Shown here: positions 1 to 63,746 of the stretch, in pieces
Numbering within the stretch: position 1 is the first letter of the stretch
How the letters are laid out: every line of letters starts with the position of its first letter
NCBI GenBank assembly: GCA_045650425.1
Contig: JAZRRD010000083.1
Coordinates: 1 to 63,746 of the forward strand
Length of the DNA stretch: 63,746 nucleotides
Direction: 5' to 3'
From: Bacilli bacterium
Lineage (GTDB): Bacteria > Bacillota_I > Bacilli_A > RF39 > UBA660
Translations under genes and position numbers: made by a program
The notes under the pieces: model-generated
The model's database searches: none
The model's input: only the letters and a program-made list of their open reading frames with translations
Told to the model about the DNA's origin: nothing

Positions 1-316
1 CACTTAATAATCTTATTTTATCTCCATCAATAAAAACTGTTTTACCTTTAGAATCTAAAACAATTTTAAAATCATTTTTTGAATTAGCATTATAAAAATG
101 TCCATTAATCTTAAAAAAATCTTCATTTTTTTTAATTAGATGTTTGTCATTTAAAGTTCTAAAAGATTTAGTTAAAGCTAAAATATATATCGCTTCAACA
201 ATGTTAGTTTTTCCACTTCCATTTTTTCCATATAAAATATTAATATTTTCTGATGGTCGAAATGATATTTTAGAATAATTTCTAAAATTAGTGAGTTTTA
301 AAATTTCTAATTTCAT
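1..316 (-). CDS. recF: DNA replication/repair protein RecF, N-terminal part (gene runs off the window start)
   Basis: Own translation of the minus strand from ATG at 316: MKLEILKLTNFRNYSKISFRPSENINILYGKNGSGKTNIVEAIYILALTKSFRT. This is a RecF-type N-terminus with Walker A GKNGSGKT. An AAAAGGGGG Shine-Dalgarno lies upstream. Position is downstream of dnaA-dnaN. Absent from the ORF track because it has no stop in the window. Confidence 0.85.
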   Translation of the reverse strand, partial: MKLEILKLTNFRNYSKISFRPSENINILYGKNGSGKTNIVEAIYILALTKSFRTLNDKHLIKKNEDFFKINGHFYNANSKNDFKIVLDSKGKTVFIDGDKIRLLS

Positions 317-349
317 TTAAACCCCCTTTTTAACCTATATAAATAAAAT

Positions 350-379
350 AATAGGTATGAACGTATTCCTATACCTATT
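350..379 (-). terminator. Candidate hairpin terminator after the comK-like gene
   Basis: Perfect 9-bp inverted repeat AATAGGTAT (350-358) / ATACCTATT (371-379) with a 12-nt loop, followed on the minus strand by a T-rich run. Lies between the comK-like stop (408) and the recF start (316). Confidence 0.4.
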
Positions 380-407
380 AAAAATTATAACATAAAAAAG
401 TGCGTTT

Positions 408-869
408 TTAAAGTTTTTTTGATTTTTTTCTACCTCTTAAAACAGATTCTAATCTAGTTGCTCTTAATATTTGATTATCCACAATTCCATAAGATGTTAA
501 TAATTCAATTTTTTGTTTATTTTTAAAAATAATTACTACTTTTCCTTTATCATTATAATATTTTTCTATGTTATTTAAAGATATCCAATTACAATTTTTT
601 TGTCTTGGAGATACTGTTGGAAAAAATATAATTTCTTTAGTTTCTTCAACTATTATTGGACTTTTGTGTGATACACCAATTAAATTAAAAGTTCCTTTCT
701 GTCTGCCAGATAAGGAACTTCCAAAATACTCACAACTATCTTCCATAATTTTATTTGCAGACTTATCAACATAAAATGAATTATCAGTTTCATATACTTT
801 AGTACGTTCTTTTTCGTTTATTAATGCTAAAGTATTCGTATTTATTTCATAATCTTGCAATTTATTCAC
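408..869 (-). CDS. comK: ComK-family competence transcription factor homolog (short, 153 aa)
   Basis: The core CEYFGSSLSGRQKGTFNLIGVSHKSPIIV...IFFPTVSPRQKNCNWISL matches B. subtilis ComK as I remember it (CRFFGSSYAGRKAGTYEVTKISHKPPIMV...FLFPTLSSTRPQCGWISH). The start codon at 869 is GTG, only 2 nt after AGGAGG. TTG at 860 is an alternative start. Confidence 0.75.
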   Translation of the reverse strand: MNKLQDYEINTNTLALINEKERTKVYETDNSFYVDKSANKIMEDSCEYFGSSLSGRQKGTFNLIGVSHKSPIIVEETKEIIFFPTVSPRQKNCNWISLNNIEKYYNDKGKVVIIFKNKQKIELLTSYGIVDNQILRATRLESVLRGRKKSKKL

Positions 870-933
870 CCCCTCCTGAAATAAATTGCCTTTCTTATAA
901 CATAAAATTATTAAAAATATTGTTGATAATTGT

Positions 934-2052
934 CTAATAAGTTTTTATTGGTAAAATTAATTGAATTAATGTATCATCTTTTACTGATTTAACTATGATT
1001 GGTTTATTATCACTATTTAATAAAATTAATATTTCATCATCCTTTATTGTTTTTAAAGCTTCAAGCATGTATTTAGAACTAAATGAAACTTCCATTTTTT
1101 CTTTATTATTAGTTTCTACTATTAATTTTTCATCTACTCTTCCTAGTTCACTAGAAGATGAACTTATTAACATATTTTCTTTGTCTAAATTCATTTTAAT
1201 AATATTTTTATCTTTACCTTGAGTTAACAAAGCTGCTCTATCAATTGCTGAAGAAAAAGCACTTAATTCTGTTTTTACAATATATGCAAAATCATTTGGT
1301 ATTAAATTACTTGTATTAGGATATGTCCCATTTAGTAAATTGCTTTGAAACATAATATTTTTATAATTAAATAAAACTTTATTATTAAATACGTGAATAC
1401 TTACATCTTCTTCATCTGTTAATAACCTTTCTAATTCATTTATATTTCTTCCTGGTATTACAATATCCACAGCATTATTAACATATTCATTAAGTTTGAC
1501 ATTTTTCTTAGCAAGTCTATAAGAATCTGTAGCAACACACTCTAATAAATCTCCATTTATTTTTATATTAATACCTGTTAATAAAGGTCTTAATTCTTGA
1601 GTAGATATAGCAAAAGATGTTTGATTAATAATAGTTTTTAAATCATTAGCTTTTATAATAATAGGATTTTTACTCTCATCTATCTTTATATTAGGATAAT
1701 CATTAGAATCTAAACAATTCAAATTATATTGATTATTATCTGTATAAATTCGAATTTTAAATCCATCCAGAACTTCAAAATTAATGATATCACTAGGCAT
1801 TTTTCTAATGATTTCTAAAATATATTTACTTTGAACAACAATACTTCCCTCTTTTTCAATATTTTTAATATTTTTATTTTCTATAAATGTTTTAATTGTT
1901 AATTCACTATCACTTGCTAACAAATGTAATCCATCTTTTTTTAAATTAAACATAATTCCGTTTAATATAGGAATAACGTTTTTTGTTGATATCGCTTTAA
2001 TAACATTATTAATTCCTTCTAAAATAATATTTTTTTCAATTGAAAATTTCAT
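934..2052 (-). CDS. dnaN: DNA polymerase III beta sliding clamp
   Basis: 372 aa starting MKFSIEKNIILEGINNVIKAISTKNVIPILNGIMF, typical DnaN length and N-terminus. Immediately downstream of dnaA. GGAAGGA Shine-Dalgarno. Confidence 0.95.
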   Translation of the reverse strand: MKFSIEKNIILEGINNVIKAISTKNVIPILNGIMFNLKKDGLHLLASDSELTIKTFIENKNIKNIEKEGSIVVQSKYILEIIRKMPSDIINFEVLDGFKIRIYTDNNQYNLNCLDSNDYPNIKIDESKNPIIIKANDLKTIINQTSFAISTQELRPLLTGINIKINGDLLECVATDSYRLAKKNVKLNEYVNNAVDIVIPGRNINELERLLTDEEDVSIHVFNNKVLFNYKNIMFQSNLLNGTYPNTSNLIPNDFAYIVKTELSAFSSAIDRAALLTQGKDKNIIKMNLDKENMLISSSSSELGRVDEKLIVETNNKEKMEVSFSSKYMLEALKTIKDDEILILLNSDNKPIIVKSVKDDTLIQLILPIKTY

Positions 2053-2095
2053 TTTCCTTCCTTCTTTCTAATTTATTTAATATTTATATTATTAA

Positions 2096-2185
2096 TGTTG
2101 ATAATGTGTATAACTCAATTTTAACTAGATATATAAGCCAAAATCTAAAGTTAGTAACTATAAAATAATTCACAAATTATCCCCA
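2096..2185. other. DnaA-box cluster in the dnaA-dnaN spacer (second half of a bipartite oriC)
   Basis: TGTTGATAA (2096-2104, reverse complement TTATCAACA) abuts TGTGTATAA (2105-2113, reverse complement TTATACACA). TTATCCCCA at 2177-2185 is one mismatch from TTATCCACA. The surrounding spacer is extremely AT-rich. Confidence 0.55.
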
Positions 2186-2191
2186 ATTAAT

Positions 2192-3535
2192 TCACATTTT
2201 ATTTTTAATCTCATTAATTGTGAGCTTCAATTTTTCGTCAGATTTTAATTCTTTTTCAATCTTATCACAAGCAAATATTACAGTTGAATGATCTCTTCCA
2301 CCAAATTCAAGTCCTATTTTTGGAAATGTTTCATTGGTTTCCATTCGACACAAGTACATTCCAAGTTGTCTAGGATAAGCAATCTTATTACTTCTTCTTT
2401 TACCTTTTAAATCATCAACTGTAATTCCATAATGATCAGCCACAGCTTTTTGAATTTTTTCAATATTACTAACAGCATAAATGTTAGTACTAACAAAATC
2501 TTTTAAAGCTTCATGTGCAAATTCTAACGTCACTTTGTCTGGGACAATCATCGCTGTATAAGCCATTAATCTATTAATTGTTCCTTCTATATGTCTGACA
2601 TCATTTTGACAAGAGTTTGCAATATATTCAATAACTGAGTCATCAATTTTTTTAGAAATGCTTGTATTACTTAATTTACTTCTTATAATTCTACATCTTA
2701 AATCATAATCTGGTGGATAAATATCCACAGGTAATCCCCACATAAATCTTGATCTTAATCTTTCTTCTAAGATTTTTAAATCATCTGGAGATCTATCACT
2801 ACTTATAATAATTTGTTTACCCATTTTATGTAAGGCATTAAAAGTGTTAAAAAATTCTTGTTGAGTTTTATCAGCTCCAACTAAATATTGAATATCATCA
2901 ATAATTAAAACATCAACATTTCTATATTTATTTTTAAAGTCTTTAGCGTAATTTAAATTATTACCTTTAATATCTGCAATTCCAGTAAAATCTGTCATAA
3001 AATCTTCACTTGTTACATATAAAACCTTTTTCTTAGAATTATCCACAACATAATTTCCAATCGCATGCATCAAATGAGTTTTTCCAAGCCCACTTTTACC
3101 ATATAAAAATAATGGATTGTGAATTTTTCCTGGTGCTTCGGCAACAGCTCTTGCAGAAATATAAGCTAATCTATTTGTATTTCCTACTACAAAATTTTCA
3201 AAATTTAAGTTTTTATTTAAATTGGTGTCCCAAATTAAGTTTTCTTCAATTATTTCTTCTTGCTCATCTTTATCTGTATCAAATATATTATCACTTTCTA
3301 AAACGAAATTAAATTTATAATTTGTACCTGTTAAATTATAGAAAATTGTCTCTATTAGTTGATAATACATATCCCCTAACATTTTTTGGTGAATTTCCAT
3401 CGGTACTTGTATCGTTACAGTATCATCAGAAATTTTTAAAAGAACTAAGTCATTAAACCATACATTATAAGTAGTTGCACTTACTTCTTCTTGTACTTCA
3501 GACAAAAAATTCTGCCATAACGCATCCGTTTTCAT
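2192..3535 (-). CDS. dnaA: Chromosomal replication initiator DnaA
   Basis: AAA+ Walker A GKSGLGKTHL, LIIDDIQ Walker B, C-terminal DnaA signature HSTV...ACDKI. The likely true start is MKTDALWQNF at 3535 (GGTGGTGG Shine-Dalgarno), not the track start at 3550. Confidence 0.97.
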   Translation of the reverse strand: MKTDALWQNFLSEVQEEVSATTYNVWFNDLVLLKISDDTVTIQVPMEIHQKMLGDMYYQLIETIFYNLTGTNYKFNFVLESDNIFDTDKDEQEEIIEENLIWDTNLNKNLNFENFVVGNTNRLAYISARAVAEAPGKIHNPLFLYGKSGLGKTHLMHAIGNYVVDNSKKKVLYVTSEDFMTDFTGIADIKGNNLNYAKDFKNKYRNVDVLIIDDIQYLVGADKTQQEFFNTFNALHKMGKQIIISSDRSPDDLKILEERLRSRFMWGLPVDIYPPDYDLRCRIIRSKLSNTSISKKIDDSVIEYIANSCQNDVRHIEGTINRLMAYTAMIVPDKVTLEFAHEALKDFVSTNIYAVSNIEKIQKAVADHYGITVDDLKGKRRSNKIAYPRQLGMYLCRMETNETFPKIGLEFGGRDHSTVIFACDKIEKELKSDEKLKLTINEIKNKM

Positions 3536-3616
3536 TCCACCACCCCACAACTAATTTTCTAATTAAATTCTATCTCAAATTTTATTAAATTGAAAGTAAA
3601 AATAAACAAATATAAC

Positions 3617-3757
3617 TTATCAACACAACATATCAACAAATTAAGTACTATAATATCTAAAAAAAATATAATTATCAACACTATCCACAAAATTTTATTA
3701 ATTTTTTTCAACAATGTTTATTAATTATTTTGTTAATAATTGTTTATTTGTGGATAT
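3617..3757. other. DnaA-box cluster upstream of dnaA (oriC)
   Basis: TTATCAACA at 3617-3625 and 3672-3680. ATATCAACA at 3630-3638. CTATCCACA at 3681-3689. TGTGGATAT (reverse complement ATATCCACA) at 3749-3757. All lie in a 616-bp non-coding AT-rich gap between divergent dnaA and rpmH. Confidence 0.7.
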
Positions 3758-4105
3758 GCTGAATTTTGTCAGTATTTGTCGAAAAAATTTATTAACAAAA
3801 ATCGAATTTTATATTGTTTATAAAAATATAAAGAATATTTATAAATAAGTTATTAACAAATATTTAATTTTAAATAATTTATATAATGATTTAAAAAAAA
3901 TTGATGTTGACAAGAAAAAAAGTCTAATAATAATTATTATTAAATATGCTCTTGTAGTTTTGTTATATGCTATTTCAACAAATTTTAATATTTTAAACAA
4001 AATAGTCTCAGTACTTATGAGTGCAATTGGTGGAATAGAAATAGTATAGAAAACAAACGTAGAAAAAAGAAAAACCAATGTTATTAACAAGAATTAAAGA
4101 AAAGC

Positions 4106-4135
4106 TTGACAAAAAAAGAAGATAAATATTATAAT
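4106..4135 (+). promoter_or_regulatory. Sigma-A-type promoter for rpmH-rnpA
   Basis: TTGACA (4106-4111), 18-nt spacer, TATAAT (4130-4135), about 30 nt upstream of the rpmH ATG. Confidence 0.6.
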
Positions 4136-4166
4136 AAGGAAGCTTTATTAGTGATGGAGGTGCAAA

Positions 4167-4289
4167 ATGAAAAGAACTTATCAACCAAATAATAGAAAAA
4201 AGAGTAAAAAACATGGGTTTTTTGCACGTAAAGAAACAAAAATTCTTAAAAGAAGAAGACAAAAAGGTCGCAAGAGACTAACAAAGTAA
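4167..4289 (+). CDS. rpmH: 50S ribosomal protein L34
   Basis: Own translation: [40 protein letters not shown] (40 aa). Canonical [11 protein letters not shown] start, GGAGG Shine-Dalgarno, lies upstream of rnpA. Too short for the ORF track. About 4 aa shorter than B. subtilis L34 as I remember it. Confidence 0.9.
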
Positions 4290-4328
4290 GCCACGCATAA
4301 GTGGTTTTTTTTCTATAAGGAGATTTAT

Positions 4329-4658
4329 ATGAAAAGAAATGAAATGATAAAAAAATCAAATGATTTTAATGTTATAATTGAGAATGGAAAAACAGTTACT
4401 AACAATTATTATAGAATTTTTTATTTAAAAAAAGAGCCTACAATTCCTAAATTTGGATTAGCCGTTGGAAAAAAGCTTGGAAATGCTGTGACAAGAAATA
4501 AAATAAAAAGACAACTTAGAATGATAATTACTAACAATAAGTTTTTATTTAAAAATGATATATCTTATATTATAATGGTAAAGAAAGCTTATTTAAATAA
4601 TTCATATAGTTTTTTAGAAGATGAATTTAAAAAATTAATAGAAAAGGTGAATATATGA
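4329..4658 (+). CDS. rnpA: Ribonuclease P protein component
   Basis: 109 aa basic protein with GLAVGKKLGNAVTRNKIKRQLR (RNR-type motif). Conserved rpmH-rnpA-yidC order. The TGA stop overlaps the yidC ATG (ATATGA). Confidence 0.9.
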   Translation: MKRNEMIKKSNDFNVIIENGKTVTNNYYRIFYLKKEPTIPKFGLAVGKKLGNAVTRNKIKRQLRMIITNNKFLFKNDISYIIMVKKAYLNNSYSFLEDEFKKLIEKVNI

Positions 4659-5665
4659 CAAAAAAGAAGAAAATAGCAATTTTACTTTGTAGTGTATTAT
4701 TATTAGGAGGATGTTCAAGTAATTATTTACAAGATAAACACAAAAAGAATATTACTTACGAAAAAACAGGTCAAATTTTACCTAAGGATATTTTATGTAA
4801 ACCTTCGGATCCAGAATTATTAAAATTATATGAAAAATATGATGCTCAATTAAAAATTTCATTAAAAAAATTACCTACATGTTCTAATTTTAAAATAACA
4901 TCAAATAAAAGTTCTGGTCTTTGGGAAGGACTATTTGTTAAACCATTAGCATATTTAATAATCCAATTAGAACGTTTAGTAAAAAATTACGGACTTTCAG
5001 TTATAATCTTAGGCATATTAATTAGATTATTATTATTACCATTTTCTAAGAAAACTCAAATTCAATCAGAAAATATGAAGAAAATAAATCCTGAAATTCA
5101 AGCAATTGAAAGAAAATATAAAGACAAGACTGATAATGAATCAATGATGGCTAAAAGTCAGGAAATGATGATGTTATATAAAAAATATAATTTCAATCCT
5201 TTCTCTAGTTGCTTACTAGCATTTCTTCAACTACCTTTATTTCTAGCTTTCTTTCAAGCATTAAATAGAATTCCTGCAATATTTGAAGATAGTTTATTTG
5301 GAATGTATTTAGGTACAACACCATTAATAGGAATTAAAGATGGTCAATATATATATATAGTACTAATTTTATTAGTATTTGGAACTACATTCTTTTCATT
5401 TAGAAAGACAATGAGTGCAACAGGAAATCCTGAACAAGAATCCCAAATGAAATATATGTTAATATTTATGTTAGTATTTATTGGAATGGCCTCATTTAGT
5501 TTATCAACAGCTATAGCTTTATATTGGATATCAACAAATGGATTTATTGCTGTTCAAAATTATTTTATAAAAAAATCTATTGATAAAAAAGATAGACCAA
5601 AAAGAACAAAAAAAGATAATAAAAGGGTATCAATAAAGGAAAAAGCTAATAAAAAGAGAGGTTAG
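4655..5665 (+). CDS. yidC: Membrane protein insertase YidC/SpoIIIJ-type lipoprotein
   Basis: Lipobox LLLGGCSS. Multi-pass hydrophobic core with PLFLAFFQAL...ALYWISTN. Basic C-terminal tail. Conserved position after rnpA. Confidence 0.9.
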   Translation: MTKKKKIAILLCSVLLLGGCSSNYLQDKHKKNITYEKTGQILPKDILCKPSDPELLKLYEKYDAQLKISLKKLPTCSNFKITSNKSSGLWEGLFVKPLAYLIIQLERLVKNYGLSVIILGILIRLLLLPFSKKTQIQSENMKKINPEIQAIERKYKDKTDNESMMAKSQEMMMLYKKYNFNPFSSCLLAFLQLPLFLAFFQALNRIPAIFEDSLFGMYLGTTPLIGIKDGQYIYIVLILLVFGTTFFSFRKTMSATGNPEQESQMKYMLIFMLVFIGMASFSLSTAIALYWISTNGFIAVQNYFIKKSIDKKDRPKRTKKDNKRVSIKEKANKKRG

Positions 5666-5671
5666 TATTAA

Positions 5672-6280
5672 ATGAGAAAAATTATAAGTGAAGCAAAAAC
5701 AAAAGAAGAAGCTTTAGCAAAATTATTACAAGAAAATAGTTTAACTGAAGAACAAATTTTATATCGTAGTTACGAACAAAAAGCGGGATTATTAAAAGGA
5801 ACAAAAACTATTATAGAAGCAATTACAATTGATGATATTCAAATTGAAATTAAAAATTTCTTAAAAGAATTATTAACCAAAATGGGATTAGAAGTATCAT
5901 TTGAATCAAAATTAAGAGATGGTGTTATAACTATCGGTATGTATTCTAATAATAACCCAATATTAATAGGTAAAAATGGGCAAACCTTAAAATCATTGGA
6001 AACTATAATTAAACAAATTATTCATAATGAAATTGGAATATATCCATATATATCATTAGATGTAGAAAATTATAAAAGTAAACAAACTAGTAGAATAGAA
6101 AGACTAGCTAAAAATGTTGCTCGCGAAGTGGGAAAGACAAAAGTTGAAGTAGAATTAGAAAATATGAATTCTTATGAACGTCGTATAGTTCATAATATAT
6201 TAAGTAATCATAAATATGTTTATACTGAAAGTATAGGAGAAGAACCAAATAGACGTGTTGTAATAAAACCAAAGAATTAG
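5672..6280 (+). CDS. jag: Jag/KhpB RNA-binding protein (KH + R3H domains)
   Basis: GKNGQTLKSLE (KH GXXG loop) and a C-terminal R3H-like ERRIVHNILS...SIGEEPNRRVVI. Conserved yidC-jag order. Confidence 0.85.
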   Translation: MRKIISEAKTKEEALAKLLQENSLTEEQILYRSYEQKAGLLKGTKTIIEAITIDDIQIEIKNFLKELLTKMGLEVSFESKLRDGVITIGMYSNNNPILIGKNGQTLKSLETIIKQIIHNEIGIYPYISLDVENYKSKQTSRIERLAKNVAREVGKTKVEVELENMNSYERRIVHNILSNHKYVYTESIGEEPNRRVVIKPKN

Positions 6281-6292
6281 AAAGGGAAAATT

Positions 6293-6601
6293 ATGCCAGA
6301 AAATTTTGAATTATTTAATGAAGAAATTGAAGAAATAAAAAGTTATTCTGAATTACCAACAGATGTATTTTCGCAAATATGTAATGAAGCTAAAAGATAC
6401 TTATCTTCATATGGGAATTATATTGCACCTAGTGTTGTTGTAGATTTAATTGAATCAGCAGTAAGTATATATATGCTTGCTTTAGTACAGGCAGAACAAG
6501 GTCAGAATATAAACTCTAAAATAACAACAAGTGAAGCAGTCAAATTAGCTTTTGAGGATTTAGGTTTAGTGGAAGAGAAATCTCTTTCAACTAAAAGATA
6601 A
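6293..6601 (+). CDS. Hypothetical small acidic protein (102 aa)
   Basis: Clean ORF with a GGGAAAA Shine-Dalgarno-like sequence, 12 nt after jag, followed by a hairpin terminator. I recognise no family motif. Confidence 0.55.
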   Translation: MPENFELFNEEIEEIKSYSELPTDVFSQICNEAKRYLSSYGNYIAPSVVVDLIESAVSIYMLALVQAEQGQNINSKITTSEAVKLAFEDLGLVEEKSLSTKR

Positions 6602-6620
6602 GGACGAAAGTCTTTTTTTT
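6601..6620 (+). terminator. Rho-independent terminator ending the rnpA-yidC-jag-orf102 unit
   Basis: AGGAC-GAAA-GTCTT stem-loop (GNRA loop) followed by T8, directly after the stop at 6599-6601. Confidence 0.5.
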
Positions 6621-6638
6621 ATAATATAAATTCAAAAA

Positions 6639-6667
6639 TTGATTTTTAAATATCAATTTGCTATAAT
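6639..6667 (+). promoter_or_regulatory. Sigma-A promoter with extended -10 for mnmE-mnmG-rsmG-parB
   Basis: TTGATT (6639-6644), 17-nt spacer, TGcTATAAT (6659-6667). Confidence 0.6.
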
Positions 6668-6692
6668 ACAACCGCAAGAGAGGTGACCTTTA

Positions 6693-8039
6693 ATGTATGA
6701 CACTATATGTGCTATTTCAACATCTTTAGGAGTGGGAGCTATATCCATAATCAGAATGAGTGGAGATAGATCACTTGAAATAATAAATAATATTTTTTCA
6801 GGTAAAAAAATAACTTCTGAAAGTCATAAAACTATTAGTTATGGGAATATTGTTTATAATAATGAAATAATTGATGAAGTCTTAGTTATGGTAATGGTGA
6901 GTCCAAAATCATACACATGCGAAGATGTAGTAGAAATAAATTGTCATGGTGGAATAGCCACAACAAAAAAAATATTAAATATTTTGCTAGAAAATGGTTG
7001 TCGTTTAGCAGAAAAAGGTGAATTTACCAAAAGAGCATTTTTAAATGGTAGAATAGATCTAACTCAAGCAGAGGCAGTAAACGATTTACTAATTGCGGAA
7101 ACCGATAAAAAAAGAAAATTGGCATTAAATTCAATGAAGGGTTTATTATATAATAAAATAAATAGTGTTAGAAAGATCTTAGGTGACCTCTTATCTAATA
7201 TTGAAGTAAATATTGATTTTCCCGAATATGAAGACAATTTGATAATTACAGAAAGTATTGTTAAAGAAAGAATTACTAAAATATTACAAGATTTAAAACA
7301 AATAGAAACAAACTCAAATCAAAATAAAATCGTTACTTCTGGTATAAATGTAGCATTAATCGGAAGTCCAAATGTTGGAAAAAGTAGTTTATTAAATGCC
7401 TTTTTAGATGAAGAAAAAGCAATAGTTACTGATATTGCTGGGACAACCCGAGATATAGTTGAGGGAAAATGTTTATTAAATGAAATAGAAATAAATTTTA
7501 TAGACACTGCCGGAATTAGAAAAACAAATGATTTAGTTGAACAAATTGGGGTAGAAAAAAGTAAAAAAGTTATGGATATAGCATCTCTTGTAATACTGAT
7601 ATTGGATGGAAGTAGAGACTTAAATGAAGAAGAAAAAGAAATATTAAATAAAATTGACAGCAATAGAACGATTATTTTTATCAATAAAAACGACTTGGAT
7701 ATTAATTTAAATTTAAACACAGATATTCCAGTGGTTTTTGGAAATACTAAATCAATTGATGGAATTAGTGAATTGAAAAATGAAATAATTGAAATGTTTA
7801 ATTTAGATAAGATAGTTATTGATGATAATTCATTAATAAGTAATGTTAGACAAGAAAATTTAATAAAAGAAAGTTTAAATAAATTAGAAGATGTTTTAAA
7901 TAACGTTGAAATAATGCCAGTAGATATGTTAGCAATTGATATAAAAATAGCTTGGGAATTATTAGGCAAAATAACTGGAGAAAGTTATGAAGATGAATTA
8001 ATAGATATTTTATTTAAAAACTTCTGTTTAGGAAAGTAA
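6693..8039 (+). CDS. mnmE: tRNA modification GTPase MnmE
   Basis: N-terminal MYDTICAISTSLGVGAISIIRMSG. G-domain GSPNVGKSSLLN and DTAGIR. C-terminal FCLGK motif. Confidence 0.95.
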   Translation: MYDTICAISTSLGVGAISIIRMSGDRSLEIINNIFSGKKITSESHKTISYGNIVYNNEIIDEVLVMVMVSPKSYTCEDVVEINCHGGIATTKKILNILLENGCRLAEKGEFTKRAFLNGRIDLTQAEAVNDLLIAETDKKRKLALNSMKGLLYNKINSVRKILGDLLSNIEVNIDFPEYEDNLIITESIVKERITKILQDLKQIETNSNQNKIVTSGINVALIGSPNVGKSSLLNAFLDEEKAIVTDIAGTTRDIVEGKCLLNEIEINFIDTAGIRKTNDLVEQIGVEKSKKVMDIASLVILILDGSRDLNEEEKEILNKIDSNRTIIFINKNDLDINLNLNTDIPVVFGNTKSIDGISELKNEIIEMFNLDKIVIDDNSLISNVRQENLIKESLNKLEDVLNNVEIMPVDMLAIDIKIAWELLGKITGESYEDELIDILFKNFCLGK

Positions 8040-8048
8040 GGAATAAAT

Positions 8049-9908
8049 ATGAATTATGATGTAATAGTAGTTGGAGGAGGACATGCAGGCTGTGAAGCTG
8101 CAAATATAACAGCCTTCAAAAAAAAGAATGTTGCTTTAATAACTTCTAATATAAACAATATTGCAGATATGCCTTGTAATCCATCAATTGGTGGTACAGC
8201 TAAAGGAATTATTGTAAGAGAAATCGACGCATTAGGTGGAATTATGGGAAAAATAGCAGATAAATCTCATTTTCAAATAAAAATGCTAAATGATGCCAAA
8301 GGGCCTGCTGTAAGAAGTTTAAGGGCTCAAGCTGATAAAAAAGTTTATCCAAGAAATATGCTAACGCATTTAAAAATGTTTGATAATTTGGATATTGTTG
8401 AGTCAATGGTTGAAGATTTAATTATCGAAGATAATAATGTAAAGGGAGTAATTTTACATGATGGGACAAGAATTTTTGGTAAAACAGTTATTCTTACAAC
8501 AGGAACGTACCTAAAAGCTAATATATTAATAGGTTCTAAGAATATTCCAGAAGGGCCACATGGAGAAAAAAGATCTAATAGTTTAAGTGATAATCTAAAA
8601 AAATATGGATTCAAAATTCAAAGGCTTAAAACCGGAACACCGCCAAGAATTAAATCATCATCTATAGATTTTTCAGTAATGCAAGAAGAACTTGGAGCCC
8701 AAAAACCTTATACTTTTAGTTTAGATAATGATGCTTTGTATGATGTTAATAAACAAGAAAAATGTTATTTAATTTATACAAATGAAAATACACATAAAAT
8801 TATTTTAGAAAATTTATCAAAATCAAGTATGTATGGAGGACATGTAACTGGTATAGGTCCTAGATATTGCCCATCCATAGAAGATAAGCTAGTCAGATTT
8901 AGTGATAAATCTAGACATCAGCTTTTCTTAGAACCGGAAAGTAAAGAGTATGATGATTGGTATCTACAAGGTTTTTCTACAAGTATGCCTGAAGAAATAC
9001 AAGAAAAAATGGTTCACAGTTTACCTGGATTAGAAAATGCAATAATCACTAAGTATGCTTATGCCATTGAATATGATGCTATCGATCCTCTACAAATAAA
9101 TGCCAGTTTAGAAACAAAAGTTATAAACAATTTATTTACTGCGGGACAAATTAATGGTACTAGCGGATATGAAGAAGCAGCTGCTCAAGGATTAATTGCA
9201 GGTATTAACGCAATTAGTTTATTAGAAGAAAAAGAACCGTTAATTCTAAAAAGAGATGAGGCATATATTGGAGTTTTAATAGATGATTTAGTTACAAAAG
9301 GTACTCAAGAACCTTATAGAATGTTAACATCTCGTGCAGAATTCAGGCTTATATTAAGACACGATAATGCAGATTTAAGATTAAGAGAAATAGCTAACAA
9401 TTATGGATTATTAAATGAAGAACAATATCAAAGATATTTAACTAAAAAAAATAATATTCAAAATCTAATTCAAATATTAAAAGAAAATAATTTAAAAATA
9501 AACGATGAAATAAAACAGATTTTCATAAATCATAATATTAACATACCTCAAACTAATATATCTTTTTATGAATTATTAAAAAGACCAGAAATAAAGATTG
9601 ATTTTATATCAAATTTTATTGATATTAATAATTATAAAAATGTATTTGAAGATGTAGAAATAGAAATAAAATATGAAGGATATATTAAAAAAGCATATAA
9701 AGAAAGTGAAAAACTTAGAAAAACTGAAGAGAAAAAAATTCCATCCGATATTGATTATGACGATATAAAAAACTTAGCAAATGAAGCGAGACAAAAACTA
9801 AAAGAAATTAGACCACTTACGCTGTCTCAAGCTTCTAGAATCAGTGGAGTCAATCCAGTAGATATTTCAATATTATCAATTTATTTAAAGAAAGAATATG
9901 GTAAATAA
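8049..9908 (+). CDS. mnmG: tRNA uridine 5-carboxymethylaminomethyl modification enzyme MnmG (GidA)
   Basis: FAD-binding start YDVIVVGGGHAGCEAA, PCNPSIGG, GPRYCPSIEDK. 619 aa. Confidence 0.97.
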   Translation: MNYDVIVVGGGHAGCEAANITAFKKKNVALITSNINNIADMPCNPSIGGTAKGIIVREIDALGGIMGKIADKSHFQIKMLNDAKGPAVRSLRAQADKKVYPRNMLTHLKMFDNLDIVESMVEDLIIEDNNVKGVILHDGTRIFGKTVILTTGTYLKANILIGSKNIPEGPHGEKRSNSLSDNLKKYGFKIQRLKTGTPPRIKSSSIDFSVMQEELGAQKPYTFSLDNDALYDVNKQEKCYLIYTNENTHKIILENLSKSSMYGGHVTGIGPRYCPSIEDKLVRFSDKSRHQLFLEPESKEYDDWYLQGFSTSMPEEIQEKMVHSLPGLENAIITKYAYAIEYDAIDPLQINASLETKVINNLFTAGQINGTSGYEEAAAQGLIAGINAISLLEEKEPLILKRDEAYIGVLIDDLVTKGTQEPYRMLTSRAEFRLILRHDNADLRLREIANNYGLLNEEQYQRYLTKKNNIQNLIQILKENNLKINDEIKQIFINHNINIPQTNISFYELLKRPEIKIDFISNFIDINNYKNVFEDVEIEIKYEGYIKKAYKESEKLRKTEEKKIPSDIDYDDIKNLANEARQKLKEIRPLTLSQASRISGVNPVDISILSIYLKKEYGK

Positions 9909-10618
9909 TGAACAAAGAAGAGTTTTATAAAAAATTAGAAGAAAATAATATCCTACTTACCGAATATCAAAAAGAACAATTTAAAATATATTGTGAATAT
10001 CTTTTAGATTATAATAAACACACAAACTTAACTGCAATCAAAGATGAAGAAGGTGTATATTTAAAGCATTTTTATGATTCTGCAAGCGTAGCATTTATCT
10101 ATGATCTAAAAGAAGAAAAAATTTTAGATATTGGTACAGGCGCTGGATTTCCTGGAGTTGTGTTAAAAATATTATTTCCTCGAATTAATTTAACCTTAAT
10201 TGATTCAAATAATAAAAAAACAACTTTTTTAAAAAACTTATTAGAAAAAATAAATATAAATGATGTGAAGGTCCTAAATGATAGGGTTGAAAATATTAAA
10301 GATAAAGAAAGTTTTGATATTGTTATTTCAAGAGCCGTCTCAGAACTTAGAATTTTAGCAGAATTATCTTTACCATACTTAATTATTGGAGGTAAAGTCA
10401 TTGCTTTAAAATCTCATGTTGACGAAGAAATTCAAAAAGCCAAAGAAACAATTGAAATTTTAGGTGGTTCAAGTGCTAAAATTATTGATTTAAATATATC
10501 TAATATGTTAGGTAAAAGATGTTTGGTTGAAATTATAAAAGAAAAAAATACCCCTGAAATATATCCTAGAGTATATGATAAAATTTTGAAATACCCATTG
10601 AAAAAAATAACTAAGTAG
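9908..10618 (+). CDS. rsmG: 16S rRNA m7G527 methyltransferase RsmG (GidB)
   Basis: NLTAIKDEEGVYLKHFYDS and SAM motif DIGTGAGFPG. Conserved mnmG-rsmG order. Confidence 0.9.
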   Translation: MNKEEFYKKLEENNILLTEYQKEQFKIYCEYLLDYNKHTNLTAIKDEEGVYLKHFYDSASVAFIYDLKEEKILDIGTGAGFPGVVLKILFPRINLTLIDSNNKKTTFLKNLLEKININDVKVLNDRVENIKDKESFDIVISRAVSELRILAELSLPYLIIGGKVIALKSHVDEEIQKAKETIEILGGSSAKIIDLNISNMLGKRCLVEIIKEKNTPEIYPRVYDKILKYPLKKITK

Positions 10619-10657
10619 GATAAAATAAAAAGAGAATAATAAGAAGGGGCTGATAAT

Positions 10658-11761
10658 ATGAATCCGCCAAAAGAAATTTTACAAATCCCTGTCGAGGATA
10701 TAATTCCTAATAGATTTCAACCTAGAATTTCATTCGATGAAAAGGCTTTAAATGATTTAGCTTCATCAATAAAACAACATGGAATAATTCAACCGTTAGT
10801 TGTTAGAAGATTAGGTGAAAAATATGAAATTATTGCTGGAGAAAGAAGATATAAAGCTGCAACTAGAGCTGGGCTTACATCTGTTCCTGCTGTAATTACA
10901 GAAATAGATGATAGAACAAGCGCAGAAGTTGCTTTAGTTGAAAATGTTCAAAGAAAAGACTTAACAGCTATCGAAGAAGCAAGAAGTTATAAAAATCTTT
11001 TAGAGAAAAATGGTATGACTCAAGAAGAAATTGCTAAAAAAATGGGCATAAGTCAATCAGCTGTAGCAAATAAACTTAGACTTTTAAATTTATCTGAAAG
11101 AGTTCAAGAGGCTTTATTAAACGAAAAAATCTCAGAAAGACATGCTCGTTCATTACTAGTATTAAGTAACCAAGAAGAACAAGATAAATGGTTAGATAAA
11201 ATCATTAACGAACGTTTAACTGTTAGACAATTAGATACTTTAATAAAAAAAGAAACTGAAACTGAAAGTGAAGCTGAAGAAGATGTTCCTCTTGTTAATA
11301 TAGAACAAACTATTGAAGATATTAAAAATAATGCTACAGATATCATTAGTTATGTTAATGAAGATGTAAATTCTGTAGAAAATGAAAAACAAGAAAATAG
11401 ATTTTTTAATAATCTAGAAGATGAGCCTGTAAGCATGGGGCCAACATCTCCAATTGGTTCTCCTGTGATGCCTGTCTTTAGCATCAATGAAGAACAGCCA
11501 CAGACTATAGAAACAACCCCAAAAGTATTTGATGATATAGAACTTTTAGATGTAGATATACCAATACAAAGTGAAAGCTTGGAAGAAAGTCAAGATATAG
11601 AAGTTATATCGGAAGAACCATCTGAAACTTCAAGTTTGGGAGATATAATAAGTTCACTAAGAAGCAAAATAAATGAACTAAATATTAACGAAAATATAAA
11701 TTTTGAAGAACTTGATCTAGGTGATAGTTATAAAATAAATATTACTATAATCAAAAAATAA
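10658..11761 (+). CDS. parB: ParB/Spo0J/Noc-family partition protein with a long acidic low-complexity C-terminal region
   Basis: ParB box IIQPLVVRRLGEKYEIIAGERRYKAA. HTH EEIAKKMGISQSAVANKLRLLNL. The last ~170 aa are rich in E/D/S/I. No parA/soj gene is adjacent. Confidence 0.85.
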   Translation: MNPPKEILQIPVEDIIPNRFQPRISFDEKALNDLASSIKQHGIIQPLVVRRLGEKYEIIAGERRYKAATRAGLTSVPAVITEIDDRTSAEVALVENVQRKDLTAIEEARSYKNLLEKNGMTQEEIAKKMGISQSAVANKLRLLNLSERVQEALLNEKISERHARSLLVLSNQEEQDKWLDKIINERLTVRQLDTLIKKETETESEAEEDVPLVNIEQTIEDIKNNATDIISYVNEDVNSVENEKQENRFFNNLEDEPVSMGPTSPIGSPVMPVFSINEEQPQTIETTPKVFDDIELLDVDIPIQSESLEESQDIEVISEEPSETSSLGDIISSLRSKINELNINENINFEELDLGDSYKINITIIKK

Positions 11762-11789
11762 CATATATCCAAAAAATATATGTTTTTTT
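11761..11789 (+). terminator. Rho-independent terminator after parB (between convergent genes)
   Basis: Perfect 8-bp stem ACATATAT (11761-11768) / ATATATGT (11776-11783) followed by a T-run. Confidence 0.7.
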
Positions 11790-13728
11790 ATTCTTCTTTA
11801 AAGACATAATTCTCTGTGCCTTTTACATAATAGTAAATTGCCGAATTAGATGTATTAATAGCCTCTTCTCCCGTTATAGCATTTTTAGGAATACCTATAA
11901 CGTTTTTTGGAGTTTCATACCAAACTTCACTCCGCTCTTCAAAGACTGATGATACAGTATCAGCAAAAATATTTCGTGTATATACATTCTTGCTTAATTC
12001 TAAATCACTCGCGTCATCATATCCAATCCAAACTAACATCATAATCTCAGGATTATAACCAGCTAAATAAAAATCTGTGCCAGTTGTTCCTGTTTTAATA
12101 GCATATTTTTGATCCAATTTATCTGCAATATTTAAAGCTGATGGTGTTGCATAATCTATGAAGTTAGCATTGGTGGTATTGGTCATCATTTCGTTTAATA
12201 TATATGTGTAATTTGGATTTAAAACTAAGTCATCTTCTAATTGGCGACTATATAATATGTTGCCATCTAAATCTTCTACCTTATTTATAAAATGAATGTC
12301 TCTTTTATATCCACCACTTGCGAATGTTGTATAACCTCTAGCATAATCTAACATGCTAATTTCCCCTGTACCTAAAGCTAATGAAGGGACTGCTAATAAC
12401 TCTGCCTCTATCCCGGTTCTATGTGCAACCTCCACTAAAGTTTCAGGGCCTAAATACATATTCGTTTTTACTGCGTATATATTATCAGATAAAGCTAAAG
12501 CAGCAGCCATAGTAATAGGTTTGTTTGCATATTTATCTTTATAATTAGTGGGCGAATAAGTTTTATCCGCAGACAAAGTAAATGTTGTAGCTTCGCTTGT
12601 AAATGTAGATGACGAAACAAAATTATTTTCTAAAGCGGCATAATATAAAAATGGTTTCATAGTAGAACCTACTTGTCTTTTTGCTCTTGTCGCTCGATTA
12701 TATTGGCTTAAAGCATAATCTTTTCCTCCAACAAGTCCCAATACCCCACCAGTATCTGGATTAACAACAATGCTTGCTACCTGAATTTTTTCGTCATTAG
12801 CTAAGTTTTTTAAAACTGCATCCTCTAAAGAATTTTGAACTTCCCAATCTAAATTAGTATATATTTTTAATCCACCACTATCTATTAAGGAGTTCGGAAT
12901 ACTTTTAATTTCATTTAATTCATCCATAACAGCATCCCGGTAATACATAACTAAGTCTGAAGTTTTATTATTAGTGTTTTTTAAAATATCAATTTTTTCT
13001 TTAAATAAATCATTATAAGTGTTTTCATCAATTAAATTATTATTAAGCATCGATTTAGCTACTACTTTAGCCCTTTTTATTGATTTATCATAATTGCTTA
13101 CAGGATTGTAATTACTTGGATTTTTAGAAATTCCTGCCAAAATAATAGCCTCTTCTAAATTTAATTCTGAAGGTTCTTTATCAAAATAGTAATTACTAGC
13201 ATTTTTAATTCCATAATTTCCTTGTCCATAATTAATAGTATTTAAATACCCTTCTAAAATTTCATCTTTATCATAGTTAATTTCCAATTGCATAGTTAAA
13301 AAAGCCTCTTCAAACTTTCTTTTCCATGTCTGACCAAAATCAAGATATAAATTTTTTACATACTGCTGAGATATAGTTGAAGCGCCTTGGGTTATATTTT
13401 GGTTTTTAATATTTATATACATAGCTTTCATTATTCTTAAAAAATCAAAACCTTGATGAGAATAAAAGTTTTTATCTTCAATACTAATTGTAGCATCAAT
13501 TAAATTTTGGCTTATATCCTTTAATTCAGTCCAATTATCACTACTTGAACCTTGACTAACAAGTTTATTATTATTATCAAATATTTGAAAACTATTAGCA
13601 GTTCTTAGTTCTAATTTAGGTAAAAGGGCTGCATAAAAATATACACCGATAATACCTACCATCATAACAATAAACATAAACATACTAAATTTTGTTAAGC
13701 GATAAATTATTTTCATTTTTAACACCAT
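11788..13728 (-). CDS. Class A penicillin-binding protein (GT51 transglycosylase + transpeptidase)
   Basis: N-terminal TM anchor. GT51 motifs IEDKNFYSHQGFD and GASTISQQYVKN. Transpeptidase STMKP and KTGTT. An alternative start is at 13716 (MKIIYRL) with a better Shine-Dalgarno. Confidence 0.9.
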   Translation of the reverse strand: MVLKMKIIYRLTKFSMFMFIVMMVGIIGVYFYAALLPKLELRTANSFQIFDNNNKLVSQGSSSDNWTELKDISQNLIDATISIEDKNFYSHQGFDFLRIMKAMYINIKNQNITQGASTISQQYVKNLYLDFGQTWKRKFEEAFLTMQLEINYDKDEILEGYLNTINYGQGNYGIKNASNYYFDKEPSELNLEEAIILAGISKNPSNYNPVSNYDKSIKRAKVVAKSMLNNNLIDENTYNDLFKEKIDILKNTNNKTSDLVMYYRDAVMDELNEIKSIPNSLIDSGGLKIYTNLDWEVQNSLEDAVLKNLANDEKIQVASIVVNPDTGGVLGLVGGKDYALSQYNRATRAKRQVGSTMKPFLYYAALENNFVSSSTFTSEATTFTLSADKTYSPTNYKDKYANKPITMAAALALSDNIYAVKTNMYLGPETLVEVAHRTGIEAELLAVPSLALGTGEISMLDYARGYTTFASGGYKRDIHFINKVEDLDGNILYSRQLEDDLVLNPNYTYILNEMMTNTTNANFIDYATPSALNIADKLDQKYAIKTGTTGTDFYLAGYNPEIMMLVWIGYDDASDLELSKNVYTRNIFADTVSSVFEERSEVWYETPKNVIGIPKNAITGEEAINTSNSAIYYYVKGTENYVFKEE

Positions 13729-13776
13729 TATTTATTATGATTTAAACTTTTGATTTTATAAGTGCAATAATAAATA

Positions 13777-14151
13777 TTGTATGCTATAATTATTGCGATT
13801 AAAGAGGTGATAGCCATAAACACACATTTTAATTGGTTATTTTATAAAAATGATAAACTAATTGAAGAGTATAAAAATTTAAAGATAGTTAATAACATAT
13901 ATCAAGTGAGTAATGAGCTAAAATTATTAAAAGAAAATAACAATTATATTTTAAAAAGAACTGGTGCAGATTACGAAGTGACAATTGATTTTAACAGTAA
14001 ACTCTGTTGTATTAATCTTTTTAAAGAGAATATAATTACGGAATTAGATCTTTTGCAATTAGAAATAGTTGACAAAAAAGATAAACTTACTATAATTTAT
14101 ATGTTAGATATTGATGAAATAAATAAATTAGTCATAGAATTGAAAGAGTGA
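13777..14151 (+). CDS. Small protein upstream of argS, possibly DUF1934/YwiB-like
   Basis: The position 4 nt upstream of argS mirrors ywiB-argS in Bacillus. Weak resemblance only. The start codon is uncertain (see finding). Confidence 0.4.
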   Translation: MYAIIIAIKEVIAINTHFNWLFYKNDKLIEEYKNLKIVNNIYQVSNELKLLKENNNYILKRTGADYEVTIDFNSKLCCINLFKENIITELDLLQLEIVDKKDKLTIIYMLDIDEINKLVIELKE

Positions 14152-14155
14152 TAGT

Positions 14156-15763
14156 ATGAAAGAAAGTTTGAAATTTGAATTAGAAAAGATTATAAATAGT
14201 TTATATAACATCGAAGAGTCAGTTGAAGTTACTATTCCAAATAATAGTGAATTTGGTGATTTTTCAACTAATATTGCATTAAAATTAGCGAAAAAATTAG
14301 GGAAATCTCCAGCTACAATCGCTGAGGAAATAATTGCGAACATTAAGTTGTCTACTATCAAAAATAGTGAAATAAAAATGCCGGGATTTATCAATTTCTT
14401 TGTTGATAACTCATATTTGTATGATAATATTTTTACAGTTTTAAAAGAAAATGAAAATTACGGTCGTAGTAATATAGGAAAAGGAAAGAATTATAATATA
14501 GAGTTTGTTAGTGCTAACCCAACAGGAATTTTACACTTAGGTAATGCAAGAGGTGGAGCATATGGCGATAATTTGGCTAGGATTTTAAAATTTAGTGGCT
14601 ATGATGTTACAAAGGAATATTATATTAATGATGCAGGTAATCAAATTAATAATTTAGGATTATCACTAAGAGCTAGATACTTAAATTTATGCGGAAAAAA
14701 CGAGGAACTACCTGAGAATGGTTATTATGGTCCAGAAATAATTGAAATGGCTAAAAAAATCTATGAAGAACATGGAAAAGAATATATAGCTGCTCCGTTA
14801 GAATTTTATAAAGATTTAGCTACTCAGGAATTATTAAGTAATATAATTAAAGACCTAGAAGAATATGGTGTAACTTATGACGTGTTTACTAGCGAAAGAG
14901 ATATTTATCGAAGATATTCATTACCAGGTATTGTAGAAGAATTAGATAAAAATGGGTATATTTTTGACGAAGATGGCGCAAAATGGTTCAAATCATCGGC
15001 TTTATTGGACGATAAAGACCATGTATTAATAAAAAATGACGGAGCATATACATATCTACTACCAGATATTGCTTATCACACAGACAAATATAAAAGAGGT
15101 TTTACAAAAATAATTGATGTTTTAGGAACAGATCATCATGGATATGTTGCTAGATTAAAAAGCGCTATGAAAGCATTAGGATATGACGAAAATATCGTTG
15201 ATGTTAAATTATTACAATTAGTTAGATTAATGAATGGTAAAGAAATTGTAAAAATGTCAAAACGTACAGGTAATACAGTAACATTAAAGGATTTAATTGA
15301 CGAAGTAGGCGTAAGAGCAGCAAGATATTTCTTTGCAATGAGAAGCTTAGATACTCAAATGGACTTTGATATGGAACTTGCAAAGAAAACATCGAATGAA
15401 AATCCAGTTTATTATGTTTCTTATGCATATGCAAGAATATGTACAATTTTAAAAGATAATGATACAGACATTAAATTTGACAAATTTATGTATTTAAATA
15501 ATAAAAATGTTGAACAATTGCTAAATTGTGTATATAATTTTCCAGAGGTAGTACAAAATGCAGCTTTAAAAGAAATGCCTCATTTAATTACAAATTATGT
15601 ATATGAATTAGCCAATTTATTCCATAACTTCTATTCAAATAATAGAATATTAGTTGATAATCACCAAGAACAAGCTGAAAACATATATTTAATTAAAGCA
15701 GTAAAGATCACAATTAAAAATGCTTTAAACTTAGTTGGTGTTGAGCCATTTGAAAAAATGTAG
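14156..15763 (+). CDS. argS: Arginine--tRNA ligase
   Basis: Class I HIGH-type motif SANPTGILHLGNARG. KMSKRTG (KMSK motif). 535 aa. Confidence 0.95.
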   Translation: MKESLKFELEKIINSLYNIEESVEVTIPNNSEFGDFSTNIALKLAKKLGKSPATIAEEIIANIKLSTIKNSEIKMPGFINFFVDNSYLYDNIFTVLKENENYGRSNIGKGKNYNIEFVSANPTGILHLGNARGGAYGDNLARILKFSGYDVTKEYYINDAGNQINNLGLSLRARYLNLCGKNEELPENGYYGPEIIEMAKKIYEEHGKEYIAAPLEFYKDLATQELLSNIIKDLEEYGVTYDVFTSERDIYRRYSLPGIVEELDKNGYIFDEDGAKWFKSSALLDDKDHVLIKNDGAYTYLLPDIAYHTDKYKRGFTKIIDVLGTDHHGYVARLKSAMKALGYDENIVDVKLLQLVRLMNGKEIVKMSKRTGNTVTLKDLIDEVGVRAARYFFAMRSLDTQMDFDMELAKKTSNENPVYYVSYAYARICTILKDNDTDIKFDKFMYLNNKNVEQLLNCVYNFPEVVQNAALKEMPHLITNYVYELANLFHNFYSNNRILVDNHQEQAENIYLIKAVKITIKNALNLVGVEPFEKM

Positions 15764-15773
15764 GAGGAATACT

Positions 15774-16205
15774 ATGAAATTAACAGATTATAATAAAGAT
15801 GAACTTGAATTAATGGGATATGATGACATAGCTATCATCGTTTTACAAGAATCAAAGAAAAAAATGAAAATTACAGACATATTTAAAAAAATATGTGATA
15901 CTTTAGGAATGTCTGAAAGTGAATATGAAAATAAAATAGGTGACTTTTTTGAACTACTATCTACAAATAAAAATTTCATAATGTTAGAAAATGGTTTTTG
16001 GGACTTAAAAAGTAAACATAATTCTAAAGTTATCATTGATGAAGAAGAGGAAGATATCGCGGACGTTACTGAAGAAGAGGAAGATATGGAAGAAAATAAT
16101 GAAGAGGAAGAAGATATCTTTTATGAAACAGACGATGACGAAGTTGAAGATGATTTAAACGACTTAGTAATTATCGATATTGATGAAGAAGAAGCTGAAT
16201 TATAA
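15774..16205 (+). CDS. rpoE: RNA polymerase delta subunit
   Basis: True start MKLTDYNKDELELMGYDDIAIIVL at 15774 after AGGAGG. HARE-HTH-like N-domain and an extreme D/E C-terminal tail, typical of RpoE of Bacilli and Mollicutes. Confidence 0.88.
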   Translation: MKLTDYNKDELELMGYDDIAIIVLQESKKKMKITDIFKKICDTLGMSESEYENKIGDFFELLSTNKNFIMLENGFWDLKSKHNSKVIIDEEEEDIADVTEEEEDMEENNEEEEDIFYETDDDEVEDDLNDLVIIDIDEEEAEL

Positions 16206-16217
16206 TTTAGCTTTTTT
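16194..16217 (+). terminator. Hairpin plus T6 after rpoE
   Basis: GCTGAAT / ATTTAGC stem (one G-U pair) overlapping the stop codon, followed by TTTTTT. Confidence 0.5.
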
Positions 16218-16267
16218 AATTAAAAAAATTTTGTTATAATATCAAAGAAAGAAAGAGATTGATTTTT

Positions 16268-17332
16268 ATGTTTGAAAGATTAGAAAATGTTGAAAAAAAA
16301 TATCAAGAGTTAACTGAGCAATTAAGTGATCCAAATATTATAAATGATTACAATCAAGTTAAAACTTTATCTAAAGAACAAAGTGATTTAGAAGAAATAG
16401 TAAATAAATACAAAGAATATAAAAAAGTTTTAAGTGACTTAGATGAAGCTAAATTATTATTGTCAGACGCTGAAATGAAAGAATTCGCTGCTGAAGAAGT
16501 TGAACGTTTAACAAATGAACAAGAAAAAATTTATGCGGAATTAGAAATTCTTTTAGTTCCAAAAGATGAAAATGATGGTAAAAACGTTATAATGGAAATT
16601 CGTGGAGCTGCCGGTGGAGATGAAGCAAATATTTTTGCCGGGGATTTATATAGAATGTATACATACTATGCTGAAAAAAACGGATGGAAGATAGAAATTA
16701 TTAATGAAATTGAAGGAACAAGTGGTGGATTTTCACAAGTTGAATTTATGATAAAAGGTGACAATGTTTTTTCAAAAATGAAATATGAAAGTGGTTCTCA
16801 TAGAGTTCAAAGAGTACCTGTCACAGAAACTCAAGGAAGAGTTCATACATCAACTGCGACTGTTTTAGTAATGCCAGAAGTTGAATCAGTTAATATTGAT
16901 GTAAAAGAAAGTGATATTAAAATGGATGTATACCATAGTAGTGGAGCAGGAGGACAATCTGTAAATACATCAAATAGTGCAGTAAGACTTACTCATATTC
17001 CATCCGGAGTTGTAGTAACATGTCAAACAGAACGTAGTCAATTAAAAAATAGAGAAAAAGCTATGAACTTGCTTAAAATCAAGATATATGATGAAATGGT
17101 ACGAGCTCAAGAAGCTAGTCTAGGTGTTGAAAGAAAATCTAAGATAGGAACAGGAGATCGTTCAGAAAAAATCAGAACTTATAACTATCCACAAAATAGA
17201 GTTACAGATCATCGTATTAATTTCTCAATCATGGAATTAGATAGAGTAATGGACGGAGCTTTGGAACCAATTATTGAAGCTTTAATAACTGAAGATTTAA
17301 AAAGAAAATTGGCTGGAGAAACTTTTGAATAG
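16268..17332 (+). CDS. prfA: Peptide chain release factor 1
   Basis: PVTETQGRVHTS (PxT-type recognition region) and the GGQ motif in HSSGAGGQSVNT. The track start at 16259 is TTG. ATG at 16268 is preferred. A TGtTATAAT extended -10 lies at 16232-16240. Confidence 0.95.
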   Translation: MFERLENVEKKYQELTEQLSDPNIINDYNQVKTLSKEQSDLEEIVNKYKEYKKVLSDLDEAKLLLSDAEMKEFAAEEVERLTNEQEKIYAELEILLVPKDENDGKNVIMEIRGAAGGDEANIFAGDLYRMYTYYAEKNGWKIEIINEIEGTSGGFSQVEFMIKGDNVFSKMKYESGSHRVQRVPVTETQGRVHTSTATVLVMPEVESVNIDVKESDIKMDVYHSSGAGGQSVNTSNSAVRLTHIPSGVVVTCQTERSQLKNREKAMNLLKIKIYDEMVRAQEASLGVERKSKIGTGDRSEKIRTYNYPQNRVTDHRINFSIMELDRVMDGALEPIIEALITEDLKRKLAGETFE

Positions 17333-18071
17333 ACCAGAATACATAGGACGTGCAGATTGGGAATTATTATTAGAAAAACATGATGGTCTGCTTCCTAAAG
17401 AAATAATAAATAAATTAAATAATAAATATCCAATCCAGTATTTAATAGGTTATGTAGAATTTCTTGATTTAAAGCTTATGGTTAATGAGAATGTTTTAAT
17501 ACCAAGATATGAAACAGAATTAATGGTGGATAAGACAATTAAATTAATTCAGAAACAAGAAATAAACCCAGCGAGTATTATTGATTTAGGTTGTGGGAGT
17601 GGAGCAATAGCAATATCGCTTGCTAAAAAATTTAATACAAAAGTAGATGCATTAGATATGAGCGAAAAAGCATTAAAGATTACTAATTTAAATGCTCAAA
17701 ATAATAAAGCCAGTCTTAATCTTATTCAAAAAGATATTCTAAAAGATGATATTTGTTTAAATCATAGTTTAATTATATCTAATCCTCCTTATGTAGATAT
17801 TAATGAAATAGTTGATCCACAAACAAAGTATGAGCCGCAAAATGCAATTTTTGCTGGTGAAAATGGTTTAATATTTTATAAACGTATTGTAGAGTTAGCT
17901 AAACAAAATCTTCAAAGGGAATTTACTTTAGTTTTTGAAATTGGCTGCACACAAAAAGATGATATTTGTGAAATTATTTTAAATCAATTTCCTAATGCTA
18001 AAATTCAATGTGAAAAAGATTTTTCGGATAGAAATAGATACATTTTTGCAAACATAATAAATTTTGAATAA
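17325..18071 (+). CDS. prmC: Release-factor glutamine N5-methyltransferase PrmC (HemK)
   Basis: DLGCGSGAIAISL SAM motif and the NPPY catalytic motif (ISNPPYV). Overlaps the prfA stop. Confidence 0.9.
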   Translation: MNRPEYIGRADWELLLEKHDGLLPKEIINKLNNKYPIQYLIGYVEFLDLKLMVNENVLIPRYETELMVDKTIKLIQKQEINPASIIDLGCGSGAIAISLAKKFNTKVDALDMSEKALKITNLNAQNNKASLNLIQKDILKDDICLNHSLIISNPPYVDINEIVDPQTKYEPQNAIFAGENGLIFYKRIVELAKQNLQREFTLVFEIGCTQKDDICEIILNQFPNAKIQCEKDFSDRNRYIFANIINFE

Positions 18072-18110
18072 AAAATAAATTAATAATACATATATAATTT
18101 AGGTGAAATT

Positions 18111-18620
18111 ATGAAAAAAATTATATGTGTATTATTTTTAATTACTTTAATATTTATGAGTTCAAAAAAACAAGAAAGTGTAATAATCCCCAAAGAATCA
18201 ATTCGTTTTAGATTAATTGCTAACAGTAATTTAATCGAAGATCAAACTCTAAAAAAGACAATAAAAAAAGATTTAGAAACAAACTTTATTCAAAATTTAT
18301 CTACAAATAATATTAGTAATACAGAAAAAAGTATTAAAGAAAGTCTTAATATAATAGATAATGTTATGAGAAATTATAATGTTGATTATGATGTTTCTTA
18401 TGGTAATAATTATTTTCCTGAAAAAGAGTATAAAGGTGTAAAATATCCAGAAGGAAATTACAAATCTTTAGTTATTACATTAGGTGAGGGTACCGGAGAC
18501 AATTGGTGGTGTGTGTTATTTCCACCTCTATGTTTGATGGAAACTGATAATAATGCTGATGATATAGAATATAAATTTTACGTCCAAAACATATTGGATA
18601 AAATATCGAATCAATCTTAA
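18111..18620 (+). CDS. spoIIR: Stage II sporulation protein R
   Basis: Signal/TM start. IRFRLIANSN...DQ and DNWWCVLFPPLCL match the remembered B. subtilis SpoIIR motifs IRLRILANSD and ANWWCVLFPPLCF. Confidence 0.85.
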   Translation: MKKIICVLFLITLIFMSSKKQESVIIPKESIRFRLIANSNLIEDQTLKKTIKKDLETNFIQNLSTNNISNTEKSIKESLNIIDNVMRNYNVDYDVSYGNNYFPEKEYKGVKYPEGNYKSLVITLGEGTGDNWWCVLFPPLCLMETDNNADDIEYKFYVQNILDKISNQS

Positions 18621-18655
18621 CCTTTTTAAATATAATGTTTTAAGAAGGTTTTTTT

Positions 18656-19189
18656 ATGATAAATTATAGTTCAATTTTTTTAGTAGCAGTAGCTTTAAGT
18701 ATGGATGCCTTTTCTATTGCAATAACCATTGGAATAAACAATATATCTTATAAAAGAAAAATCATGTTTATTTTAGGGGTTGGACTTTGTCACTATTTAC
18801 TACCATGGTTAGGTATGAAATTAGGCCAAACATTTTTTGTCACCTTTATTTTAAATAGTACAAAAATACTAGGAATAATTTTACTGTTTTTAGCAGCTCA
18901 AATGGTTTATGAAAGATTTTTTGAAAGTGACAAAGAAATAAAAACATCTTTTTTTAGTCTTCTCTTATTAATTATTTCTGTAAGCTTAGATAGTTTTATG
19001 ACAGGTATAGGCTTATATGAATTTTTAGGCTCTCATCTTATATTAATTACTTTTTCTGCAACTAGCATGTTATTTTCTTTTCTAGGAATAGTTTTGGGAA
19101 AACTTTTTAACAAAATAATAGGAAAATATAGTGAACTAATTGGTATAGCTATATTGATGCTTGTGGGTGTAAAGTTTTTATTCTCGTAG
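18656..19189 (+). CDS. mntP: Manganese efflux pump MntP (DUF204)
   Basis: Six-TM protein with duplicated LSMDAFSIAI / SLDSFMTGI motifs. Confidence 0.85.
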   Translation: MINYSSIFLVAVALSMDAFSIAITIGINNISYKRKIMFILGVGLCHYLLPWLGMKLGQTFFVTFILNSTKILGIILLFLAAQMVYERFFESDKEIKTSFFSLLLLIISVSLDSFMTGIGLYEFLGSHLILITFSATSMLFSFLGIVLGKLFNKIIGKYSELIGIAILMLVGVKFLFS

Positions 19190-19234
19190 TTGACATTTCT
19201 AAATGATAATATTATATTTTAAGTGAAACATTAC

Positions 19235-19262
19235 TTGAAATAAAAAAACAATATGTTATAAT
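19235..19262 (+). promoter_or_regulatory. Sigma-A promoter with extended -10 upstream of murA
   Basis: TTGAAA (19235-19240), 16-nt spacer, TGtTATAAT (19254-19262). Confidence 0.5.
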
Positions 19263-19348
19263 AAACCAGGTATAAAAGACTCAGTAACAAAAGTCTAGTT
19301 TTTTCATAAATAATAGTAAGAAATAACTAGATAAAAGGAAGTGTTTAA

Positions 19349-20602
19349 ATGAAGAAAATAATAATTGAAGGTGGAAATGAATTATCAGGGACTATCAATA
19401 TAAGTGGAGCAAAAAATAGCGCAGTGGCATTACTTCCAGCAGCTATTTTGTCAGATGAAGAAGTAAGTATTTATAATGTACCAAACATTTCAGATAGAAA
19501 TGCTTTAATAGAAATATTAGAACTTTTAAATTGTAAAGTAGAATTACATAACGAAGAAATGAAAATTATTACAAAAAATTTACAAAATAACACAATTCCA
19601 GAACAGTTGGGAAAAAAACTAAGAGCTTCATATTATTTTATGGGGGCTTTATTAAGTAAGTTTAAACATGTAGAAATGCATTTTCCGGGAGGATGTAATA
19701 TCGGTGCAAGACCAATTGATTTGCATTTAAAAGGGTTTGAAATGCTAGGTGCAACTATTAATATAGAAAACGATAAATATATAATTGATGCTAAGGAATT
19801 AGTGGGAACAAGGATTTATTTAGATTTTGCAAGTGTAGGTGCAACAATAAATTTAATGCTAGCTGCAGTAAAGGCAAAAGGTACCACAATTATTTCTAAC
19901 GCGGCTAGAGAAGCAGAAATTACAAATGTTGCAACTTTCTTAAATAATATGGGGGCTCAAATTACTGGTGCGGGTACAAGCGAAATAAAAATTGTAGGAG
20001 TTGAACACTTAGGTAAAGGTATAATAGAAGTGATTCCAGATCGAATTGAAGCGGGAACATATTTAATAATGGGAGCATTGTTAGGAAAGAATTTAGTTAT
20101 TAACAATGTTATCGAAGAGCATATAGAATCACTACTTAGTAAATTAAAAGATATGAAAGTTGATTTTGAAATAAATTCTAATAAAATAATTATAAACAAG
20201 TCAACCAATTTACAAGCTATTAATATTAAAACTTTAGTTTTTCCAGGATTTCCTACTGATTTAGGGCAGCCAATGTCTGCGTTATTAACACAAGCTGATG
20301 GAGTTAGCTTGTTCGAAGAAACTCTTTATGAAAACAGAATGGGTCATGTTCCATATTTAAATAATATGGGTGCAAATATCAAAGTAAATGGAACTACTGC
20401 AATTATAATTGGTCCTACAAAACTAAAAGGATGCGAGGTTGTCGCAACAGATCTTCGCGGCGGTGCATGTATGGTTATAGCCGGTTTAATAGCGGAAGGA
20501 AAAACTATAATAAAGGATGCCGAACATATTTTAAGAGGGTATGAAAATATTATCGAAAAACTTACTAATGTCGGTGCTAAGATATATATCGAAGAAATAT
20601 AA
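19349..20602 (+). CDS. murA: UDP-N-acetylglucosamine 1-carboxyvinyltransferase
   Basis: ISGAKNSAVALLPAAIL. Active-site region PGGCNIGARPIDLH. 417 aa. Confidence 0.95.
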   Translation: MKKIIIEGGNELSGTINISGAKNSAVALLPAAILSDEEVSIYNVPNISDRNALIEILELLNCKVELHNEEMKIITKNLQNNTIPEQLGKKLRASYYFMGALLSKFKHVEMHFPGGCNIGARPIDLHLKGFEMLGATINIENDKYIIDAKELVGTRIYLDFASVGATINLMLAAVKAKGTTIISNAAREAEITNVATFLNNMGAQITGAGTSEIKIVGVEHLGKGIIEVIPDRIEAGTYLIMGALLGKNLVINNVIEEHIESLLSKLKDMKVDFEINSNKIIINKSTNLQAINIKTLVFPGFPTDLGQPMSALLTQADGVSLFEETLYENRMGHVPYLNNMGANIKVNGTTAIIIGPTKLKGCEVVATDLRGGACMVIAGLIAEGKTIIKDAEHILRGYENIIEKLTNVGAKIYIEEI

Positions 20603-20626
20603 TATAGAGGAAACTCTATATTTTTT
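20602..20626 (+). terminator. Rho-independent terminator after murA
   Basis: Perfect 8-bp stem ATATAGAG / CTCTATAT with a GAAA loop, followed by T6. Confidence 0.75.
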
Positions 20627-20638
20627 GATGGTGATAAA

Positions 20639-21298
20639 ATGAAAAAATTAATAGTTATATTTGGAATAGGTACTCTTATAACCATTCTAATTTATAAAAT
20701 TACAGTCATAAATAAAATTGATGTCTTAGTAGTAGGAGATAGTGTAGCTACCGGAGATACTCTTTATGGTAACAGTGGTGTTAGTTTTAACTTGTTTTTA
20801 AAAGATTATTTAAAAGATAAAAGTCTTAGACATTATAATATAAATTATACTCAAAATAATAAAACACTTAAAGATTTTTATTATGAATTAAATCAAAATG
20901 AACAAATAAATGAAAAACACCTTCAGAATTTAGTTAAGGATTCTGACATAATCATTATTGCTTTAGGTCAAGACGAATTAGTTAATAATTCAAATATCAA
21001 CAATCTAAAAAATATTAACAGAAGAAATTTTTATCAAGATTATCAAAAAATTTTAACCAAAATAAGAGAAATTACCCAAAAACCAATATATTTAGTTGGA
21101 TATTACGGTGATACTATAAATCATTTAAATGAAATTGAAAAAAGTATCAAAGTTATCGCACAAAACCAAAATTGTCAATATATATCAATATCCAATTTAA
21201 TAACTACTGATGACTATGTAGACTCTACTTATATACATCTAAATCATAAGGGGCACCGTAAGATTTTTGAACAAATAAAAAAAGAATTAGCATTGTAA
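20639..21298 (+). CDS. Membrane-anchored SGNH/GDSL-family hydrolase
   Basis: N-terminal TM helix. Block I VVGDSVATGD (GDS). C-terminal HLNHKGH (DxxH-like block V). Confidence 0.65.
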   Translation: MKKLIVIFGIGTLITILIYKITVINKIDVLVVGDSVATGDTLYGNSGVSFNLFLKDYLKDKSLRHYNINYTQNNKTLKDFYYELNQNEQINEKHLQNLVKDSDIIIIALGQDELVNNSNINNLKNINRRNFYQDYQKILTKIREITQKPIYLVGYYGDTINHLNEIEKSIKVIAQNQNCQYISISNLITTDDYVDSTYIHLNHKGHRKIFEQIKKELAL

Positions 21299-21301
21299 AT
21301 C

Positions 21302-21330
21302 TTGACGCTTTATTGTATACTATGTATAAG
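21302..21330 (+). promoter_or_regulatory. Candidate sigma-A promoter for essC
   Basis: TTGACG (21302-21307), 17-nt spacer, TATAAG (21325-21330), followed by an AAAGGAGG Shine-Dalgarno and ATG at 21349. Confidence 0.45.
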
Positions 21331-21348
21331 AGTAAAAGGAGGTCTATT

Positions 21349-24300
21349 ATGCAACTTATTATTATAAAAAATAATAAACTTAGATACTTCTTTTTGCCGA
21401 GCAAAGTTTTTGGTAACTATTGGATTAAAGACGATCAAAATGAAAATCTTATCAATGTTGAAGCGTCTAATAATCAATGGGTACTACGTAGTAATGATGA
21501 AGTTAAAATATTAAATAAAGATATGTATTTAGACTCTGTTTTTTTAATTGAGTACAGTTTTTGTTCATTGAAAAAAATAGATGAAAAAGACCCTTTTATA
21601 CTATATTGCTGCCCAACTCTAGATCATTCTAATAAATATTTAAGGGTTAATGAAAATGCTACGGTATCTATAGGATCTGCAAGTTCTAATGATATTATTT
21701 ATAATAGTCAAAATATTGGTCAATCTCATTGCAAATTAACTTTTAATAATAATCAGTGGGTGTTTAATCATGGAGATTCTTCATTAACTTTTATTAATAA
21801 AGAACTGGCTGAAAACAAAAAGGTTTTTAGCGGGGATATTATTTTTATTATGGGACTAAAAATAATAATTGGAACTAATTTTATTGTAGTAAATAATCCG
21901 AGTGGTAAAGTTAAGTTTAACGATAATGTTTTTAAGCCGATAGAATTCGAAGTTATAACTCCCGAAAATAAAAGTGATGAAGATGAAGATATTTATATTG
22001 AGTTGTATCAACCTGAAGATTACTTTTTAAGACAGCCACGATTTAAATCTACAATTGAAAAAGAACAAATACAGATAGATGCGCCACCTGCTAAGCAAGA
22101 TATGCAAGAAATGCCGCTTATTTACACTATTGGACCAATGATAACTATGGCAATGACATCAATGGTGACAATGGTATCAACAATTACTAATGTTTTAGCT
22201 AGCGGCAAATCATGGACCACTGCTATTCCAAGTATGTTAGTTGCTGGAGCAATGTTAGCATCGGTTTTAATATGGCCTTCATTAACTAGAAGATATAATC
22301 GTAAACAAAAGAAAAAGCGTGAAGAATTACGTAACACTAAATACAAAGCTTATCTTGAAGAAAAGAAAAAGAATATTAGTGAAGCTATCGTAAAACAAAG
22401 ACAAATAGTTATCGATAATAACATTTCTTTGCAAGAGTGTATTAATATTATTAATGCTCGTAAAAGAAACTTATGGGAGCGAGAAAAAGAAGACGATGAT
22501 TTCCTAACAGTTAGAATAGGAGTTGGTTCATCAAGCCCTGATTTAGAAGTAAAAGCGCCAGAACAACATTTCTCATTAGAAGATGATGAACTAAATATAA
22601 TTGTTCAGTCTATCGTTAATCAATCAAAAGTTATGGAAGGAGTTCCTATTAATCTATCTTTAACAGATAAAAATATCGTGGCAATGGTAGGACAAAAGCA
22701 AGTTAATAAAGCTTTTATAGATGGAATTATTCTTCAACTGGCAACATTTCACAGCTATGATGAATTAAAAATTGTTTTATTTACTAATGAGGAAAATATC
22801 AAAGATTGGGAATACATGAAAATCATGCCACATTGTTGGGATGACACTAAAAACATTCGTTTCTTTGCTTCAACTGCTGAAGACATGAAGCAAATTTCAG
22901 GATACCTTGAAAAAATATATAATGATCGTGTATATCCAGAGGGGAATCAAAAAGAAAGTAATTTAGATTATCGTAGTTTTAAACCATATTATTTAATTAT
23001 TACAGATAATTTAAAAGTTGCGAGAAATATTGAAATCATTAAAAAAATATTGGTATCAAAAACAAATCGTGGATTTAGTTTAATTATAAAAAATGAAAGA
23101 TTAGCTAATTTACCTGGAGAATGTCCAGTATTCTTAAATATTGATCCTAATGGCTCAGGTTTATTTGAAAATGAACTAGTTTCAACAAAACAAAAAAGTT
23201 TTACTGCAGATATAGATTATAATCTAGATTTAATGAATGTAGCTAAAACACTTGCTAATGTACCGCTAGAAACCACTGCGGCTGGTGGAAGTTTACCAGA
23301 TTCGGTAAGTTTCTTACAAATGTATAATATTGGAAAAATAGAGCAATTAAATACTCAAAATAGATGGAAAACTAATAATCCAACTAACTCATTAAATGTT
23401 CCAGTAGGAATAGATGAAAATGGTGAAGTATTTAATTTAGATTTACATGAAAAAGCGCACGGTCCACATGGTCTAATTGCTGGAATGACTGGTTCAGGTA
23501 AAAGCGAATTTATAATTACTTATATATTATCACTAGCTGTTAACTATCATCCTAATGAAGTTTCCTTTATCTTAATTGACTACAAGGGTGGGGGTCTAGC
23601 AGGAGCTTTTGAAAATAGAGAAACAGGAATAAAGTTGCCACATCTTGCTGGTACAATAACCAATTTGGATACCATGGAAATGAAGAGATCATTAGCTTCA
23701 ATCCAAAGTGAATTAAGAAGAAGACAACATATGTTTAATGAGGCAAGAGATTCATTAAATGAAAGTACTATTGATATATATAAATATCAAAGATTATATA
23801 GAGATGGTTTAGTTAAAACCCCAATATCACACTTATTTATCATATCAGATGAGTTTGCAGAACTAAAAGCTCAACAACCAGAGTTTATGGCTCAACTAAT
23901 TCAAACGGCTCGTATTGGACGTAGTTTAGGTGTACATTTGATTTTGGCGACTCAAAAACCTGCTGGAGTTGTAGATGACCAAATCTGGAGTAACAGTAAA
24001 TTCAGAGTGTGTTTAAAAGTTCAAGATAAATCAGATAGTATGGATATGATTAAATGTGCAGATGCTGCGATGCTTAAAAATGTCGGTCGTTTCTATTTAC
24101 AGGTTGGTTATAATGAATTTTTTGGGCTTGGACAATCTGCATGGTGTGGGGCTCAATATTATCCGACTGATAAAGTAAAAAAGAATGTTGATAATTCTAT
24201 AGGATTTATTAATACAATTGGACAAGTCATAAGAAATATAGATGATACAAAGAAAAATGTGTCATTGGTTTCAAAGGGCGAAGAATTACCAAACATATTA

Positions 24301-25947
24301 AAATATTTAGTTAACATTGCTAAAGAAGATAATATAAGTGTTAGCCAACTATGGTTAGAAAAAATTCCGGAATTCATATATGTAGAAAATTTGAAACAAA
24401 AATATCGTTTTGCTTCAAAACAATTTGTATTGAATCCAATTATCGGAGAATTTGACGATCCAGAAAATCAACGTCAAGGGCTACTTACTATTCCTTTAAG
24501 TCAAGATGGCAACACTATTATTTATGGTGTAGCAGGAAGCGGAAAAGAATTGTTATTAACGACTATAATTTATTCTTTGATAACAGATCACTCACCTGAT
24601 GAAGTGAATTTCTATATCATGGATTTTGGCGCTGAAACCCTTAAAAACTTTAGAAAAGCACCGCAAGTCGGGGATGTATTATTTGCAACTGAGGATGAAA
24701 AAATAATTAACTTATTAAAAATGTTGCAAGAAAAAATAGAGGAAAGAAAAGCGTTATTTATTGATTACAACGGAGATTATAATTTCTATTGTCAAAATAG
24801 TGGAAAAACATTACCTGCAATAGTAATCATAATTAATAATTATGAAGTTTTCTCTGAAGCTTATTATGAATACGAAGATTTAATTCAACAAATATCTCGT
24901 GATGGATTAAAATATGGAATTATTTTCATCTTTACAACTAATGGTACTAATTCAGTTAAATACCGTTTGCGTCAAAATTTTAAAACTGAATTGGTTTTAC
25001 AAATGAATGACGAAGGTGACTATATAACAATTTACGGAAACACAGGAAAAGTTTATCCATCTAATATAAAAGGGCGAGGAATAGTAAAACTAGAAAGTGT
25101 TTATGAATTTCAAACAGCATATGCTTATAAAGAAACAGAAATGGTTGAATATATAAAATTAGTATGCGATAAACTTCGCGAAAAATATCCTAATAAAGCA
25201 CCTCAAGTTCCAGTATTGCCACAAAGAGTAACATTAGATTTTGTTTCAGGCTTATTAACTGGATTAGGAAGTATACCTATTGGTGTAAAAAAATCTACTT
25301 TAGCTATTGATACAATAGACTTAGCCACAAGATATACAACTATTATTACAGGAAATGATTTAGAAATATATAATTCTTTTATCGGGGCTATTCTTAGTCA
25401 AGTTGCTACTTTAAAACAATCAAGAAATATTGTTTTTGATACTTTGGAAATGGTTCCAAAAAATGTTCATAATTTAACAGAGTATAAAACAAACTCTTTC
25501 GAAGAATTAACATGTGAAATATGTGAATATGTTGATGAATGTTATCAAATATATATAAATAACAACTATAGTAGAACGGCTTTAAATGATAAAGAAAAAT
25601 ACACAGTATTTATAATTGGTATAGATGAATTTTTAAAACGTTTAGAGCCAGAAATTAAAACAAAATTTGTTAAAGCTTTAGAAAAAGGAAAAGATCTAAA
25701 TGTTGTACAATTTGTAATTGTAGATTCAAGTAGTAATCTTAAAAAACAAGAATATGAGTCATGGTATAAGACTGTTATTACACCAAATCGTGGTTTATGG
25801 TTAGGTAATGGTATTGCTGATCAATTCCAATTAAAACTTGCTAAAACTCCTAGAGAATTAAGAGAATTAATAGATGATGGTTTTGGATATAATGTAAAAA
25901 ATGGGCTTGCTACATTAGTTAAACTTGTAGAAGTAGATAAGGAGTAA
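21349..25947 (+). CDS. essC: Type VII secretion FtsK/SpoIIIE-family ATPase EssC/YukBA-type (FHA domains + 2 TM + three P-loop domains)
   Basis: About 1530 aa. The N-terminal ~200 aa have FHA-like repeats (IGSASSNDIIYNS...HCKLTF). Two TM helices follow (PLIYTIGPMITMAMTS..., AIPSMLVAGAMLASVLIW). D1 Walker A GMTGSGKSEF is at 23482-23505, with Walker B LFIISDEFAEL. D2 is GVAGSGKELL (about 24527-24550). D3 is degenerate. True start MQLIIIKNNK at 21349. Confidence 0.9.
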   Translation: MQLIIIKNNKLRYFFLPSKVFGNYWIKDDQNENLINVEASNNQWVLRSNDEVKILNKDMYLDSVFLIEYSFCSLKKIDEKDPFILYCCPTLDHSNKYLRVNENATVSIGSASSNDIIYNSQNIGQSHCKLTFNNNQWVFNHGDSSLTFINKELAENKKVFSGDIIFIMGLKIIIGTNFIVVNNPSGKVKFNDNVFKPIEFEVITPENKSDEDEDIYIELYQPEDYFLRQPRFKSTIEKEQIQIDAPPAKQDMQEMPLIYTIGPMITMAMTSMVTMVSTITNVLASGKSWTTAIPSMLVAGAMLASVLIWPSLTRRYNRKQKKKREELRNTKYKAYLEEKKKNISEAIVKQRQIVIDNNISLQECINIINARKRNLWEREKEDDDFLTVRIGVGSSSPDLEVKAPEQHFSLEDDELNIIVQSIVNQSKVMEGVPINLSLTDKNIVAMVGQKQVNKAFIDGIILQLATFHSYDELKIVLFTNEENIKDWEYMKIMPHCWDDTKNIRFFASTAEDMKQISGYLEKIYNDRVYPEGNQKESNLDYRSFKPYYLIITDNLKVARNIEIIKKILVSKTNRGFSLIIKNERLANLPGECPVFLNIDPNGSGLFENELVSTKQKSFTADIDYNLDLMNVAKTLANVPLETTAAGGSLPDSVSFLQMYNIGKIEQLNTQNRWKTNNPTNSLNVPVGIDENGEVFNLDLHEKAHGPHGLIAGMTGSGKSEFIITYILSLAVNYHPNEVSFILIDYKGGGLAGAFENRETGIKLPHLAGTITNLDTMEMKRSLASIQSELRRRQHMFNEARDSLNESTIDIYKYQRLYRDGLVKTPISHLFIISDEFAELKAQQPEFMAQLIQTARIGRSLGVHLILATQKPAGVVDDQIWSNSKFRVCLKVQDKSDSMDMIKCADAAMLKNVGRFYLQVGYNEFFGLGQSAWCGAQYYPTDKVKKNVDNSIGFINTIGQVIRNIDDTKKNVSLVSKGEELPNILKYLVNIAKEDNISVSQLWLEKIPEFIYVENLKQKYRFASKQFVLNPIIGEFDDPENQRQGLLTIPLSQDGNTIIYGVAGSGKELLLTTIIYSLITDHSPDEVNFYIMDFGAETLKNFRKAPQVGDVLFATEDEKIINLLKMLQEKIEERKALFIDYNGDYNFYCQNSGKTLPAIVIIINNYEVFSEAYYEYEDLIQQISRDGLKYGIIFIFTTNGTNSVKYRLRQNFKTELVLQMNDEGDYITIYGNTGKVYPSNIKGRGIVKLESVYEFQTAYAYKETEMVEYIKLVCDKLREKYPNKAPQVPVLPQRVTLDFVSGLLTGLGSIPIGVKKSTLAIDTIDLATRYTTIITGNDLEIYNSFIGAILSQVATLKQSRNIVFDTLEMVPKNVHNLTEYKTNSFEELTCEICEYVDECYQIYINNNYSRTALNDKEKYTVFIIGIDEFLKRLEPEIKTKFVKALEKGKDLNVVQFVIVDSSSNLKKQEYESWYKTVITPNRGLWLGNGIADQFQLKLAKTPRELRELIDDGFGYNVKNGLATLVKLVEVDKE

Positions 25948-25950
25948 GTT

Positions 25951-26202
25951 ATGAATAAGTTATTAGTTAAAATAAAATATCCCCTTATTTCTCAAGAATA
26001 TGAAATATTTATTCCAATAAATAAAACAATTGGTAAAATTACTGAATTAATTCAAAAAGCTATAATTGAATTTAATGTTGAGGAAATACCAATGAAAAAA
26101 AATGCCATTTTAGTAAAATCAGATACTAACGAAATACTCAATTTTCATAAGTTAGTCTATGAAACTAACATAAAAAATGGTGATGTTTTAGTTATATTGT
26201 AA
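25951..26202 (+). CDS. esaB: YukD/EsaB-like ubiquitin-fold T7SS accessory protein
   Basis: 83 aa, 3 nt after essC. Ends ...NIKNGDVLVIL, like the remembered YukD C-terminus ...ITNGDRLEIL. Confidence 0.65.
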   Translation: MNKLLVKIKYPLISQEYEIFIPINKTIGKITELIQKAIIEFNVEEIPMKKNAILVKSDTNEILNFHKLVYETNIKNGDVLVIL

Positions 26203-26231
26203 ACGTTTTACGTAAAGTAAGACGTTTTCTT

Positions 26232-26260
26232 TTGATGGATAATATATTTAATGGTATACT
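26232..26260 (+). promoter_or_regulatory. Sigma-A promoter with extended -10 for the WXG100 gene pair
   Basis: TTGATG (26232-26237), 17-nt spacer, TGgTATACT (26252-26260). The AGGGAGGTG Shine-Dalgarno lies downstream. Confidence 0.55.
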
Positions 26261-26298
26261 TAAAATAAAGAAATTAAGTAAAATAGGGAGGTGAAACA

Positions 26299-26592
26299 AT
26301 GAGTATTTTTGGTGCTAATACAGGAGATTTATCACATGCTGGAAAAACTATTACAACTTTAGGAGAAGAATATAAATCTAATATTACAAATATTTTTAAT
26401 GAAATTGATAATTTAAGTGGAAAATGGTCTGGTGGTGCTTCTGAAACTTATATTAATACATTTAATAGTTATAAAATGGATTTAAATAATTTAGGAGTAA
26501 CAATCGAAAAAATGGGGCAAGCATTAACAAGTGCTGCAGTTGCTTTTGACCAAAATGAAAGTGATTTAAGTTCACAAGCAGGACAATTATAA
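26299..26592 (+). CDS. esxA: WXG100-family protein (EsxA/YukE-like)
   Basis: 97 aa helical hairpin with a central W-x-G (GKWSGGASETY). Typical size. Adjacent to essC. Confidence 0.8.
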   Translation: MSIFGANTGDLSHAGKTITTLGEEYKSNITNIFNEIDNLSGKWSGGASETYINTFNSYKMDLNNLGVTIEKMGQALTSAAVAFDQNESDLSSQAGQL

Positions 26593-26608
26593 TAAAGGAG
26601 GGAATTAT

Positions 26609-26908
26609 ATGCAAAACAATACATTTAAAATGACATATCAAGAAGTTGAAAATACAGTTGCTCAACTTACAAGATATGCCGATGCTATTAGAGAAGAATT
26701 AGATAGAGTTACAATTGCTTCATCAAATATAACTGCTGATGAATGGAGAGGTAAAGCTGCTGAATCTTATAAAAATACGTTTGACACATTAAGACCAAAA
26801 TTTGATATGTTTTATAATCAAATAATGGAATGTGTTAATTATTTAAATACAGCAATGGGTAAAAATCAAGAAACAGATGCTCAAGTGTCTGGTACATTTG
26901 CAGAATAA
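26609..26908 (+). CDS. Second WXG100-family protein
   Basis: 99 aa with a central W-x-G (ADEWRGKAAESY). Immediately follows the first WXG100 gene. Confidence 0.75.
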   Translation: MQNNTFKMTYQEVENTVAQLTRYADAIREELDRVTIASSNITADEWRGKAAESYKNTFDTLRPKFDMFYNQIMECVNYLNTAMGKNQETDAQVSGTFAE

Positions 26909-26909
26909 A

Positions 26910-26936
26910 AACATCATTAAACATGATGTTTTTTTA
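26910..26936. terminator. Bidirectional rho-independent terminator (WXG100 pair / TetR gene)
   Basis: Perfect 8-bp stem AACATCAT (26910-26917) / ATGATGTT (26923-26930), with T-runs on both strands. Confidence 0.8.
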
Positions 26937-27482
26937 TTTAACCAATTCTTTATAAATTTTAACAAGTCTTTTAATAATTTCTTTACTATCTATCGTAAAA
27001 TCATTCGTTGCAATTAATGTTGCCAAGCCGTTTGAGTATGTCCATAAATGCATAAAAACTGATTTTGCTTCATCAAAAGAATATCCATGCTTATTTACTA
27101 AATTAATTATCGTAGATTGATTCCACTTTTCATTTAACACGTCGTCGATACTCTTCCAATTTAAATTATTAGATAAGAATAAGCAAGTAAATAAATTTTT
27201 GTTTTCTTTAGCAAATTCTACATACGCTACACACAAAGTTACTAAAGCATTTTTATTGTCTATACGTTTGTTGATAAATTCATCATATATTTTATAAATG
27301 GCATCATACAACTCTGTTTTAATTTCATCCATGCCTGAATATATTCTATATAAAGGTTTTGTTGACATTCCTAACTCTTTTGCTAGACTTCTGGCGTTAA
27401 GAGAATCCCAACCATACTTTTTAACCATTAATATTGCAGTGTTAATAATAATTTTTTTATCTACAATCGCAGTCGTTGTCAC
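26934..27482 (-). CDS. TetR/AcrR-family transcriptional regulator
   Basis: N-terminal HTH GWDSLNARSLAKELGMSTKPLYRIYSGMDEI. About 180 aa, all-helical. Confidence 0.85.
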   Translation of the reverse strand: MTTTAIVDKKIIINTAILMVKKYGWDSLNARSLAKELGMSTKPLYRIYSGMDEIKTELYDAIYKIYDEFINKRIDNKNALVTLCVAYVEFAKENKNLFTCLFLSNNLNWKSIDDVLNEKWNQSTIINLVNKHGYSFDEAKSVFMHLWTYSNGLATLIATNDFTIDSKEIIKRLVKIYKELVK

Positions 27483-27547
27483 GGTAAACCTCCTTTGGTA
27501 ACTTATGTTACTTATATTCTAACATTAATTAATTTTGATGTCAAAAA

Positions 27548-28363
27548 TTACTTTTCGTCATAATCTTCCAAAAAATGATACTTTTTATCATCTTTATAAT
27601 AACCAATAATAGTATTTAAATTAACATTTTCGGTACTTTTAAAAATATTTTGATCTATATATTTACTACGTGTTCTCAAATCTTTTATTAAATTTTTAAC
27701 TTCTTGTCTTTTTCCTTCAAAAGCATTTTTTTCAGTAAACTTACAAGCGCAGTTAATAAATTCTAAGTTGTTATAGTTAGCCCAAGCTATAATATCCTTT
27801 TCTTTAATAAGATATAAAGGCCTTATTAGTTCCATTCCTTCAAAGTTATCGCTATGAAGTTTTGGCATCATTGTTTTAAATTCCGCACTATAAAAAATAG
27901 ATAGAAGTGTTGTTTCTATAACATCATCAAAGTGATGCCCCAAAGCAATTTTATTGCAGCCAAGTTCTTTGGCAAAATTATAGAGATAGCCTCTTCTCAT
28001 TCTTGCGCACATGTAACAAGGTTTTTCGTTATTTAAAAAACTAGAAACTTCAAAAATGTCAGTTTTAAATATTTTGATTGGAATGTTTAGTATTTCTGCA
28101 TTATGAATAATATTATTTAAATGTTCTTCCTTGTAACCCGGATTCATTACAATAAATTCTAACTCAAACTTCATTTTACCGTGCCTTAAAATTTCTTGCA
28201 TACATTTTGCTAGTAAAAAAGAATCTTTTCCGCCTGAAATACATACTGCTATTCTATCGTTTTCTGAAATTAATTTATAATCCTTAATTGCTTTAATGAA
28301 AGGACTCCATATTTCTTTTCTATATTTTTTTATTATACTTTTTTCAATATCTTTTAAATTCAT
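27548..28363 (-). CDS. PP-loop ATPase, TtcA-like tRNA thiolation enzyme
   Basis: PP-loop VCISGGKDS. Cysteine motifs CYMCARMRRG and CACKF are consistent with the Fe-S TtcA family. Confidence 0.75.
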   Translation of the reverse strand: MNLKDIEKSIIKKYRKEIWSPFIKAIKDYKLISENDRIAVCISGGKDSFLLAKCMQEILRHGKMKFELEFIVMNPGYKEEHLNNIIHNAEILNIPIKIFKTDIFEVSSFLNNEKPCYMCARMRRGYLYNFAKELGCNKIALGHHFDDVIETTLLSIFYSAEFKTMMPKLHSDNFEGMELIRPLYLIKEKDIIAWANYNNLEFINCACKFTEKNAFEGKRQEVKNLIKDLRTRSKYIDQNIFKSTENVNLNTIIGYYKDDKKYHFLEDYDEK

Positions 28364-28375
28364 GATTTCACCTCA

Positions 28376-28400
28376 TTAAAAAAGCTCTATAAAGAGCTTT
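28376..28400 (-). terminator. Rho-independent terminator after the three-gene envelope operon
   Basis: 7-bp stem AAGCTCT / AGAGCTT with a 4-nt loop. On the minus strand it is followed by T6. Confidence 0.7.
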
Positions 28401-28402
28401 AG

Positions 28403-29410
28403 TTATGGCATAACTATAAAACCACTTACAACCTTACGACCATTTTTAATTGGCTGGCCTGCAACATTTAATGGGTTATTAACAAGTTGATTATTAATAA
28501 CTAATTGTGCAGAACTACCACCATCAAGATTAGCAGCATTGTAAGCGCCATATTTAGCTAATGTTTCTGCTAAGTCAATTAGTTTAGGACCATTAGCATG
28601 AACGCCCTCTGTCACTAAAAATAATACCACACCATCTTTTCTTTGTCCAATAGCAACTCTTGCAGCTCTATTATAACCACCTGCTGCATCTTCAAACTTA
28701 ATTTGTTCTCCATTAACAATTAAGAAAGGACCAAACTCTAAAGCATCCCGCATGCCCATAGCGATTGCTTCTTCGCCAGTAGCAGCAGTAAGTAATAATT
28801 TATTGTCTTTGGTAAACCCAATTAAGTTAGCTTTATCATTATCATCAGACCAGATAATTTCTCCGTCTTTTATTAAATAACCTTGTGGTATGTCACTTCC
28901 CCAACCATCAGGGTCTTTAAATGCACCACCATTTATACAAACTAATCCGCCCAAACGTTTGCATGTATCTTTAACTCTTTCCGCTCCTTTTTTGTTATTG
29001 TTAAATGACGGAGAGGTAGAAAGTCTAACTTTACTTGGATCATATATAGCTACTAAAAAAGCCTTGTATCCACCAACTTCTAGTTCTATTAATTTATAAT
29101 CATCGTTGCCCTCATCTCTTGTAAGTATGATTTCATCATATTCATTATCATATGACTCTTTAGGGCTTGTATCGATAACGATTTTATCTAAATCAACATC
29201 TTCATCAAAAGGAATATACGAATCTTTTTGCAAAACTTTATTTACCATATTTTTGCTATAAAATGTATAAGCAATATACTGATGAGTTTTAGTTACCATC
29301 GCGGTTGAAATAATTGTGTTTTTTATATATTCAACTGGTCCATATACTAAGAAAAAACATATTGCTACTAAAACATCTAAGACTATTATCACTTTAGTTA
29401 ATTTTTTCAT
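28403..29410 (-). CDS. Membrane-anchored phosphodiester glycosidase-family protein (DUF2233/NAGPA-like)
   Basis: N-terminal TM helix. CINGGAF...GWGSD and NLDGGSSAQLV motifs are remembered from this family. Confidence 0.65.
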   Translation of the reverse strand: MKKLTKVIIVLDVLVAICFFLVYGPVEYIKNTIISTAMVTKTHQYIAYTFYSKNMVNKVLQKDSYIPFDEDVDLDKIVIDTSPKESYDNEYDEIILTRDEGNDDYKLIELEVGGYKAFLVAIYDPSKVRLSTSPSFNNNKKGAERVKDTCKRLGGLVCINGGAFKDPDGWGSDIPQGYLIKDGEIIWSDDNDKANLIGFTKDNKLLLTAATGEEAIAMGMRDALEFGPFLIVNGEQIKFEDAAGGYNRAARVAIGQRKDGVVLFLVTEGVHANGPKLIDLAETLAKYGAYNAANLDGGSSAQLVINNQLVNNPLNVAGQPIKNGRKVVSGFIVMP

Positions 29411-29411
29411 A

Positions 29412-30653
29412 TTATTTTTCCTCCATCAAATATGGTGTATTAATGCTACCATTACCGCTTTTTAAAACTTCTTTACTTATTGTAATAACAGGTTTAATAG
29501 ATTTAGCTAAAGTACTTTTACAATTGCTAACTCCATCACTATAAACAAACATATTTGTCTCATCAACATTGTTTATCAAATAATACTGATTTTCGCTTTT
29601 GCCAAACTTTGGATCTTTAAGATTTGGAATGCCAACTTTTCCATTGAAGATATCACCATATTGGTTATCAACAATAATATCTTTATAACTTAAACTATTA
29701 TAATAATCATTATTTAAGTAATAAGCAAGTGAGCCATTTAATGAGGAATCGTACATAGTTGTATTACCAAACGACATTAATTTATCTAGTTCATTATCCA
29801 AGCTTAAAGTAATATTTGTTTCATCACTTTTAATTATTCTCCACATATCATTATCTAATTTAACATAACTACCAATTGCATAATCTTTAGTAGCATCAAT
29901 TCGATAAGGATCATCTTTAGTACCAGTACCTGAAATTAACTCAACATCCATATCTAATGTTATAATCGGTAGAACTCCATAATAATTGTCTACAAAAGAT
30001 GTTGAAATATTATAACCATTGGTATGCCATGCCATTGTATCGTTTCTATCGCTTAACCATATATATTCATTACTATCATTTATATAAGTTTCATCGTTAA
30101 TTGTATTTAAATATGTATTTATATCTAATGTTTTAACATACACATTATCTATATCTGTTTCACATTCTTTTCCATTTATTTCATTAACTACGTCTAAACA
30201 AACACTTGATGTAGTTAATAAATCTTTATTTAAATACTTTATAAATTCTTCATTCAAATATTTATGTAATTCAGATTTATCGTAATCAATTAAGTCATTA
30301 TTCCATGGTAGATAGTTAAGTGGTTCATCTAATATAAGTTCTACTGTAGAACCATAATTTATCTTTAAGATTCTGAAATTTAAGCCAGAAAATGTAATAT
30401 AGTTATTATCAACATTTCCCTTATATATATAACTTCCTCCTATATGGTACAACCCATTTCCTGAAGTAACTATTGCACTACTTTTAGGAATAGAAATTGA
30501 TAAAAGGCCTCCGTTTAGCTCTGTTTTCTTAGGATTAAATATTTTATAATATTTTATTAAACGATATCCATAGAAAGCGCAACATCCTATTATAAATACA
30601 ACACTTATAATGTTAAAAATATTTTCTATTAATCTTTTTTTTCTTCTTGACAT
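29412..30653 (-). CDS. Hypothetical membrane-anchored extracytoplasmic protein (413 aa)
   Basis: N-terminal TM (IISVVFIIGCCAFYGY). N/D/Y-rich ectodomain containing GTGTKDDPYRI and GNGSINTPYLM motifs. Tightly packed between its neighbours. Confidence 0.55.
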   Translation of the reverse strand: MSRRKKRLIENIFNIISVVFIIGCCAFYGYRLIKYYKIFNPKKTELNGGLLSISIPKSSAIVTSGNGLYHIGGSYIYKGNVDNNYITFSGLNFRILKINYGSTVELILDEPLNYLPWNNDLIDYDKSELHKYLNEEFIKYLNKDLLTTSSVCLDVVNEINGKECETDIDNVYVKTLDINTYLNTINDETYINDSNEYIWLSDRNDTMAWHTNGYNISTSFVDNYYGVLPIITLDMDVELISGTGTKDDPYRIDATKDYAIGSYVKLDNDMWRIIKSDETNITLSLDNELDKLMSFGNTTMYDSSLNGSLAYYLNNDYYNSLSYKDIIVDNQYGDIFNGKVGIPNLKDPKFGKSENQYYLINNVDETNMFVYSDGVSNCKSTLAKSIKPVITISKEVLKSGNGSINTPYLMEEK

Positions 30654-30672
30654 AACTCTAACTCCTTAACTC

Positions 30673-31920
30673 TTATTTTAATAATTCTTTAAGCTTATTT
30701 ACTGTAGTTGAACTAAATATTGTTTTTCTTGGTATTTTAAATTTATTTGTTTTTCCCGGTGTAGAAAAACCATTAGTGTTATATTGACCAATGAAAGCCA
30801 TGTTAAATCCAGCTTCTTTTAATAAACCAATTGCTCGATCATTAAAGTCAAAAAATGGATAAGCAAAATATTTACTTCCGCCAACTTTTTCTTGGCTTGT
30901 TTTTAAATCATTTAAAACATATTCTCTATCTTTACAAAGAATACCTCCGCCTTGAAGCCCCATACCTTTACATTCATATTGATTATGCATTAAATCTGTA
31001 TGGCTTTCTAAAGCTAAATACGGAGAATTAAATCTTTCTAAATTCTCAATCCATCCAGTAATAACAAATAATGTAGCATATTGTTCATATTGTTCTAATA
31101 AATCAATTGCTTTGGTATTAAATATTGTTGCATCGTCAATTGTGATTACTAAACTATTATATGGAAGATTAATTTTTTTATCTAAAAACATTTCTAGTTC
31201 TGGTAACTGTAAGGTTAAATAATCGTTTTCTTTAATATATTTTAAGTGACTTTCAAATTGCTCTAAAGATTGGCAAATACTTTGGTTACATTTATCTGTC
31301 TCAGGATCATATAAAAAATGATAAGTTAAAGTGATTATTTTATCTTTTTTCTTTTCGGTTGAATTTATATTTTCTTTTATTTCTAAAACATTTTCTTTAT
31401 CTACATAATAAAGTTTATCATTAAATTCTACACCATATTTATCTTCATCTTTGATTATAATAGGTAAATTATATTCTTCGTTATAGGTTATAAAATTTCC
31501 TTTTTCATCAGTAAAAGTTGTAGGACTCTTTGTTATAATGTTTTCGTTAAATGGGATATACTCCTTATAGCGTTTATTTGTTTTGGTAATCTCTTTTATT
31601 CCTTCAATTGCATCATATGAAATATAATAATCAGTATTTGCAATCTTAAAATATTTAGTATTTAGATCTATATCTTCTTTTGCTAATTCTAGTTCATTAT
31701 TTTTTCCGATAACTCCAACTTCAATATAATCATTATTAACTTGTTTATAAATTTTAGTATCTTTAGTAACTGTAACAAATTTACTAAATTTTTTTGCAAT
31801 TTCTTTAATCTTGTTCTCAGATTGTATAAATTCTTTTTCATTTTTATAATAAAGACATCCTAATCCCAACCCTAAAACGATAAAAAAAATTAAAAATCCC
31901 AGTACAATTTTTCTCATCAC
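30673..31920 (-). CDS. Membrane-anchored polysaccharide deacetylase (NodB/CE4-like C-terminal domain)
   Basis: N-terminal TM. The C-terminal half has LTYHFLYD, VITIDDAT, ATLFVITGW and ESHTDLMH, resembling CE4 motifs. Confidence 0.7.
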   Translation of the reverse strand: MMRKIVLGFLIFFIVLGLGLGCLYYKNEKEFIQSENKIKEIAKKFSKFVTVTKDTKIYKQVNNDYIEVGVIGKNNELELAKEDIDLNTKYFKIANTDYYISYDAIEGIKEITKTNKRYKEYIPFNENIITKSPTTFTDEKGNFITYNEEYNLPIIIKDEDKYGVEFNDKLYYVDKENVLEIKENINSTEKKKDKIITLTYHFLYDPETDKCNQSICQSLEQFESHLKYIKENDYLTLQLPELEMFLDKKINLPYNSLVITIDDATIFNTKAIDLLEQYEQYATLFVITGWIENLERFNSPYLALESHTDLMHNQYECKGMGLQGGGILCKDREYVLNDLKTSQEKVGGSKYFAYPFFDFNDRAIGLLKEAGFNMAFIGQYNTNGFSTPGKTNKFKIPRKTIFSSTTVNKLKELLK

Positions 31921-31972
31921 ACGAACCCTACTTTCTAAAAAATTATATCATGACATCAGGATTGAGTAAATC

Positions 31973-31994
31973 AAAAAAAGCACCTTTAAGTGCT
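31973..31994 (-). terminator. Candidate terminator after gerQ
   Basis: AGCAC / GTGCT stem with a 6-nt loop overlapping the stop codon. T-run on the minus strand. Confidence 0.45.
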
Positions 31995-32343
31995 AAAAAG
32001 TTTTATCGGAATAGGAGTGACTATAATTAATTTTTTCATCAAATTCTACATAATTTAAATAAATCATTCTAATCATATACCACTTACCAGTTTTAGGGTC
32101 GCTAATAATTAGATGATCTCTTCCTGCTTCTTCAACTATTCCATCATAAATTTTATCTTTCCAAGCAATTGAATCTGGATAAGATACATAAGCTTTAATT
32201 TTTTTTCCCTTATTAAGTCTTAAAATATTTTCAATGTAACTTTGCTCCATTGGCATAGTATCCATAAAACTTACATTTCCTGGTGGTGTAATCGGTTCTT
32301 CCTGAGTTGGAAATGTAGGATTTTGGTAAAAACTTCCATTCAT
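31993..32343 (-). CDS. gerQ: Spore coat protein GerQ-family
   Basis: SYIENILRLNKGKKIKAYV...EEAGRDHLIISDPKTGKWYMIRMIYLNYVEFDEKINY matches the remembered GerQ core (YIENILRLNKGK...AGRDH...LDYITFDE). Confidence 0.7.
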   Translation of the reverse strand: MNGSFYQNPTFPTQEEPITPPGNVSFMDTMPMEQSYIENILRLNKGKKIKAYVSYPDSIAWKDKIYDGIVEEAGRDHLIISDPKTGKWYMIRMIYLNYVEFDEKINYSHSYSDKTF

Positions 32344-32383
32344 AATAAATCACCTTTCCATTAAAATATATGCGTAAATAAAT

Positions 32384-32412
32384 TTGATTATTATAAAAAT
32401 TTTAGGTATAAT
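32384..32412 (+). promoter_or_regulatory. Sigma-A promoter for the YitT-family gene
   Basis: TTGATT (32384-32389), 17-nt spacer, TATAAT (32407-32412). Confidence 0.5.
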
Positions 32413-32438
32413 TATAAAAGAATAAAAGGAGTTATAAA

Positions 32439-33299
32439 ATGAGTAATAAAAAAGAAATTTTAAAAGAATGTTCATTTATATTAGGAGTTTTCTTATTAGC
32501 ATTAAATTATAATCTATTTTTCCTTCCTAATAACTTAGTTATCGGAGGAACAACGGGATTATCAATAATTTTTAAAAGTTATGTAAATCCTAAAATGTTT
32601 ATTTATATTACCTCATTTATTTTATTAATTATTAGTTTTATATTTTTAGGAAAAGATGTAACTAAAAACACTATTTTAGGTTCACTTTTGTATCCACTAT
32701 TTGTTAGTTTATCAGAACCATTGGCGTATCTTATCTTACCATCGCTAACATTTGATGAATTTTTAGTAACAGTTATATTAGCCTCATTATTGTATGGCGT
32801 TTCTAACGGAATTATTTTTAGGACAGGATATACTACGGGTGGATTTGATGTTATTGCAAATATAATTACCAAATATTTAAAAATTCCGCAAGGGAAAGCA
32901 TTATTTTATGCAAACTTTATTGTAATAGGAGTCGGAGGATTTACTTTTGGATTTAGTGGGGTCATATATGCTTTAATTGTTCTTTATTTTGGTTCAATGC
33001 TTACCAATAAAATGGTAATTGGTATCTCAGAAAGTAAAATATTCTTTATCTATACAAGAAAGACAGAAGAAGTTAAAGATATGATCATAAAAAAAATGCA
33101 GACGGGTTATACTGTTTTGCCTACAGTAGGAGGATATTCTCATAGTAAAAGTGAAATGGTAATGTGTGTCTTACCAACAAAAGATTATTATTTATTAAAA
33201 GAAGAAGTTTTAAATATTGATCCAAATGCATTTATAGTCGTTAATGATTGCTATGATGTAAATGGTGGTGTAAAAAAAGAAAGCTTAAAATTTTTATAA
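32439..33299 (+). CDS. YitT-family membrane protein (with C-terminal DUF2179-like domain)
   Basis: Five or six TM helices, GGTTGLSII and YTTGGFDVI motifs, then a soluble C-terminal domain ...VVNDCYDVNGG. Confidence 0.8.
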   Translation: MSNKKEILKECSFILGVFLLALNYNLFFLPNNLVIGGTTGLSIIFKSYVNPKMFIYITSFILLIISFIFLGKDVTKNTILGSLLYPLFVSLSEPLAYLILPSLTFDEFLVTVILASLLYGVSNGIIFRTGYTTGGFDVIANIITKYLKIPQGKALFYANFIVIGVGGFTFGFSGVIYALIVLYFGSMLTNKMVIGISESKIFFIYTRKTEEVKDMIIKKMQTGYTVLPTVGGYSHSKSEMVMCVLPTKDYYLLKEEVLNIDPNAFIVVNDCYDVNGGVKKESLKFL

Positions 33300-33332
33300 C
33301 AAAAGAATTTATTAGAATTATGGGTGGTAAAA

Positions 33333-34034
33333 ATGAAATTTATTTCAGTAAAAAATTGTTACAAAGTATATAAAAATGGAGTTACTGCTGTGGCTGATCT
33401 ATCCGTAGAAATTGGTAAAGGTGAATTTGTATTCGTCATCGGTGCAAGTGGTAGTGGGAAATCAACATTTATAAAAATGCTTTATCGTGAAGAAAAACCA
33501 ACAAAAGGCATAGTTTCAGTTGGTGGAGTAAATGTAGCAAAATTACGTAATGGAAAAGTATATAAACTAAGAAGAAAAATAGGAATTGTTTTTCAAGATT
33601 TTAAATTATTGCCAAAATTGACAGTATATGAAAATGTAGCGTTTGCTCTAGAATCTATGGGAATAAAAGAAAGTAATATTAGACCAAAAGTAATTACGGC
33701 TTTAGAGCATGTAGGTCTAAAAGATAAAATACGCTCATTTCCAAATCAACTTTCTGGTGGCGAGCAGCAAAGGGTTTGTATAGCTAGAGCTATAGTTAAC
33801 GAACCTAAATTGCTTATATGTGATGAACCAACAGGGAACTTAGATCCAGAAACATCTAAAGAAATAATGAGAGTTCTTGATGATATTAATAAAGAACTTG
33901 GAACAACTATAATTATGGCTACTCACAGTAAAGAAATTGTAAATCGTATGAAAAAAAGAGTTCTTTTACTTGAACAGGGTGTATTAACTGGAGATTATCA
34001 GAAAGGAAGTTATAAGGCTCATGAAAGCAATTAG
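33333..34034 (+). CDS. ftsE: Cell-division ABC transporter ATP-binding protein FtsE
   Basis: Walker A GASGSGKST, signature LSGGEQQRV, Walker B LLICDEPTGNLD. ATG at 33333 is preferred over the GTG at 33324. Confidence 0.93.
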   Translation: MKFISVKNCYKVYKNGVTAVADLSVEIGKGEFVFVIGASGSGKSTFIKMLYREEKPTKGIVSVGGVNVAKLRNGKVYKLRRKIGIVFQDFKLLPKLTVYENVAFALESMGIKESNIRPKVITALEHVGLKDKIRSFPNQLSGGEQQRVCIARAIVNEPKLLICDEPTGNLDPETSKEIMRVLDDINKELGTTIIMATHSKEIVNRMKKRVLLLEQGVLTGDYQKGSYKAHESN

Positions 34035-34914
34035 AATATTTATAAGAAGTATAAGAGATTCTTTTAAAAGTGTATTTAGAAATTTTAGTTTAAGTGTTGC
34101 TTCTATTGCTTGTACAACAATTACTTTGATATTAGTCGCCGTGGCCTTAATTCTTTCTTACAATGTGAATAAAAATACTGCTAAGTTAGAAGATGAATTA
34201 ACAATAGTTGTATATTTAGAAAGAGCGACTACAAGTGAAAGAGCTTTAGAAATAGAAGAAGAAATAAGTAGTATTCCAAATATAAAAACAGTTTCATACA
34301 AAAGTAAAGAAACTTGGAAATTAGAAATGGAAGAAACTTCAAAAACTTTAGAAACGACATTAAACTATTTAGATGAAAATCCTTTATTAGATTCTTATGT
34401 TGTAACGGTAAACAATGTTACCGAATTAAAAGAAACCAGCGAATTAATAAAAAATATACAAGATGTTAAAACGGCCGAATACGGTGAAGGTATGGCAGAA
34501 AAAGTTATTTCTATCTTTGATATGATTGAAAAAATAACATATGGAATAGTAATTGGACTTGTTTTAGTAACAGCATTTTTAATAAGTAATACTATAAAAT
34601 TAACAATATTTTCCCGAAAAAGTGAAATAGAAATAATGAGATTGGTAGGAACAAGTAATATGGCAATCAAATTACCTTTTCTGTTTGAGGGATTAATAAT
34701 TGGTATAGTTGGTTCAATGATTCCAATAATTTTAAGTATATATGGTTATATAATTTTATTTGAAAAGACAAATGGTTATATATTTTCAGAAATGATAACT
34801 TTAGTAGAGCCATTTAATTTTATTGTTTGGATATCACTGATATTATTAGTAATTGGAGCTTTTGTTGGAATGTTTGCAAGTTTTAGAGCAGTTAGAAAGT
34901 ATTTAAAAATATGA
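34021..34914 (+). CDS. ftsX: Cell-division permease FtsX
   Basis: Four-TM FtsX topology with a large first extracellular loop. Overlaps ftsE by 14 nt. Confidence 0.9.
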   Translation: MKAIRIFIRSIRDSFKSVFRNFSLSVASIACTTITLILVAVALILSYNVNKNTAKLEDELTIVVYLERATTSERALEIEEEISSIPNIKTVSYKSKETWKLEMEETSKTLETTLNYLDENPLLDSYVVTVNNVTELKETSELIKNIQDVKTAEYGEGMAEKVISIFDMIEKITYGIVIGLVLVTAFLISNTIKLTIFSRKSEIEIMRLVGTSNMAIKLPFLFEGLIIGIVGSMIPIILSIYGYIILFEKTNGYIFSEMITLVEPFNFIVWISLILLVIGAFVGMFASFRAVRKYLKI

Positions 34915-36116
34915 TGAAAAAAACATATAAAATATTTTTAATTATTCTATTAATAGTTCCATATTTTCTTGCTCCAATTAATGTTTCAGCTAAAGAAGCA
35001 GAAACACTTAGAGAATTGCGTGAACAATTAAAAAAATTACAAAACGAAAAAGTTAGTACAGATAATTCTAAAAAACAAACACAAGCTCAAATTCAAGCAA
35101 ATAGAAATTCGGTATATAAAGCAAATCAAGAAATAGAACAAGCAGAGATTGATTATAAAGAGGCAGAAGACGAAATAGAAGCTTCGAACAAAGAAATAGC
35201 TGCAACAACTGCTGAAACTGAGGAATTGCTTAAATATACTCAAATTATGCAAGGTAATAGTGCCTATATAGAATATATTTCTGGGGCTAGTAATTTAACA
35301 GAAATGGTAATGAGAATGGCAGCAGTTGAACAAATTGCTGACTATAACCGAGAAAAATTAGAGGAATTAGAATCATTAATTGATTACAATGAACAATTAA
35401 AAATTGATTTAAAACAAAAAGAAAAAGATTTAAAAGTTAAAATTGTTAAATATGAACAAAGTATTGAAACTTTAGGGGTGGATTTAACAAAGTTGACTGA
35501 ATTTGCTGATGATATTAATGATCAAATTAAAAATCAAAAAAATTTAATTCAATCATATGTAGATATGGGTTGTAAAGAGGATCAACTATTATCAGAATGT
35601 GTTGCAATAAGTAACAACTCCGGATGGAAAAAACCTTTAAATAGTGGAATTATTACATCCAATTGGGGATATAGAATTAGTCCAATTAATGGAGTGCGTA
35701 AATTCCACCATGGAGTAGATATTGGCGGTAATGGTGAAGGAACAAATGTTTATGCTGCTGCTAGTGGGACAGTTGCGGCTATTACCAAAAAATCTAGTTG
35801 TGGAGGAAATATAGTTTATATTCATTCTTATGTAAATGGAAAACCTTATACACATTACTATGCGCATCTATTGAGTTATAACGTTAAAGTAGGACAAAAA
35901 GTAACAAATGCTACCGTAATAGGCAAGGTTGGTGGAGGAAGACAAACTAAAGCATGGGATAGATGCTCAACCGGAGCCCATCTTCATTTTGGAATATCAA
36001 ATGGATTTTATTTAGGCGGGGGAGCAGGAAGTTATTATTCTTATAATACTTTTGTAGCTAAAAGTATAAAACCACCAGGAATGCCAAATAAAGGCTCAAG
36101 ATTTTATAATAGATAA
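34911..36116 (+). CDS. Secreted coiled-coil + M23 (LytM) peptidase, PcsB/EnvC-like partner of FtsEX
   Basis: Signal peptide, about 200 aa of coiled coil, then an M23 domain with intact HHGVDIGG (HxxxD) and HLHFGI (HxH). The ATGA overlap with the ftsX stop suggests translational coupling. Confidence 0.85.
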   Translation: MMKKTYKIFLIILLIVPYFLAPINVSAKEAETLRELREQLKKLQNEKVSTDNSKKQTQAQIQANRNSVYKANQEIEQAEIDYKEAEDEIEASNKEIAATTAETEELLKYTQIMQGNSAYIEYISGASNLTEMVMRMAAVEQIADYNREKLEELESLIDYNEQLKIDLKQKEKDLKVKIVKYEQSIETLGVDLTKLTEFADDINDQIKNQKNLIQSYVDMGCKEDQLLSECVAISNNSGWKKPLNSGIITSNWGYRISPINGVRKFHHGVDIGGNGEGTNVYAAASGTVAAITKKSSCGGNIVYIHSYVNGKPYTHYYAHLLSYNVKVGQKVTNATVIGKVGGGRQTKAWDRCSTGAHLHFGISNGFYLGGGAGSYYSYNTFVAKSIKPPGMPNKGSRFYNR

Positions 36117-36141
36117 ACATCTCAAAATTGAGGTGTTTTTT
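36117..36141 (+). terminator. Rho-independent terminator after the M23 peptidase gene
   Basis: ACATCTCA / TGAGGTGT stem (one G-U pair) followed by T6. Confidence 0.6.
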
Positions 36142-36142
36142 A

Positions 36143-36170
36143 TTGATATAGTTTAAAATTTTGGTAAAAT
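36143..36170 (+). promoter_or_regulatory. Sigma-A promoter with extended -10 for the radical-SAM fusion gene
   Basis: TTGATA (36143-36148), 16-nt spacer, TGgTAAAAT (36162-36170). Confidence 0.55.
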
Positions 36171-36201
36171 AAATATCACTTATTGGAAATGAGGTGTATT
36201 T

Positions 36202-38049
36202 ATGGCTAAAACTAAAACAAGAAAAAAAGTAAAAAGTATTAATAAAATATGGGATAAAAGAAAAAAAGAATTAAAAATTAAAGATTTTACTAATCTTGAT
36301 TTAGAAGGTTTAGATTTATCAGTGATCCCAGCTCCCAGTTGGAATGGTTGTATATTTAAAAATACCAGTGTAAAAAATACCGGAATAAAACTTATGTTAT
36401 TAAGTCTTACATCAAATGATTATTTTTCTTATGTTGCCATCAATGGTGGAAAGTATGAAGAAACAATAATATGTGACTGTGATTTTAGTGAAAATAATTT
36501 GGCGCAATATAATGATGATGTTAGATTTACATATTTCAGAAACTGTAATTTTAGAAATACAAATCTTAATCAATTTATTCAAGGAGAGAGTAACTTGTTA
36601 GATGAAGGTTGTGTTTTTTATAAAACTGTATTTTATTATCCGGTCATAGATGTGCTAACTATAGAAAAAAATCAACAATTACAATTAGAAAAACGGCATA
36701 TTATTTGGGCTATTCAAAGTATAGTAAACGACCAGAGCATCAATACTCCATATACTATTTTACGGACAAAAATTGAAAGTTTATCAACTCATGATATAGA
36801 AAAAAGAGTTTTGGAAGGCGAAAAATATCTACATATTGATAGAACTGGAGAATTACAGCAGTTATATAATAATTTAGATATGAATTTGATTCAAAAATTA
36901 TATTTTTTTAATGGATATGTTGTTGATAAAAAATTATGTGAGGTAAATTTGAAGGGGTTTAGTAGTAATCTGCTTAATGCTTTTTCGTTTATTAATTGTG
37001 ATTTTAGAGGCGCGAGTTTAACTAATTCTTATGAAGAACTATTATCGTTACATGTTCAAACTTTTCCAAAATCCACAAACAATATATATGAGGGTCTTGT
37101 TTTACCTAATGTAAATTATAGTAGTTGGAAAGAAACACCCAAAGGCCATAGTAATAAGATCTCAGAAAGTCCATATACTTTTAGAACTAATCTTTATCTA
37201 GAACTAGGTAGAACGTGTAATGCAAAATGTACATTCTGCCGGAATTCTTCATTTGATGCTTGTAATTATAATATAAATAATATAAGTTCTACACTTAATG
37301 CTTGTTACTATTACTTAGATAATATAGTAATTGGAGGTGGGGAGCCAACCTTAAGAAAAAACGATATTAGAAAATTGATTGATGAAATTTACCATTATGG
37401 AAGGGGTTATAATCCTAATTGGACTATTTTTACTAATGGAAGTGATTTAGACTTTAACGGGTTAAATAGAAATATTTACTTTAACATTAGCAGACATGCA
37501 GTTAAAGATTCAGATAATGCAAAAATATTTGGTATCAGCGAAAACAACATTGCTTCAACCACGGATCTTATGCGTTTTGTAGATCAGAAAGATCCGGAAC
37601 ACGTAACTTTGTGTGCAACATGTTTTAAGGGAGGACTAGATTCTTACGAAAAGATAATTGAATATATTAGTTTTTGTAGAAATATTGGTGTTCAAAATGT
37701 ATTAATATCAGACTTGCATAAAGATTCTTCTTTGGGAGAAAATGAACAATTTAATTGTAATTTGAACATAGATCCTATGTTATTTTTAAAAGTAATTAAT
37801 TATTTAGAAAATATCGGTTTTTCTAAAAATTATCCTATATATTCAACCGGAGGATATGTATCTATGGTATTAAAACAGCAAAATTTTACCGTGGCTTTTA
37901 AAAGTTATATTACTAAACAGGAATTGGAAGAGAAATGGTTTAATGCAGTAAAAAGAACATTTGATTTATCAATAGACCCAGAAGGTAATTTATATGAAAA
38001 TTGGCATCAATCTTCTGGTATAGTTCGTAGTTTACGAAAAAAAGATTAA
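36202..38049 (+). CDS. Fusion protein: N-terminal pentapeptide-repeat-like region plus C-terminal radical SAM domain (615 aa)
   Basis: CxxxCxxC cluster motif LGRTCNAKCTFCRN near residue 336, with VIGGGEPTL downstream. The N-terminal half has pentapeptide-like runs CDFSENNLAQYNDDVRFTYFRNCNFRNTNLNQF and INCDFRGASLTN. It has its own promoter. Confidence 0.7.
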   Translation: MAKTKTRKKVKSINKIWDKRKKELKIKDFTNLDLEGLDLSVIPAPSWNGCIFKNTSVKNTGIKLMLLSLTSNDYFSYVAINGGKYEETIICDCDFSENNLAQYNDDVRFTYFRNCNFRNTNLNQFIQGESNLLDEGCVFYKTVFYYPVIDVLTIEKNQQLQLEKRHIIWAIQSIVNDQSINTPYTILRTKIESLSTHDIEKRVLEGEKYLHIDRTGELQQLYNNLDMNLIQKLYFFNGYVVDKKLCEVNLKGFSSNLLNAFSFINCDFRGASLTNSYEELLSLHVQTFPKSTNNIYEGLVLPNVNYSSWKETPKGHSNKISESPYTFRTNLYLELGRTCNAKCTFCRNSSFDACNYNINNISSTLNACYYYLDNIVIGGGEPTLRKNDIRKLIDEIYHYGRGYNPNWTIFTNGSDLDFNGLNRNIYFNISRHAVKDSDNAKIFGISENNIASTTDLMRFVDQKDPEHVTLCATCFKGGLDSYEKIIEYISFCRNIGVQNVLISDLHKDSSLGENEQFNCNLNIDPMLFLKVINYLENIGFSKNYPIYSTGGYVSMVLKQQNFTVAFKSYITKQELEEKWFNAVKRTFDLSIDPEGNLYENWHQSSGIVRSLRKKD

Positions 38050-38063
38050 GTTATATAGCTTAG

Positions 38064-38092
38064 TTTACTAAATAAAAAGATTTTGTTATAAT
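38064..38092 (+). promoter_or_regulatory. Promoter with extended -10 for whiA
   Basis: TTTACT (38064-38069), 17-nt spacer, TGtTATAAT (38084-38092). Confidence 0.5.
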
Positions 38093-38107
38093 TATCAAGG
38101 TGATTTT

Positions 38108-39016
38108 ATGACTTTCACGACACAAATTAAAGATGAAGTGACTAAACTTGATTTAAATTATCTTGAATCATTTAACGAACTTGCTGCAATAGTTAGATAT
38201 GACGGAGTTTTATTAAACAATAAAATTACTATTACCTCAGAAAATGCATCGGTAGCAAGAAGAATATACAAAAGCTTAAAAGAAATATTTAAAGTAAGTG
38301 CTAAAATAATTATTCGTAATCAAAAAAGATTTAGAATTAAAACACTTTATATATTAGAAATAAATGAAAAGTTAGACATAATTAAAGAATCTTTATTTTT
38401 AACTGAGAATTACTTACTAAAATTAGAAAGCGATGAAGAAAAATTGGCTTTTTTTAGAGGAGTGTTTTTAGCTTGTGGAAGTATAAGTAGCCCTAAATCT
38501 TCGGGATATCACTTTGAATTAGTATTTAAAAATGCTTTAGAAGCAGAATACATGTTAAAACTATTAAAATCTTTTAATTTAACACCAAAGAAGATAAAAA
38601 GAAATAATACGTTCATGATTTATATCAAACAAGCTGAGGAAATAAGCGATATATTAAAAATGTTTAAAGCAACTAATTGTCTATTTGAGTTTGAAGATGT
38701 CAGAATTTATAGAGATCATAAAAACATGGTAAACAGATTGAATAATTGCGAGATAGCTAATCAAGAGAAATCTTATTCTGCAGCGATGAAACAATTAGAA
38801 TTAATTAAGTACATTAAAGAAAATAATCTGATAGATTTATTAGATGAAAAATCTCAACTAATTGTTACTTATCGCGAAAAATATCCAGATGTATCTTTTC
38901 AAGAGTTAGCGGATATAATTTCTTTAGAAACCGATTATAAAATTGGTAAATCGGGTATAAATCATCATTTTATTAAATTAAAATCATTGGTAGAGAAACA
39001 TAGTTCAACTAAATAA
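38108..39016 (+). CDS. whiA: DNA-binding protein WhiA
   Basis: MTFTTQIKDEV start. LAGLIDADG-derived fold (FFRGVFLACGSISSP). C-terminal HTH ...SGINHHFIKLK. 302 aa. Confidence 0.92.
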   Translation: MTFTTQIKDEVTKLDLNYLESFNELAAIVRYDGVLLNNKITITSENASVARRIYKSLKEIFKVSAKIIIRNQKRFRIKTLYILEINEKLDIIKESLFLTENYLLKLESDEEKLAFFRGVFLACGSISSPKSSGYHFELVFKNALEAEYMLKLLKSFNLTPKKIKRNNTFMIYIKQAEEISDILKMFKATNCLFEFEDVRIYRDHKNMVNRLNNCEIANQEKSYSAAMKQLELIKYIKENNLIDLLDEKSQLIVTYREKYPDVSFQELADIISLETDYKIGKSGINHHFIKLKSLVEKHSSTK

Positions 39017-39024
39017 ATCTTAAA

Positions 39025-39032
39025 GGGGGGGG
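39025..39032 (+). repeat. G8 homopolymer in the ribosome-binding region of the downstream gene
   Basis: AAAGGGGGGGGAAAAGGATAATATG read directly. This is the longest G run I noticed in this AT-rich window. It lies 12 nt upstream of the ATG at 39044. Confidence 0.9.
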
Positions 39033-39043
39033 AAAAGGATAAT

Positions 39044-39745
39044 ATGACTATGTATGAAGAAATATATAATTGTTCTTTTGACGAAGCTTCAAAGAAATTG
39101 GCGGATTTTTGGATGCAATATCGCCCATATTATCCAGATTATAAAAGAAAATTTTTAGATAAAGCTATTTTTCATAAATTTACCTATTTTGAAAATATCC
39201 CAGATGTATTACTAGAAATTTACATTTATTTAGGTGTTTTAAAACCAGAGTTAAACCATTATAATAAGTTTATAGATTTTTATGAACATTTTTTTGAAAA
39301 TTCTTATGATAAAGCAATCGTAGAGGTAGGTACTGGAAGCTTACCAATTTTATCTATAAGTATAAATAAAATGATAACTTTTTATCATGGGAATGGTCAT
39401 ATTATTGGTTATGATCCGGAATTAGCGATGGAGGTTCCAACTATTGAATTAAAAAAAGAAAAATTTACACTCTCTACAAATATTTCTGGTGTAGATTTAC
39501 TTATGGGATTTTTTCCATGTGAAGCTACCGAGATTATGTTAGAAAAGGCCTTAAAAGAAGAAAAAGAACTTTGTTTACAGCTATGTGGATGCGTTCCGGA
39601 ATATTATGATGATGAAATTACTTCTCAAGAATGGTTAAATATTTTAAATAGAAAGATTATCAACAATATATCAAATGCTTTTACTTATGAACTGGTAGAC
39701 ATTGGAGTAAGACCAGAGCCAGTAATTGCCTTAAAAAGAAAATAA
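39044..39745 (+). CDS. Hypothetical protein, possibly Rossmann/SAM-methyltransferase-like (233 aa)
   Basis: Clean ORF with a terminator. The only motif noted is VEVGTGSLP, resembling methyltransferase motif I. Function unknown. Confidence 0.5.
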   Translation: MTMYEEIYNCSFDEASKKLADFWMQYRPYYPDYKRKFLDKAIFHKFTYFENIPDVLLEIYIYLGVLKPELNHYNKFIDFYEHFFENSYDKAIVEVGTGSLPILSISINKMITFYHGNGHIIGYDPELAMEVPTIELKKEKFTLSTNISGVDLLMGFFPCEATEIMLEKALKEEKELCLQLCGCVPEYYDDEITSQEWLNILNRKIINNISNAFTYELVDIGVRPEPVIALKRK

Positions 39746-39747
39746 AA

Positions 39748-39788
39748 ATATGGTTTAAATAATCTTATCGATTAAACCATATTTTTTT
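39748..39788. terminator. Bidirectional terminator between the 233-aa gene and clpP
   Basis: Perfect 11-bp inverted repeat ATATGGTTTAA (39748-39758) / TTAAACCATAT (39772-39782) with T-runs on both strands. It overlaps the last clpP codons. Confidence 0.7.
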
Positions 39789-40333
39789 GCTTCTTCAGGC
39801 TCCATATAATAGTCTCTTTCGGTATCCATTTCTATTTTATTTAATGGCTGATTAGTGTTTTTAGCTAAAAGTTTATTAAGTTTTTCTTTGATTTTAATAA
39901 TTCTTTCGGCGGCAATTTTAATATCACTAGCTTGTCCTTGGGCTCCACCAAGGGGTTGATGAATCATAATTTCTGTATTTGGCAAAGAGTATCTTTTACC
40001 TTGAGCTCCACTAGATAATAAAAATGCTGCCATGCTGGCTGCTAAACCGATACAAATTGTTTTAACATCACTTTTAATAAAATTCATTGTATCATATATT
40101 GCCATCCCGCTAGTTACAGAACCACCAGGACTATTAATATATAAAGAAATATCTTTATTGTTTAAACTATCTAAGTAAAGCAATTGACTTATTATGATAT
40201 TAGCCTTATTATCATCTATTTCTCCGGAACAAAAAACAATTCTATCTTTAAGTAATCTCGAATAAAGGTCATAAGCATATTCTTTATTACTTGTTTTTTC
40301 AATAATAGTTGGGATTATATTCATTTTTTTCAC
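39755..40333 (-). CDS. clpP: ATP-dependent Clp protease proteolytic subunit
   Basis: [14 protein letters not shown]. Catalytic Ser context [17 protein letters not shown]. 192 aa. Confidence 0.95.
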
Positions 40334-40433
40334 CTATAATTATAATATAAATAATTTTTATTTTTTATTCAAAAATAGTGTAATAAAAATTAATTTATGT
40401 TATACTCATTTATAGAATAAGGGAGTCTTGATT

Positions 40434-42089
40434 ATGGATACAGTAAAAGTTCACATAGAGGGTCTAGGAGAATATGTGTATGAAAAAAATACACTACTTT
40501 ATGAAATTAGCAAAGAATTAAAACAAAAAAATATTGTTGGTGCTAAAATGAATAATTCATTAGTATCATTATCCTCTACAGTAAAACAAGATTGTCAAAT
40601 TAAATTTATAGATTTTTGCGATTTAGCTGGTTATAAAATTTATCAAGCTGGTTTAAAGTTTATATTCGAAGTGGCTTTAAAAGAAACTTATCCAGGCTTT
40701 GAAGTTGAGTATGAGCACAGTGTTCCTAAAGGTATTCTAGCAGAAATTAAAGGAAATAGATCTCTAACTGGCGAAGACATAGCTAAAATTAAAGGCGTAA
40801 TGTCTAAGATAATAGATGAAGATATTAGATTTGAAAAGTACACAGTTGAAAAAAAAGATATAATTGAATATTTTTCATCTAATAATGAGCTAGAGAAAGC
40901 ATTGAATATCCAAAATTTAAATGAAGATGTTGTAAGAATATACAAATTAAAAAGCTTTTTAAATTATTATTATACAGAAATGCCTTATAGTACTAAGTCA
41001 ATAGATAAATTTGATATAATATATTTAGGTAAAAATAAAATTGTGTTTATTTTTCCGAGTTCAAGAACTAATGGTCAAGTACCAGAATATGTACATTATG
41101 GAAATATAATAGATAATTTTTTGGAGGGCAAAGAATGGCTTAACAAAATGAAAGTTCCTTACCTGGCAGATTTAAATAAATTAGTAAGCGATTGTAAAAT
41201 TAGTAATTTAATAGAAGCGAATGAGCTATTATACGAAAAGAAAATATCATCTATCGCAGATGAAATAGCTAATCATCCAGAAAAAAAGGTAATCTTAATA
41301 GCAGGGCCATCTTCATCAGGAAAAACTACAACTACTAAAAGATTATCATCTTATTTAAAGGTAAATGGTCTAAATCCGATAGCAATTTCAATTGACGATT
41401 ATTTTGTAAATAAAGTTGATACGCCAAAAGATGAAACAGGCAATTATGATTTTGAATGTTTGTTGGCGGTTGATATTAAAAAATTTAATCAAGATTTAAC
41501 AGATTTATTAAATGGGAAAGAAATAAATCTGCCTATATATGACTTTTTAAGTGGAAAAAGAAAATATGCGAATAAATACTGCAAATTAGATGAAAATAGT
41601 ATTATAATTATTGAAGGGCTACATGCATTAAATGATGACTTAACGCCTACAATAAGTAACGATTATAAATATAAGATTTACTTAAGTCCCTTCATTCCTC
41701 TTAATATAGATCGACATAATTATATTTCTACTGTTGATTTGAGGTTGTTAAGAAGAATAATTAGGGATAATAGATCCAGAGGACTAACAGTCGATGGAAC
41801 AATTGAGCTATGGCAAAGAGTTAGAAATGGTGAAGAAAAATATATTTTTCCGTATATTCATCAAGCCGATGTAATTATAAACACAGCTTTTGCCTACGAA
41901 TTAGGAGTTATGAAGGTCTTTGTAGAACCACTATTATATTCAGTTAGTCATACTAGCCCTTATTATGAAGAAGCTCGAAGATTATTGAAATTCTTAAATG
42001 TATTTTTGCCAATACCTGCTGAATATATTGGTGGAGAATCAATCTTAAGAGAATTTATTGGTTATGGATTATGGAAAGGAAGAAGTTAA
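40434..42089 (+). CDS. TGS-domain / ThrRS-N-like plus uridine-kinase-like P-loop nucleoside kinase fusion
   Basis: The N-terminus is a TGS-like beta-grasp. Walker A IAGPSSSGKTTTTKRL. IIIIEGLHALND resembles Udk/PRK-family motifs. ATG at 40434 is preferred over the TTG at 40428. Confidence 0.7.
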   Translation: MDTVKVHIEGLGEYVYEKNTLLYEISKELKQKNIVGAKMNNSLVSLSSTVKQDCQIKFIDFCDLAGYKIYQAGLKFIFEVALKETYPGFEVEYEHSVPKGILAEIKGNRSLTGEDIAKIKGVMSKIIDEDIRFEKYTVEKKDIIEYFSSNNELEKALNIQNLNEDVVRIYKLKSFLNYYYTEMPYSTKSIDKFDIIYLGKNKIVFIFPSSRTNGQVPEYVHYGNIIDNFLEGKEWLNKMKVPYLADLNKLVSDCKISNLIEANELLYEKKISSIADEIANHPEKKVILIAGPSSSGKTTTTKRLSSYLKVNGLNPIAISIDDYFVNKVDTPKDETGNYDFECLLAVDIKKFNQDLTDLLNGKEINLPIYDFLSGKRKYANKYCKLDENSIIIIEGLHALNDDLTPTISNDYKYKIYLSPFIPLNIDRHNYISTVDLRLLRRIIRDNRSRGLTVDGTIELWQRVRNGEEKYIFPYIHQADVIINTAFAYELGVMKVFVEPLLYSVSHTSPYYEEARRLLKFLNVFLPIPAEYIGGESILREFIGYGLWKGRS

Positions 42090-42090
42090 T

Positions 42091-43104
42091 ATGATAAAGG
42101 TAGCAATAAATGGATTTGGAAGAATAGGACGTTTAGCATTTAGAGAAATCATTACTACTACAGATTTTGATATCGTAGCAATTAATGACTTAACAAGTGC
42201 TGAAGATTTAGCTTATTTATTAAAATATGATACAAATCATCGTTCATTTCATGAAGATGCAATTGGTTTTGAAGGTGATTCAATAGTAATAAACAATCAA
42301 AAGAAAATCAAAGTTTATTCAGAAAAAGATCCTGCGAACTTACCTTGGGCAGAGTTAGAAGTTGATTTAGTATTAGAATGCACAGGTTTATTTACAAGTG
42401 AAGAAAAAGCAAATGCTCATATTATAGCCGGAGCAAAAAAAGTGTTGATTTCTGCACCTGCTAAAGGCAATTTAAAAACTATTGTTTATGGTGTTAATGA
42501 AAATATATTGGATGGTACAGAAACAATTGTTTCTGCTGCTAGTTGTACTACAAATTGTTTAGCGCCAGTATTAAAAATAATCGAAAATAATATTGGTATT
42601 GAAAAAGGATTTATGACTACAGTGCATGCATACACAAATGATCAAGCAACTTTAGATATTGCGCATAAAAAAGGAATTTTTGCTAGACGTGGAAGAGCTT
42701 GTGCTCAAAACATAGTGCCGGCATCAACTGGAGCAGCATCCGCTATAGGTTTAGTTTTACCTAGTCTTCAAAATAAATTAGATGGTATAGCTTATCGTGT
42801 TCCAGTATCAGACGGTTCATTAATAGATGTAACAATTGAACCTAAGAGAAATACTTCTGTTGAAGAAGTAAATAAATTGTTTGAAAATAACCAAAATAAT
42901 GTTTTGAGAATAACTTATGATCCAATCGTTTCAAGCGATGTTATAGGCAAAAAAATTGGAGCTTTAGTTGATGGGTTATCCACTAAAGTAATAGAAATAA
43001 ATGGTCGTCAACTAATTAAGTTGGTTGCATGGTATGATAATGAAATTGGTTATACAACTCAAATGATGCGTACTGCAAGATCAATGTTTAAAAAATCAGC
43101 CTAA
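42091..43104 (+). CDS. gap: Glyceraldehyde-3-phosphate dehydrogenase
   Basis: True start MIKVAINGFGRIGR at 42091. Active site SAASCTTNCLAP. WYDNEIGY near the C-terminus. Confidence 0.95.
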   Translation: MIKVAINGFGRIGRLAFREIITTTDFDIVAINDLTSAEDLAYLLKYDTNHRSFHEDAIGFEGDSIVINNQKKIKVYSEKDPANLPWAELEVDLVLECTGLFTSEEKANAHIIAGAKKVLISAPAKGNLKTIVYGVNENILDGTETIVSAASCTTNCLAPVLKIIENNIGIEKGFMTTVHAYTNDQATLDIAHKKGIFARRGRACAQNIVPASTGAASAIGLVLPSLQNKLDGIAYRVPVSDGSLIDVTIEPKRNTSVEEVNKLFENNQNNVLRITYDPIVSSDVIGKKIGALVDGLSTKVIEINGRQLIKLVAWYDNEIGYTTQMMRTARSMFKKSA

Positions 43105-43107
43105 GGG

Positions 43108-43136
43108 TTGTTTTTTTTAGTTATATATATTAAAAT
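43108..43136 (+). promoter_or_regulatory. Candidate promoter for the BtaA/DUF3419-like gene
   Basis: TTGTTT (43108-43113), 17-nt spacer, TAAAAT (43131-43136). It overlaps a weak hairpin plus T8 just after the gap stop. Confidence 0.4.
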
Positions 43137-43170
43137 ACACAAAGCAAAACTGATGTGTGAAGGAGAAAAT

Positions 43171-44112
43171 ATGGAAACAATAAAAGAAAAACAACTTATG
43201 CAAGATATAGAAAACTCTTTGGCATATTTTTTAACTCTTTATAATATAACTGATAAAACTTTAGCTTTTGAATATCAAAATTCGATGATATTTTCAGAAT
43301 ATTCAGGGTATTACTTAAATACAAATGAGGCTTTAAATGAATTATTTAATTTAATGGATTTTGATAACAAGACAAGTGCGTTAACAGTTTTGGCTTCGGG
43401 AGATCACGCCTTAAATCTAGTATCTAAAGGGATAAATAAAGTTGCGACATTTGACACTAATAGAATTACAGAATATTCTGCTCTAGGTTTTAAATTTAGT
43501 GCATTTAAAAGCTTAGATTATGAAGAATTTGAGTGTTTGCTAAACAATAGGGTTGCAGATTCAAATAAAAAGAATTTACAAGATTATATTCTAAGAAATA
43601 TGCCATATAAATATTATTCGTTTTGGGAAATTTTGACTCAAAAATATTTTGAAATTACCGGAGATTATTTCTGGATACCTGGACATGCTTTTGAAAATAG
43701 TGGGACTCAAAACAATCTGTATATGAAAAATAAAATGTGCTATGAACAAACAAAAAAGCAATTAAAAACAGCATCTGTGGAATTCAAATATGCTGATATC
43801 AAAACAATTCCTGAAAAATTTGGACATTATGACATCATAGAATTGTCAAATATATTGAATTATACAGGTAGTGTTTTTCCTGGTAGAGATAAATTAAAAA
43901 GAAAAATAGAATTGATAGAAAACATATATTTTAAAAATCTTAATCCTGGCGGAGAAATGCTTTTTGATTGTATTTTTCCCAAACATATAAATCCAGCAGG
44001 AGAATCTATTCATGAAGTAGTTGCTTACTTGTGCGCTTTAAAACGTTATAATCTAAAAACATATAAAATTAAAAATTCTAAAGCCTTCTCTTTAAAGAGA
44101 AATTTATATTAA
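43171..44112 (+). CDS. SAM-dependent transferase-like protein, tentatively BtaA/DUF3419 family
   Basis: True start METIKEKQL at 43171 after AAGGAG. LASGDHALNLVSKGINKVATFDTNRITEYSALGFKFSAFKSLDYEEFECLL resembles the remembered DUF3419 N-terminal block (SAGDNAL...VDLNPAQ...LELK...L.YE.F). Confidence 0.55.
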   Translation: METIKEKQLMQDIENSLAYFLTLYNITDKTLAFEYQNSMIFSEYSGYYLNTNEALNELFNLMDFDNKTSALTVLASGDHALNLVSKGINKVATFDTNRITEYSALGFKFSAFKSLDYEEFECLLNNRVADSNKKNLQDYILRNMPYKYYSFWEILTQKYFEITGDYFWIPGHAFENSGTQNNLYMKNKMCYEQTKKQLKTASVEFKYADIKTIPEKFGHYDIIELSNILNYTGSVFPGRDKLKRKIELIENIYFKNLNPGGEMLFDCIFPKHINPAGESIHEVVAYLCALKRYNLKTYKIKNSKAFSLKRNLY

Positions 44113-44119
44113 TAAAAAC

Positions 44120-44147
44120 TTGTAAATAATACTAATTAAGTTATAAT
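44120..44147 (+). promoter_or_regulatory. Sigma-A promoter for pgk
   Basis: TTGTAA (44120-44125), 16-nt spacer, TATAAT (44142-44147). Confidence 0.5.
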
Positions 44148-44155
44148 AAAAATAG

Positions 44156-45334
44156 GTGATAATAGTGAAATTTATTGAAGATATGCATTTAAAAAATAAA
44201 ACAGTTTTATTAAGATGCGATTTTAATGTTCCTGTAGTCGATGGAGTTATAACAGATGATAATAAGATTGTTAAAAGTTTGAAAACAATAAAATATTTAT
44301 TAGATAAAAATTGCAAATTAATAATATTAAGTCATATGGGTAGAGTAAAAACTGAAGAAGACACGAAGAAATATACCTTAAAACCTGTTAAATACAAGTT
44401 AGAAGAATATCTAAATAAAGAGGTAACATTTGTTATCGATGTGACGGAAATTGATTTTTCTAACAGTGACATTGTACTTTTAGAAAATACTCGTAATTAT
44501 GATATGCCTAATAAATTAGAAAGTTCAAATGATTTGGAACTGGCTAAAATTTGGGCTAAACAGGGAGATATCTTTATATTTGATGCTTTTGGTAGTGCAC
44601 ACCGTTCACATGCATCTACAGCTGGAATAGCCCATTATCTTCCTGCAGGGTTTGGCTATTTAGTTGAAGAAGAAATGCAAAATCTAAATAAAATTCAAAA
44701 TAATCCTAAGAAACCATTTGTAGTTATAATGGGCGGAGCCAAAGTTGATGATAAAATACCGCTAATCAAAACTTTGCTGTATTCTTGTGATTATCTTCTT
44801 TTGGGTGGAGGAATTTCAAATAGTTTTATTAAAGCAAAAGGAATTAATATTGGAAAAAGTTTGGCTACCTTAGATGACAATATCATTGCAGAATTAAAAT
44901 ACCTATTAGAGCTTTATAGCAATAAAATAATTTTACCTATAGATGTTAGAGTAAAAAATAATGATGAAATAAGTACAAAAAGTATAAATGCTTTAACAGA
45001 AAATGATATTATTTACGATATTGGAGGTAAAACAGTTAATAAATTTGCTGGATATTTAAAAGATGCTGAAACGGTATTTATGAATGGAACTTTAGGTTTA
45101 TTTGAAGATGAACAGTTTCAAACTGGAACCATAAAAACATTTGATCTGCTATCTAGTGTTCCAACTGTTGTAATTGGTGGAGGAGACACAGTAGCTGCAG
45201 TTAATCAATTAGGCTTCGAAAATAAATTTATCTTGTCTAGTGGAGGAGGTGCTTCATTAGAATTTATTGCTAAAGGTAAATTAGAAGCATTAGAAGAAAT
45301 TGAAAGGGTTGAAAATGAAAAAATTAGTTTGTAA
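44156..45334 (+). CDS. pgk: Phosphoglycerate kinase
   Basis: LLRCDFNVP, SHMGRV, MGGAKVDDKI, GGGDT. The start is ambiguous: GTG at 44156, GTG at 44165 (best Shine-Dalgarno spacing) or ATG at 44183. Confidence 0.93.
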   Translation: MIIVKFIEDMHLKNKTVLLRCDFNVPVVDGVITDDNKIVKSLKTIKYLLDKNCKLIILSHMGRVKTEEDTKKYTLKPVKYKLEEYLNKEVTFVIDVTEIDFSNSDIVLLENTRNYDMPNKLESSNDLELAKIWAKQGDIFIFDAFGSAHRSHASTAGIAHYLPAGFGYLVEEEMQNLNKIQNNPKKPFVVIMGGAKVDDKIPLIKTLLYSCDYLLLGGGISNSFIKAKGINIGKSLATLDDNIIAELKYLLELYSNKIILPIDVRVKNNDEISTKSINALTENDIIYDIGGKTVNKFAGYLKDAETVFMNGTLGLFEDEQFQTGTIKTFDLLSSVPTVVIGGGDTVAAVNQLGFENKFILSSGGGASLEFIAKGKLEALEEIERVENEKISL

Positions 45335-46034
45335 TTTAAAAAGTGGTATTGGGTATCAGGATTTTAAAGAACTATTAAAAGAATTAGAAGGTGATGAAGC
45401 TAAAAATACAGAAATTATAATGATGCCTCCTTATCCATATTTAAATATAATAAATAAACCATTAAAAAAAGGGGGGCAAGACATATCAATTTATGAAGAT
45501 AGTCATGCGGTAGGAGAAACTACTGGCAGTATTTTGAAAACGCTGGATGTCGAATATGTTCTTGTAGGGCACAGCGATCGTAGACTAAGAGCAGAGGAAA
45601 ATGAATATGACTTTATCAAAAAAATAAATAATGCCTTAGAAAAAAATATTAAAGTTATTTATTGTATTGGTGAATCAAGAGAAGAAAAATCACGACACAA
45701 AACTTTAATGGTACTTGAAAGAGAAATTGCTAGAGTTTTTAATAAAATAGAAGGTAATCCTGAAAATATAATCATTGCATATGAACCAAGATGGGCAATT
45801 AGTTGTGTAAAAAAATCATTTGATAATGTTAATGTGTCTGAAATTTCGGAAACAATTTCATTTATTAAAAGATTGGTTAAAGATTATTATGATTTAGATA
45901 TTGAAGTATTATATGGCGGAAGTGTTAATGCAGAAAATATTGACCAGTATCGCAATTTAAAAAGTAATGGTTTATTAATTGGTCAAGCAAGTTTAAACGC
46001 TAAATCTATAAAGAGAATTGCTGATAAAATGTAA
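45315..46034 (+). CDS. tpiA: Triosephosphate isomerase homolog, unusually divergent
   Basis: Aligns by eye with TIM landmarks: CNLK (for NWK), VGHSDRR (for GHSERR), CIGES, IAYEPRWAISCV (for AYEPVWAIGTG), YGGSV. ATG at 45315 overlaps the pgk 3' end. Confidence 0.7.
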   Translation: MKKLVCNLKSGIGYQDFKELLKELEGDEAKNTEIIMMPPYPYLNIINKPLKKGGQDISIYEDSHAVGETTGSILKTLDVEYVLVGHSDRRLRAEENEYDFIKKINNALEKNIKVIYCIGESREEKSRHKTLMVLEREIARVFNKIEGNPENIIIAYEPRWAISCVKKSFDNVNVSEISETISFIKRLVKDYYDLDIEVLYGGSVNAENIDQYRNLKSNGLLIGQASLNAKSIKRIADKM

Positions 46035-46051
46035 TTCGACAAAGTTCGTAA
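46035..46051. promoter_or_regulatory. Candidate Spo0A-binding (0A) boxes upstream of spo0A
   Basis: TTCGACA (46035-46041) is the exact reverse complement of the 0A-box consensus TGTCGAA. A second near-copy TTCGTAA lies at 46045-46051. Two TTGACA hexamers (46056, 46076) and a TATAAT (46115-46120) follow. Confidence 0.45.
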
Positions 46052-46158
46052 ATAGTTGACAAAACTTTACTTTCCTTGACAATATATTTTCTAGTATTTT
46101 GTCTTTATTTCTTATATAATGTTTATGCGTGCAGTAAATATGAGAAAAGGGAGAAAAC

Positions 46159-46923
46159 ATGGAAAAGAAAATAAATATTCTAGTTATCGATGATAATGAA
46201 TCGATAATAGAAAACATCGAGAAGTATTTTAGTAGTCACGCAGTAATAAATATTTCAGGGGTAGCAAAAAATGGTAAAGAAGGATTAGAATTAATTTTAA
46301 ATAATCATAAGAAATATGATTTAATCTTAATGGACATTTTAATGCCAGAAGTTGATGGATTACAAATCCTAGATATAATGAAAAATAAAAATATTAATAG
46401 TAAAGTAATAATACTTACAAGTTATAAAAAAGATTATACTGTAAAACAAGTATCTAAATATGGTGTTAGTTATTATATGATGAAACCATTTTCATTAGAA
46501 GCATTAGAAAAAAGAATACTAGAAGTAGTTTTAGAAGACGAAGAACTTTTAAGCGAATTATCTCAAGATGTTCAATTAGCAATTAGTAAATTGCTGCATT
46601 CATTAGGAGTTCCATCTCATATAAAAGGATACCAATATATAAGAGAAAGTATTTATATGATGTATCAAAATCCTGATATGTTAGGTGGTATTACAAAAGA
46701 GATATATCCTGAGATAGCAGACAAATTTGATACTACTGCATCTAGAGTAGAAAGAGCAATAAGACATGCTATTGAAGTTAGTTGGAATAGAGGAGATTAT
46801 GACTTGATGGAAGAAATCTTCGGTCATAGTGTTGATTATGATAGAGCAAAACCAACAAATTCAGAATTTATTGCTACCTTAGCAGATAAACTACGACTAG
46901 ATAAAAATTTATTAGCAGCTTAG
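46159..46923 (+). CDS. spo0A: Sporulation master response regulator Spo0A
   Basis: Receiver domain (VIDDNE...DLILMDILMPEVDG). The C-terminal signature ITKEIYPEIADKFDTTASRVERAIRHAIEVSWNRGD is essentially the canonical Spo0A DNA-binding helix. Confidence 0.95.
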   Translation: MEKKINILVIDDNESIIENIEKYFSSHAVINISGVAKNGKEGLELILNNHKKYDLILMDILMPEVDGLQILDIMKNKNINSKVIILTSYKKDYTVKQVSKYGVSYYMMKPFSLEALEKRILEVVLEDEELLSELSQDVQLAISKLLHSLGVPSHIKGYQYIRESIYMMYQNPDMLGGITKEIYPEIADKFDTTASRVERAIRHAIEVSWNRGDYDLMEEIFGHSVDYDRAKPTNSEFIATLADKLRLDKNLLAA

Positions 46924-47111
46924 GCTGTTTTTATTTGGAATAAAATTAATTTGTGCTTATTTAATTAAAAAATAAAAATAGCAAATAAAAAAATAAGGGG
47001 GATAATGGTTCATTAAATTTATATGAGTCGATACCCGTTGTGTCTCAAAAGCTTTGAAAAAAATTATAGATTATGATAATATTACTTATGTAAATTAAGG
47101 AATGATTGAAA

Positions 47112-48620
47112 ATGAAAAAGATCTTAACAGTTATATTAGATGGTTATGGAATAAGAGAGGAAGAAGCTGGCAATGCAGTTAAGCTTGCGGATACACCTAA
47201 TTTTGATAGAATATGGAATACTTATCCTCATACTACACTTATGGCTTCTGAACAATATGTTGGGTTAAAGGCTGGACAGTTTGGTAACAGCGAAATAGGA
47301 CATAAAACTATAGGTGCCGGAAGATTATTAAAACAAAAACCAGAATTAATGGAAGATTTTACTCAAAATTTAGATGATAATGAAAAATTTCAACAATTTA
47401 TAGAATATCTTAATGAAAATCAAAATAGCTTACATTTAATAGGAATGTTAAGTGATAAAGACGTTCATAGTAATTGTGAAAATTTATTTAGAATAATAGA
47501 TAATTTGAAAACTAAAATCAAAAATAAAGTTTACTACCATATAATTACAGATGGCCGTGATACTGAAATAAATGTAGCGGGCGAATATATAAATAAATTA
47601 GAAAAAAAGATAAAAGAAAGCGGTTTAGGAAGTATAGCTACGATTTGTGGAAGATACTATGCAATGGACAGAAATCAAAATTGGGACAGGACAAAGCTAT
47701 ATGTCGATTTATTAACTAAAGGTATTGGTATATCAGTTATTGATGTAGAAAAAGCTTTACAAAGAAATTATCATGCTAATATCTATGATGAACATTTAAA
47801 ACCGATGGTTGTAGATAAAAATGGTGTTATTAAAAATGGTGATACAATATTTTGGTTAAATTTTAGAGAAGATAGGGCAGTTCAATTACTTAATGCTTTA
47901 ACTAATCCTGGATTTGATAAAACTATGGTAAAAAAATTGCCTGACATCAAAGTGTTCTCTGCATTTCCGTTTGACAAACCTATTAAAACATATAATTTCT
48001 TAGATGCGCCTAAGGTAACTAATCCATTAGGTATATATTTGTCAGAATTAGGCTTGACTCAAGCAAGAGTGGCAGAAACAGAAAAATATGCTCATGTTAC
48101 TTATTTTTTTGATGGTGAATATGAAGGTAAAATAGATAAATGCGATAAATTCTTAATACCTTCTCCAGAAGTTGCAACATATGACCAAATGCCTCAAATG
48201 AGTGCTATTGAAGTGACAAAAAAAACTATAGTATGTTTAGAAAAAGATTACGATTTTGTTTTAGTTAATTATGCTAATCCAGATATGGTGGGACATACTG
48301 GAAATTTAGAGGCTACGATTGAGGCGGTAAATGTTGTAGATATATGTCTGGGTAAACTTTTAGAAGCGGCCGAAGAAAACTTTTATAAGGTAATTGTTTT
48401 ATCAGACCATGGCAATGCTGATATGATGATTGATGATGAGGGTCAACTAGTTACAACTCATACAACAAGTAAAGTTCCATTTATAGTGTGTGATAAAAAT
48501 ATTGAAATTAAAGACGGCGGTGACTTAACAAATGTTGCGCCATCGATTTTAGATTATATGGATATTGCAACGCCTAAAGAAATGCAAGAACAAGAAAGTA
48601 TAATTATAGATGGTGATTAG
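47112..48620 (+). CDS. gpmI: 2,3-bisphosphoglycerate-independent phosphoglycerate mutase
   Basis: ILDGYG, GNSEIGHKTIGAGR, NYANPDMVGHTG, SDHGNAD. ATG at 47112 is preferred over the TTG at 47106. Confidence 0.93.
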   Translation: MKKILTVILDGYGIREEEAGNAVKLADTPNFDRIWNTYPHTTLMASEQYVGLKAGQFGNSEIGHKTIGAGRLLKQKPELMEDFTQNLDDNEKFQQFIEYLNENQNSLHLIGMLSDKDVHSNCENLFRIIDNLKTKIKNKVYYHIITDGRDTEINVAGEYINKLEKKIKESGLGSIATICGRYYAMDRNQNWDRTKLYVDLLTKGIGISVIDVEKALQRNYHANIYDEHLKPMVVDKNGVIKNGDTIFWLNFREDRAVQLLNALTNPGFDKTMVKKLPDIKVFSAFPFDKPIKTYNFLDAPKVTNPLGIYLSELGLTQARVAETEKYAHVTYFFDGEYEGKIDKCDKFLIPSPEVATYDQMPQMSAIEVTKKTIVCLEKDYDFVLVNYANPDMVGHTGNLEATIEAVNVVDICLGKLLEAAEENFYKVIVLSDHGNADMMIDDEGQLVTTHTTSKVPFIVCDKNIEIKDGGDLTNVAPSILDYMDIATPKEMQEQESIIIDGD

Positions 48621-48642
48621 AAGGATTCTCCTTCTTTTTTTT
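48619..48642 (+). terminator. Strong rho-independent terminator after gpmI
   Basis: Perfect 7-bp stem AGAAGGA / TCCTTCT with a 3-nt loop, followed by T8. Confidence 0.85.
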
Positions 48643-48708
48643 GTTAAGTTAAGAAAAATTTCTGTGTAAAGGATATAAAAATAATTTTCAAAAATTGTAA
48701 AATAATTG

Positions 48709-48738
48709 TTGATTTTTGCATATATTCTATGGTAGAAT
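48709..48738 (+). promoter_or_regulatory. Sigma-A promoter with extended -10 for the S10 operon
   Basis: TTGATT (48709-48714), 18-nt spacer, TGgTAGAAT (48730-48738). Confidence 0.6.
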
Positions 48739-48744
48739 TGATTT

Positions 48745-48871
48745 TGTATGACTGCTGAGATGTGCGAGGTTGTCGATACACTAGGTGACGTTGATTGGAA
48801 CGAAAGTTGTGTCGAGTAAATTCGTTGCGGAGCGAGTCTATACTAGATATAGGCGAAAGGAGGACATGAAA
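48745..48871 (+). promoter_or_regulatory. Candidate structured 5' leader of the S10 operon
   Basis: About 125 nt between the promoter and rpsJ that is visibly more G+C-rich than the neighbouring spacers. Possible closing helix GACTGCT (48751-48757) with AGCGAGTC (48831-48838, one bulge). Local hairpin CGTT-GATTGG-AACG. Confidence 0.35.
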
Positions 48872-49180
48872 ATGTCAAAAAGTAAAGTTCGTATTAATTT
48901 GAAAGCATATGACCATAGATTACTAGATGTAGCTTGTGGAAAAATTGTTGAAACAGTTAAGAGAACTGGAGGAGTTGTATCTGGCCCAGTGCCTCTACCT
49001 ACTGAAATTGAAAAAGTTACAGTATTAAGAGCGGTACATAAATACAAAGATGCTAGAGAACAATTTGAAAAACGTACTCACAAAAGATTGATCGATATTA
49101 AAGATCCATCTAAAGAGACTGTTGATGCTTTAACTCATTTAGATATTCCAAGTGGAGTAGACATCGACATTAAATTATAA
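48872..49180 (+). CDS. rpsJ: 30S ribosomal protein S10
   Basis: True start [19 protein letters not shown] at 48872, 7 nt after AAAGGAGGA. The track ORF start at 48785 lies in the leader. Confidence 0.95.
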
Positions 49181-49204
49181 TAAAAAGAAAAGGAAGGAAA
49201 TATT

Positions 49205-49945
49205 ATGAAAGGAATCTTAGGACGCAAAGCTGGAATGACACAAGTGTTCACTAAGGAAGGAAAACTTATTCCTGTAACTGTTGTAGAAGTAGAACCAAAT
49301 GTGGTTATGCAAGTTAAAACGGTTGAAAAAGATGGATACAGCGCAATCCAATTAGGCGTATTCGACAAGAAAGAAAAAAATAGCAGTAAACCTTCAATAG
49401 GTCATGCTAAAAAAGCTAACACAACACCTAAGCGCTTCTTAAAAGAAATCAGAGATGTTGAAGGATCTTACAATTTAGGAGATACAGTTAGCGCTAATAT
49501 CTTTGAAGTTGGTGAAGTAGTAGATGTAACTGGAACTTCTAAAGGTAAAGGGTTCGAAGGAACAATTAAGAGACATAACCAATCTCGTGGACCAATGACT
49601 CACGGATCTCGTTATCATAGAGGGCCTGGATCATTGGGTACAATGTTACCAAAAAGAGTTTTGAAAGGTAAAAATCTTCCAGGACATATGGGACATGAAA
49701 CAATCACTATTCAAAATCTAGAAATTATTGAAGCAAACGCTTCAGAAAACTATATTTTGGTAAGCGGAAATATTCCAGGAGCAAAAAATTCATTAGTTTT
49801 AATCAAATCTGCAGTTAAAGGTTCTCGTAAAGCTAATCCAAAAGAAATTATTTCTTATGAAGAAGCTGAAACAGTAGTTGACGAAGTTGTAGAAAATGTT
49901 GAAACTACTGAAGTAGAAACTCAAACTGAAGGAGCTAACGAGTAA
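49205..49945 (+). CDS. rplC: 50S ribosomal protein L3 (with acidic C-terminal extension)
   Basis: [15 protein letters not shown] start. 246 aa, with about 35 extra acidic residues at the C-terminus (...[28 protein letters not shown]). Confidence 0.95.
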
Positions 49946-49971
49946 TCGTTACTCTATAAGGAGCTAAGAAA

Positions 49972-50595
49972 ATGACAAAAATAAGTGTTAAAAATATTAA
50001 AAATGAAAAAGTTAAAGATTTAACTTTAGCTGATAGCGTTTGGAATATTGAGCCAAATAATGATTGTTTAAAGAAAATGGTTAAATTACAACTTGCTGCT
50101 ACAAGACAAGGTACTGCAAAAACTAAAACTAGAGCAGAAGTTTCTGGTGGAGGAAAAAAACCTTGGAAACAAAAAGGAACTGGTAGAGCAAGAGCGGGAT
50201 CAAACAGAAGTCCAATCTGGCGTGGAGGTGGAGTTGTATTTGGGGTTACTCCAAGAGACTACACTTTCAGCATTAATAAGAAAGAAAGAGAATTAGCACT
50301 TAAAACTGCTTTAACTCTTAAAAACGTTGAAAAAGAATTAGTTGTACTTGATTCTATTAAATTAGAAACGTTAAAAACTAAAGAATTAAAGAGTGTATTA
50401 GAAACTCTTGAATTAAATGGTAAGACTTTATTCGTTACTGCTGAAGATAATGAAAATCTATATATGGCTAGCCGTAACTTAGGGTATGCTTATGTAGTTT
50501 TAGCTAACGAAATCAATTGCTATGATTTAGTAAATGCTGATTACTTAGTATGTGATGAAGCTGCTGTTAAATATATCGAGGAGGTACTTAAATAA
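49972..50595 (+). CDS. rplD: 50S ribosomal protein L4
   Basis: GGGKKPWKQKGTGRARAGSNRSPIWRGGG motif. S10-operon order. Confidence 0.95.
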   Translation: MTKISVKNIKNEKVKDLTLADSVWNIEPNNDCLKKMVKLQLAATRQGTAKTKTRAEVSGGGKKPWKQKGTGRARAGSNRSPIWRGGGVVFGVTPRDYTFSINKKERELALKTALTLKNVEKELVVLDSIKLETLKTKELKSVLETLELNGKTLFVTAEDNENLYMASRNLGYAYVVLANEINCYDLVNADYLVCDEAAVKYIEEVLK

Positions 50596-50870
50596 TGAAA
50601 GATTATACTGATATTATTATTGCTCCAGTAATTACTGAAAAAAGTGCTAGCAATGCTGAAAATAATGTGTATACTTTCAAAGTTGCTAAAAGTGCCACTA
50701 AAACTGAAATTAAATGGGCTATCGAAAAGGCATTTAATGTTTCAGTTGTAAAAGTAAATACTTTAAATACTAAACCAAAAGATAAAAGAGTTGGTAAGTA
50801 TACTGGTAAAACAAAAACTTATAAGAAAGCTATCGTAACATTAAAAGATGGCGAAAATATAGAAATTTAG
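50595..50870 (+). CDS. rplW: 50S ribosomal protein L23
   Basis: 91 aa, IIAPVITEKS...YTFKV. Conserved order. Confidence 0.93.
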   Translation: MKDYTDIIIAPVITEKSASNAENNVYTFKVAKSATKTEIKWAIEKAFNVSVVKVNTLNTKPKDKRVGKYTGKTKTYKKAIVTLKDGENIEI

Positions 50871-50886
50871 TAAGGAGTGAATTGGT

Positions 50887-51714
50887 ATGGCAATTAAAAA
50901 ATATAAACCTACGACAAACGGCCGTAGAGGAATGTCTACATTAGTTAATGAAGAAATTACTACTAGTACTCCTGAAAAATCACTTTTAGTTTCAAAAAGT
51001 AAAAGTGGTGGAAGAAATAATCAAGGTAGAATGACTGTTAGACATATCGGTGGTGGAGCTAAAAGAAAATATCGTCTTATCGACTACAAAAGAAATAAGA
51101 CTGGTATTACTGGAAGAGTTGCTTCAATTGAATATGATCCAAACAGAACTGCAAATATCGCTTTAATTAACTATAAAGACGGTGAAAAAAGATATATTAT
51201 CGCTCCAAAAGGATTAACTGTTGGAATGATTATAGAAAACGGACCTGAGGCTGATATCAAAGTTGGTAATGCATTACCACTTGAAAATATCCCTGTTGGT
51301 ACAACTGTACATTGCATCGAATTAAAACCTGGTAAAGGCGCTGAAATTTGTCGTAGTGCTGGAGCTAGCGCTCAAATACTAGGACGTGAAGGCAAATATG
51401 TAATGTTAAGATTACAATCTGGTGAAACAAGAAAAGTTCTTGGAACTTGTATGGCAACTATTGGTGTAGTTGGAAATGAGGATTATTCACTAGTAAATAT
51501 AGGAAAAGCTGGACGTACTCGTCACATGGGAATCAGACCTACTAATAGAGGATCTGTAATGAACCCTAACGACCATCCACATGGTGGTGGAGAAGGTAGA
51601 GCTCCAATCGGAAGAAAAGGCCCTCTTACTCCTTGGGGTAAACCTGCTCTTGGATACAAAACTAGAAAAAATAAGAAAGCTTCTAACAAACTTATTGTTA
51701 GTAAGAAGAAATAA
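50887..51714 (+). CDS. rplB: 50S ribosomal protein L2
   Basis: [14 protein letters not shown] start. [16 protein letters not shown] motif. Confidence 0.97.
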
Positions 51715-51726
51715 TAGGAGGTTATT

Positions 51727-51990
51727 ATGGCAAGAAGTTTAAAAAAAGGCCCTTATGTATTTGAAAGATTACTTAAGAGAGTTGAAGAATTAAACAAAAA
51801 TAATAAAAAAGAAGTAATAAAAACTTGGTCAAGACGTTCAACAATATATCCTGCATTTGTAGGGCATACATTTGCTGTTCATAACGGAAAAGAATTTATT
51901 CCTGTATATGTAACAGAAGATATGGTTGGACATAAACTAGGTGAGTTCGCACAAACTCGTAAGTTTGGCGGACATGCTGGACAAAAGTAG
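51727..51990 (+). CDS. rpsS: 30S ribosomal protein S19
   Basis: [11 protein letters not shown] start. [23 protein letters not shown]. Confidence 0.96.
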
Positions 51991-52001
51991 GAGGTAAATA
52001 G

Positions 52002-52355
52002 ATGGAAGCTTATGCAATACATAAAAGTGCTATCATTGCACCTCGCAAAGCTCGTATGACTATGGACTTAATTAGAGGTAAAGACGTATTCACTGCTGAA
52101 GCAATATTAGAAAATACTAATACTAAAGCAAGTCGTTTAATCTATAAAGTTTTAGAGTCTGCTATAGCTAATGCTGTTAATAACCAAGGAGCAAAAAAAG
52201 AAGATCTAGTTGTATCAGAGTGCTATGTTAATCCAGGTATGGTTTTAAAAAGAATTAAATTCGCTAGCCGTGGAAACGTAGATAGAAGAGATAAAAGAAC
52301 AAGTCACATTACTGTAAAAGTAAGTGATAATAAAAAAGGTAAGGAAGGAGCATAA
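52002..52355 (+). CDS. rplV: 50S ribosomal protein L22
   Basis: 117 aa, APRKARMTMDLIRGK. Conserved order. Confidence 0.94.
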   Translation: MEAYAIHKSAIIAPRKARMTMDLIRGKDVFTAEAILENTNTKASRLIYKVLESAIANAVNNQGAKKEDLVVSECYVNPGMVLKRIKFASRGNVDRRDKRTSHITVKVSDNKKGKEGA

Positions 52356-52358
52356 TTT

Positions 52359-53036
52359 ATGGGACAAAAAGTAAATCCAATAGGATACAGACTTGGAGTT
52401 AATAAAGATTGGCAATCTAAATGGTATGCTGATAAAAACTACGCTGATTTATTAAATAATGATATTAAAATCAGAAAATATTTATCAAAAAACCTAAAAG
52501 AGGCTAGTATTGCTTCAGTTCTTATTGAAAGAAAGAAAAATAGATGTGATATTACAATCAACACTGCTAAACCTGGTGTAATCATCGGACGTGGTGGAGA
52601 AGATATCGAAAAATTAAGAAAGAGCATTGCTAAATTAGTTAACGAAGAAGTATATATCAATATCGTTGAAGTTAAAAATCCTGATTTAAATGCTCAACTA
52701 GTAGCAGATCAAATTGCTGCACAAATTGAAAACCGTGCTCCATTTAGAAGCGCTCAAAAAAGAGCAATCAGAAATACAATGAAAGCTGGAGCTAAGGGAA
52801 TCAAAACTTTAGTATCAGGTCGTTTGGGTGGGGCTGAAATGGCTCGTTCTGAAGGATATACTGAAGGAACAGTTCCATTACATACAATTAGAGCTGATGT
52901 AGATTATGCAACAAGTGAAGCAGATACTACATACGGAAAAATTGGTGTAAAAGTATGGATTTATAAAAGCGAAATTCTTCCTACAAAGAAGAGAATGAAG
53001 GGAGACGATAAAAATGTTGATGCCAAAAAAGACTAA
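52359..53036 (+). CDS. rpsC: 30S ribosomal protein S3
   Basis: [13 protein letters not shown] start. KH domain [12 protein letters not shown]. Confidence 0.96.
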
Positions 53037-53451
53037 GTATCGTAAACCTCATAGAATATCATATGATGGTCATGCAAAAGGAAATACTGAATTACATTTT
53101 GGTGAATACGGGTTACAAGCGAAAGAAGGAGCATGGATTACTGCTCGTCAAATCGAAGCTGCTCGTATTGCAATGACTCGTTATATGAAACGTGGTGGAA
53201 AAGTTGTTATTAACATTTTCCCACACTTAGCTTTAACTAAAAAACCTTTAGAAACTCGTCAAGGAAAAGGTAAAGGTAATGTTGAAGAATGGGTAGCTGT
53301 AGTTAAAAAAGGTAAAATCATGTTTGAAATAAGTGGTGTTACTGAAGAAATAGCTCGTGAAGCTTTAAGATTAGCTTCTCATAAGTTACCAATCAAATGT
53401 AAATTTGTAAAAAAAGAAGAAGTAAAGGATGGTGCTACTCATGAAAATTAA
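53014..53451 (+). CDS. rplP: 50S ribosomal protein L16
   Basis: [14 protein letters not shown] start. Overlaps the rpsC 3' end. Confidence 0.95.
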
Positions 53452-53659
53452 TGACTTGAGAAAATTATCCGATAAAGAATTAAGCGATAAAATTATCGAA
53501 ACAAAAAGAGAATTATTTGATTTAAGATTAAAACAATCAACTGGAAATTTAGAAAAACCATCAAAGATAAAAGAACTTAGAAAAGACGTTGCTAAAATGA
53601 AAACTATTCTAAGAGAAAGAGAATTAAATGCTGGAGGAAATGACAATGGCAGAAACTAA
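53441..53659 (+). CDS. rpmC: 50S ribosomal protein L29
   Basis: True start [14 protein letters not shown] at 53441. [12 protein letters not shown] motif. Short C-terminal extension overlapping the rpsQ start. Confidence 0.9.
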
Positions 53660-53906
53660 AAAACAAGAATTAGTTGGAAAAGTAATTAGTTCCAAAAACA
53701 ACAAAACAATTACAGTATTAGTTGAAACTTATAAAAAAGATCCAATTTATGGAAAAAGAGTTAAGTATTCTAAAAAGTATACTGCTCATGATGAAAATAA
53801 TACTGCTAAAGAAGGAGATACAGTAAAGATTAGAGCAACTAAACCTTTATCAAAATTAAAAAGATATGAATTAGTTGAAGTATTAATCGAAGCTGTTATT
53901 CTATAG
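53646..53906 (+). CDS. rpsQ: 30S ribosomal protein S17
   Basis: [34 protein letters not shown] at 53646 has the best spacing from GGAGGA. Confidence 0.93.
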
Positions 53907-53918
53907 GAGGTACTTTCT

Positions 53919-54287
53919 ATGGTAATGCAAGAATCTAGACTAAAAGTTGCAGATAATTCTGGTGCTCGTGAAGTATTAGTTATTAGATGCGTAGGTGGAA
54001 GTCATAGAAAATATGCTAATATTGGTGATGTTGTTGTTTGTACAGTTAAAAAAGCTATTCCTAATAGTAATATTAAAAAAGGAAAAGTTGTTAAAGCTGT
54101 TATTGTTAGAAGCGTTGAAGGTGTAAGAAGAAAAGATGGTTCTTATATTAAATTCTCAGATAACGCATGTGTTTTAATCAAAGATGATAAGAGTCCTATC
54201 GGAACAAGAGTTCTAGGACCTGTTGCTCGTGAATTAAGAGAAAAAGATTATATGAAGATCGTTTCACTAGCACCAGAGGTATTATAG
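53919..54287 (+). CDS. rplN: 50S ribosomal protein L14
   Basis: [19 protein letters not shown] start. 122 aa. Confidence 0.96.
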
Positions 54288-54294
54288 GAGGTCA

Positions 54295-54624
54295 ATGATG
54301 AAAGTTAAAATTGGAGACAACGTAAAAATCCTTGCTGGTAAAGATAGAGGTAAGGAAGGAAAAGTTTTAAAAACTTTAAAGAAAAAAGACAAAGTAGTTG
54401 TTGAAGGAATTAACATTGTTAAAAAACATTCTAAACCTAATAACACAAATGATAAGGGTGGAATTTTCAGTGTTGAGGCTCCTATTCATGTTTCAAATGT
54501 AAAAGTTATTGAAGCTACTAAAACTGCAAAAAAAGCAGAAAAAAAAGAAGAAAAAGTAGAAAAAGTTGAAAAAGAAGCAAAAGCTACTAAAACAACTAAG
54601 ACTACAAAGAAAGCTAGTAAGTAG
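54295..54624 (+). CDS. rplX: 50S ribosomal protein L24 (with Lys-rich C-terminal tail)
   Basis: [22 protein letters not shown] (KOW). The second ATG at 54298 has better Shine-Dalgarno spacing. C-terminal [31 protein letters not shown] tail. Confidence 0.93.
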
Positions 54625-54632
54625 GTGTTTGT

Positions 54633-55172
54633 ATGAGTAATTTTAAGAAATTATATGAAGAAACTATCGTTCCTGCTTTAACTAAAGATTTCAGCTATAA
54701 AACAAAAATGCAAGTTCCTAAGTTAGAAAAAATAGTTATTAACATGGGAGTTGGAGAAGGATCTAAAGATTCTAAATTTATTGAAGCTGCAGTTAAAGAT
54801 TTGGAAATAATTGCTGGACAAAAACCAGTTGTTACTAAAGCTCGTAAATCAATCGCAGGATTTAAACTTCGTGAAGGTCAAGCTGTTGGTGCTAAGGTTA
54901 CTTTAAGAGGAGAAAATATGTATTATTTCTTCGAAAAACTTGTTAAAGTTGCTTTACCAAGAGTTAGAGATTTTAGAGGTATTTCAAAAACTGCATTTGA
55001 CGGAAAAGGAAATTATACTTTAGGAATTAAAGAACAATTAATTTTCCCAGAAATAGAATATGATAATGTATTAAAGGTTCGTGGAATGGATATTGTATTT
55101 GTTACAAGTGCAAAATCAAATCATGAAGCTGAAGCTCTATTAAGAGCATTTGGCATGCCTTTCAAGAATTAA
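54633..55172 (+). CDS. rplE: 50S ribosomal protein L5
   Basis: 179 aa, [10 protein letters not shown]...RGMDIVFVT. Conserved order. Confidence 0.95.
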
Positions 55173-55185
55173 GGAGGAATAACGT

Positions 55186-55371
55186 ATGGCAAAGAAAAGT
55201 ATGGTTGTAAAAAACAAAAGAACACCTAAATTTAGTACTAGGGCATACACTCGTTGTGAAAGATGCGGTAGACCTCATGGTGTGCTAAGAAAATATAAAT
55301 TATGTCGTATTTGCTTCAGAGAATTAGCAAATCAAGGACAAATCCCTGGCGTTAAGAAGTCAAGTTGGTAG
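55186..55371 (+). CDS. rpsN: 30S ribosomal protein S14 type Z (zinc-binding)
   Basis: 61 aa with CERCGRPHG...CRICFRE (CxxC...CxxC), ends KKSSW. Confidence 0.95.
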
Positions 55372-55389
55372 GAAAGGAGGAATTTTAGA

Positions 55390-55788
55390 ATGTTTGTACA
55401 AGATAAAATAGCAGATATGTTAACTCGTATTCGTAATGCTAATCAAATGAGATATGCTACTGTTGAAGTTATTGGAACTAAAATGACTTTAGGAATAGCT
55501 GAAATATTAAAAAGAGAAGGATTCATAAGCGATTTTACATATGAAAAACATGTTACTGGAGATAAATTAACATTAACATTAAAATATGGAGAAAAGAAAG
55601 AAAGAGTTATTACTAATTTAAAAAGAGTTAGTAAATCTGGATTACGTGTATACGCTAAAAGTAATGAAATTCCTCGTGTATTAAATGGTTTAGGAATTGC
55701 TATTATTTCTACTTCTAAAGGATTAATGACTGATAAAGAAGCTAGAGAAGCTGGATTAGGAGGCGAAGTACTTGCCTATATTTGGTAA
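55390..55788 (+). CDS. rpsH: 30S ribosomal protein S8
   Basis: [12 protein letters not shown] motif. 132 aa. Confidence 0.95.
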
Positions 55789-55797
55789 GGAAATTTT

Positions 55798-56337
55798 ATG
55801 AGTAGAATTGGAAATAGAATTTTAACTTTGCCAGAAGGCGTAAGCGCTAATGTAGAAGGCAATAAATTAACTGTTAAAGGACCTAAGGGAGAATTAGAAT
55901 TAACTGTTGATAGTTTAGTAAAAGTTGTTGTTAACGAAGGAACTGTTGCTACTGAACAAGTTAAGAAAACTAAAACTGCTAACATTATGCAAGGAACTAC
56001 AAATTCATTAATCAACAATATGATTACTGGAGTATCTAAAGGATACGAAGTAGGATTAGAAGCAGTAGGTGTTGGATATAGATTTGCAGTAGCTGGAAAT
56101 AAAATAACTATTAGTGCTGGATATTCTCATCCAGTAGTAATGGAAACTCCAGCAGGTGTAAGTGTTGCTTTAGTAAGTAATACTGAAATTACTTTAAGTG
56201 GTATAGATAAGCAAAAAGTTACTGAATTTGCGGCTAATGTTCGTAAAGTTAGAGAACCAGAACCTTATAAAGGTAAAGGAATTCGCTATAAAGGTGAACA
56301 TGTACGTCGTAAAGAAGGTAAGAAGGCTGCTAAATAG
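55798..56337 (+). CDS. rplF: 50S ribosomal protein L6
   Basis: MSRIGNRILTLPEGV start. PEPYKGKGIRY near the C-terminus. Confidence 0.95.
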   Translation: MSRIGNRILTLPEGVSANVEGNKLTVKGPKGELELTVDSLVKVVVNEGTVATEQVKKTKTANIMQGTTNSLINNMITGVSKGYEVGLEAVGVGYRFAVAGNKITISAGYSHPVVMETPAGVSVALVSNTEITLSGIDKQKVTEFAANVRKVREPEPYKGKGIRYKGEHVRRKEGKKAAK

Positions 56338-56354
56338 GGTAAAGGAGAGTTTAT

Positions 56355-56711
56355 ATGATAAAGAAAGAAGCAAAAAATGTTGCTCGTAAGAGAAGACATG
56401 ATCGTGTACGTAGTAAAATCAGTGGTACAAGTGCTACTCCAAGATTAAACGTATTTAGATCAAATAATGGAATTTATGTTCAAGTTATCGATGATGAAAC
56501 TCAAAAAACTCTAGTTAGCTCATCTTCGATAGAATTAAAATTAAAAAATGGTGGCAATGTTGAAGGTGCTGCATTAGTAGGAAAAGACATTGCTGAAAAA
56601 TGTAAAAAAGCAAAAATAACAAAAGTTGTTTTTGATAGAGGTGGATACCTTTACCATGGACGTGTTAAAGCTTTAGCTGAAGCTGCACGTGAAAATGGAT
56701 TAGAATTCTAG
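56355..56711 (+). CDS. rplR: 50S ribosomal protein L18
   Basis: [15 protein letters not shown]...PRLNVFRSN...[21 protein letters not shown]. Confidence 0.95.
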
Positions 56712-56726
56712 AGTGGGAGGTAAATT

Positions 56727-57230
56727 ATGCCAAAACAAAATATGGATGCTAAAAAAAGCTTATTAGAAGAAAAAGTTATATCTATTGGCCGTGTAACAAA
56801 AGTTACTAAAGGTGGTAGACATTTCAGATTCTCTGCTACAGTTGTAGTAGGAAATAGAAAAGGATTAGTTGGTATTGGTACTGGAAAAGCTAATGAAGTT
56901 CCAGAAGCAATCAAAAAAGCTATCCAAGCTGCTAATAAGAACGTAACAAAAGTTGCATTAATCGACAATAGAACTATTCCTCATGAAGCTACTGGTAAAG
57001 TTGGTAGAGCTTCTGTGTTAATTAAACCTGCTAAAGAAGGTAACGGAGTTATCGCAGGTGGAGCAGCAAGAGCAGTATTAGAACTTGCTGGAATTAAAGA
57101 CATAGTATCTAAATCATTAGGTTCAAATACTAAAATTAACGTAGCAAAAGCTACTTTAGAAGCGTTAAAAATGCAAAAAACACCTGCAAAGGTTGCAGCT
57201 TTACGTGGAAAGAAAGTTGAGGAACTATAA
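56727..57230 (+). CDS. rpsE: 30S ribosomal protein S5
   Basis: [22 protein letters not shown]...GIGTGKA motif. Confidence 0.95.
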
Positions 57231-57231
57231 T

Positions 57232-57675
57232 ATGAAGTTAGAAAATTTACCAGCTTCAAAAGAAGCAAAAGCTCGTAAAAGAGTAGGTCGCGGACCAGGA
57301 AGTGGAATGGGTAAAACTTCTACAAGAGGAGAAAAGGGACAATTAGCACGTAGTGGTGGAAGCGTTCCTGCATGGTTCCAAGGTGGACAATCTCCTTTAT
57401 ATAGAAGATTACCAAAAAGAGGATTTAATAATGCTAGATTTACAACAAGATATGCTACACTTAATCTAACAGACTTAGATCGTTACTTTAATGATGGAGA
57501 CGTAGTTACTCCAGAAATCTTAAAAGAAAGAGGAATAATTAAAAAACAACTTAGTGGCATCAAAGTTTTAGCTACAGGAGAGATTACTAAAAAGCTTACT
57601 GTTAAAGCTCAAAGATTCTCAACAAAAGCTGTAAGCAAAATTGAGGCTGCTGGTGGTAAAGCTGAGGTGATTTAG
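57232..57675 (+). CDS. rplO: 50S ribosomal protein L15
   Basis: True start [30 protein letters not shown] at 57232, one nt after the rpsE stop. No L30 gene lies between them. Confidence 0.94.
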
Positions 57676-58941
57676 ATGTTTAAAGGACTATCACAGTTGT
57701 TTAGTCCGAGCAACAAAGATCTAAGGAAAAGAATCTATTTCACACTAGCTTGTTTAGGGTTCTTTTGCTTAGGTACTAGTATAACAATTCCATGGGCATC
57801 AGTTGTCTATGAAGAATTAGGTTTTTTAGAAATATTTAACTTAATGAGTGGTGGAGCTTTAAGAAGTTTTTCAATATTTGCTCTAGGAGTGTCTCCATAT
57901 ATCACCGCTTCAATCATTACACAAATTTTGCAAATGGATATTATACCTTACTTTAAAGAACTTAAAGAACAAGGTTATGTCGGAAGACAAAAAATTAATA
58001 AAATTAATAGATATTTAGGGATTATTATTGGTTTTGTTCAAGCCTATATGTTAACAATGTTTTACATGAATAACGCTGATACAATGACTATTCTAAAAAC
58101 ATCCTTAGTAATGACTGCAGGAACTGCATTCTTATTATGGATGGGGGATCAAATTACTCAAAAGGGTATTGGTAATGGTCAATCATTATTAATCATGGCT
58201 GGTATTATTCAAAGCATGCCTACTGTATTTCAAGGTGCGTTTAATGCCTTTGTTAGTACAGGAACTTATAATAATATTTTAGGTATTGGAATGTTTGCTG
58301 GATTTATAATTCTATATATTTTAATAATTGTTGGAATTATATGGATACAATTAGCAGAAAGAAGAATTCCAATCCAATATGCAAATAGAACTACTAGTGC
58401 TTATGGTAGTCAACAAAGTTTTTTACCAATAAAAATTAATGCCGCAGGTGTTATGCCAGTAATTTTTGCTTCAATTATTACAACAATTCCTGCAACAATT
58501 GTTAATGTAATTGGTAATGAAAGCGCTATTAATTTTGTTAATAAATATATAGTTTATACTTCACCAGTCGGATTTATAATATACATCGCATTAATAATGT
58601 TTTTTGGATATTTCTATACTTTAATAAGTATGAATCCTGATGAGATGAGTAAAAACTTAAATGAAAGAGGAGGATATATTCCAGGTGTTAGACCAGGAGT
58701 AGAGACTTCTAAATATATAAGTAACTCTTTGAGTAAACTAACTGTAGTTGGCTCATTGTTCTTAGTAGTATTGGCTGGATTACCAGTTATCGTTTCTAAT
58801 TTTTCAGGACTTCCAAGTTCTGTAACAATTGGAGGAACAGGAATTTTAATTGTTGTAGGAGTTGCAATTGAAACTTATAAACAGTTAGAAAGTGGTTTAA
58901 TTAGTCGTAGTTATACTGCAAAAAGAAAGAGGTTAAAATAA
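57676..58941 (+). CDS. secY: Preprotein translocase subunit SecY
   Basis: Ten-TM protein, 421 aa, FALGVSPYITASII motif. Conserved position. Confidence 0.96.
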   Translation: MFKGLSQLFSPSNKDLRKRIYFTLACLGFFCLGTSITIPWASVVYEELGFLEIFNLMSGGALRSFSIFALGVSPYITASIITQILQMDIIPYFKELKEQGYVGRQKINKINRYLGIIIGFVQAYMLTMFYMNNADTMTILKTSLVMTAGTAFLLWMGDQITQKGIGNGQSLLIMAGIIQSMPTVFQGAFNAFVSTGTYNNILGIGMFAGFIILYILIIVGIIWIQLAERRIPIQYANRTTSAYGSQQSFLPIKINAAGVMPVIFASIITTIPATIVNVIGNESAINFVNKYIVYTSPVGFIIYIALIMFFGYFYTLISMNPDEMSKNLNERGGYIPGVRPGVETSKYISNSLSKLTVVGSLFLVVLAGLPVIVSNFSGLPSSVTIGGTGILIVVGVAIETYKQLESGLISRSYTAKRKRLK

Positions 58942-58943
58942 AA

Positions 58944-59582
58944 ATGAAAAATATAGTTTTGTATGCTCCACCTGCTGCAGGTAAGGGTACACAATGTGAA
59001 TTACTTGAAAAGAACTATGGTTATAAAGTTTTATCAATAGGCCAAGTTCTAAGAAATAATCGCTCTACTGAAACAGAAATTGGGAGAAAGATTATAGAAA
59101 CTCAAGATAAAGGAATATTAACACCTGATGATATAGTTACAGAAGCTTTAAAAAACGAGTTAAAAAAGTTTAAAGACAATAAGATAATTATTGAAGGTTA
59201 TCCTAGAAACATTGAACAAGCAAAACTATTAGATACCATTTTTAAGAATTATATAGTTATTAATTTATATCTTGATAGAGCAACAGCTATGAAAAGAACA
59301 TTAGGTCGTAGAAATTGTGATAAATGTCATAAAATCTATAATATCTACTTTGAAGAGTCGAAGCCTATTAAAGATGGTTTTTGTAATATTTGTGATGTAC
59401 CTTTAACAAATAGATCTGATGATAATGAACAATCATTTAATGTTAGATTTGATGTATATGAGGAAAATGCTCCAAAGATATTACAATTCTATGAAAACAA
59501 AAACATTCTATATCGAGTTAATAGTGGTTATTCTGTAGAATACATAAAAAACCAGGTAGAAAAAATAATAAAAGAGGCGTAA
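58944..59582 (+). CDS. adk: Adenylate kinase (zinc-lid type)
   Basis: P-loop APPAAGKGTQ. Lid CDKCHKIYN...CNICDVPL. Confidence 0.93.
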   Translation: MKNIVLYAPPAAGKGTQCELLEKNYGYKVLSIGQVLRNNRSTETEIGRKIIETQDKGILTPDDIVTEALKNELKKFKDNKIIIEGYPRNIEQAKLLDTIFKNYIVINLYLDRATAMKRTLGRRNCDKCHKIYNIYFEESKPIKDGFCNICDVPLTNRSDDNEQSFNVRFDVYEENAPKILQFYENKNILYRVNSGYSVEYIKNQVEKIIKEA

Positions 59583-59583
59583 A

Positions 59584-60331
59584 ATGATAAGCATTAAAAG
59601 CGAAAGAGAAATTGAATTAATGAAGCATGCAGGTTATATTAATTATTTAACTCATGAAGAATTAAAGAAACACGTAAAAATAGGTGTTACGACTAAAACT
59701 CTCGATAAAATAGCTTATGATTTTATAATTCAAAATGATTGTATTCCATCATTTCTTAATTATGAAGGGTTTCCCGCAACTATATGCGCATCAATTAATG
59801 ATACAGTAGTTCACGGGATTCCCGGGAATACAAAATTAAAAAATGGTGATATAATATCAATAGACATTGGCGTAGCTTATCAGGGATATCATTCTGATTC
59901 AGCTAGAACTTATGTTGTTGGAGATGCTAGTGAGGAAATTAAAAATCTAGTTGCCAATACTGAAGAATCTTTATATAAAGGTTTATCAGTAATTAAGGAA
60001 GGTGCTAGAATAGGAGACATAGGAGCTGCGGTAACATCCGTTGCCAATAAATCAAATTACGGTGTAATTAGAGAATTAGTTGGGCACGGAGTTGGCAGTA
60101 GTATCCATGAAGATCCTGATGTTCCAAATTTTGGCAGACCTAAAACTGGAATGGTATTGAAAGCAGGAATGGTATTAGCGGTAGAACCAATGTTAAATTT
60201 AGGCTCAAGACATGTTTATTTAGATGACGATGATTGGGCAATAAAAACTGATGATGGAAAACCATCAGCCCATTTTGAACATACAGTGTTAGTAACTAAA
60301 GATGGGTATGAAATTTTAACAGGAGATAAAA

Positions 60332-60351
<20 letters not shown>
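59584..60351 (+). CDS. map: Methionine aminopeptidase type I
   Basis: [36 protein letters not shown] metal-ligand motifs. Confidence 0.95.
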
Positions 60352-60693
<342 letters not shown>

Positions 60694-60705
60694 TAGGAGG
60701 TAAAT

Positions 60706-61080
60706 ATGGCACGTATTAAAAATATTGAATTACCAAGTGAAAAACATACTGTAATTGGATTAACAGCAATTTATGGTATTGGAAGAAATTTAGCAAAAAC
60801 TATTTGTGAAAAAGCTAATGTAGAAACTACAAAGAAAGTTAAAGACTTAACTGACGAAGAAGTTGCACGTTTAAGAAAAGAAGTTGAAAATGCTACAGTT
60901 GAAGGAGATCTAAGAAGAGAAATTCAAATGAGCATAAAAAACAAAATGGAAATCAATTGCTACCAAGGAATTAGACATAAAAAAGGTTTACCAGTAAGAG
61001 GACAAAGAACAAGCCGCAACGCTAAGACTCGTAAAGGTAGAGGAAAAGTAGTTGCTAATAAGAAGAAAGCTGGAAAGTAG
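60706..61080 (+). CDS. rpsM: 30S ribosomal protein S13
   Basis: [26 protein letters not shown] start. Confidence 0.95.
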
Positions 61081-61093
61081 GAGGTAAATAATT

Positions 61094-61477
61094 ATGGCAT
61101 ATAATAGAAGAAAAAGAAAAGTTAAAAAGAATATACCTGAAGCTGCAGTTCATATTCATTCAACATATAATAACACTATCGTATCAGTAACTGATAAAGA
61201 TGGTAATGTTATTACATGGGCTTCTTCAGGAACAATTGGCTATAAAGGAAGTAAAAAGAAAACTCCATTTGCAGCAGGACTTTGTGCAGAAGCTGCTGGA
61301 AAAGCTGCTATGGAACAAGGCGTAGTTAAAGTAGATGTTTTTGTAAAAGGTTTAGGCGCAGGAAGAGAAACTGCAATTAGATCATTACAAGCAGTTGGAT
61401 TAGAAATTACAAGTATAAATGATGAAACACCAGTTCCACATAATGGATGTCGTCCACCAAAACGTCCAAGAAACTAG
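61094..61477 (+). CDS. rpsK: 30S ribosomal protein S11
   Basis: [16 protein letters not shown]...[15 protein letters not shown]. Confidence 0.95.
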
Positions 61478-61497
61478 TGAAAGAAGAGGGTTAAAAT

Positions 61498-62442
61498 ATG
61501 ATAAGTTTTGAAAAACCAGAATACAAAATTGCTGAATATGTAGAAAGTAATAATTTCGGAAAATTTGAATTAGAACCATTAGAAAGAGGATTTGGGACTA
61601 CTATAGGTAATGCACTAAGAAGAGTTATGCTTTCTAGCTTACCAGGAAGTGCTGTAATCGCCGTTAAAATAGAAGGTGTATTACATGAATTTCAAAAAAT
61701 CGAAGGTGTAAGAGAAGATGTTACTGCTATAGTTTTAAATCTTAAGAATTTAGTTGTTAGAAATCATTCTGATGAAGTTAAAACTTTAAGATTAATTGCA
61801 AAAGAAGAAGGAGTAGTAACTGCTTCAGATATCGAAAAAGATGCCGACATTGAAATTATTAATCCTGATCACGTTATTTGTACACTTGTAAAAGGTGGAA
61901 AAATCGACATGGAATTAACAATTGCAAACGGTAAAGGATATGTTGACGCTGCAACTAACAAAAAATTATTTGGAGAAAATAGGGTTGGTGTTATTGCTAT
62001 TGATGCATCATATTCTCCAATAGAATTAGTTAAATATGACGTTGAAGATACACGTGTTGGTCAAAATGAAAATTTTGATAAATTAATAATGCAAGTTTAT
62101 ACAAATGGTGCTATAACACCAGAAGAAGCAATGGCTTTATCAGCTAGAATTTTAATTGAACATTTCAATATTATTACTGATTTAAATTCAATTAGTGATG
62201 TTTCAGGATTAATGGCTGAGAAGAAAGTTGACACAATCACAAAAACATTAGAAACTTCAATTGAAGAAATTGAATTCTCAGTAAGAGCATATAATTGCTT
62301 AAAGAGAGCTGGTATTCACACTGTTCAAGACTTAATTTCGAAAAGAGAATCTGAAGTTACTAAAATCCGTAACTTAGGTAAAAAATCACTAAAAGAAGTG
62401 TTAGACAAAGTAGCAGAAATGGGACTTAAGTTCCGCGATTAA
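61498..62442 (+). CDS. rpoA: DNA-directed RNA polymerase alpha subunit
   Basis: GTTIGNALRRVMLSSLPG. C-terminal domain SVRAYNCLKRAGIHTVQDL. Confidence 0.96.
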   Translation: MISFEKPEYKIAEYVESNNFGKFELEPLERGFGTTIGNALRRVMLSSLPGSAVIAVKIEGVLHEFQKIEGVREDVTAIVLNLKNLVVRNHSDEVKTLRLIAKEEGVVTASDIEKDADIEIINPDHVICTLVKGGKIDMELTIANGKGYVDAATNKKLFGENRVGVIAIDASYSPIELVKYDVEDTRVGQNENFDKLIMQVYTNGAITPEEAMALSARILIEHFNIITDLNSISDVSGLMAEKKVDTITKTLETSIEEIEFSVRAYNCLKRAGIHTVQDLISKRESEVTKIRNLGKKSLKEVLDKVAEMGLKFRD

Positions 62443-62457
62443 AAGGAGTGAAAAAAG

Positions 62458-62802
62458 ATGGCATATAGAAAATTAAATAGAGAAACTAGACAAAGAAGAA
62501 GTATCCTTGCTGGTTTAACAAAAACTGTTCTTATGAATGAATCTGTTGTAACTACTGAAGCTAGAGCTAAAGAAGTACGTAAATTTGTTGATAAGATGAT
62601 CACTTATGGAAAAAGAGGTACATTAGTATCTCGTCGTAAAGCATTAGCTTTCTTACATAACGATAAAGATGTTGTAAAGAAAGTATTTGATGACTTAGCA
62701 AAAAGATACGAAACAAGAAATGGTGGATATACTAGAATAATAAAATTAAAAGAGCGTATTGGTGATGACGCTTTAGAAGTTATTTTAGAATTAGTAAAAT
62801 AA
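62458..62802 (+). CDS. rplQ: 50S ribosomal protein L17
   Basis: [17 protein letters not shown] start. [10 protein letters not shown]. Confidence 0.95.
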
Positions 62803-62828
62803 ATTCAGAATTACTCTGAATTTTTTTT
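62803..62828 (+). terminator. Rho-independent terminator ending the alpha operon
   Basis: Stem ATTCAGA (62803-62809) / TCTGAAT (62815-62821) followed by T8. Confidence 0.8.
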
Positions 62829-62845
62829 AATTTTAAAATCATTCA

Positions 62846-62874
62846 TTGCAAAGAATATTCATTTATGTTAATAT
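62846..62874 (+). promoter_or_regulatory. Sigma-A promoter with extended -10 for the coiled-coil gene
   Basis: TTGCAA (62846-62851), 17-nt spacer, TGtTAATAT (62866-62874). Confidence 0.5.
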
Positions 62875-62906
62875 TATTCTAGAGTAAAATAAAGGGAGTG
62901 CTAGTA

Positions 62907-63746
62907 ATGCAAACAAATATTTTTTCATTAATTGATGAATTGGTAAAAATGTCAGGAAGTAATAATGATTTTGATACTATAGAATCTGAAATTGCAGTTA
63001 TTGATACTGAAATACCGCAAATTAAAGCTGATTTAGAAGAATTATCGTCTTCTATAAGTGATGAAAAATATTTTGATGCATCACAAGAAATCCTAGATCG
63101 TAATATTGAAATTAGTGTTAGTAAAAAGCTTTCTAAATTAGAAATTGAATATGATATTTTAAAAGAAAAATTATTTTCTTTAGAAAAGGAAGAACAAAAA
63201 GCATTTGAAGGAATAGATTCTTTAAAACAAAAAATAATAACAATAAAAAGAAATCTTAGTTTAATAGATGAAAGAATAAATAATTCTAATAATGATGATA
63301 CAAAAAAACTATATAACTTTATTTTAGATGAAGAACAAAACAAGGTTACAGAATTGCAAAAAGAATTAGAAACTAAAGAAATTAATTTAGAAAAATTAAC
63401 AGATGAAATTTCAGAATTAAATACTTTAAACCAAAATACTAAAAATTTAATTGAACAATCAACATCAAGGTTGTTAGAAGTAAGAAGAAGCCTTTCTGAT
63501 AAAAGTAGTTACGTTGATGAAAATCTAAAACATAAAGATAGCGCAAAAATAAAAGAATTATCTTCCGCGCTTGAAGCACTAGAAAGCAAAAAAAATACAC
63601 TAGTAAACGATACAAGTTTCATTGCAAATAATATAAAAGAATTAATAATTTCTAAAGATAATGAAAAAGCATTGACAAAATTATCAGAACTAGTATTAAA
63701 CATTAAGAAAAAACCATACATGGATATTAATGATAAAAAATCATTA
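62907..63746 (+). CDS. Coiled-coil protein of unknown function, N-terminal 280 aa (runs off the window end)
   Basis: Own translation from ATG at 62907 after AAAGGGAG: MQTNIFSLIDELVKMSGSNNDFDTIESEIAVIDTEIPQIKADLEELSSS... It stays open for all 280 codons to the window end. Heptad-like E/K/L/N-rich sequence. Absent from the ORF track because it has no stop. The two minus-strand track ORFs here are its antisense shadows. Confidence 0.7.
   Translation, partial: MQTNIFSLIDELVKMSGSNNDFDTIESEIAVIDTEIPQIKADLEELSSSISDEKYFDASQEILDRNIEISVSKKLSKLEIEYDILKEKLFSLEKEEQKAFEGIDSLKQKIITIKRNLSLIDERINNSNNDDTKKLYNFILDEEQNKVTELQKELETKEINLEKLTDEISELNTLNQNTKNLIEQSTSRLLEVRRSLSDKSSYVDENLKHKDSAKIKELSSALEALESKKNTLVNDTSFIANNIKELIISKDNEKALTKLSELVLNIKKKPYMDINDKKSL

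What the first reader, a model, noticed from the sequence alone, without database searches (positions are those of the whole stretch)
21302..26936. Stripped-down type VII (WXG100) secretion locus: EssC + YukD-like + two WXG100 proteins only
Firmicute T7SSb loci as described (S. aureus ess, B. subtilis yuk/yue) encode EsxA, EsaA/YueB, EssA/YueC, EsaB/YukD, EssB/YukC and EssC/YukBA. The membrane components EssA, EssB and EsaA are considered required. This locus has only four genes. EssC is a ~1530-aa FHA-FHA-TM-TM-3xP-loop protein (D1 Walker A GMTGSGKS at 23482-23505, D2 GVAGSGKE, D3 degenerate). An 83-aa ubiquitin-like YukD/EsaB homolog starts 3 nt after essC. Then, behind their own strong extended -10 promoter (26232-26260), come two different WXG100 proteins (KWSGG and EWRGK). 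The unit is closed by a bidirectional terminator. It is flanked by housekeeping murA and an SGNH hydrolase upstream, and by a convergent TetR gene downstream. There are no LXG/PE-type effectors, immunity genes or an EssB-like pseudokinase. The EssC FHA domains would normally contact EssB. So this could be a minimal, self-sufficient T7SS variant, or an EssC-WXG module using unknown partners.
Basis: partly seen in the sequence, partly recalled or inferred. Interest (0 to 1): 0.7.

Follow-up and report, generated by a model that had tools for sequence, protein, structure and literature searches.

The report
Four-gene minimal type VII secretion locus
An uncultured gut bacterium carries a type VII protein-secretion locus cut down to the three universally shared parts (motor ATPase, ubiquitin-like clamp, WXG100 pair), which makes it a natural candidate for the smallest working version of this machine.

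Summary
The locus holds a 1532-aa EssC-type ATPase (21349-25947), an 83-aa ubiquitin-fold YukD-like protein (25951-26202) and two different WXG100 proteins (26299-26592, 26609-26908). It is flanked by murA/SGNH hydrolase and a convergent TetR gene. No other T7SS gene lies in the 63.7-kb window.

The module recurs in at least 17 related loci from uncultured low-GC gut Bacilli MAGs. These sit in about five different chromosomal contexts and never include EssB, EssA, EsaA, a kinase, a phosphatase or an FHA partner.

The ATPase N-terminal half matches TseC of the published T7SSe subtype far better (282 bits) than S. aureus EssC (83 bits). Relatives at about 38-44% identity have full T7SSe loci in the same C-B-A1-A2 order, with Ser/Thr kinase, PP2C and DUF6382-FHA genes.

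In the minimal clade the FHA2 phosphothreonine pocket has decayed: 0 of 142 members keep all four key residues, against 50 of 98 in distant relatives.

Best reading: a reduced T7SSe derivative keeping only the universal trio. Absence of partners elsewhere in the genome could not be tested.

The parts
20639..21298 (+). Flank, not shown to be part of the system. Membrane-anchored SGNH/GDSL hydrolase that lies directly upstream of essC in the window clade.
   Evidence: PF13472 and PF00657. Syntenic in L013, L016 and L017.
21349..25947 (+). TseC/EssC-type membrane ATPase, 1532 aa. An upstream in-frame TTG at 21313 would give 1544 aa.
   Evidence: TIGR03928 1067 bits. YukB 9qks E 1e-127. N-terminal 500 aa against TseC 282 bits versus S. 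aureus EssC 83 bits. RBS AAAGGAGGT at 21337-21345.
21349..21948 (+). Tandem FHA domains (aa 1 to about 200). The FHA2 phosphothreonine pocket is degenerate (GS / GxxH / no NG).
   Evidence: AF2 plus Foldseek to 5fwh, 9qks_H and 1wv3. Motif analysis.
22120..22287 (+). Two transmembrane helices (aa about 258-313) with a short outside loop.
   Evidence: Hydrophobic stretches read from the sequence and their alignment with the TseC TM region.
23482..23505 (+). D1 Walker A GMTGSGKS. The Walker B LFIISDE lies at aa 841 of the 1544-aa frame.
   Evidence: D1 averages 84% per-position identity to the window protein across 119 homologues.
24526..24549 (+). D2 Walker A GVAGSGKE. D3 (aa about 1251-1532) has no P-loop and is the most variable region.
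25951..26202 (+). TsxB/YukD-like ubiquitin-fold protein, 83 aa, with no C-terminal Gly-Gly.
   Evidence: AF2 pLDDT 88.8. Foldseek YukD 2bps TM 0.78 and rmsd 1.9; EccD5 ubiquitin-like domain TM 0.78. Weak PF08817 hits in 8 of 18 orthologues. Adjacent to essC in every locus that extends past the essC stop.
26201..26237 (+). Terminator- or attenuator-like hairpin plus T-run between yukD and the WXG genes.
   Evidence: z -2.97. Compensatory stem changes in L013.
26232..26260 (+). Promoter-like site with extended -10 (TTGATG-17-TGgTATACT).
   Evidence: 9 of 12 matches, not above background. TGnTATAAT kept in L013.
26299..26592 (+). WXG100 protein A1, 97 aa, KWSGG motif, C-terminal FxxxExxLxxxA tail.
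   Evidence: PF06013 37 bits. Orthologues in the same position in related loci.
26609..26908 (+). WXG100 protein A2, 99 aa, EWRGK motif.
   Evidence: PF06013 43 bits. Orthologues in related loci.
26908..26940 (.). Hairpin flanked by T-runs on both strands, consistent with a bidirectional terminator shared with the convergent TetR gene.
   Evidence: z -3.7 on + and -3.4 on -.
26934..27482 (-). Flank: convergent TetR-family regulator, syntenic only in the window clade.
   Evidence: PF13305 and PF00440, both weak. Synteny.

Best explanation
This is a reduced descendant of the T7SSe type VII secretion system. It keeps only the three parts that nearly all T7SS subtypes share: the TsxC membrane ATPase, the ubiquitin-like TsxB, and a non-identical WXG100 pair (TsxA1/A2).

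Shown here:
- the gene content and the domain and fold assignments;
- conservation of the module, which stands alone in several genomic contexts;
- purifying selection on all four genes;
- TseC-type ancestry of the ATPase;
- loss of the T7SSe kinase, phosphatase and FHA-partner genes from the locus, together with decay of the FHA2 phosphothreonine pocket.

Inferred mechanism:
- Six ATPase protomers form the membrane channel with their 12 TM helices.
- The 83-aa ubiquitin-like protein is gripped between the FHA domains, the DUF domain and a D1 hairpin, and locks each protomer into an assembly-competent shape. This is what YukD does for YukB in B. subtilis.
- The A1/A2 heterodimer is both cargo and activator, docking through a C-terminal tail on the variable C-terminal ATPase domain.
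- Control by phosphorylation has been given up. Expression is split into two units: essC-yukD, and then, after a hairpin, the WXG pair from its own promoter.

In some relatives the same minimal machine sits next to LXG-like polymorphic toxins and DUF4176 chaperones. So the machine probably also exports large toxins where they exist.
For: - Identity of the parts.
- Conserved stand-alone module. Window, L001, L013 and L017 share murA-SGNH-C-B-A1-A2-tetR. L006-L010, L012, L014, L015 and L018 lie near rpsI and spoIID and carry C-B plus 66-aa and 71-80-aa WXG derivatives. L020 and L024 are in further contexts.
- No homologue of any T7SSe accessory protein in 414 kb of minimal-clade DNA. No YukC, EssA or EsaA Pfam hit was recorded for any gene in the looked-up loci.
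- More than 120 intact full-length EssC clusters at 49-100% identity.
- dN/dS against L013: essC 0.11, yukD 0.10, A1 0.31, A2 0.18.
- TseC ancestry: 282 bits to TseC, against 151 (TsiC), 151 (TsdC), 120 (TsfC), 115 (TsjC) and 83 (S. aureus EssC).
- Relatives with full T7SSe-type loci in the same C-B-A1-A2 order: L025 (complete genome CP126446.1; kinase, FHA protein, PP2C), L023 (kinases, PP2C) and L022 (DUF6382-FHA).
- FHA2 pocket R/S/H/N: 0 of 142 minimal-clade members keep all four residues, against 50 of 98 distant relatives. Garrett et al. Table S1 gives 98/99/90% conservation of the three motifs in TseC.
- YukD is gripped by the YukB FHA domains, the DUF domain and the D1 hairpin 918-931, and the modelled central channel is formed by YukB alone. 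The hairpin segment aligns with window EssC aa about 950-963.
- essC-yukD is duplicated as a pair in L019.
- LXG-like toxins, DUF4176 proteins and a LysM-WXG fusion lie next to the minimal machine in L011.
Against: - Whole genomes could not be searched, so unlinked partners cannot be excluded. These could be housekeeping PASTA kinase and PP2C, or unknown membrane proteins.
- No expression or secretion data exist, and the organisms are uncultured.
- In every characterised T7SS, extra membrane components are required.
- L016 keeps essC-yukD but lacks the WXG genes at the locus. Either the WXG genes can be unlinked, or the pair has another role.
- In the sister clade the WXG derivatives are short (66 aa and about 71-80 aa). 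A1 there has lost the Gly of WXG, and A2 has lost the whole turn.
- The TsxC reference sequences were transcribed from OCR text of a supplementary PDF.
Confidence: 0.6

Rival explanations
1. The locus is only the core of a larger system. Required membrane or regulatory partners are encoded elsewhere in the genome, unlinked to essC.
For: - The FHA domains and the stalk remain under constraint, so they probably bind something.
- Every experimentally studied T7SS needs extra membrane proteins (Garrett et al. 2024; Oka et al.).
- L016 shows that even the WXG genes can be missing from the locus.
- Only 63.7 kb of this genome, and about 20 kb per relative, could be inspected.
Against: - In all ten described subtypes the accessory genes cluster with tsxC.
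- Here the module is bare in about five independent contexts.
- It is duplicated as essC-yukD alone in L019.
- The pThr pocket that would read a kinase signal has decayed.
- Binding to YukD alone can explain why the FHA domains are retained.
Confidence: 0.28
2. It is a canonical Firmicute T7SSb that has lost EssA, EssB and EsaA.
For: - The T7SSb equivalog model TIGR03928 scores above its cutoff.
- The tandem-FHA fold matches T7SSb EssC and YukB structures best. No T7SSe structure exists in the PDB for comparison.
Against: - The N-terminal 500 aa score 282 bits to TseC and only 83 bits to S. aureus EssC.
- The FHA region does not align with YukB by sequence.
- The nearest relatives that have accessory genes carry T7SSe parts (kinase, PP2C, DUF6382-FHA), not EssB, EssA or EsaA.
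- A non-identical WXG pair is a T7SSe trait, not a T7SSb trait.
Confidence: 0.05
3. It is a decaying or repurposed remnant. EssC-YukD no longer secretes proteins and serves another role, or none.
For: - The WXG genes are absent in L016.
- The WXG proteins are truncated and degenerate in the sister clade.
- The lineage appears to have a reduced genome: the EssC cluster of P0022 is recorded on a contig of 1.24 Mb.
Against: - A 4.6-kb ORF is intact in more than 120 clusters.
- dN/dS is about 0.1.
- The D1 Walker motifs are conserved.
- Toxin, DUF4176 and WXG arsenals lie next to the minimal machine in L011, L019 and L024.
Confidence: 0.07

Closest known systems
[quoted passage not shown]
   Same: - The ATPase is closest to TseC in its N-terminal half (282 bits, 34% identity over 499 aa). 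It shares the N-terminal signature (LP.KV.G.YWI, GD.I.IMG.K.IIG..F...NNP.G) and the long TM-hairpin region.
- It has a non-identical WXG100 pair and a YukD-like protein.
- The gene order C-B-A1-A2 is the same as in the full T7SSe-type loci L025, L023 and L022.
   Different: - There is no Ser/Thr kinase (D), PPM phosphatase (F), DUF6382-FHA protein (J), single-TM proteins (H, K) or large Ig-like wall-spanning protein (I) in the window or in 17 related loci.
- The GR/SxxH/NG phosphothreonine motifs, 90-99% conserved in TseC, are lost.
T7SSg (same paper): TsgA1, TsgA2, TsgB, TsgC, TsgL
   Same: It is the simplest published arrangement: two WXG100 proteins, a ubiquitin-like protein and the ATPase.
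   Different: - TsgC lacks FHA domains.
- A DUF5050 beta-propeller protein (TsgL) is present.
- Tad pilus genes always lie next to it.
- None of these three features applies here.
T7SSb (S. aureus Ess, B. subtilis Yuk/Yue)
   Same: - The ATPase has the same architecture: FHA-FHA-TM-TM-DUF-D1-D2-D3.
- D1 is close to YukB.
- The YukD fold is shared.
- The YukB-YukD clamp and the YukB-only central channel model are the best mechanistic template.
   Different: - There is no EssB/YukC, EssA/YueC or EsaA/YueB.
- There are two different WXG100 proteins instead of one EsxA homodimer.
- The FHA region is not alignable with YukB by sequence.
- The N-terminal half scores only 83 bits to S. aureus EssC.
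T7SSf (Clostridia)
   Same: An FHA-bearing ATPase whose pThr pocket is only partly conserved, plus TsfA and TsfB.
   Different: - It has a PPM phosphatase, a membrane DUF6382-FHA protein and a TadZ-like AAA+ ATPase.
- It has a single WXG100 protein.
- N-terminal similarity to the window ATPase is low (120 bits).

Membership tests
Type VII secretion systems in general (universal trio TsxA/TsxB/TsxC) | Membrane FtsK/SpoIIIE-type EccC/EssC ATPase with two TM helices and several P-loop domains | tested here: met
   TIGR03928 1067 bits; PF01580; Walker A motifs at 23482-23505 and 24526-24549; YukB 9qks E 1e-127.
Type VII secretion systems in general (universal trio TsxA/TsxB/TsxC) | WXG100 helical-hairpin protein encoded at the locus | tested here: met
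   Two ORFs exceed the PF06013 cutoff and carry WSG and WRG motifs.
Type VII secretion systems in general (universal trio TsxA/TsxB/TsxC) | Ubiquitin-like YukD/EsaB protein without a C-terminal Gly-Gly | tested here: met
   AF2 pLDDT 88.8. Foldseek YukD 2bps TM 0.78 and rmsd 1.9. The protein ends ...VLVIL. Sequence-level Pfam support is only weak.
Type VII secretion systems in general (universal trio TsxA/TsxB/TsxC) | EssC-dependent export of the WXG100 proteins | not testable with these tools
   This needs an experiment. The organisms are uncultured.
T7SSb (Ess/Yuk) | EssB/YukC membrane pseudokinase | tested here: not met
   No PF10140 hit or kinase-like ORF in the 63.7-kb window. None recorded for any gene in the looked-up related loci. 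The rest of the genome was not searchable.
T7SSb (Ess/Yuk) | EssA/YueC and EsaA/YueB membrane proteins | tested here: not met
   Same scans as for EssB. The intergenic gaps in the locus (3, 96, 16 and 25 nt) leave no room for unannotated genes. Genome-wide absence was not testable.
T7SSb (Ess/Yuk) | ATPase of the EssC/TsbC lineage | tested here: not met
   The N-terminal 500 aa score 83 bits to S. aureus EssC and 282 bits to TseC. The FHA region does not align with YukB. TIGR03928 nevertheless scores above its cutoff. A full phylogeny was not done.
T7SSe | [quoted passage not shown] | tested here: met
   TseC is the best match among six TsxC references, and the alignment is end to end. The closest relatives that have accessory genes are T7SSe-like.
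T7SSe | Conserved phosphothreonine-binding motifs GR / SxxH / NG in the FHA domain (98/99/90% in TseC) | tested here: not met
   The window protein has GS / GxxH / no NG. Of 142 clade members, 0 keep all four key residues.
T7SSe | TseA1 plus TseA2 pair, and TseB | tested here: met
   The order C-B-A1-A2 is the same as in L025, L022 and L023.
T7SSe | TseD kinase, TseF PPM phosphatase, TseJ DUF6382-FHA protein, TseH/TseK single-TM proteins, TseI large Ig-like protein | tested here: not met
   phmmer searches with the accessory proteins of L025, L022 and L023 found no homologue of the kinase, PP2C, FHA-partner or large accessory proteins at E <= 0.01 in 414 kb (window plus 17 minimal loci). The only hits were weak ones among small proteins. 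Pfam scans agree. Genome-wide absence was not testable.
T7SSg | ATPase without FHA domains; TsgL DUF5050 propeller; adjacent Tad pilus genes | tested here: not met
   Tandem FHA domains are present. No DUF5050 or Tad genes in the window.

The most novel reading that the evidence does not exclude
A naturally minimal, self-sufficient type VII secretion machine. A TseC-derived ATPase hexamer forms the channel by itself, one ubiquitin-like clamp stabilises it, and a WXG100 heterodimer serves as cargo and activator. No other dedicated membrane, wall-spanning or regulatory component is needed. It evolved by reduction of the phospho-regulated T7SSe in gut Bacilli that appear to have small genomes. 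It would count as an eleventh arrangement beyond T7SSa-j.
Probability: 0.45. Interest if true: 0.78.

Novelty: new variant of a known kind. Interest (0 to 1): 0.62.

Why it matters
T7SS research still lacks agreement on what the minimal machine is, what forms the channel, and what the many subtype-specific accessory proteins contribute.

A 5.6-kb, four-gene system holding only the universally shared parts would be a natural minimal core. It is conserved across more than 120 90%-identity protein clusters and is sometimes flanked by LXG-like toxins. It is small enough for heterologous reconstitution, cryo-EM and AlphaFold multimer modelling.

It also gives an evolutionary case of a secretion system that sheds its kinase, phosphatase and FHA control layer. 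The parallel decay of the phosphothreonine pocket supports, from the opposite direction, the proposal that T7SSe is regulated by phosphorylation.

The published classification (T7SSa-j) was built from RefSeq. No 'Bacilli bacterium' or Mycoplasma entry, nor the one NCBI accession tested for this clade, was found in its supplementary files. So these uncultured gut lineages appear to have been missed.

Tried and rejected
- Rfam scan of the window: no RNA family.
- Sequence-profile search of the YukD-like family against the PDB: only chance hits. The fold comparison was needed.
- Pfam and NCBIfam on the 83-aa protein itself: no hit.
- I tested whether the gene upstream of essC is a shared fifth component. 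It is not. The window clade has an SGNH hydrolase there. The sister clade has an unrelated protein of about 235 aa with HxxxD and HxH motifs and no family hit.
- I asked whether the 1230-aa protein in L011 is EsaA-like. It is not. It shares an LXG-like N-terminal domain with a 590-aa neighbour and has only a glycine-rich hydrophobic stretch.
- MAG fragmentation as an explanation for the missing genes: rejected. The locus is embedded in housekeeping genes on contigs of up to 378 kb in independent assemblies.
- Whole-genome search for partners: not possible.
- Organism identity: cluster look-up gave no name beyond 'Bacilli bacterium'.
- Literature: no T7SSk or comparable minimal arrangement in the held library.
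Full report
WHAT IS THERE

The window is a 27% GC contig that starts at the replication origin. It carries dnaA, dnaN, rnpA, yidC, mnmE/G, rsmG and parB, as well as spoIIR, gerQ and spo0A. So it comes from a low-GC spore-forming member of the Bacillota.

Four co-oriented genes lie between murA plus a membrane-anchored SGNH hydrolase on one side and a convergent TetR gene on the other.

1. A 1532-aa ATPase at 21349-25947. The ATG sits behind AAAGGAGGT, and an in-frame upstream TTG at 21313 would give 1544 aa.
   - It scores 1067 bits on TIGR03928 (cutoff 778) and hits PF01580 and one FHA domain.
   - An AF2 model of residues 1-262 (pLDDT above 90 for residues 1-200) matches the tandem-FHA N-termini of G. 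thermodenitrificans EssC, B. subtilis YukB and S. aureus EssC over about 210 columns.
2. An 83-aa ORF that starts 3 nt after the essC stop.
   - It has no family hit by sequence.
   - It folds with pLDDT 88.8 into a beta-grasp. The best TM-scores are to YukD (2bps, 0.78, rmsd 1.9) and the EccD5 ubiquitin-like domain.
   - Eight of 18 orthologues hit PF08817 weakly.
3. and 4. Two different WXG100 proteins with the motifs KWSGG and EWRGK. Both score above the Pfam cutoff.

A terminator-like hairpin at 26201-26227 plus a T-run separates yukD from the WXG genes. It is followed by an extended -10 promoter-like site. The hairpin shows compensatory changes in a relative whose EssC is 77% identical, and the TGnTATAAT element is kept there. 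A second hairpin, flanked by T-runs on both strands, closes the unit. No other T7SS-related gene lies in the 63.7 kb.

CONSERVATION OF THE ARCHITECTURE

The ATPase belongs to a large family. At least 120 protein clusters at 90% identity share 49-100% identity with it. All come from metagenomes or MAGs, labelled 'Bacilli bacterium', 'uncultured Clostridia' or 'uncultured Mycoplasma sp.', from human, mouse and rabbit gut.

I inspected 17 loci, each with up to 10 kb on either side.

- The window clade (62-100% identity) keeps murA-SGNH-C-B-A1-A2-tetR. One member, L016, lacks A1 and A2.
- A sister clade (50-53% identity) lies near rpsI and spoIID. It has C-B followed by two ORFs of 66-67 aa and about 71-80 aa. 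Iterative searches and alignments identify them as shortened A1 and A2 orthologues.
- L020 and L024 are in still other contexts.
- L011 carries LXG-like polymorphic toxins (1230 and 590 aa, sharing an N-terminal domain), DUF4176 proteins and three WXG proteins (one fused to LysM) next to C-B.
- L019 carries two C-B pairs in tandem.

None of these loci holds EssB, EssA, EsaA or any kinase, phosphatase or FHA partner. dN/dS against L013 is 0.11 for essC, 0.10 for yukD, 0.31 for A1 and 0.18 for A2; dS is near saturation.

WHAT IT DESCENDS FROM

Garrett, Higginson and Palmer (2024) split T7SS into subtypes a-j. All share TsxC, nearly all share TsxA and TsxB, and each adds its own accessory proteins.

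I transcribed the first 500 aa or so of six TsxC references from their Fig. S2. The window ATPase scores as follows:

- TseC: 282 bits (34% identity, aligned from residue 16)
- TsiC: 151 bits
- TsdC: 151 bits
- TsfC: 120 bits
- TsjC: 115 bits
- S. aureus EssC: 83 bits

An exhaustive search of 1.84 billion representatives shows a continuum of full-length relatives down to about 37% identity. I looked up five of them.

- P0201 (44% identity) lies on a closed 4.14-Mb genome, CP126446.1. Its locus has a Ser/Thr kinase, an FHA protein, PP2C, a zinc-ribbon protein, C-B-A1-A2 and DUF4176. Its N-terminus scores 415 bits to TseC.
- P0279 has C-B-A1-A2 followed by kinases and PP2C.
- P0231 has C-B-A1-A2 followed by a DUF6382-FHA protein.
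- P0198 sits on a short contig, and the context is cut off.
- P0185 (47% identity) is again minimal.

So the minimal clade is best read as derived from T7SSe, not from T7SSb.

A CORRELATED MOLECULAR CHANGE

In TseC the FHA phosphothreonine motifs GR / SxxH / NG are 98/99/90% conserved (Garrett Table S1). P0198, P0201 and P0231 keep all of them, and P0279 does too once a small insertion in its alignment is allowed for. The window protein has GS / GxxH and no NG. Other subclades lost different residues.

Across 265 full-length proteins, none of the 142 that are at least 47% identical to the window keeps all four key residues. Of the 98 below 40% identity, 50 do.

The FHA fold itself stays under constraint. 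The B. subtilis cryo-EM structure offers a reason. YukD is gripped between the YukB FHA domains, the DUF domain and a D1 hairpin, and the modelled central channel is made by YukB alone. The hairpin segment aligns with window EssC at about residues 950-963.

MECHANISM AND LIMITS

The most likely reading is a reduced T7SSe.

- The ATPase hexamer forms the channel.
- The ubiquitin-like protein clamps each protomer.
- The A1/A2 heterodimer is cargo and activator.
- Phospho-regulation has been abandoned.

D3, the least conserved region, would carry substrate specificity.

What is shown is the gene content, the folds, the conservation, the ancestry and the pocket decay. Export, channel formation and the clamp are inferred.

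The main rival is that unlinked partners exist elsewhere in the genome. I could not test this because whole genomes were not searchable. I give the self-sufficient reading roughly 45% and the broader 'reduced T7SSe core' reading about 60%.

NOVELTY

No paper in the held library describes an arrangement made only of the universal trio. The simplest published arrangement, T7SSg, has an extra propeller protein and an ATPase without FHA domains. Searches of the Garrett supplementary files for 'Bacilli bacterium', Mycoplasma and the one NCBI accession tested for this clade found nothing.

This is a new variant of a known kind. It is of real interest to T7SS specialists as a candidate minimal machine.

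Noticed in passing
L016 14616-15430 (ERZ28653768 scaffold_28, 378 kb): A relative whose EssC is 66% identical keeps murA-SGNH-essC-yukD-tetR synteny but has no WXG100 genes between yukD and tetR. Either the pair moved elsewhere in that genome or it was lost.
   Followed up: partly
L019 7-14870 (GCA_947628565.1, CANRAH010000005.1): Two essC-yukD pairs lie in tandem. Between them are small helical and WXG-like proteins, a 566-aa lipoprotein-like protein and a DUF4176 fusion. The ATPase and the ubiquitin-like protein were duplicated as a unit.
   Followed up: partly
L015 9130-9855; also L006 8315-8989, L010 8128-8874, L012 1717-2424, L014 1581-2291: In the sister clade a conserved protein of about 235 aa lies upstream of essC. 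It has HxxxD and HxH-like motifs (THLESFAIDEAG ... GNHCHLECG), no signal peptide, an acidic low-complexity linker and a conserved C-terminal tail. It has no Pfam or NCBIfam hit. It may be an M23-like wall hydrolase exported without Sec; this is untested.
   Followed up: partly
window 20639-21298: A membrane-anchored SGNH/GDSL hydrolase lies directly upstream of essC (50-nt gap) in every member of the window clade. A link to cell-wall remodelling for secretion, like EssH in S. aureus, is only a guess.
   Followed up: no
window 408-3550 and 4329-11761: The contig begins at the chromosomal origin: comK, dnaN and dnaA on the minus strand, then rnpA, yidC, jag, mnmE, mnmG, rsmG and parB. The T7SS locus is therefore only about 20 kb from oriC.
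   Followed up: partly
L011 1688-9662: Two proteins of 1230 and 590 aa share an N-terminal helical domain of about 130 aa (MA.NTID.QTMEIIK.RYMGIPGDLDGV...). They have different C-termini, which is a polymorphic-toxin layout. They sit beside three DUF4176 proteins and a WXG100-LysM fusion. The N-terminal domain matches no Pfam LXG model.
   Followed up: partly
L006-L018 small ORFs after yukD (e.g. L008 14887-15320): In the sister clade A1 is cut to about 66 aa. It usually keeps the Trp but has lost the Gly of WXG and both termini. A2 (about 71-80 aa) has a deletion that removes the whole WXG turn. These may be among the shortest WXG100 derivatives still linked to a T7SS ATPase.
   Followed up: partly
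window 27548-32343 (minus strand): A conserved block lies downstream of the locus in the window clade: a PP-loop ATPase, an NAGPA phosphodiester glycosidase, a 413-aa protein with a faint DUF6273 hit, a polysaccharide deacetylase and GerQ. It looks related to the spore cortex or coat.
   Followed up: no
L024 5176-6372 (minus strand): An IS605 OrfB/TnpB-like gene lies about 4 kb upstream of a minimal essC locus in GCA_947624175.1.
   Followed up: no

Follow-up and report, generated by a model that had tools for sequence, protein, structure and literature searches.

A pentapeptide-repeat / radical-SAM fusion protein family from gut metagenomes, a new domain architecture inside a known superfamily

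Introduction

Radical-SAM enzymes mostly lack an assigned substrate, and guesses about their substrates have usually come from gene neighbours. Among pentapeptide-repeat proteins (PRPs), Qnr, MfpA and AlbG bind gyrase, the beta-helix of SopA binds TRIM RING domains and the luminal domain of SV2 binds botulinum toxin. To our knowledge, every PRP module of known role binds a protein. Viperins bind the nucleotide base through their C-terminal extension and beta-8 loop, with Arg257 in T. virens and Lys319/Cys314 in mouse (10.1101/2023.09.13.557418). Viperin fusions have been reported with nucleotide kinases, an E3 ligase, a triphosphatase/cyclase and a reverse transcriptase, and none with PRPs (10.1101/2023.09.13.557418). 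Here, we analyse a gene encoding an N-terminal pentapeptide-repeat half joined to a C-terminal radical-SAM half. The gene lies in a stretch of 63,746 nucleotides from a Bacilli bacterium, referred to as the window, and was singled out in an initial annotation made from the sequence alone.

Results

The gene and its flanking signals

The fusion gene is real and evolves under purifying selection. Compared with an 86%-identical orthologue (locus L044), dN/dS is 0.135 and similar for the N- and C-terminal halves. The open reading frame of 615 aa described in the initial annotation is present (Table 1). At position 36143, given there as the start, stands the -35 hexamer (TTGATA) of a match to the promoter consensus, and not the start of the reading frame. 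A TG-extended -10 site and a terminator after the M23-containing unit had also been proposed, and both were located as consensus matches. Promoter-like sites are equally frequent in shuffled sequence, with 55 in the region versus 49.5 expected. Terminator-like sites number 2 versus 1.9 expected from shuffles, and the hairpin is nevertheless credible because it is placed directly after a stop codon. Measured spacers of 85 nt and 58 nt agree with the earlier values. No terminator-like site that would bear out the monocistronic unit proposed initially was found between the fusion gene and whiA, although whiA carries a promoter-like site of its own with a TG-extended -10 (38064-38092). Rfam and tRNA scans of the window gave no match.

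Table 1. Features of the fusion gene and its product, in window coordinates
Feature	Position	Strand	Basis
Terminator-like hairpin, 10-bp stem and T-run	36115..36138	+	Starts with the stop codon of the preceding M23/PcsB-like gene
Promoter-like site: TTGATA, 16 nt with TG, TAAAAT	36143..36170	+	Consensus match only
Shine-Dalgarno-like GAGGTG, 5 nt 5' of ATG	36191..36196	+	Read from sequence
ORF, pentapeptide-repeat / radical-SAM fusion, 615 aa	36202..38049	+	ATG start, intact
PRP unit A, aa 26-135	36277..36606	+	N-terminal profile vs PDB; giant-protein matches
Alpha-helical insert, aa ~140-235	36619..36906	+	Helices in both AlphaFold2 models
PRP unit B, aa 236-305	36907..37116	+	Internal duplication of the first part of unit A
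Radical-SAM core, aa 322-520, partial (beta-alpha)6 barrel	37165..37761	+	PF04055, Foldseek
CNAKCTFC, aa 339-346, CxxxCxxC (C339, C343, C346), putative [4Fe-4S] ligands	37216..37239	+	81/81 invariant
GGGEPTL, aa 378-384, 'GGE' SAM-binding motif	37333..37353	+	G378, G380, E381, P382 invariant
C474, end of predicted beta-5 strand (ATCFKGG), candidate catalytic residue	37621..37623	+	Invariant; role inferred
Family-specific beta-rich C-terminal subdomain, aa 521-605	37762..38016	+	Alignment, AlphaFold2 model

The pentapeptide-repeat half

The assignment of the N-terminal half to PRPs comes from family-level profile evidence and not from the window protein by itself, which does not match PF00805 significantly (E = 7.1). 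Across the family, PF00805 is matched by 16 of 81 members (best E 3.7e-6) and PF13599 by 9 of 81. The N-terminal profile matched 19 PDB sequences at E <0.01, all of them PRPs or else designed proteins entered in the PDB as 'beta1' variants. They include QnrB1 (E 1.5e-6), Np275/276 (9e-6), MfpA (1e-4) and AlbG. Positions 22-120 of the family profile also match the giant pentapeptide proteins P0159 (E 4e-43) and P0187 (5e-28). These matches are reciprocal, and the pentapeptide nature of both giant proteins was confirmed by Pfam (PF00805). The two pentapeptide runs quoted initially are present at aa 93-122 and 264-278, and the helical linker placed between them coincides with modelled helices at aa 151-235. 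The best-conserved run, aa 27-64 (DFTNLDLEGLDLS...FKNTSVKNTGIK), had been missed. As in Qnr, MfpA, AlbG and Np275/276, the pentapeptides have L or F at their centre and C, T, S or L at i-2.

A beta-hairpin, inserted at roughly aa 65-91, interrupts unit A. In both the full-length and the N-terminal AlphaFold2 models, the larger insert between the units forms predicted helices at 151-156, 164-175, 184-192, 196-207, 217-224 and 229-235. Profile alignment with hhalign shows homology of unit B with unit A (probability 93.3%, E 2.8e-7; negative controls <1%). The same comparison found no similarity between the helical insert and unit A (probability 0.15%). By our own reading, each unit is short, at roughly 2-3 coils. 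The N-terminal model (pLDDT 92.5) contains short beta-bridges about 5 residues apart. A Foldseek search with this model alone, which might have revealed the right-handed quadrilateral beta-helix (Rfr fold) of PRPs, returned nothing significant, the best matches being SopA (E 0.14) and SV2C (E 1.3), both of them PRP beta-helices. Our impression is that repeat solenoids are perhaps poorly served by Foldseek. Unit A is mildly acidic, with a net charge of -7 over 110 aa and a family median of -5. The N-terminal tail of the window protein is Lys-rich, with a net charge of +10 over 25 aa (family median +1). Mean pairwise identity is 38% in unit A and 42% in the catalytic core. It is lowest in the helical insert together with unit B (24%) and highest in the C-terminal subdomain (49%).

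The radical-SAM half

The C-terminal half is, by its motifs and profile matches, a single-cluster radical-SAM domain. All three motifs named in the initial annotation were located, with NISRH at aa 428-432, and PF04055 and Foldseek agree with the assignment. The window protein matches PF04055 at E 1.2e-5 with 26.0 bits, 3.5 under the gathering score of 29.5; all 81 family members match it, at best with E 1.6e-13. Only C339, C343, C346 and C474 are invariant cysteines among 81 homologues, leaving C474 as the sole one beyond the cluster motif. The earlier statement that a SPASM/twitch cysteine cluster is absent thus stands. The window protein also has no match to SPASM (PF13186) or RRE domains. 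Four invariant basic residues, R431, H432, K584 and R585, lie at the predicted active site. The C-terminal subdomain carries the motifs PIYSTGGY and KRTFDLSIDPxGNLYENWHQ. The full-length AlphaFold2 model reached pLDDT 89.8 and pTM 0.84, and this pTM for a two-part chain of 615 aa suggests that the two halves are held in a fixed arrangement. Foldseek matched the full model with probability 1.00 to SuiB, CteB, MoaA, SkfB, viperins, PFL-AE and RlmN. Among viral structures, it recovered generic phage radical-SAM proteins only.

Family, sister clade and distribution

The fusion constitutes a new domain architecture inside a known superfamily. Homologues at E <= 0.001 number 87 and are mostly full-length. 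Full-length conservation in about 45 clusters at 50% identity indicates that the fusion is genuine, and 22 columns are invariant across 81 aligned sequences at a mean identity of about 35%. The members of the fusion family all derive from low-GC gut metagenomes, with humans, mice, rabbits and ruminants as hosts, and the bacteria are uncultured with small genomes. As the initial annotation had supposed, no described family was found to include the architecture. No family covering the fusion was found in curated Pfam, NCBIfam or PADLOC, every NCBIfam match falls far below its curated cut-off, and a full-text literature search returned no description of the fusion. Public names of members are 'hypothetical protein' or a generic label, none of them informative. 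Neither of the two findings that the annotation had named as refuting it was obtained.

A sister clade exists without the PRP half (P0141, P0142, P0146, P0218 and further proteins, of 308-365 aa among those aligned), matching the family profile at E 1e-59 to 1e-36. It shares the catalytic core and the C-terminal motif (K/R)RT(F/Y)DLSxxPxG with the fusion family and mostly keeps the equivalent of C474. A leader of 25-70 aa replaces the PRP and helical half. These proteins are encoded on low-GC metagenome contigs, at least some from the gut, and are publicly named 'radical SAM protein', '4Fe-4S single cluster domain' or 'pyruvate-formate lyase-activating enzyme'. In one relative (P0131), the place of unit A is taken by another N-terminal region, which matches LRR_5 weakly. 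We also considered whether the N-terminal half occurs as a free-standing module. The library matches to this half that were inspected were truncated or frameshifted copies of the fusion. In phage and plasmid collections, tblastn gave weak matches only, to generic radical-SAM/SPASM genes at 20-31% query coverage. One locus was recovered from IMG/VR, a truncated copy without the cluster motif and in-frame with a different N-terminal region. It resembles a junction between phage and host sequence more than a homologue carried by a phage.

Some assemblies (L020, L022, L028) contain copies that are split or frameshifted, and frameshift alleles are present in one species. Such copies, and scores of the window protein below the Pfam gathering scores for both domains, might point to a decaying or non-functional gene with repeat periodicity as a by-product of low-GC amino-acid composition. 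The dN/dS of both halves, the invariant columns at low mean identity, the confident AlphaFold2 models and the significant, negatively controlled profile matches to pentapeptide-repeat proteins all speak against this. We give decay next to no credence and consider it refuted as far as sequence evidence goes.

Gene neighbourhood

The gene behaves as an orphan. Across 25 non-redundant loci with 132 neighbouring proteins, no Pfam family recurs in more than four neighbours, and those four are generic ABC ATPases. No transporter, protease or kinase recurs among the 132 neighbours, nor does a PFL-like or NrdD gene. Loci of the sister clade are orphan too, with no conserved partner gene. A separate PRP gene beside them was rejected, as the upstream proteins of 540 aa and 591 aa show no relation to one another or to the N-terminal profile. 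The adjacency to whiA featured in the initial annotation holds in the window and in near relatives but is not conserved at 46% identity or below. We consider this adjacency incidental because it is kept in close relatives only; a functional link to whiA or ftsEX/PcsB was rejected, with synteny holding at 86% identity only. A link to the Mur-ligase gene (L046-L049) was considered as well; it is based on one or two independent arrangements, at about chance level. GyrI-like proteins lie near the gene in L001 and L050 and are not recurrent (1 of 132 neighbours). The only clear defence gene near the family is a retron-type reverse transcriptase at two related loci among the 25. PADLOC returned a single weak match for the window protein (PtuB, E 0.018), and in view of this and the lack of defence-island context, membership of a defence system was rejected on present evidence.

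The position of the gene is variable among loci, and no conserved small ORF was found within 1.5 kb at the 25 loci, where flanking gaps are mostly <120 nt. A hidden precursor peptide was rejected on this ground. The protein could still be a maturase of RiPPs or other peptides with its precursor encoded elsewhere or missed. The peptide-modifying SuiB, CteB and SkfB lead the Foldseek list of the full model (E 6e-8 to 2e-6), and a recognition domain N-terminal to a radical-SAM core is the usual layout of RiPP maturases. Their ranking, however, stems partly from their longer alignable length. The fusion protein differs from all three in lacking the SPASM/twitch cysteines, an RRE domain and an adjacent precursor, transporter or protease. 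We regard a RiPP maturase as very unlikely, in line with the earlier view that the locus is not a RiPP cluster.

Discussion

We tentatively favour a functional single-cluster radical-SAM enzyme with a built-in PRP docking module. Its substrate would be encoded at another place in the genome and is most likely a protein. The three cysteines of the CxxxCxxC motif would bind a [4Fe-4S] cluster and the strands bearing GGGEP, TNGS and NISRH would bind S-adenosylmethionine. Reductive cleavage of S-adenosylmethionine would then generate a 5'-deoxyadenosyl radical, which would abstract a hydrogen atom from the substrate. At the mouth of the barrel, C474 may help to resolve the radical on the substrate, for instance by donating a hydrogen atom or through a thiyl radical. 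The N-terminal half, with its two PRP units split by the helical insert, is packed on the catalytic domain in the model and might serve as an add-on surface for recognition and docking. It is likely dispensable for the chemistry itself because the sister clade does without it. We infer that a protein, or a group bound to one, is the likeliest substrate, since PRP modules of known role bind proteins and the N-terminus is swapped in P0131. Docking is open to doubt on several counts. The sister clade works without the module, which could instead serve regulation, oligomerisation or localisation. The N-terminal model found no significant structural match, and the charge of unit A is mild, unlike that of strong DNA mimics. 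A narrower proposal has the PRP beta-helix docking the catalytic domain on a DNA-binding or housekeeping protein or a phage protein, which the radical chemistry then covalently modifies. Gyrase, a topoisomerase or a nucleoid protein would be candidate targets. We consider this version improbable.

The family offers no clue from gene neighbours but carries its own recognition module, which could be used as bait for the substrate. Docking of the PRP on a protein would introduce a new targeting principle in radical-SAM biology, and pentapeptide repeats would gain an adaptor role within an enzyme. If the narrower proposal is true, the family would supply the first case of a pentapeptide-repeat adaptor directing a radical-SAM enzyme. 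It would then stand for either a new type of post-translational protein modification among uncultured Bacilli of the gut or a new immune effector, related to viperin and carrying its own sensor. A viperin-like, nucleotide-modifying activity would instead widen the range of that chemistry. The family is confined to gut bacteria whose biology is barely known.

Modification or repair of nucleic acids has also to be considered, by analogy with RlmN/Cfr, MiaB or spore photoproduct lyase and with the solenoid positioning the enzyme on a nucleoprotein complex, for instance ribosome or nucleoid. RlmN/Cfr and spore photoproduct lyase use catalytic cysteines, which the single extra invariant C474 resembles. 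The weaker Foldseek and profile matches include RlmN structures, although at E of about 2e-3 and over about 85 positions of the common core. The contexts of the gene are housekeeping ones. The tRNA modification gene mnmA adjoins it in L009, L027 and L028 and lies 3.6 kb off in L001. We considered a functional link to mnmA. L027 and L028 are almost the same, which leaves two independent arrangements of this adjacency, by our own estimate about chance for the number of loci. The basic N-terminal tail of the window protein might suit nucleic acids, but it is not family-wide, and no known RNA- or DNA-binding domain was detected in the window protein. Overall, a nucleic-acid target is unlikely.

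A viperin/MoaA-like enzyme acting on a free nucleotide or nucleoside is the strongest alternative, if a less likely one. It could perform dehydration to a ddh-nucleotide or another radical rearrangement. The PRP would then be a domain for regulation, oligomerisation or sensing, perhaps as part of antiviral defence. Against a protein substrate, the nearest solved relatives (viperin-like enzymes, BlsE and MoaA) act on nucleotides or nucleosides, and R431, H432, K584 and R585 would suit a phosphate-bearing substrate too. BlsE is among the nearest by sequence, and by family profile the viperin-like enzymes are nearest (fungal 7n7i, E 2.3e-10; mouse viperin, E 3e-7). The viperin_w_prok model (NF038283) is among the top NCBIfam matches of both clades. 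The existence of a clade without PRPs implies that the catalytic domain finds its substrate unaided, and variable gene position together with frameshift alleles in one species suggests an accessory rather than an essential gene. Viperins and the family share a single-cluster partial (beta-alpha)6 barrel without an auxiliary cluster, and CN(A/Y)KCxFC, GGEP, NGS, S-x-x-x and NxxIG after beta-4 are alignable. Yet NF038283 scores 25.8 bits against a cut-off of 180, over aa 337-442 only. The profile alignment to 7n7i stops at residue 247, short of Arg257. The viperin C-terminal extension and beta-8 loop, which bind the nucleotide base, are not alignable by profile. The last 80 positions of the family, an apparently unrelated beta subdomain, lack a counterpart there. 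The family further differs from viperins in its 320-aa PRP and helical N-terminal half and in lacking a defence-gene or kinase neighbourhood, the retron-type gene and the weak PtuB match being the sole hints of defence. The identity of unit A, close to that of the core, also argues against a sensor diversifying in an arms race. Viperin or pVip membership fails on the curated model and on the gene neighbourhood. The initial annotation had left viperin-like and macromolecule-modifying roles both possible, and so do we, with viperin-like enzymes as the nearest solved relatives outside whose curated cut-off the family nevertheless falls.

MoaA (GTP 3',8-cyclase) is the nearest among NCBIfam and Foldseek matches that act on nucleotides. 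Its core fold is that of the family (Foldseek E 1.5e-7, with a TM of 0.55 for the MoaA side), and its cluster-loop motif is similar. The MoaA models of NCBIfam reach 30.5, 30.4 and 20.8 bits versus cut-offs of 325, 231 and 284. The C-terminal three-cysteine auxiliary cluster of MoaA is absent from the family, and molybdopterin genes are absent from its context. The glycyl-radical activase model NrdG2 matches with 31.3 bits versus a cut-off of 131, over 61 residues at the cluster loop only. Assignments to MoaA, to SPASM/twitch RiPP maturases and to glycyl-radical activases (NrdG, PflA) were rejected, with cut-offs missed or defining features lacking. SuiB, CteB and SkfB remain alike in design logic. 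For a weaker match, PDB entry 8wm2, a literature search yielded nothing relevant.

Further comparisons come from the PRP side. Among natural proteins in the PDB, the N-terminal profile matches Qnr, MfpA, AlbG and Np275/276 and no other kind (E 1.5e-6 to 7e-3). They are standalone proteins, whereas the PRP of the family is fused to an enzyme and consists of two short units with a beta-hairpin and a helical insert of about 95 aa between or within them. DNA-mimic PRPs such as Qnr and MfpA form a long, strongly anionic, DNA-sized helix, and membership of this group was rejected as neither the mildly negative charge nor the length of the units fits. Salmonella SopA offers a functional analogy only, without catalytic homology or a significant structural match, being a secreted effector and a ubiquitin ligase rather than a radical-SAM enzyme. 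SopA joins a PRP beta-helix, its substrate-binding arm, to a HECT-like E3 ligase.

A protein family joining pentapeptide repeats to a radical-SAM core

The radical-SAM superfamily and pentapeptide repeats are already known, and uncharacterised radical-SAM clades are common. The new element is the architecture, consisting of two pentapeptide-repeat (PRP) units around a helical insert, a single-cluster radical-SAM core and a family-specific C-terminal subdomain. No family in Pfam, NCBIfam or PADLOC covers this architecture, searches of the full-text literature found no description of a PRP/radical-SAM fusion, and it has an informative name in no source. A word-indexed search recovered 87 homologues at E <= 0.001, none informatively named and most of them full-length (530-650 aa; 27-96% identity) alongside a few fragments. 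The public name found for a family member is 'hypothetical protein [Bacilli bacterium]' (MCI9279532.1). An exhaustive profile search retrieved 116 representatives at E <= 1e-30, of which about 45 are full-length fusions and the remainder fragments or shorter members of a sister clade. The alignment of 81 sequences has 22 invariant columns, including C339, C343, C346, G378, G380, E381, P382, N412, S430, R431, N439, C474, Y569, K584, D588 and G595. Compared with the 86%-identical orthologue in locus L044, dN/dS is 0.135 overall, 0.145 for the N-terminal and 0.121 for the C-terminal half, and both halves are therefore under purifying selection. That the gene is non-functional is hardly credible. 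The fusion is a well-defined orphan that lends itself to testing and carries its own potential handle on the substrate.

The gene and its surroundings in the window

The gene follows YitT-family membrane protein, FtsE, FtsX and PcsB-like M23 peptidase genes and precedes whiA, after which come a 233-aa protein, ClpP (minus strand) and a PRK-family kinase. The spacers of 85 nt upstream and 58 nt downstream agree with the initial annotation. Promoter-like sites (55 found, 49.5 expected in shuffled sequence) and terminator-like sites (2 found, 1.9 expected) are consensus matches only, and the scan placed no terminator-like site between the fusion gene and whiA, which has a promoter-like site of its own. 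The monocistronic status given in the initial annotation is therefore no more than possible. The G+C content of the window is 22-34%; neither tRNA genes nor Rfam matches at gathering score were found in it. The 233-aa protein directly after whiA (39044-39745, plus strand) has no Pfam match and is placed identically in the related contigs L044 and L045.

Features at the fusion gene (window coordinates)
Feature	Position	Strand	Basis
Fusion ORF, 615 aa, ATG start	36202-38049	+	ORF call
GAGGTG, 5 nt before ATG	36191-36196	+	read from sequence
Terminator-like hairpin, begins at preceding gene's stop codon	36115-36138	+	consensus match
Promoter-like TTGATA, 16 nt, TG-TAAAAT	36143-36170	+	consensus match
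whiA promoter-like site	38064-38092	+	consensus match

The N-terminal pentapeptide-repeat half

Judged from family-level profiles, the pentapeptide-repeat nature of the N-terminal half can be considered established. The window protein alone does not score against PF00805 (E 7.1) and reaches E 0.39 against MfpA with phmmer. Among the 81 family members, 16 match PF00805 (best E 3.7e-6) and nine match PF13599. When all PDB sequences were searched with a profile built from 23 N-terminal halves, 19 matches fell below E 0.01, all being pentapeptide-repeat proteins or 'beta1'-variant designs. These include QnrB1 (E 1.5e-6), Np275/276 (E 9e-6), MfpA (E 1e-4), the pentapeptide-repeat family protein 2w7z, the 'MCBG-like protein' 2xt2/2xt4, which we take to be AlbG, an Rfr protein and a thylakoid lumenal 15-kDa protein. 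Positions 22-120 of the family profile also match the giant proteins P0159 (E 4e-43) and P0187 (E 5e-28), which score 1264 and 483 bits with the Pfam model PF00805. In P0189, a 645-aa protein, a ~40-residue unit (DLS..E.W..vDLs.aNLkGTGIKFNPQ) is repeated in tandem four or five times, and the same unit stands at the start of unit A (aa 26-135), which suggests that P0189 and the fusion family share a repeat type.

The two pentapeptide runs first proposed for this gene exist (aa 93-122 and aa 264-278) and are separated by a helical linker as described; both models place six helices there, at aa 151-235. The best-conserved repeat stretch, aa 27-64, lies outside either run. According to hhalign, unit B (aa 236-305) arose as an internal duplication of the beginning of unit A (probability 93.3%, E 2.8e-7); the helical insert and the C-terminal subdomain, taken as negative controls, remained below 1%. 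The conserved N-terminal cysteines C93, C115 and C266 occupy the inward-facing i-2 position of pentapeptides; in our reading they do not form a metal-binding site. Modelled by itself, the segment aa 1-325 gives a confident prediction (pLDDT 92.5), and a four-sided helix geometry would be no more than consistent with the data. Foldseek found no significant match to this model, the best being SopA (E 0.14), the luminal domain of SV2C (E 1.3) and SV2B (E 4.6), which are all pentapeptide beta-helices. Unit A is mildly acidic (net charge -7 over 110 aa; family median -5), which falls well short of a DNA mimic.

The radical-SAM half

The Pfam Radical_SAM model matches aa 334-417 of the window protein (E 1.2e-5) with 26.0 bits, just under the gathering score of 29.5, and matches all 81 family members (best E 1.6e-13). 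The AlphaFold2 model based on the family alignment is confident (pLDDT 89.8, pTM 0.84), and Foldseek against PDB returned a probability of 1.00 for SuiB, CteB, MoaA, SkfB, viperins, BlsE, PFL-AE and RlmN (E 6e-8 to 1e-3). No curated NCBIfam family was reached, and all cut-offs were missed by a wide margin (NrdG2, 31.3 bits against 131; the best MoaA model, 30.5 against 325; HxsC, 27.7 against 268; viperin_w_prok, 25.8 against 180). Judged from its motifs and fold, the enzyme would follow the standard course of radical-SAM reactions known from the superfamily. C339, C343 and C346 would hold a [4Fe-4S] cluster, GGGEP, TNGS and NISRH would bind SAM, and SAM would yield a 5'-deoxyadenosyl radical that abstracts hydrogen from the substrate.

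Only four cysteines are invariant in the family, the three cluster ligands and C474. SPASM, twitch and MoaA-type auxiliary clusters are hence absent, and the initial annotation was right in seeing no SPASM/twitch cluster. C474 lies within ATCFKGG, where the predicted beta-5 strand ends. Active-site residues of radical-SAM enzymes are usually found there, which makes C474 the foremost candidate for a further catalytic role. A beta-rich subdomain carrying PIYSTGGY and KRTFDLSIDPxGNLYENWHQ makes up the final ~85 residues, and no other segment of the protein is as well conserved (49% mean pairwise identity versus 42% for the core).

Relatives with other N-terminal regions

A sister clade without PRP units (308-365 aa; e.g., P0141, P0142, P0146 and P0218) aligns with positions ~300-580 of the family profile (E 1e-59 to 1e-36) and shares with the fusions the C474 equivalent and a (K/R)RT(F/Y)DLSxxPxG motif. 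The sister clade misses every NCBIfam cut-off and has no conserved neighbours. P0127, P0129 and P0133 are closer PRP-less relatives. The metagenome-assembled genome CAYSZU01 holds both a full fusion (L011 5998-7854, 618 aa) and a PRP-less paralogue (L031 403-1479, a 358-aa ORF), and the N-terminal profile found no repeat-module remnant upstream of the latter. The 838-aa protein P0131 keeps unit B and the catalytic half, with unit A replaced by a ~440-aa N-terminal region that has a weak BspA-type LRR_5 match (E 1.4e-4, below gathering score). In the light of P0131, the N-terminal solenoid may be a module that can be exchanged. Given the PRP-less clade and the P0131 swap, the catalytic domain is likely self-sufficient and the N-terminal module an exchangeable add-on.

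Distribution and genomic context

Family members occur at at least ~30 loci (one genome per GTDB species), all in metagenome-assembled genomes from the gut of humans (Hadza), mice, rabbits and goats. Record titles read 'uncultured Bacilli', 'Tenericutes' or labels such as Muribaculaceae and Lachnospiraceae, to which the G+C content of 23-39% (13 loci measured) is a poor fit. Titles such as 'uncultured Muribaculaceae', also Lachnospiraceae and Clostridiaceae, are attached to L005, L010, L011, L019, L021, L024 and L030. The gene content of the loci with measured G+C is Bacilli-like, and the deviating titles look like mislabelled or contaminated bins. At L028 5507-7125, one A is missing from an A7 tract, which splits the gene relative to the intact, near-identical copy at L027 5995-7764. 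Within the 90%-identity cluster of P0074, truncated lengths (204-229, 410-415 and 484 aa) are numerous besides the 589-aa form, and the cluster is spread over dozens of contigs. Such lengths reflect either assembly errors or frameshift alleles that recur; the latter would make the gene dispensable or phase-variable.

An orphan gene had been proposed, and this holds at the family level, with no conserved neighbour across 25 non-redundant loci. In all-against-all clustering of their ORFs, a single neighbour cluster, a generic ABC ATPase (eight loci), exceeded four loci. Among 132 neighbouring proteins scanned with Pfam (three genes on each side), no family recurs more than four times, and the commonest domains are generic ATPases (ABC_tran, AAA_21, SMC_N, AAA) and Radical_SAM. 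The relative at 86% identity retains the FtsEX-PcsB/WhiA setting, which relatives at <=46% identity have lost. The flanking gaps are mostly < 120 nt, and no conserved small ORF was found within 1.5 kb, in line with the earlier view that this is not a RiPP cluster; a RiPP maturase is a very improbable reading.

The only clear defence gene recognised by PADLOC among the neighbours is a retron-type reverse transcriptase at two related loci. In ~40-43%-identical relatives (L046 3631-7755 and L048 3586-7779), the family gene lies 27-38 nt downstream of a Mur-ligase-type gene (Mur_ligase_M and Mur_ligase_C, ~445 aa), with a retron-type reverse transcriptase (PADLOC RT_Ec107-like, E 1.6e-121) immediately upstream of the ligase gene. 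At L054 4569-5771 (IMG/VR UViG_3300006139_000095), an ORF of 400 aa combines a ~140-aa N-terminal region, by eye RecU/PDDEXK-type resolvase-like, with the final ~260 aa of the fusion family in one reading frame, CxxxCxxC being missing. The arrangement resembles a prophage/host junction lying within a family gene. If so, the gene can serve as a phage integration site or be disrupted by phage.

Possible substrates and comparison with viperins

We tentatively prefer a protein as the substrate. To our knowledge, every pentapeptide-repeat module of known role binds a protein. Qnr, MfpA and AlbG bind gyrase, SopA binds TRIM proteins and SV2 binds botulinum toxin. The preference also stems from the apparently rigid attachment of the module to the catalytic domain (pTM 0.84), its swap in one relative and the conservation of unit A (38% identity), which resembles a housekeeping interface rather than a diversifying one. 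Nucleic-acid modification is improbable and, like RiPP maturation and a non-functional gene, less likely than either a protein or a nucleotide substrate.

A free nucleotide, as in viperin or MoaA, is a more doubtful substrate than a protein. The nearest solved relatives act on nucleotides, the invariant basic residues R431, H432, K584 and R585 could hold phosphates, and the PRP-less clade does without a docking module. Variation in gene position, together with the frameshift alleles in one species, would further suggest an accessory gene. However, the neighbours provide no defence or kinase context, and the viperin-specific C-terminal elements (10.1101/2023.09.13.557418) are absent or unalignable.

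By family profile, fungal viperin-like enzymes (7n7i, E 2.3e-10) come closest among solved proteins, followed by mouse viperin (E 3e-7), the unnamed Fe-S radical-SAM protein 8wm2 and BlsE. The cluster loop CNAKCTFC of the window protein aligns with CNKECLFC of the fungal enzyme, and the alignment of family and viperin also spans GGEP, NGS, the beta-4 strand (ISRHA in the window protein, VSCDS in viperin) and an NxxIG motif. It ends ahead of the C-terminal extension of viperin, and the C-terminal beta-rich subdomain of the family has no counterpart in this alignment.
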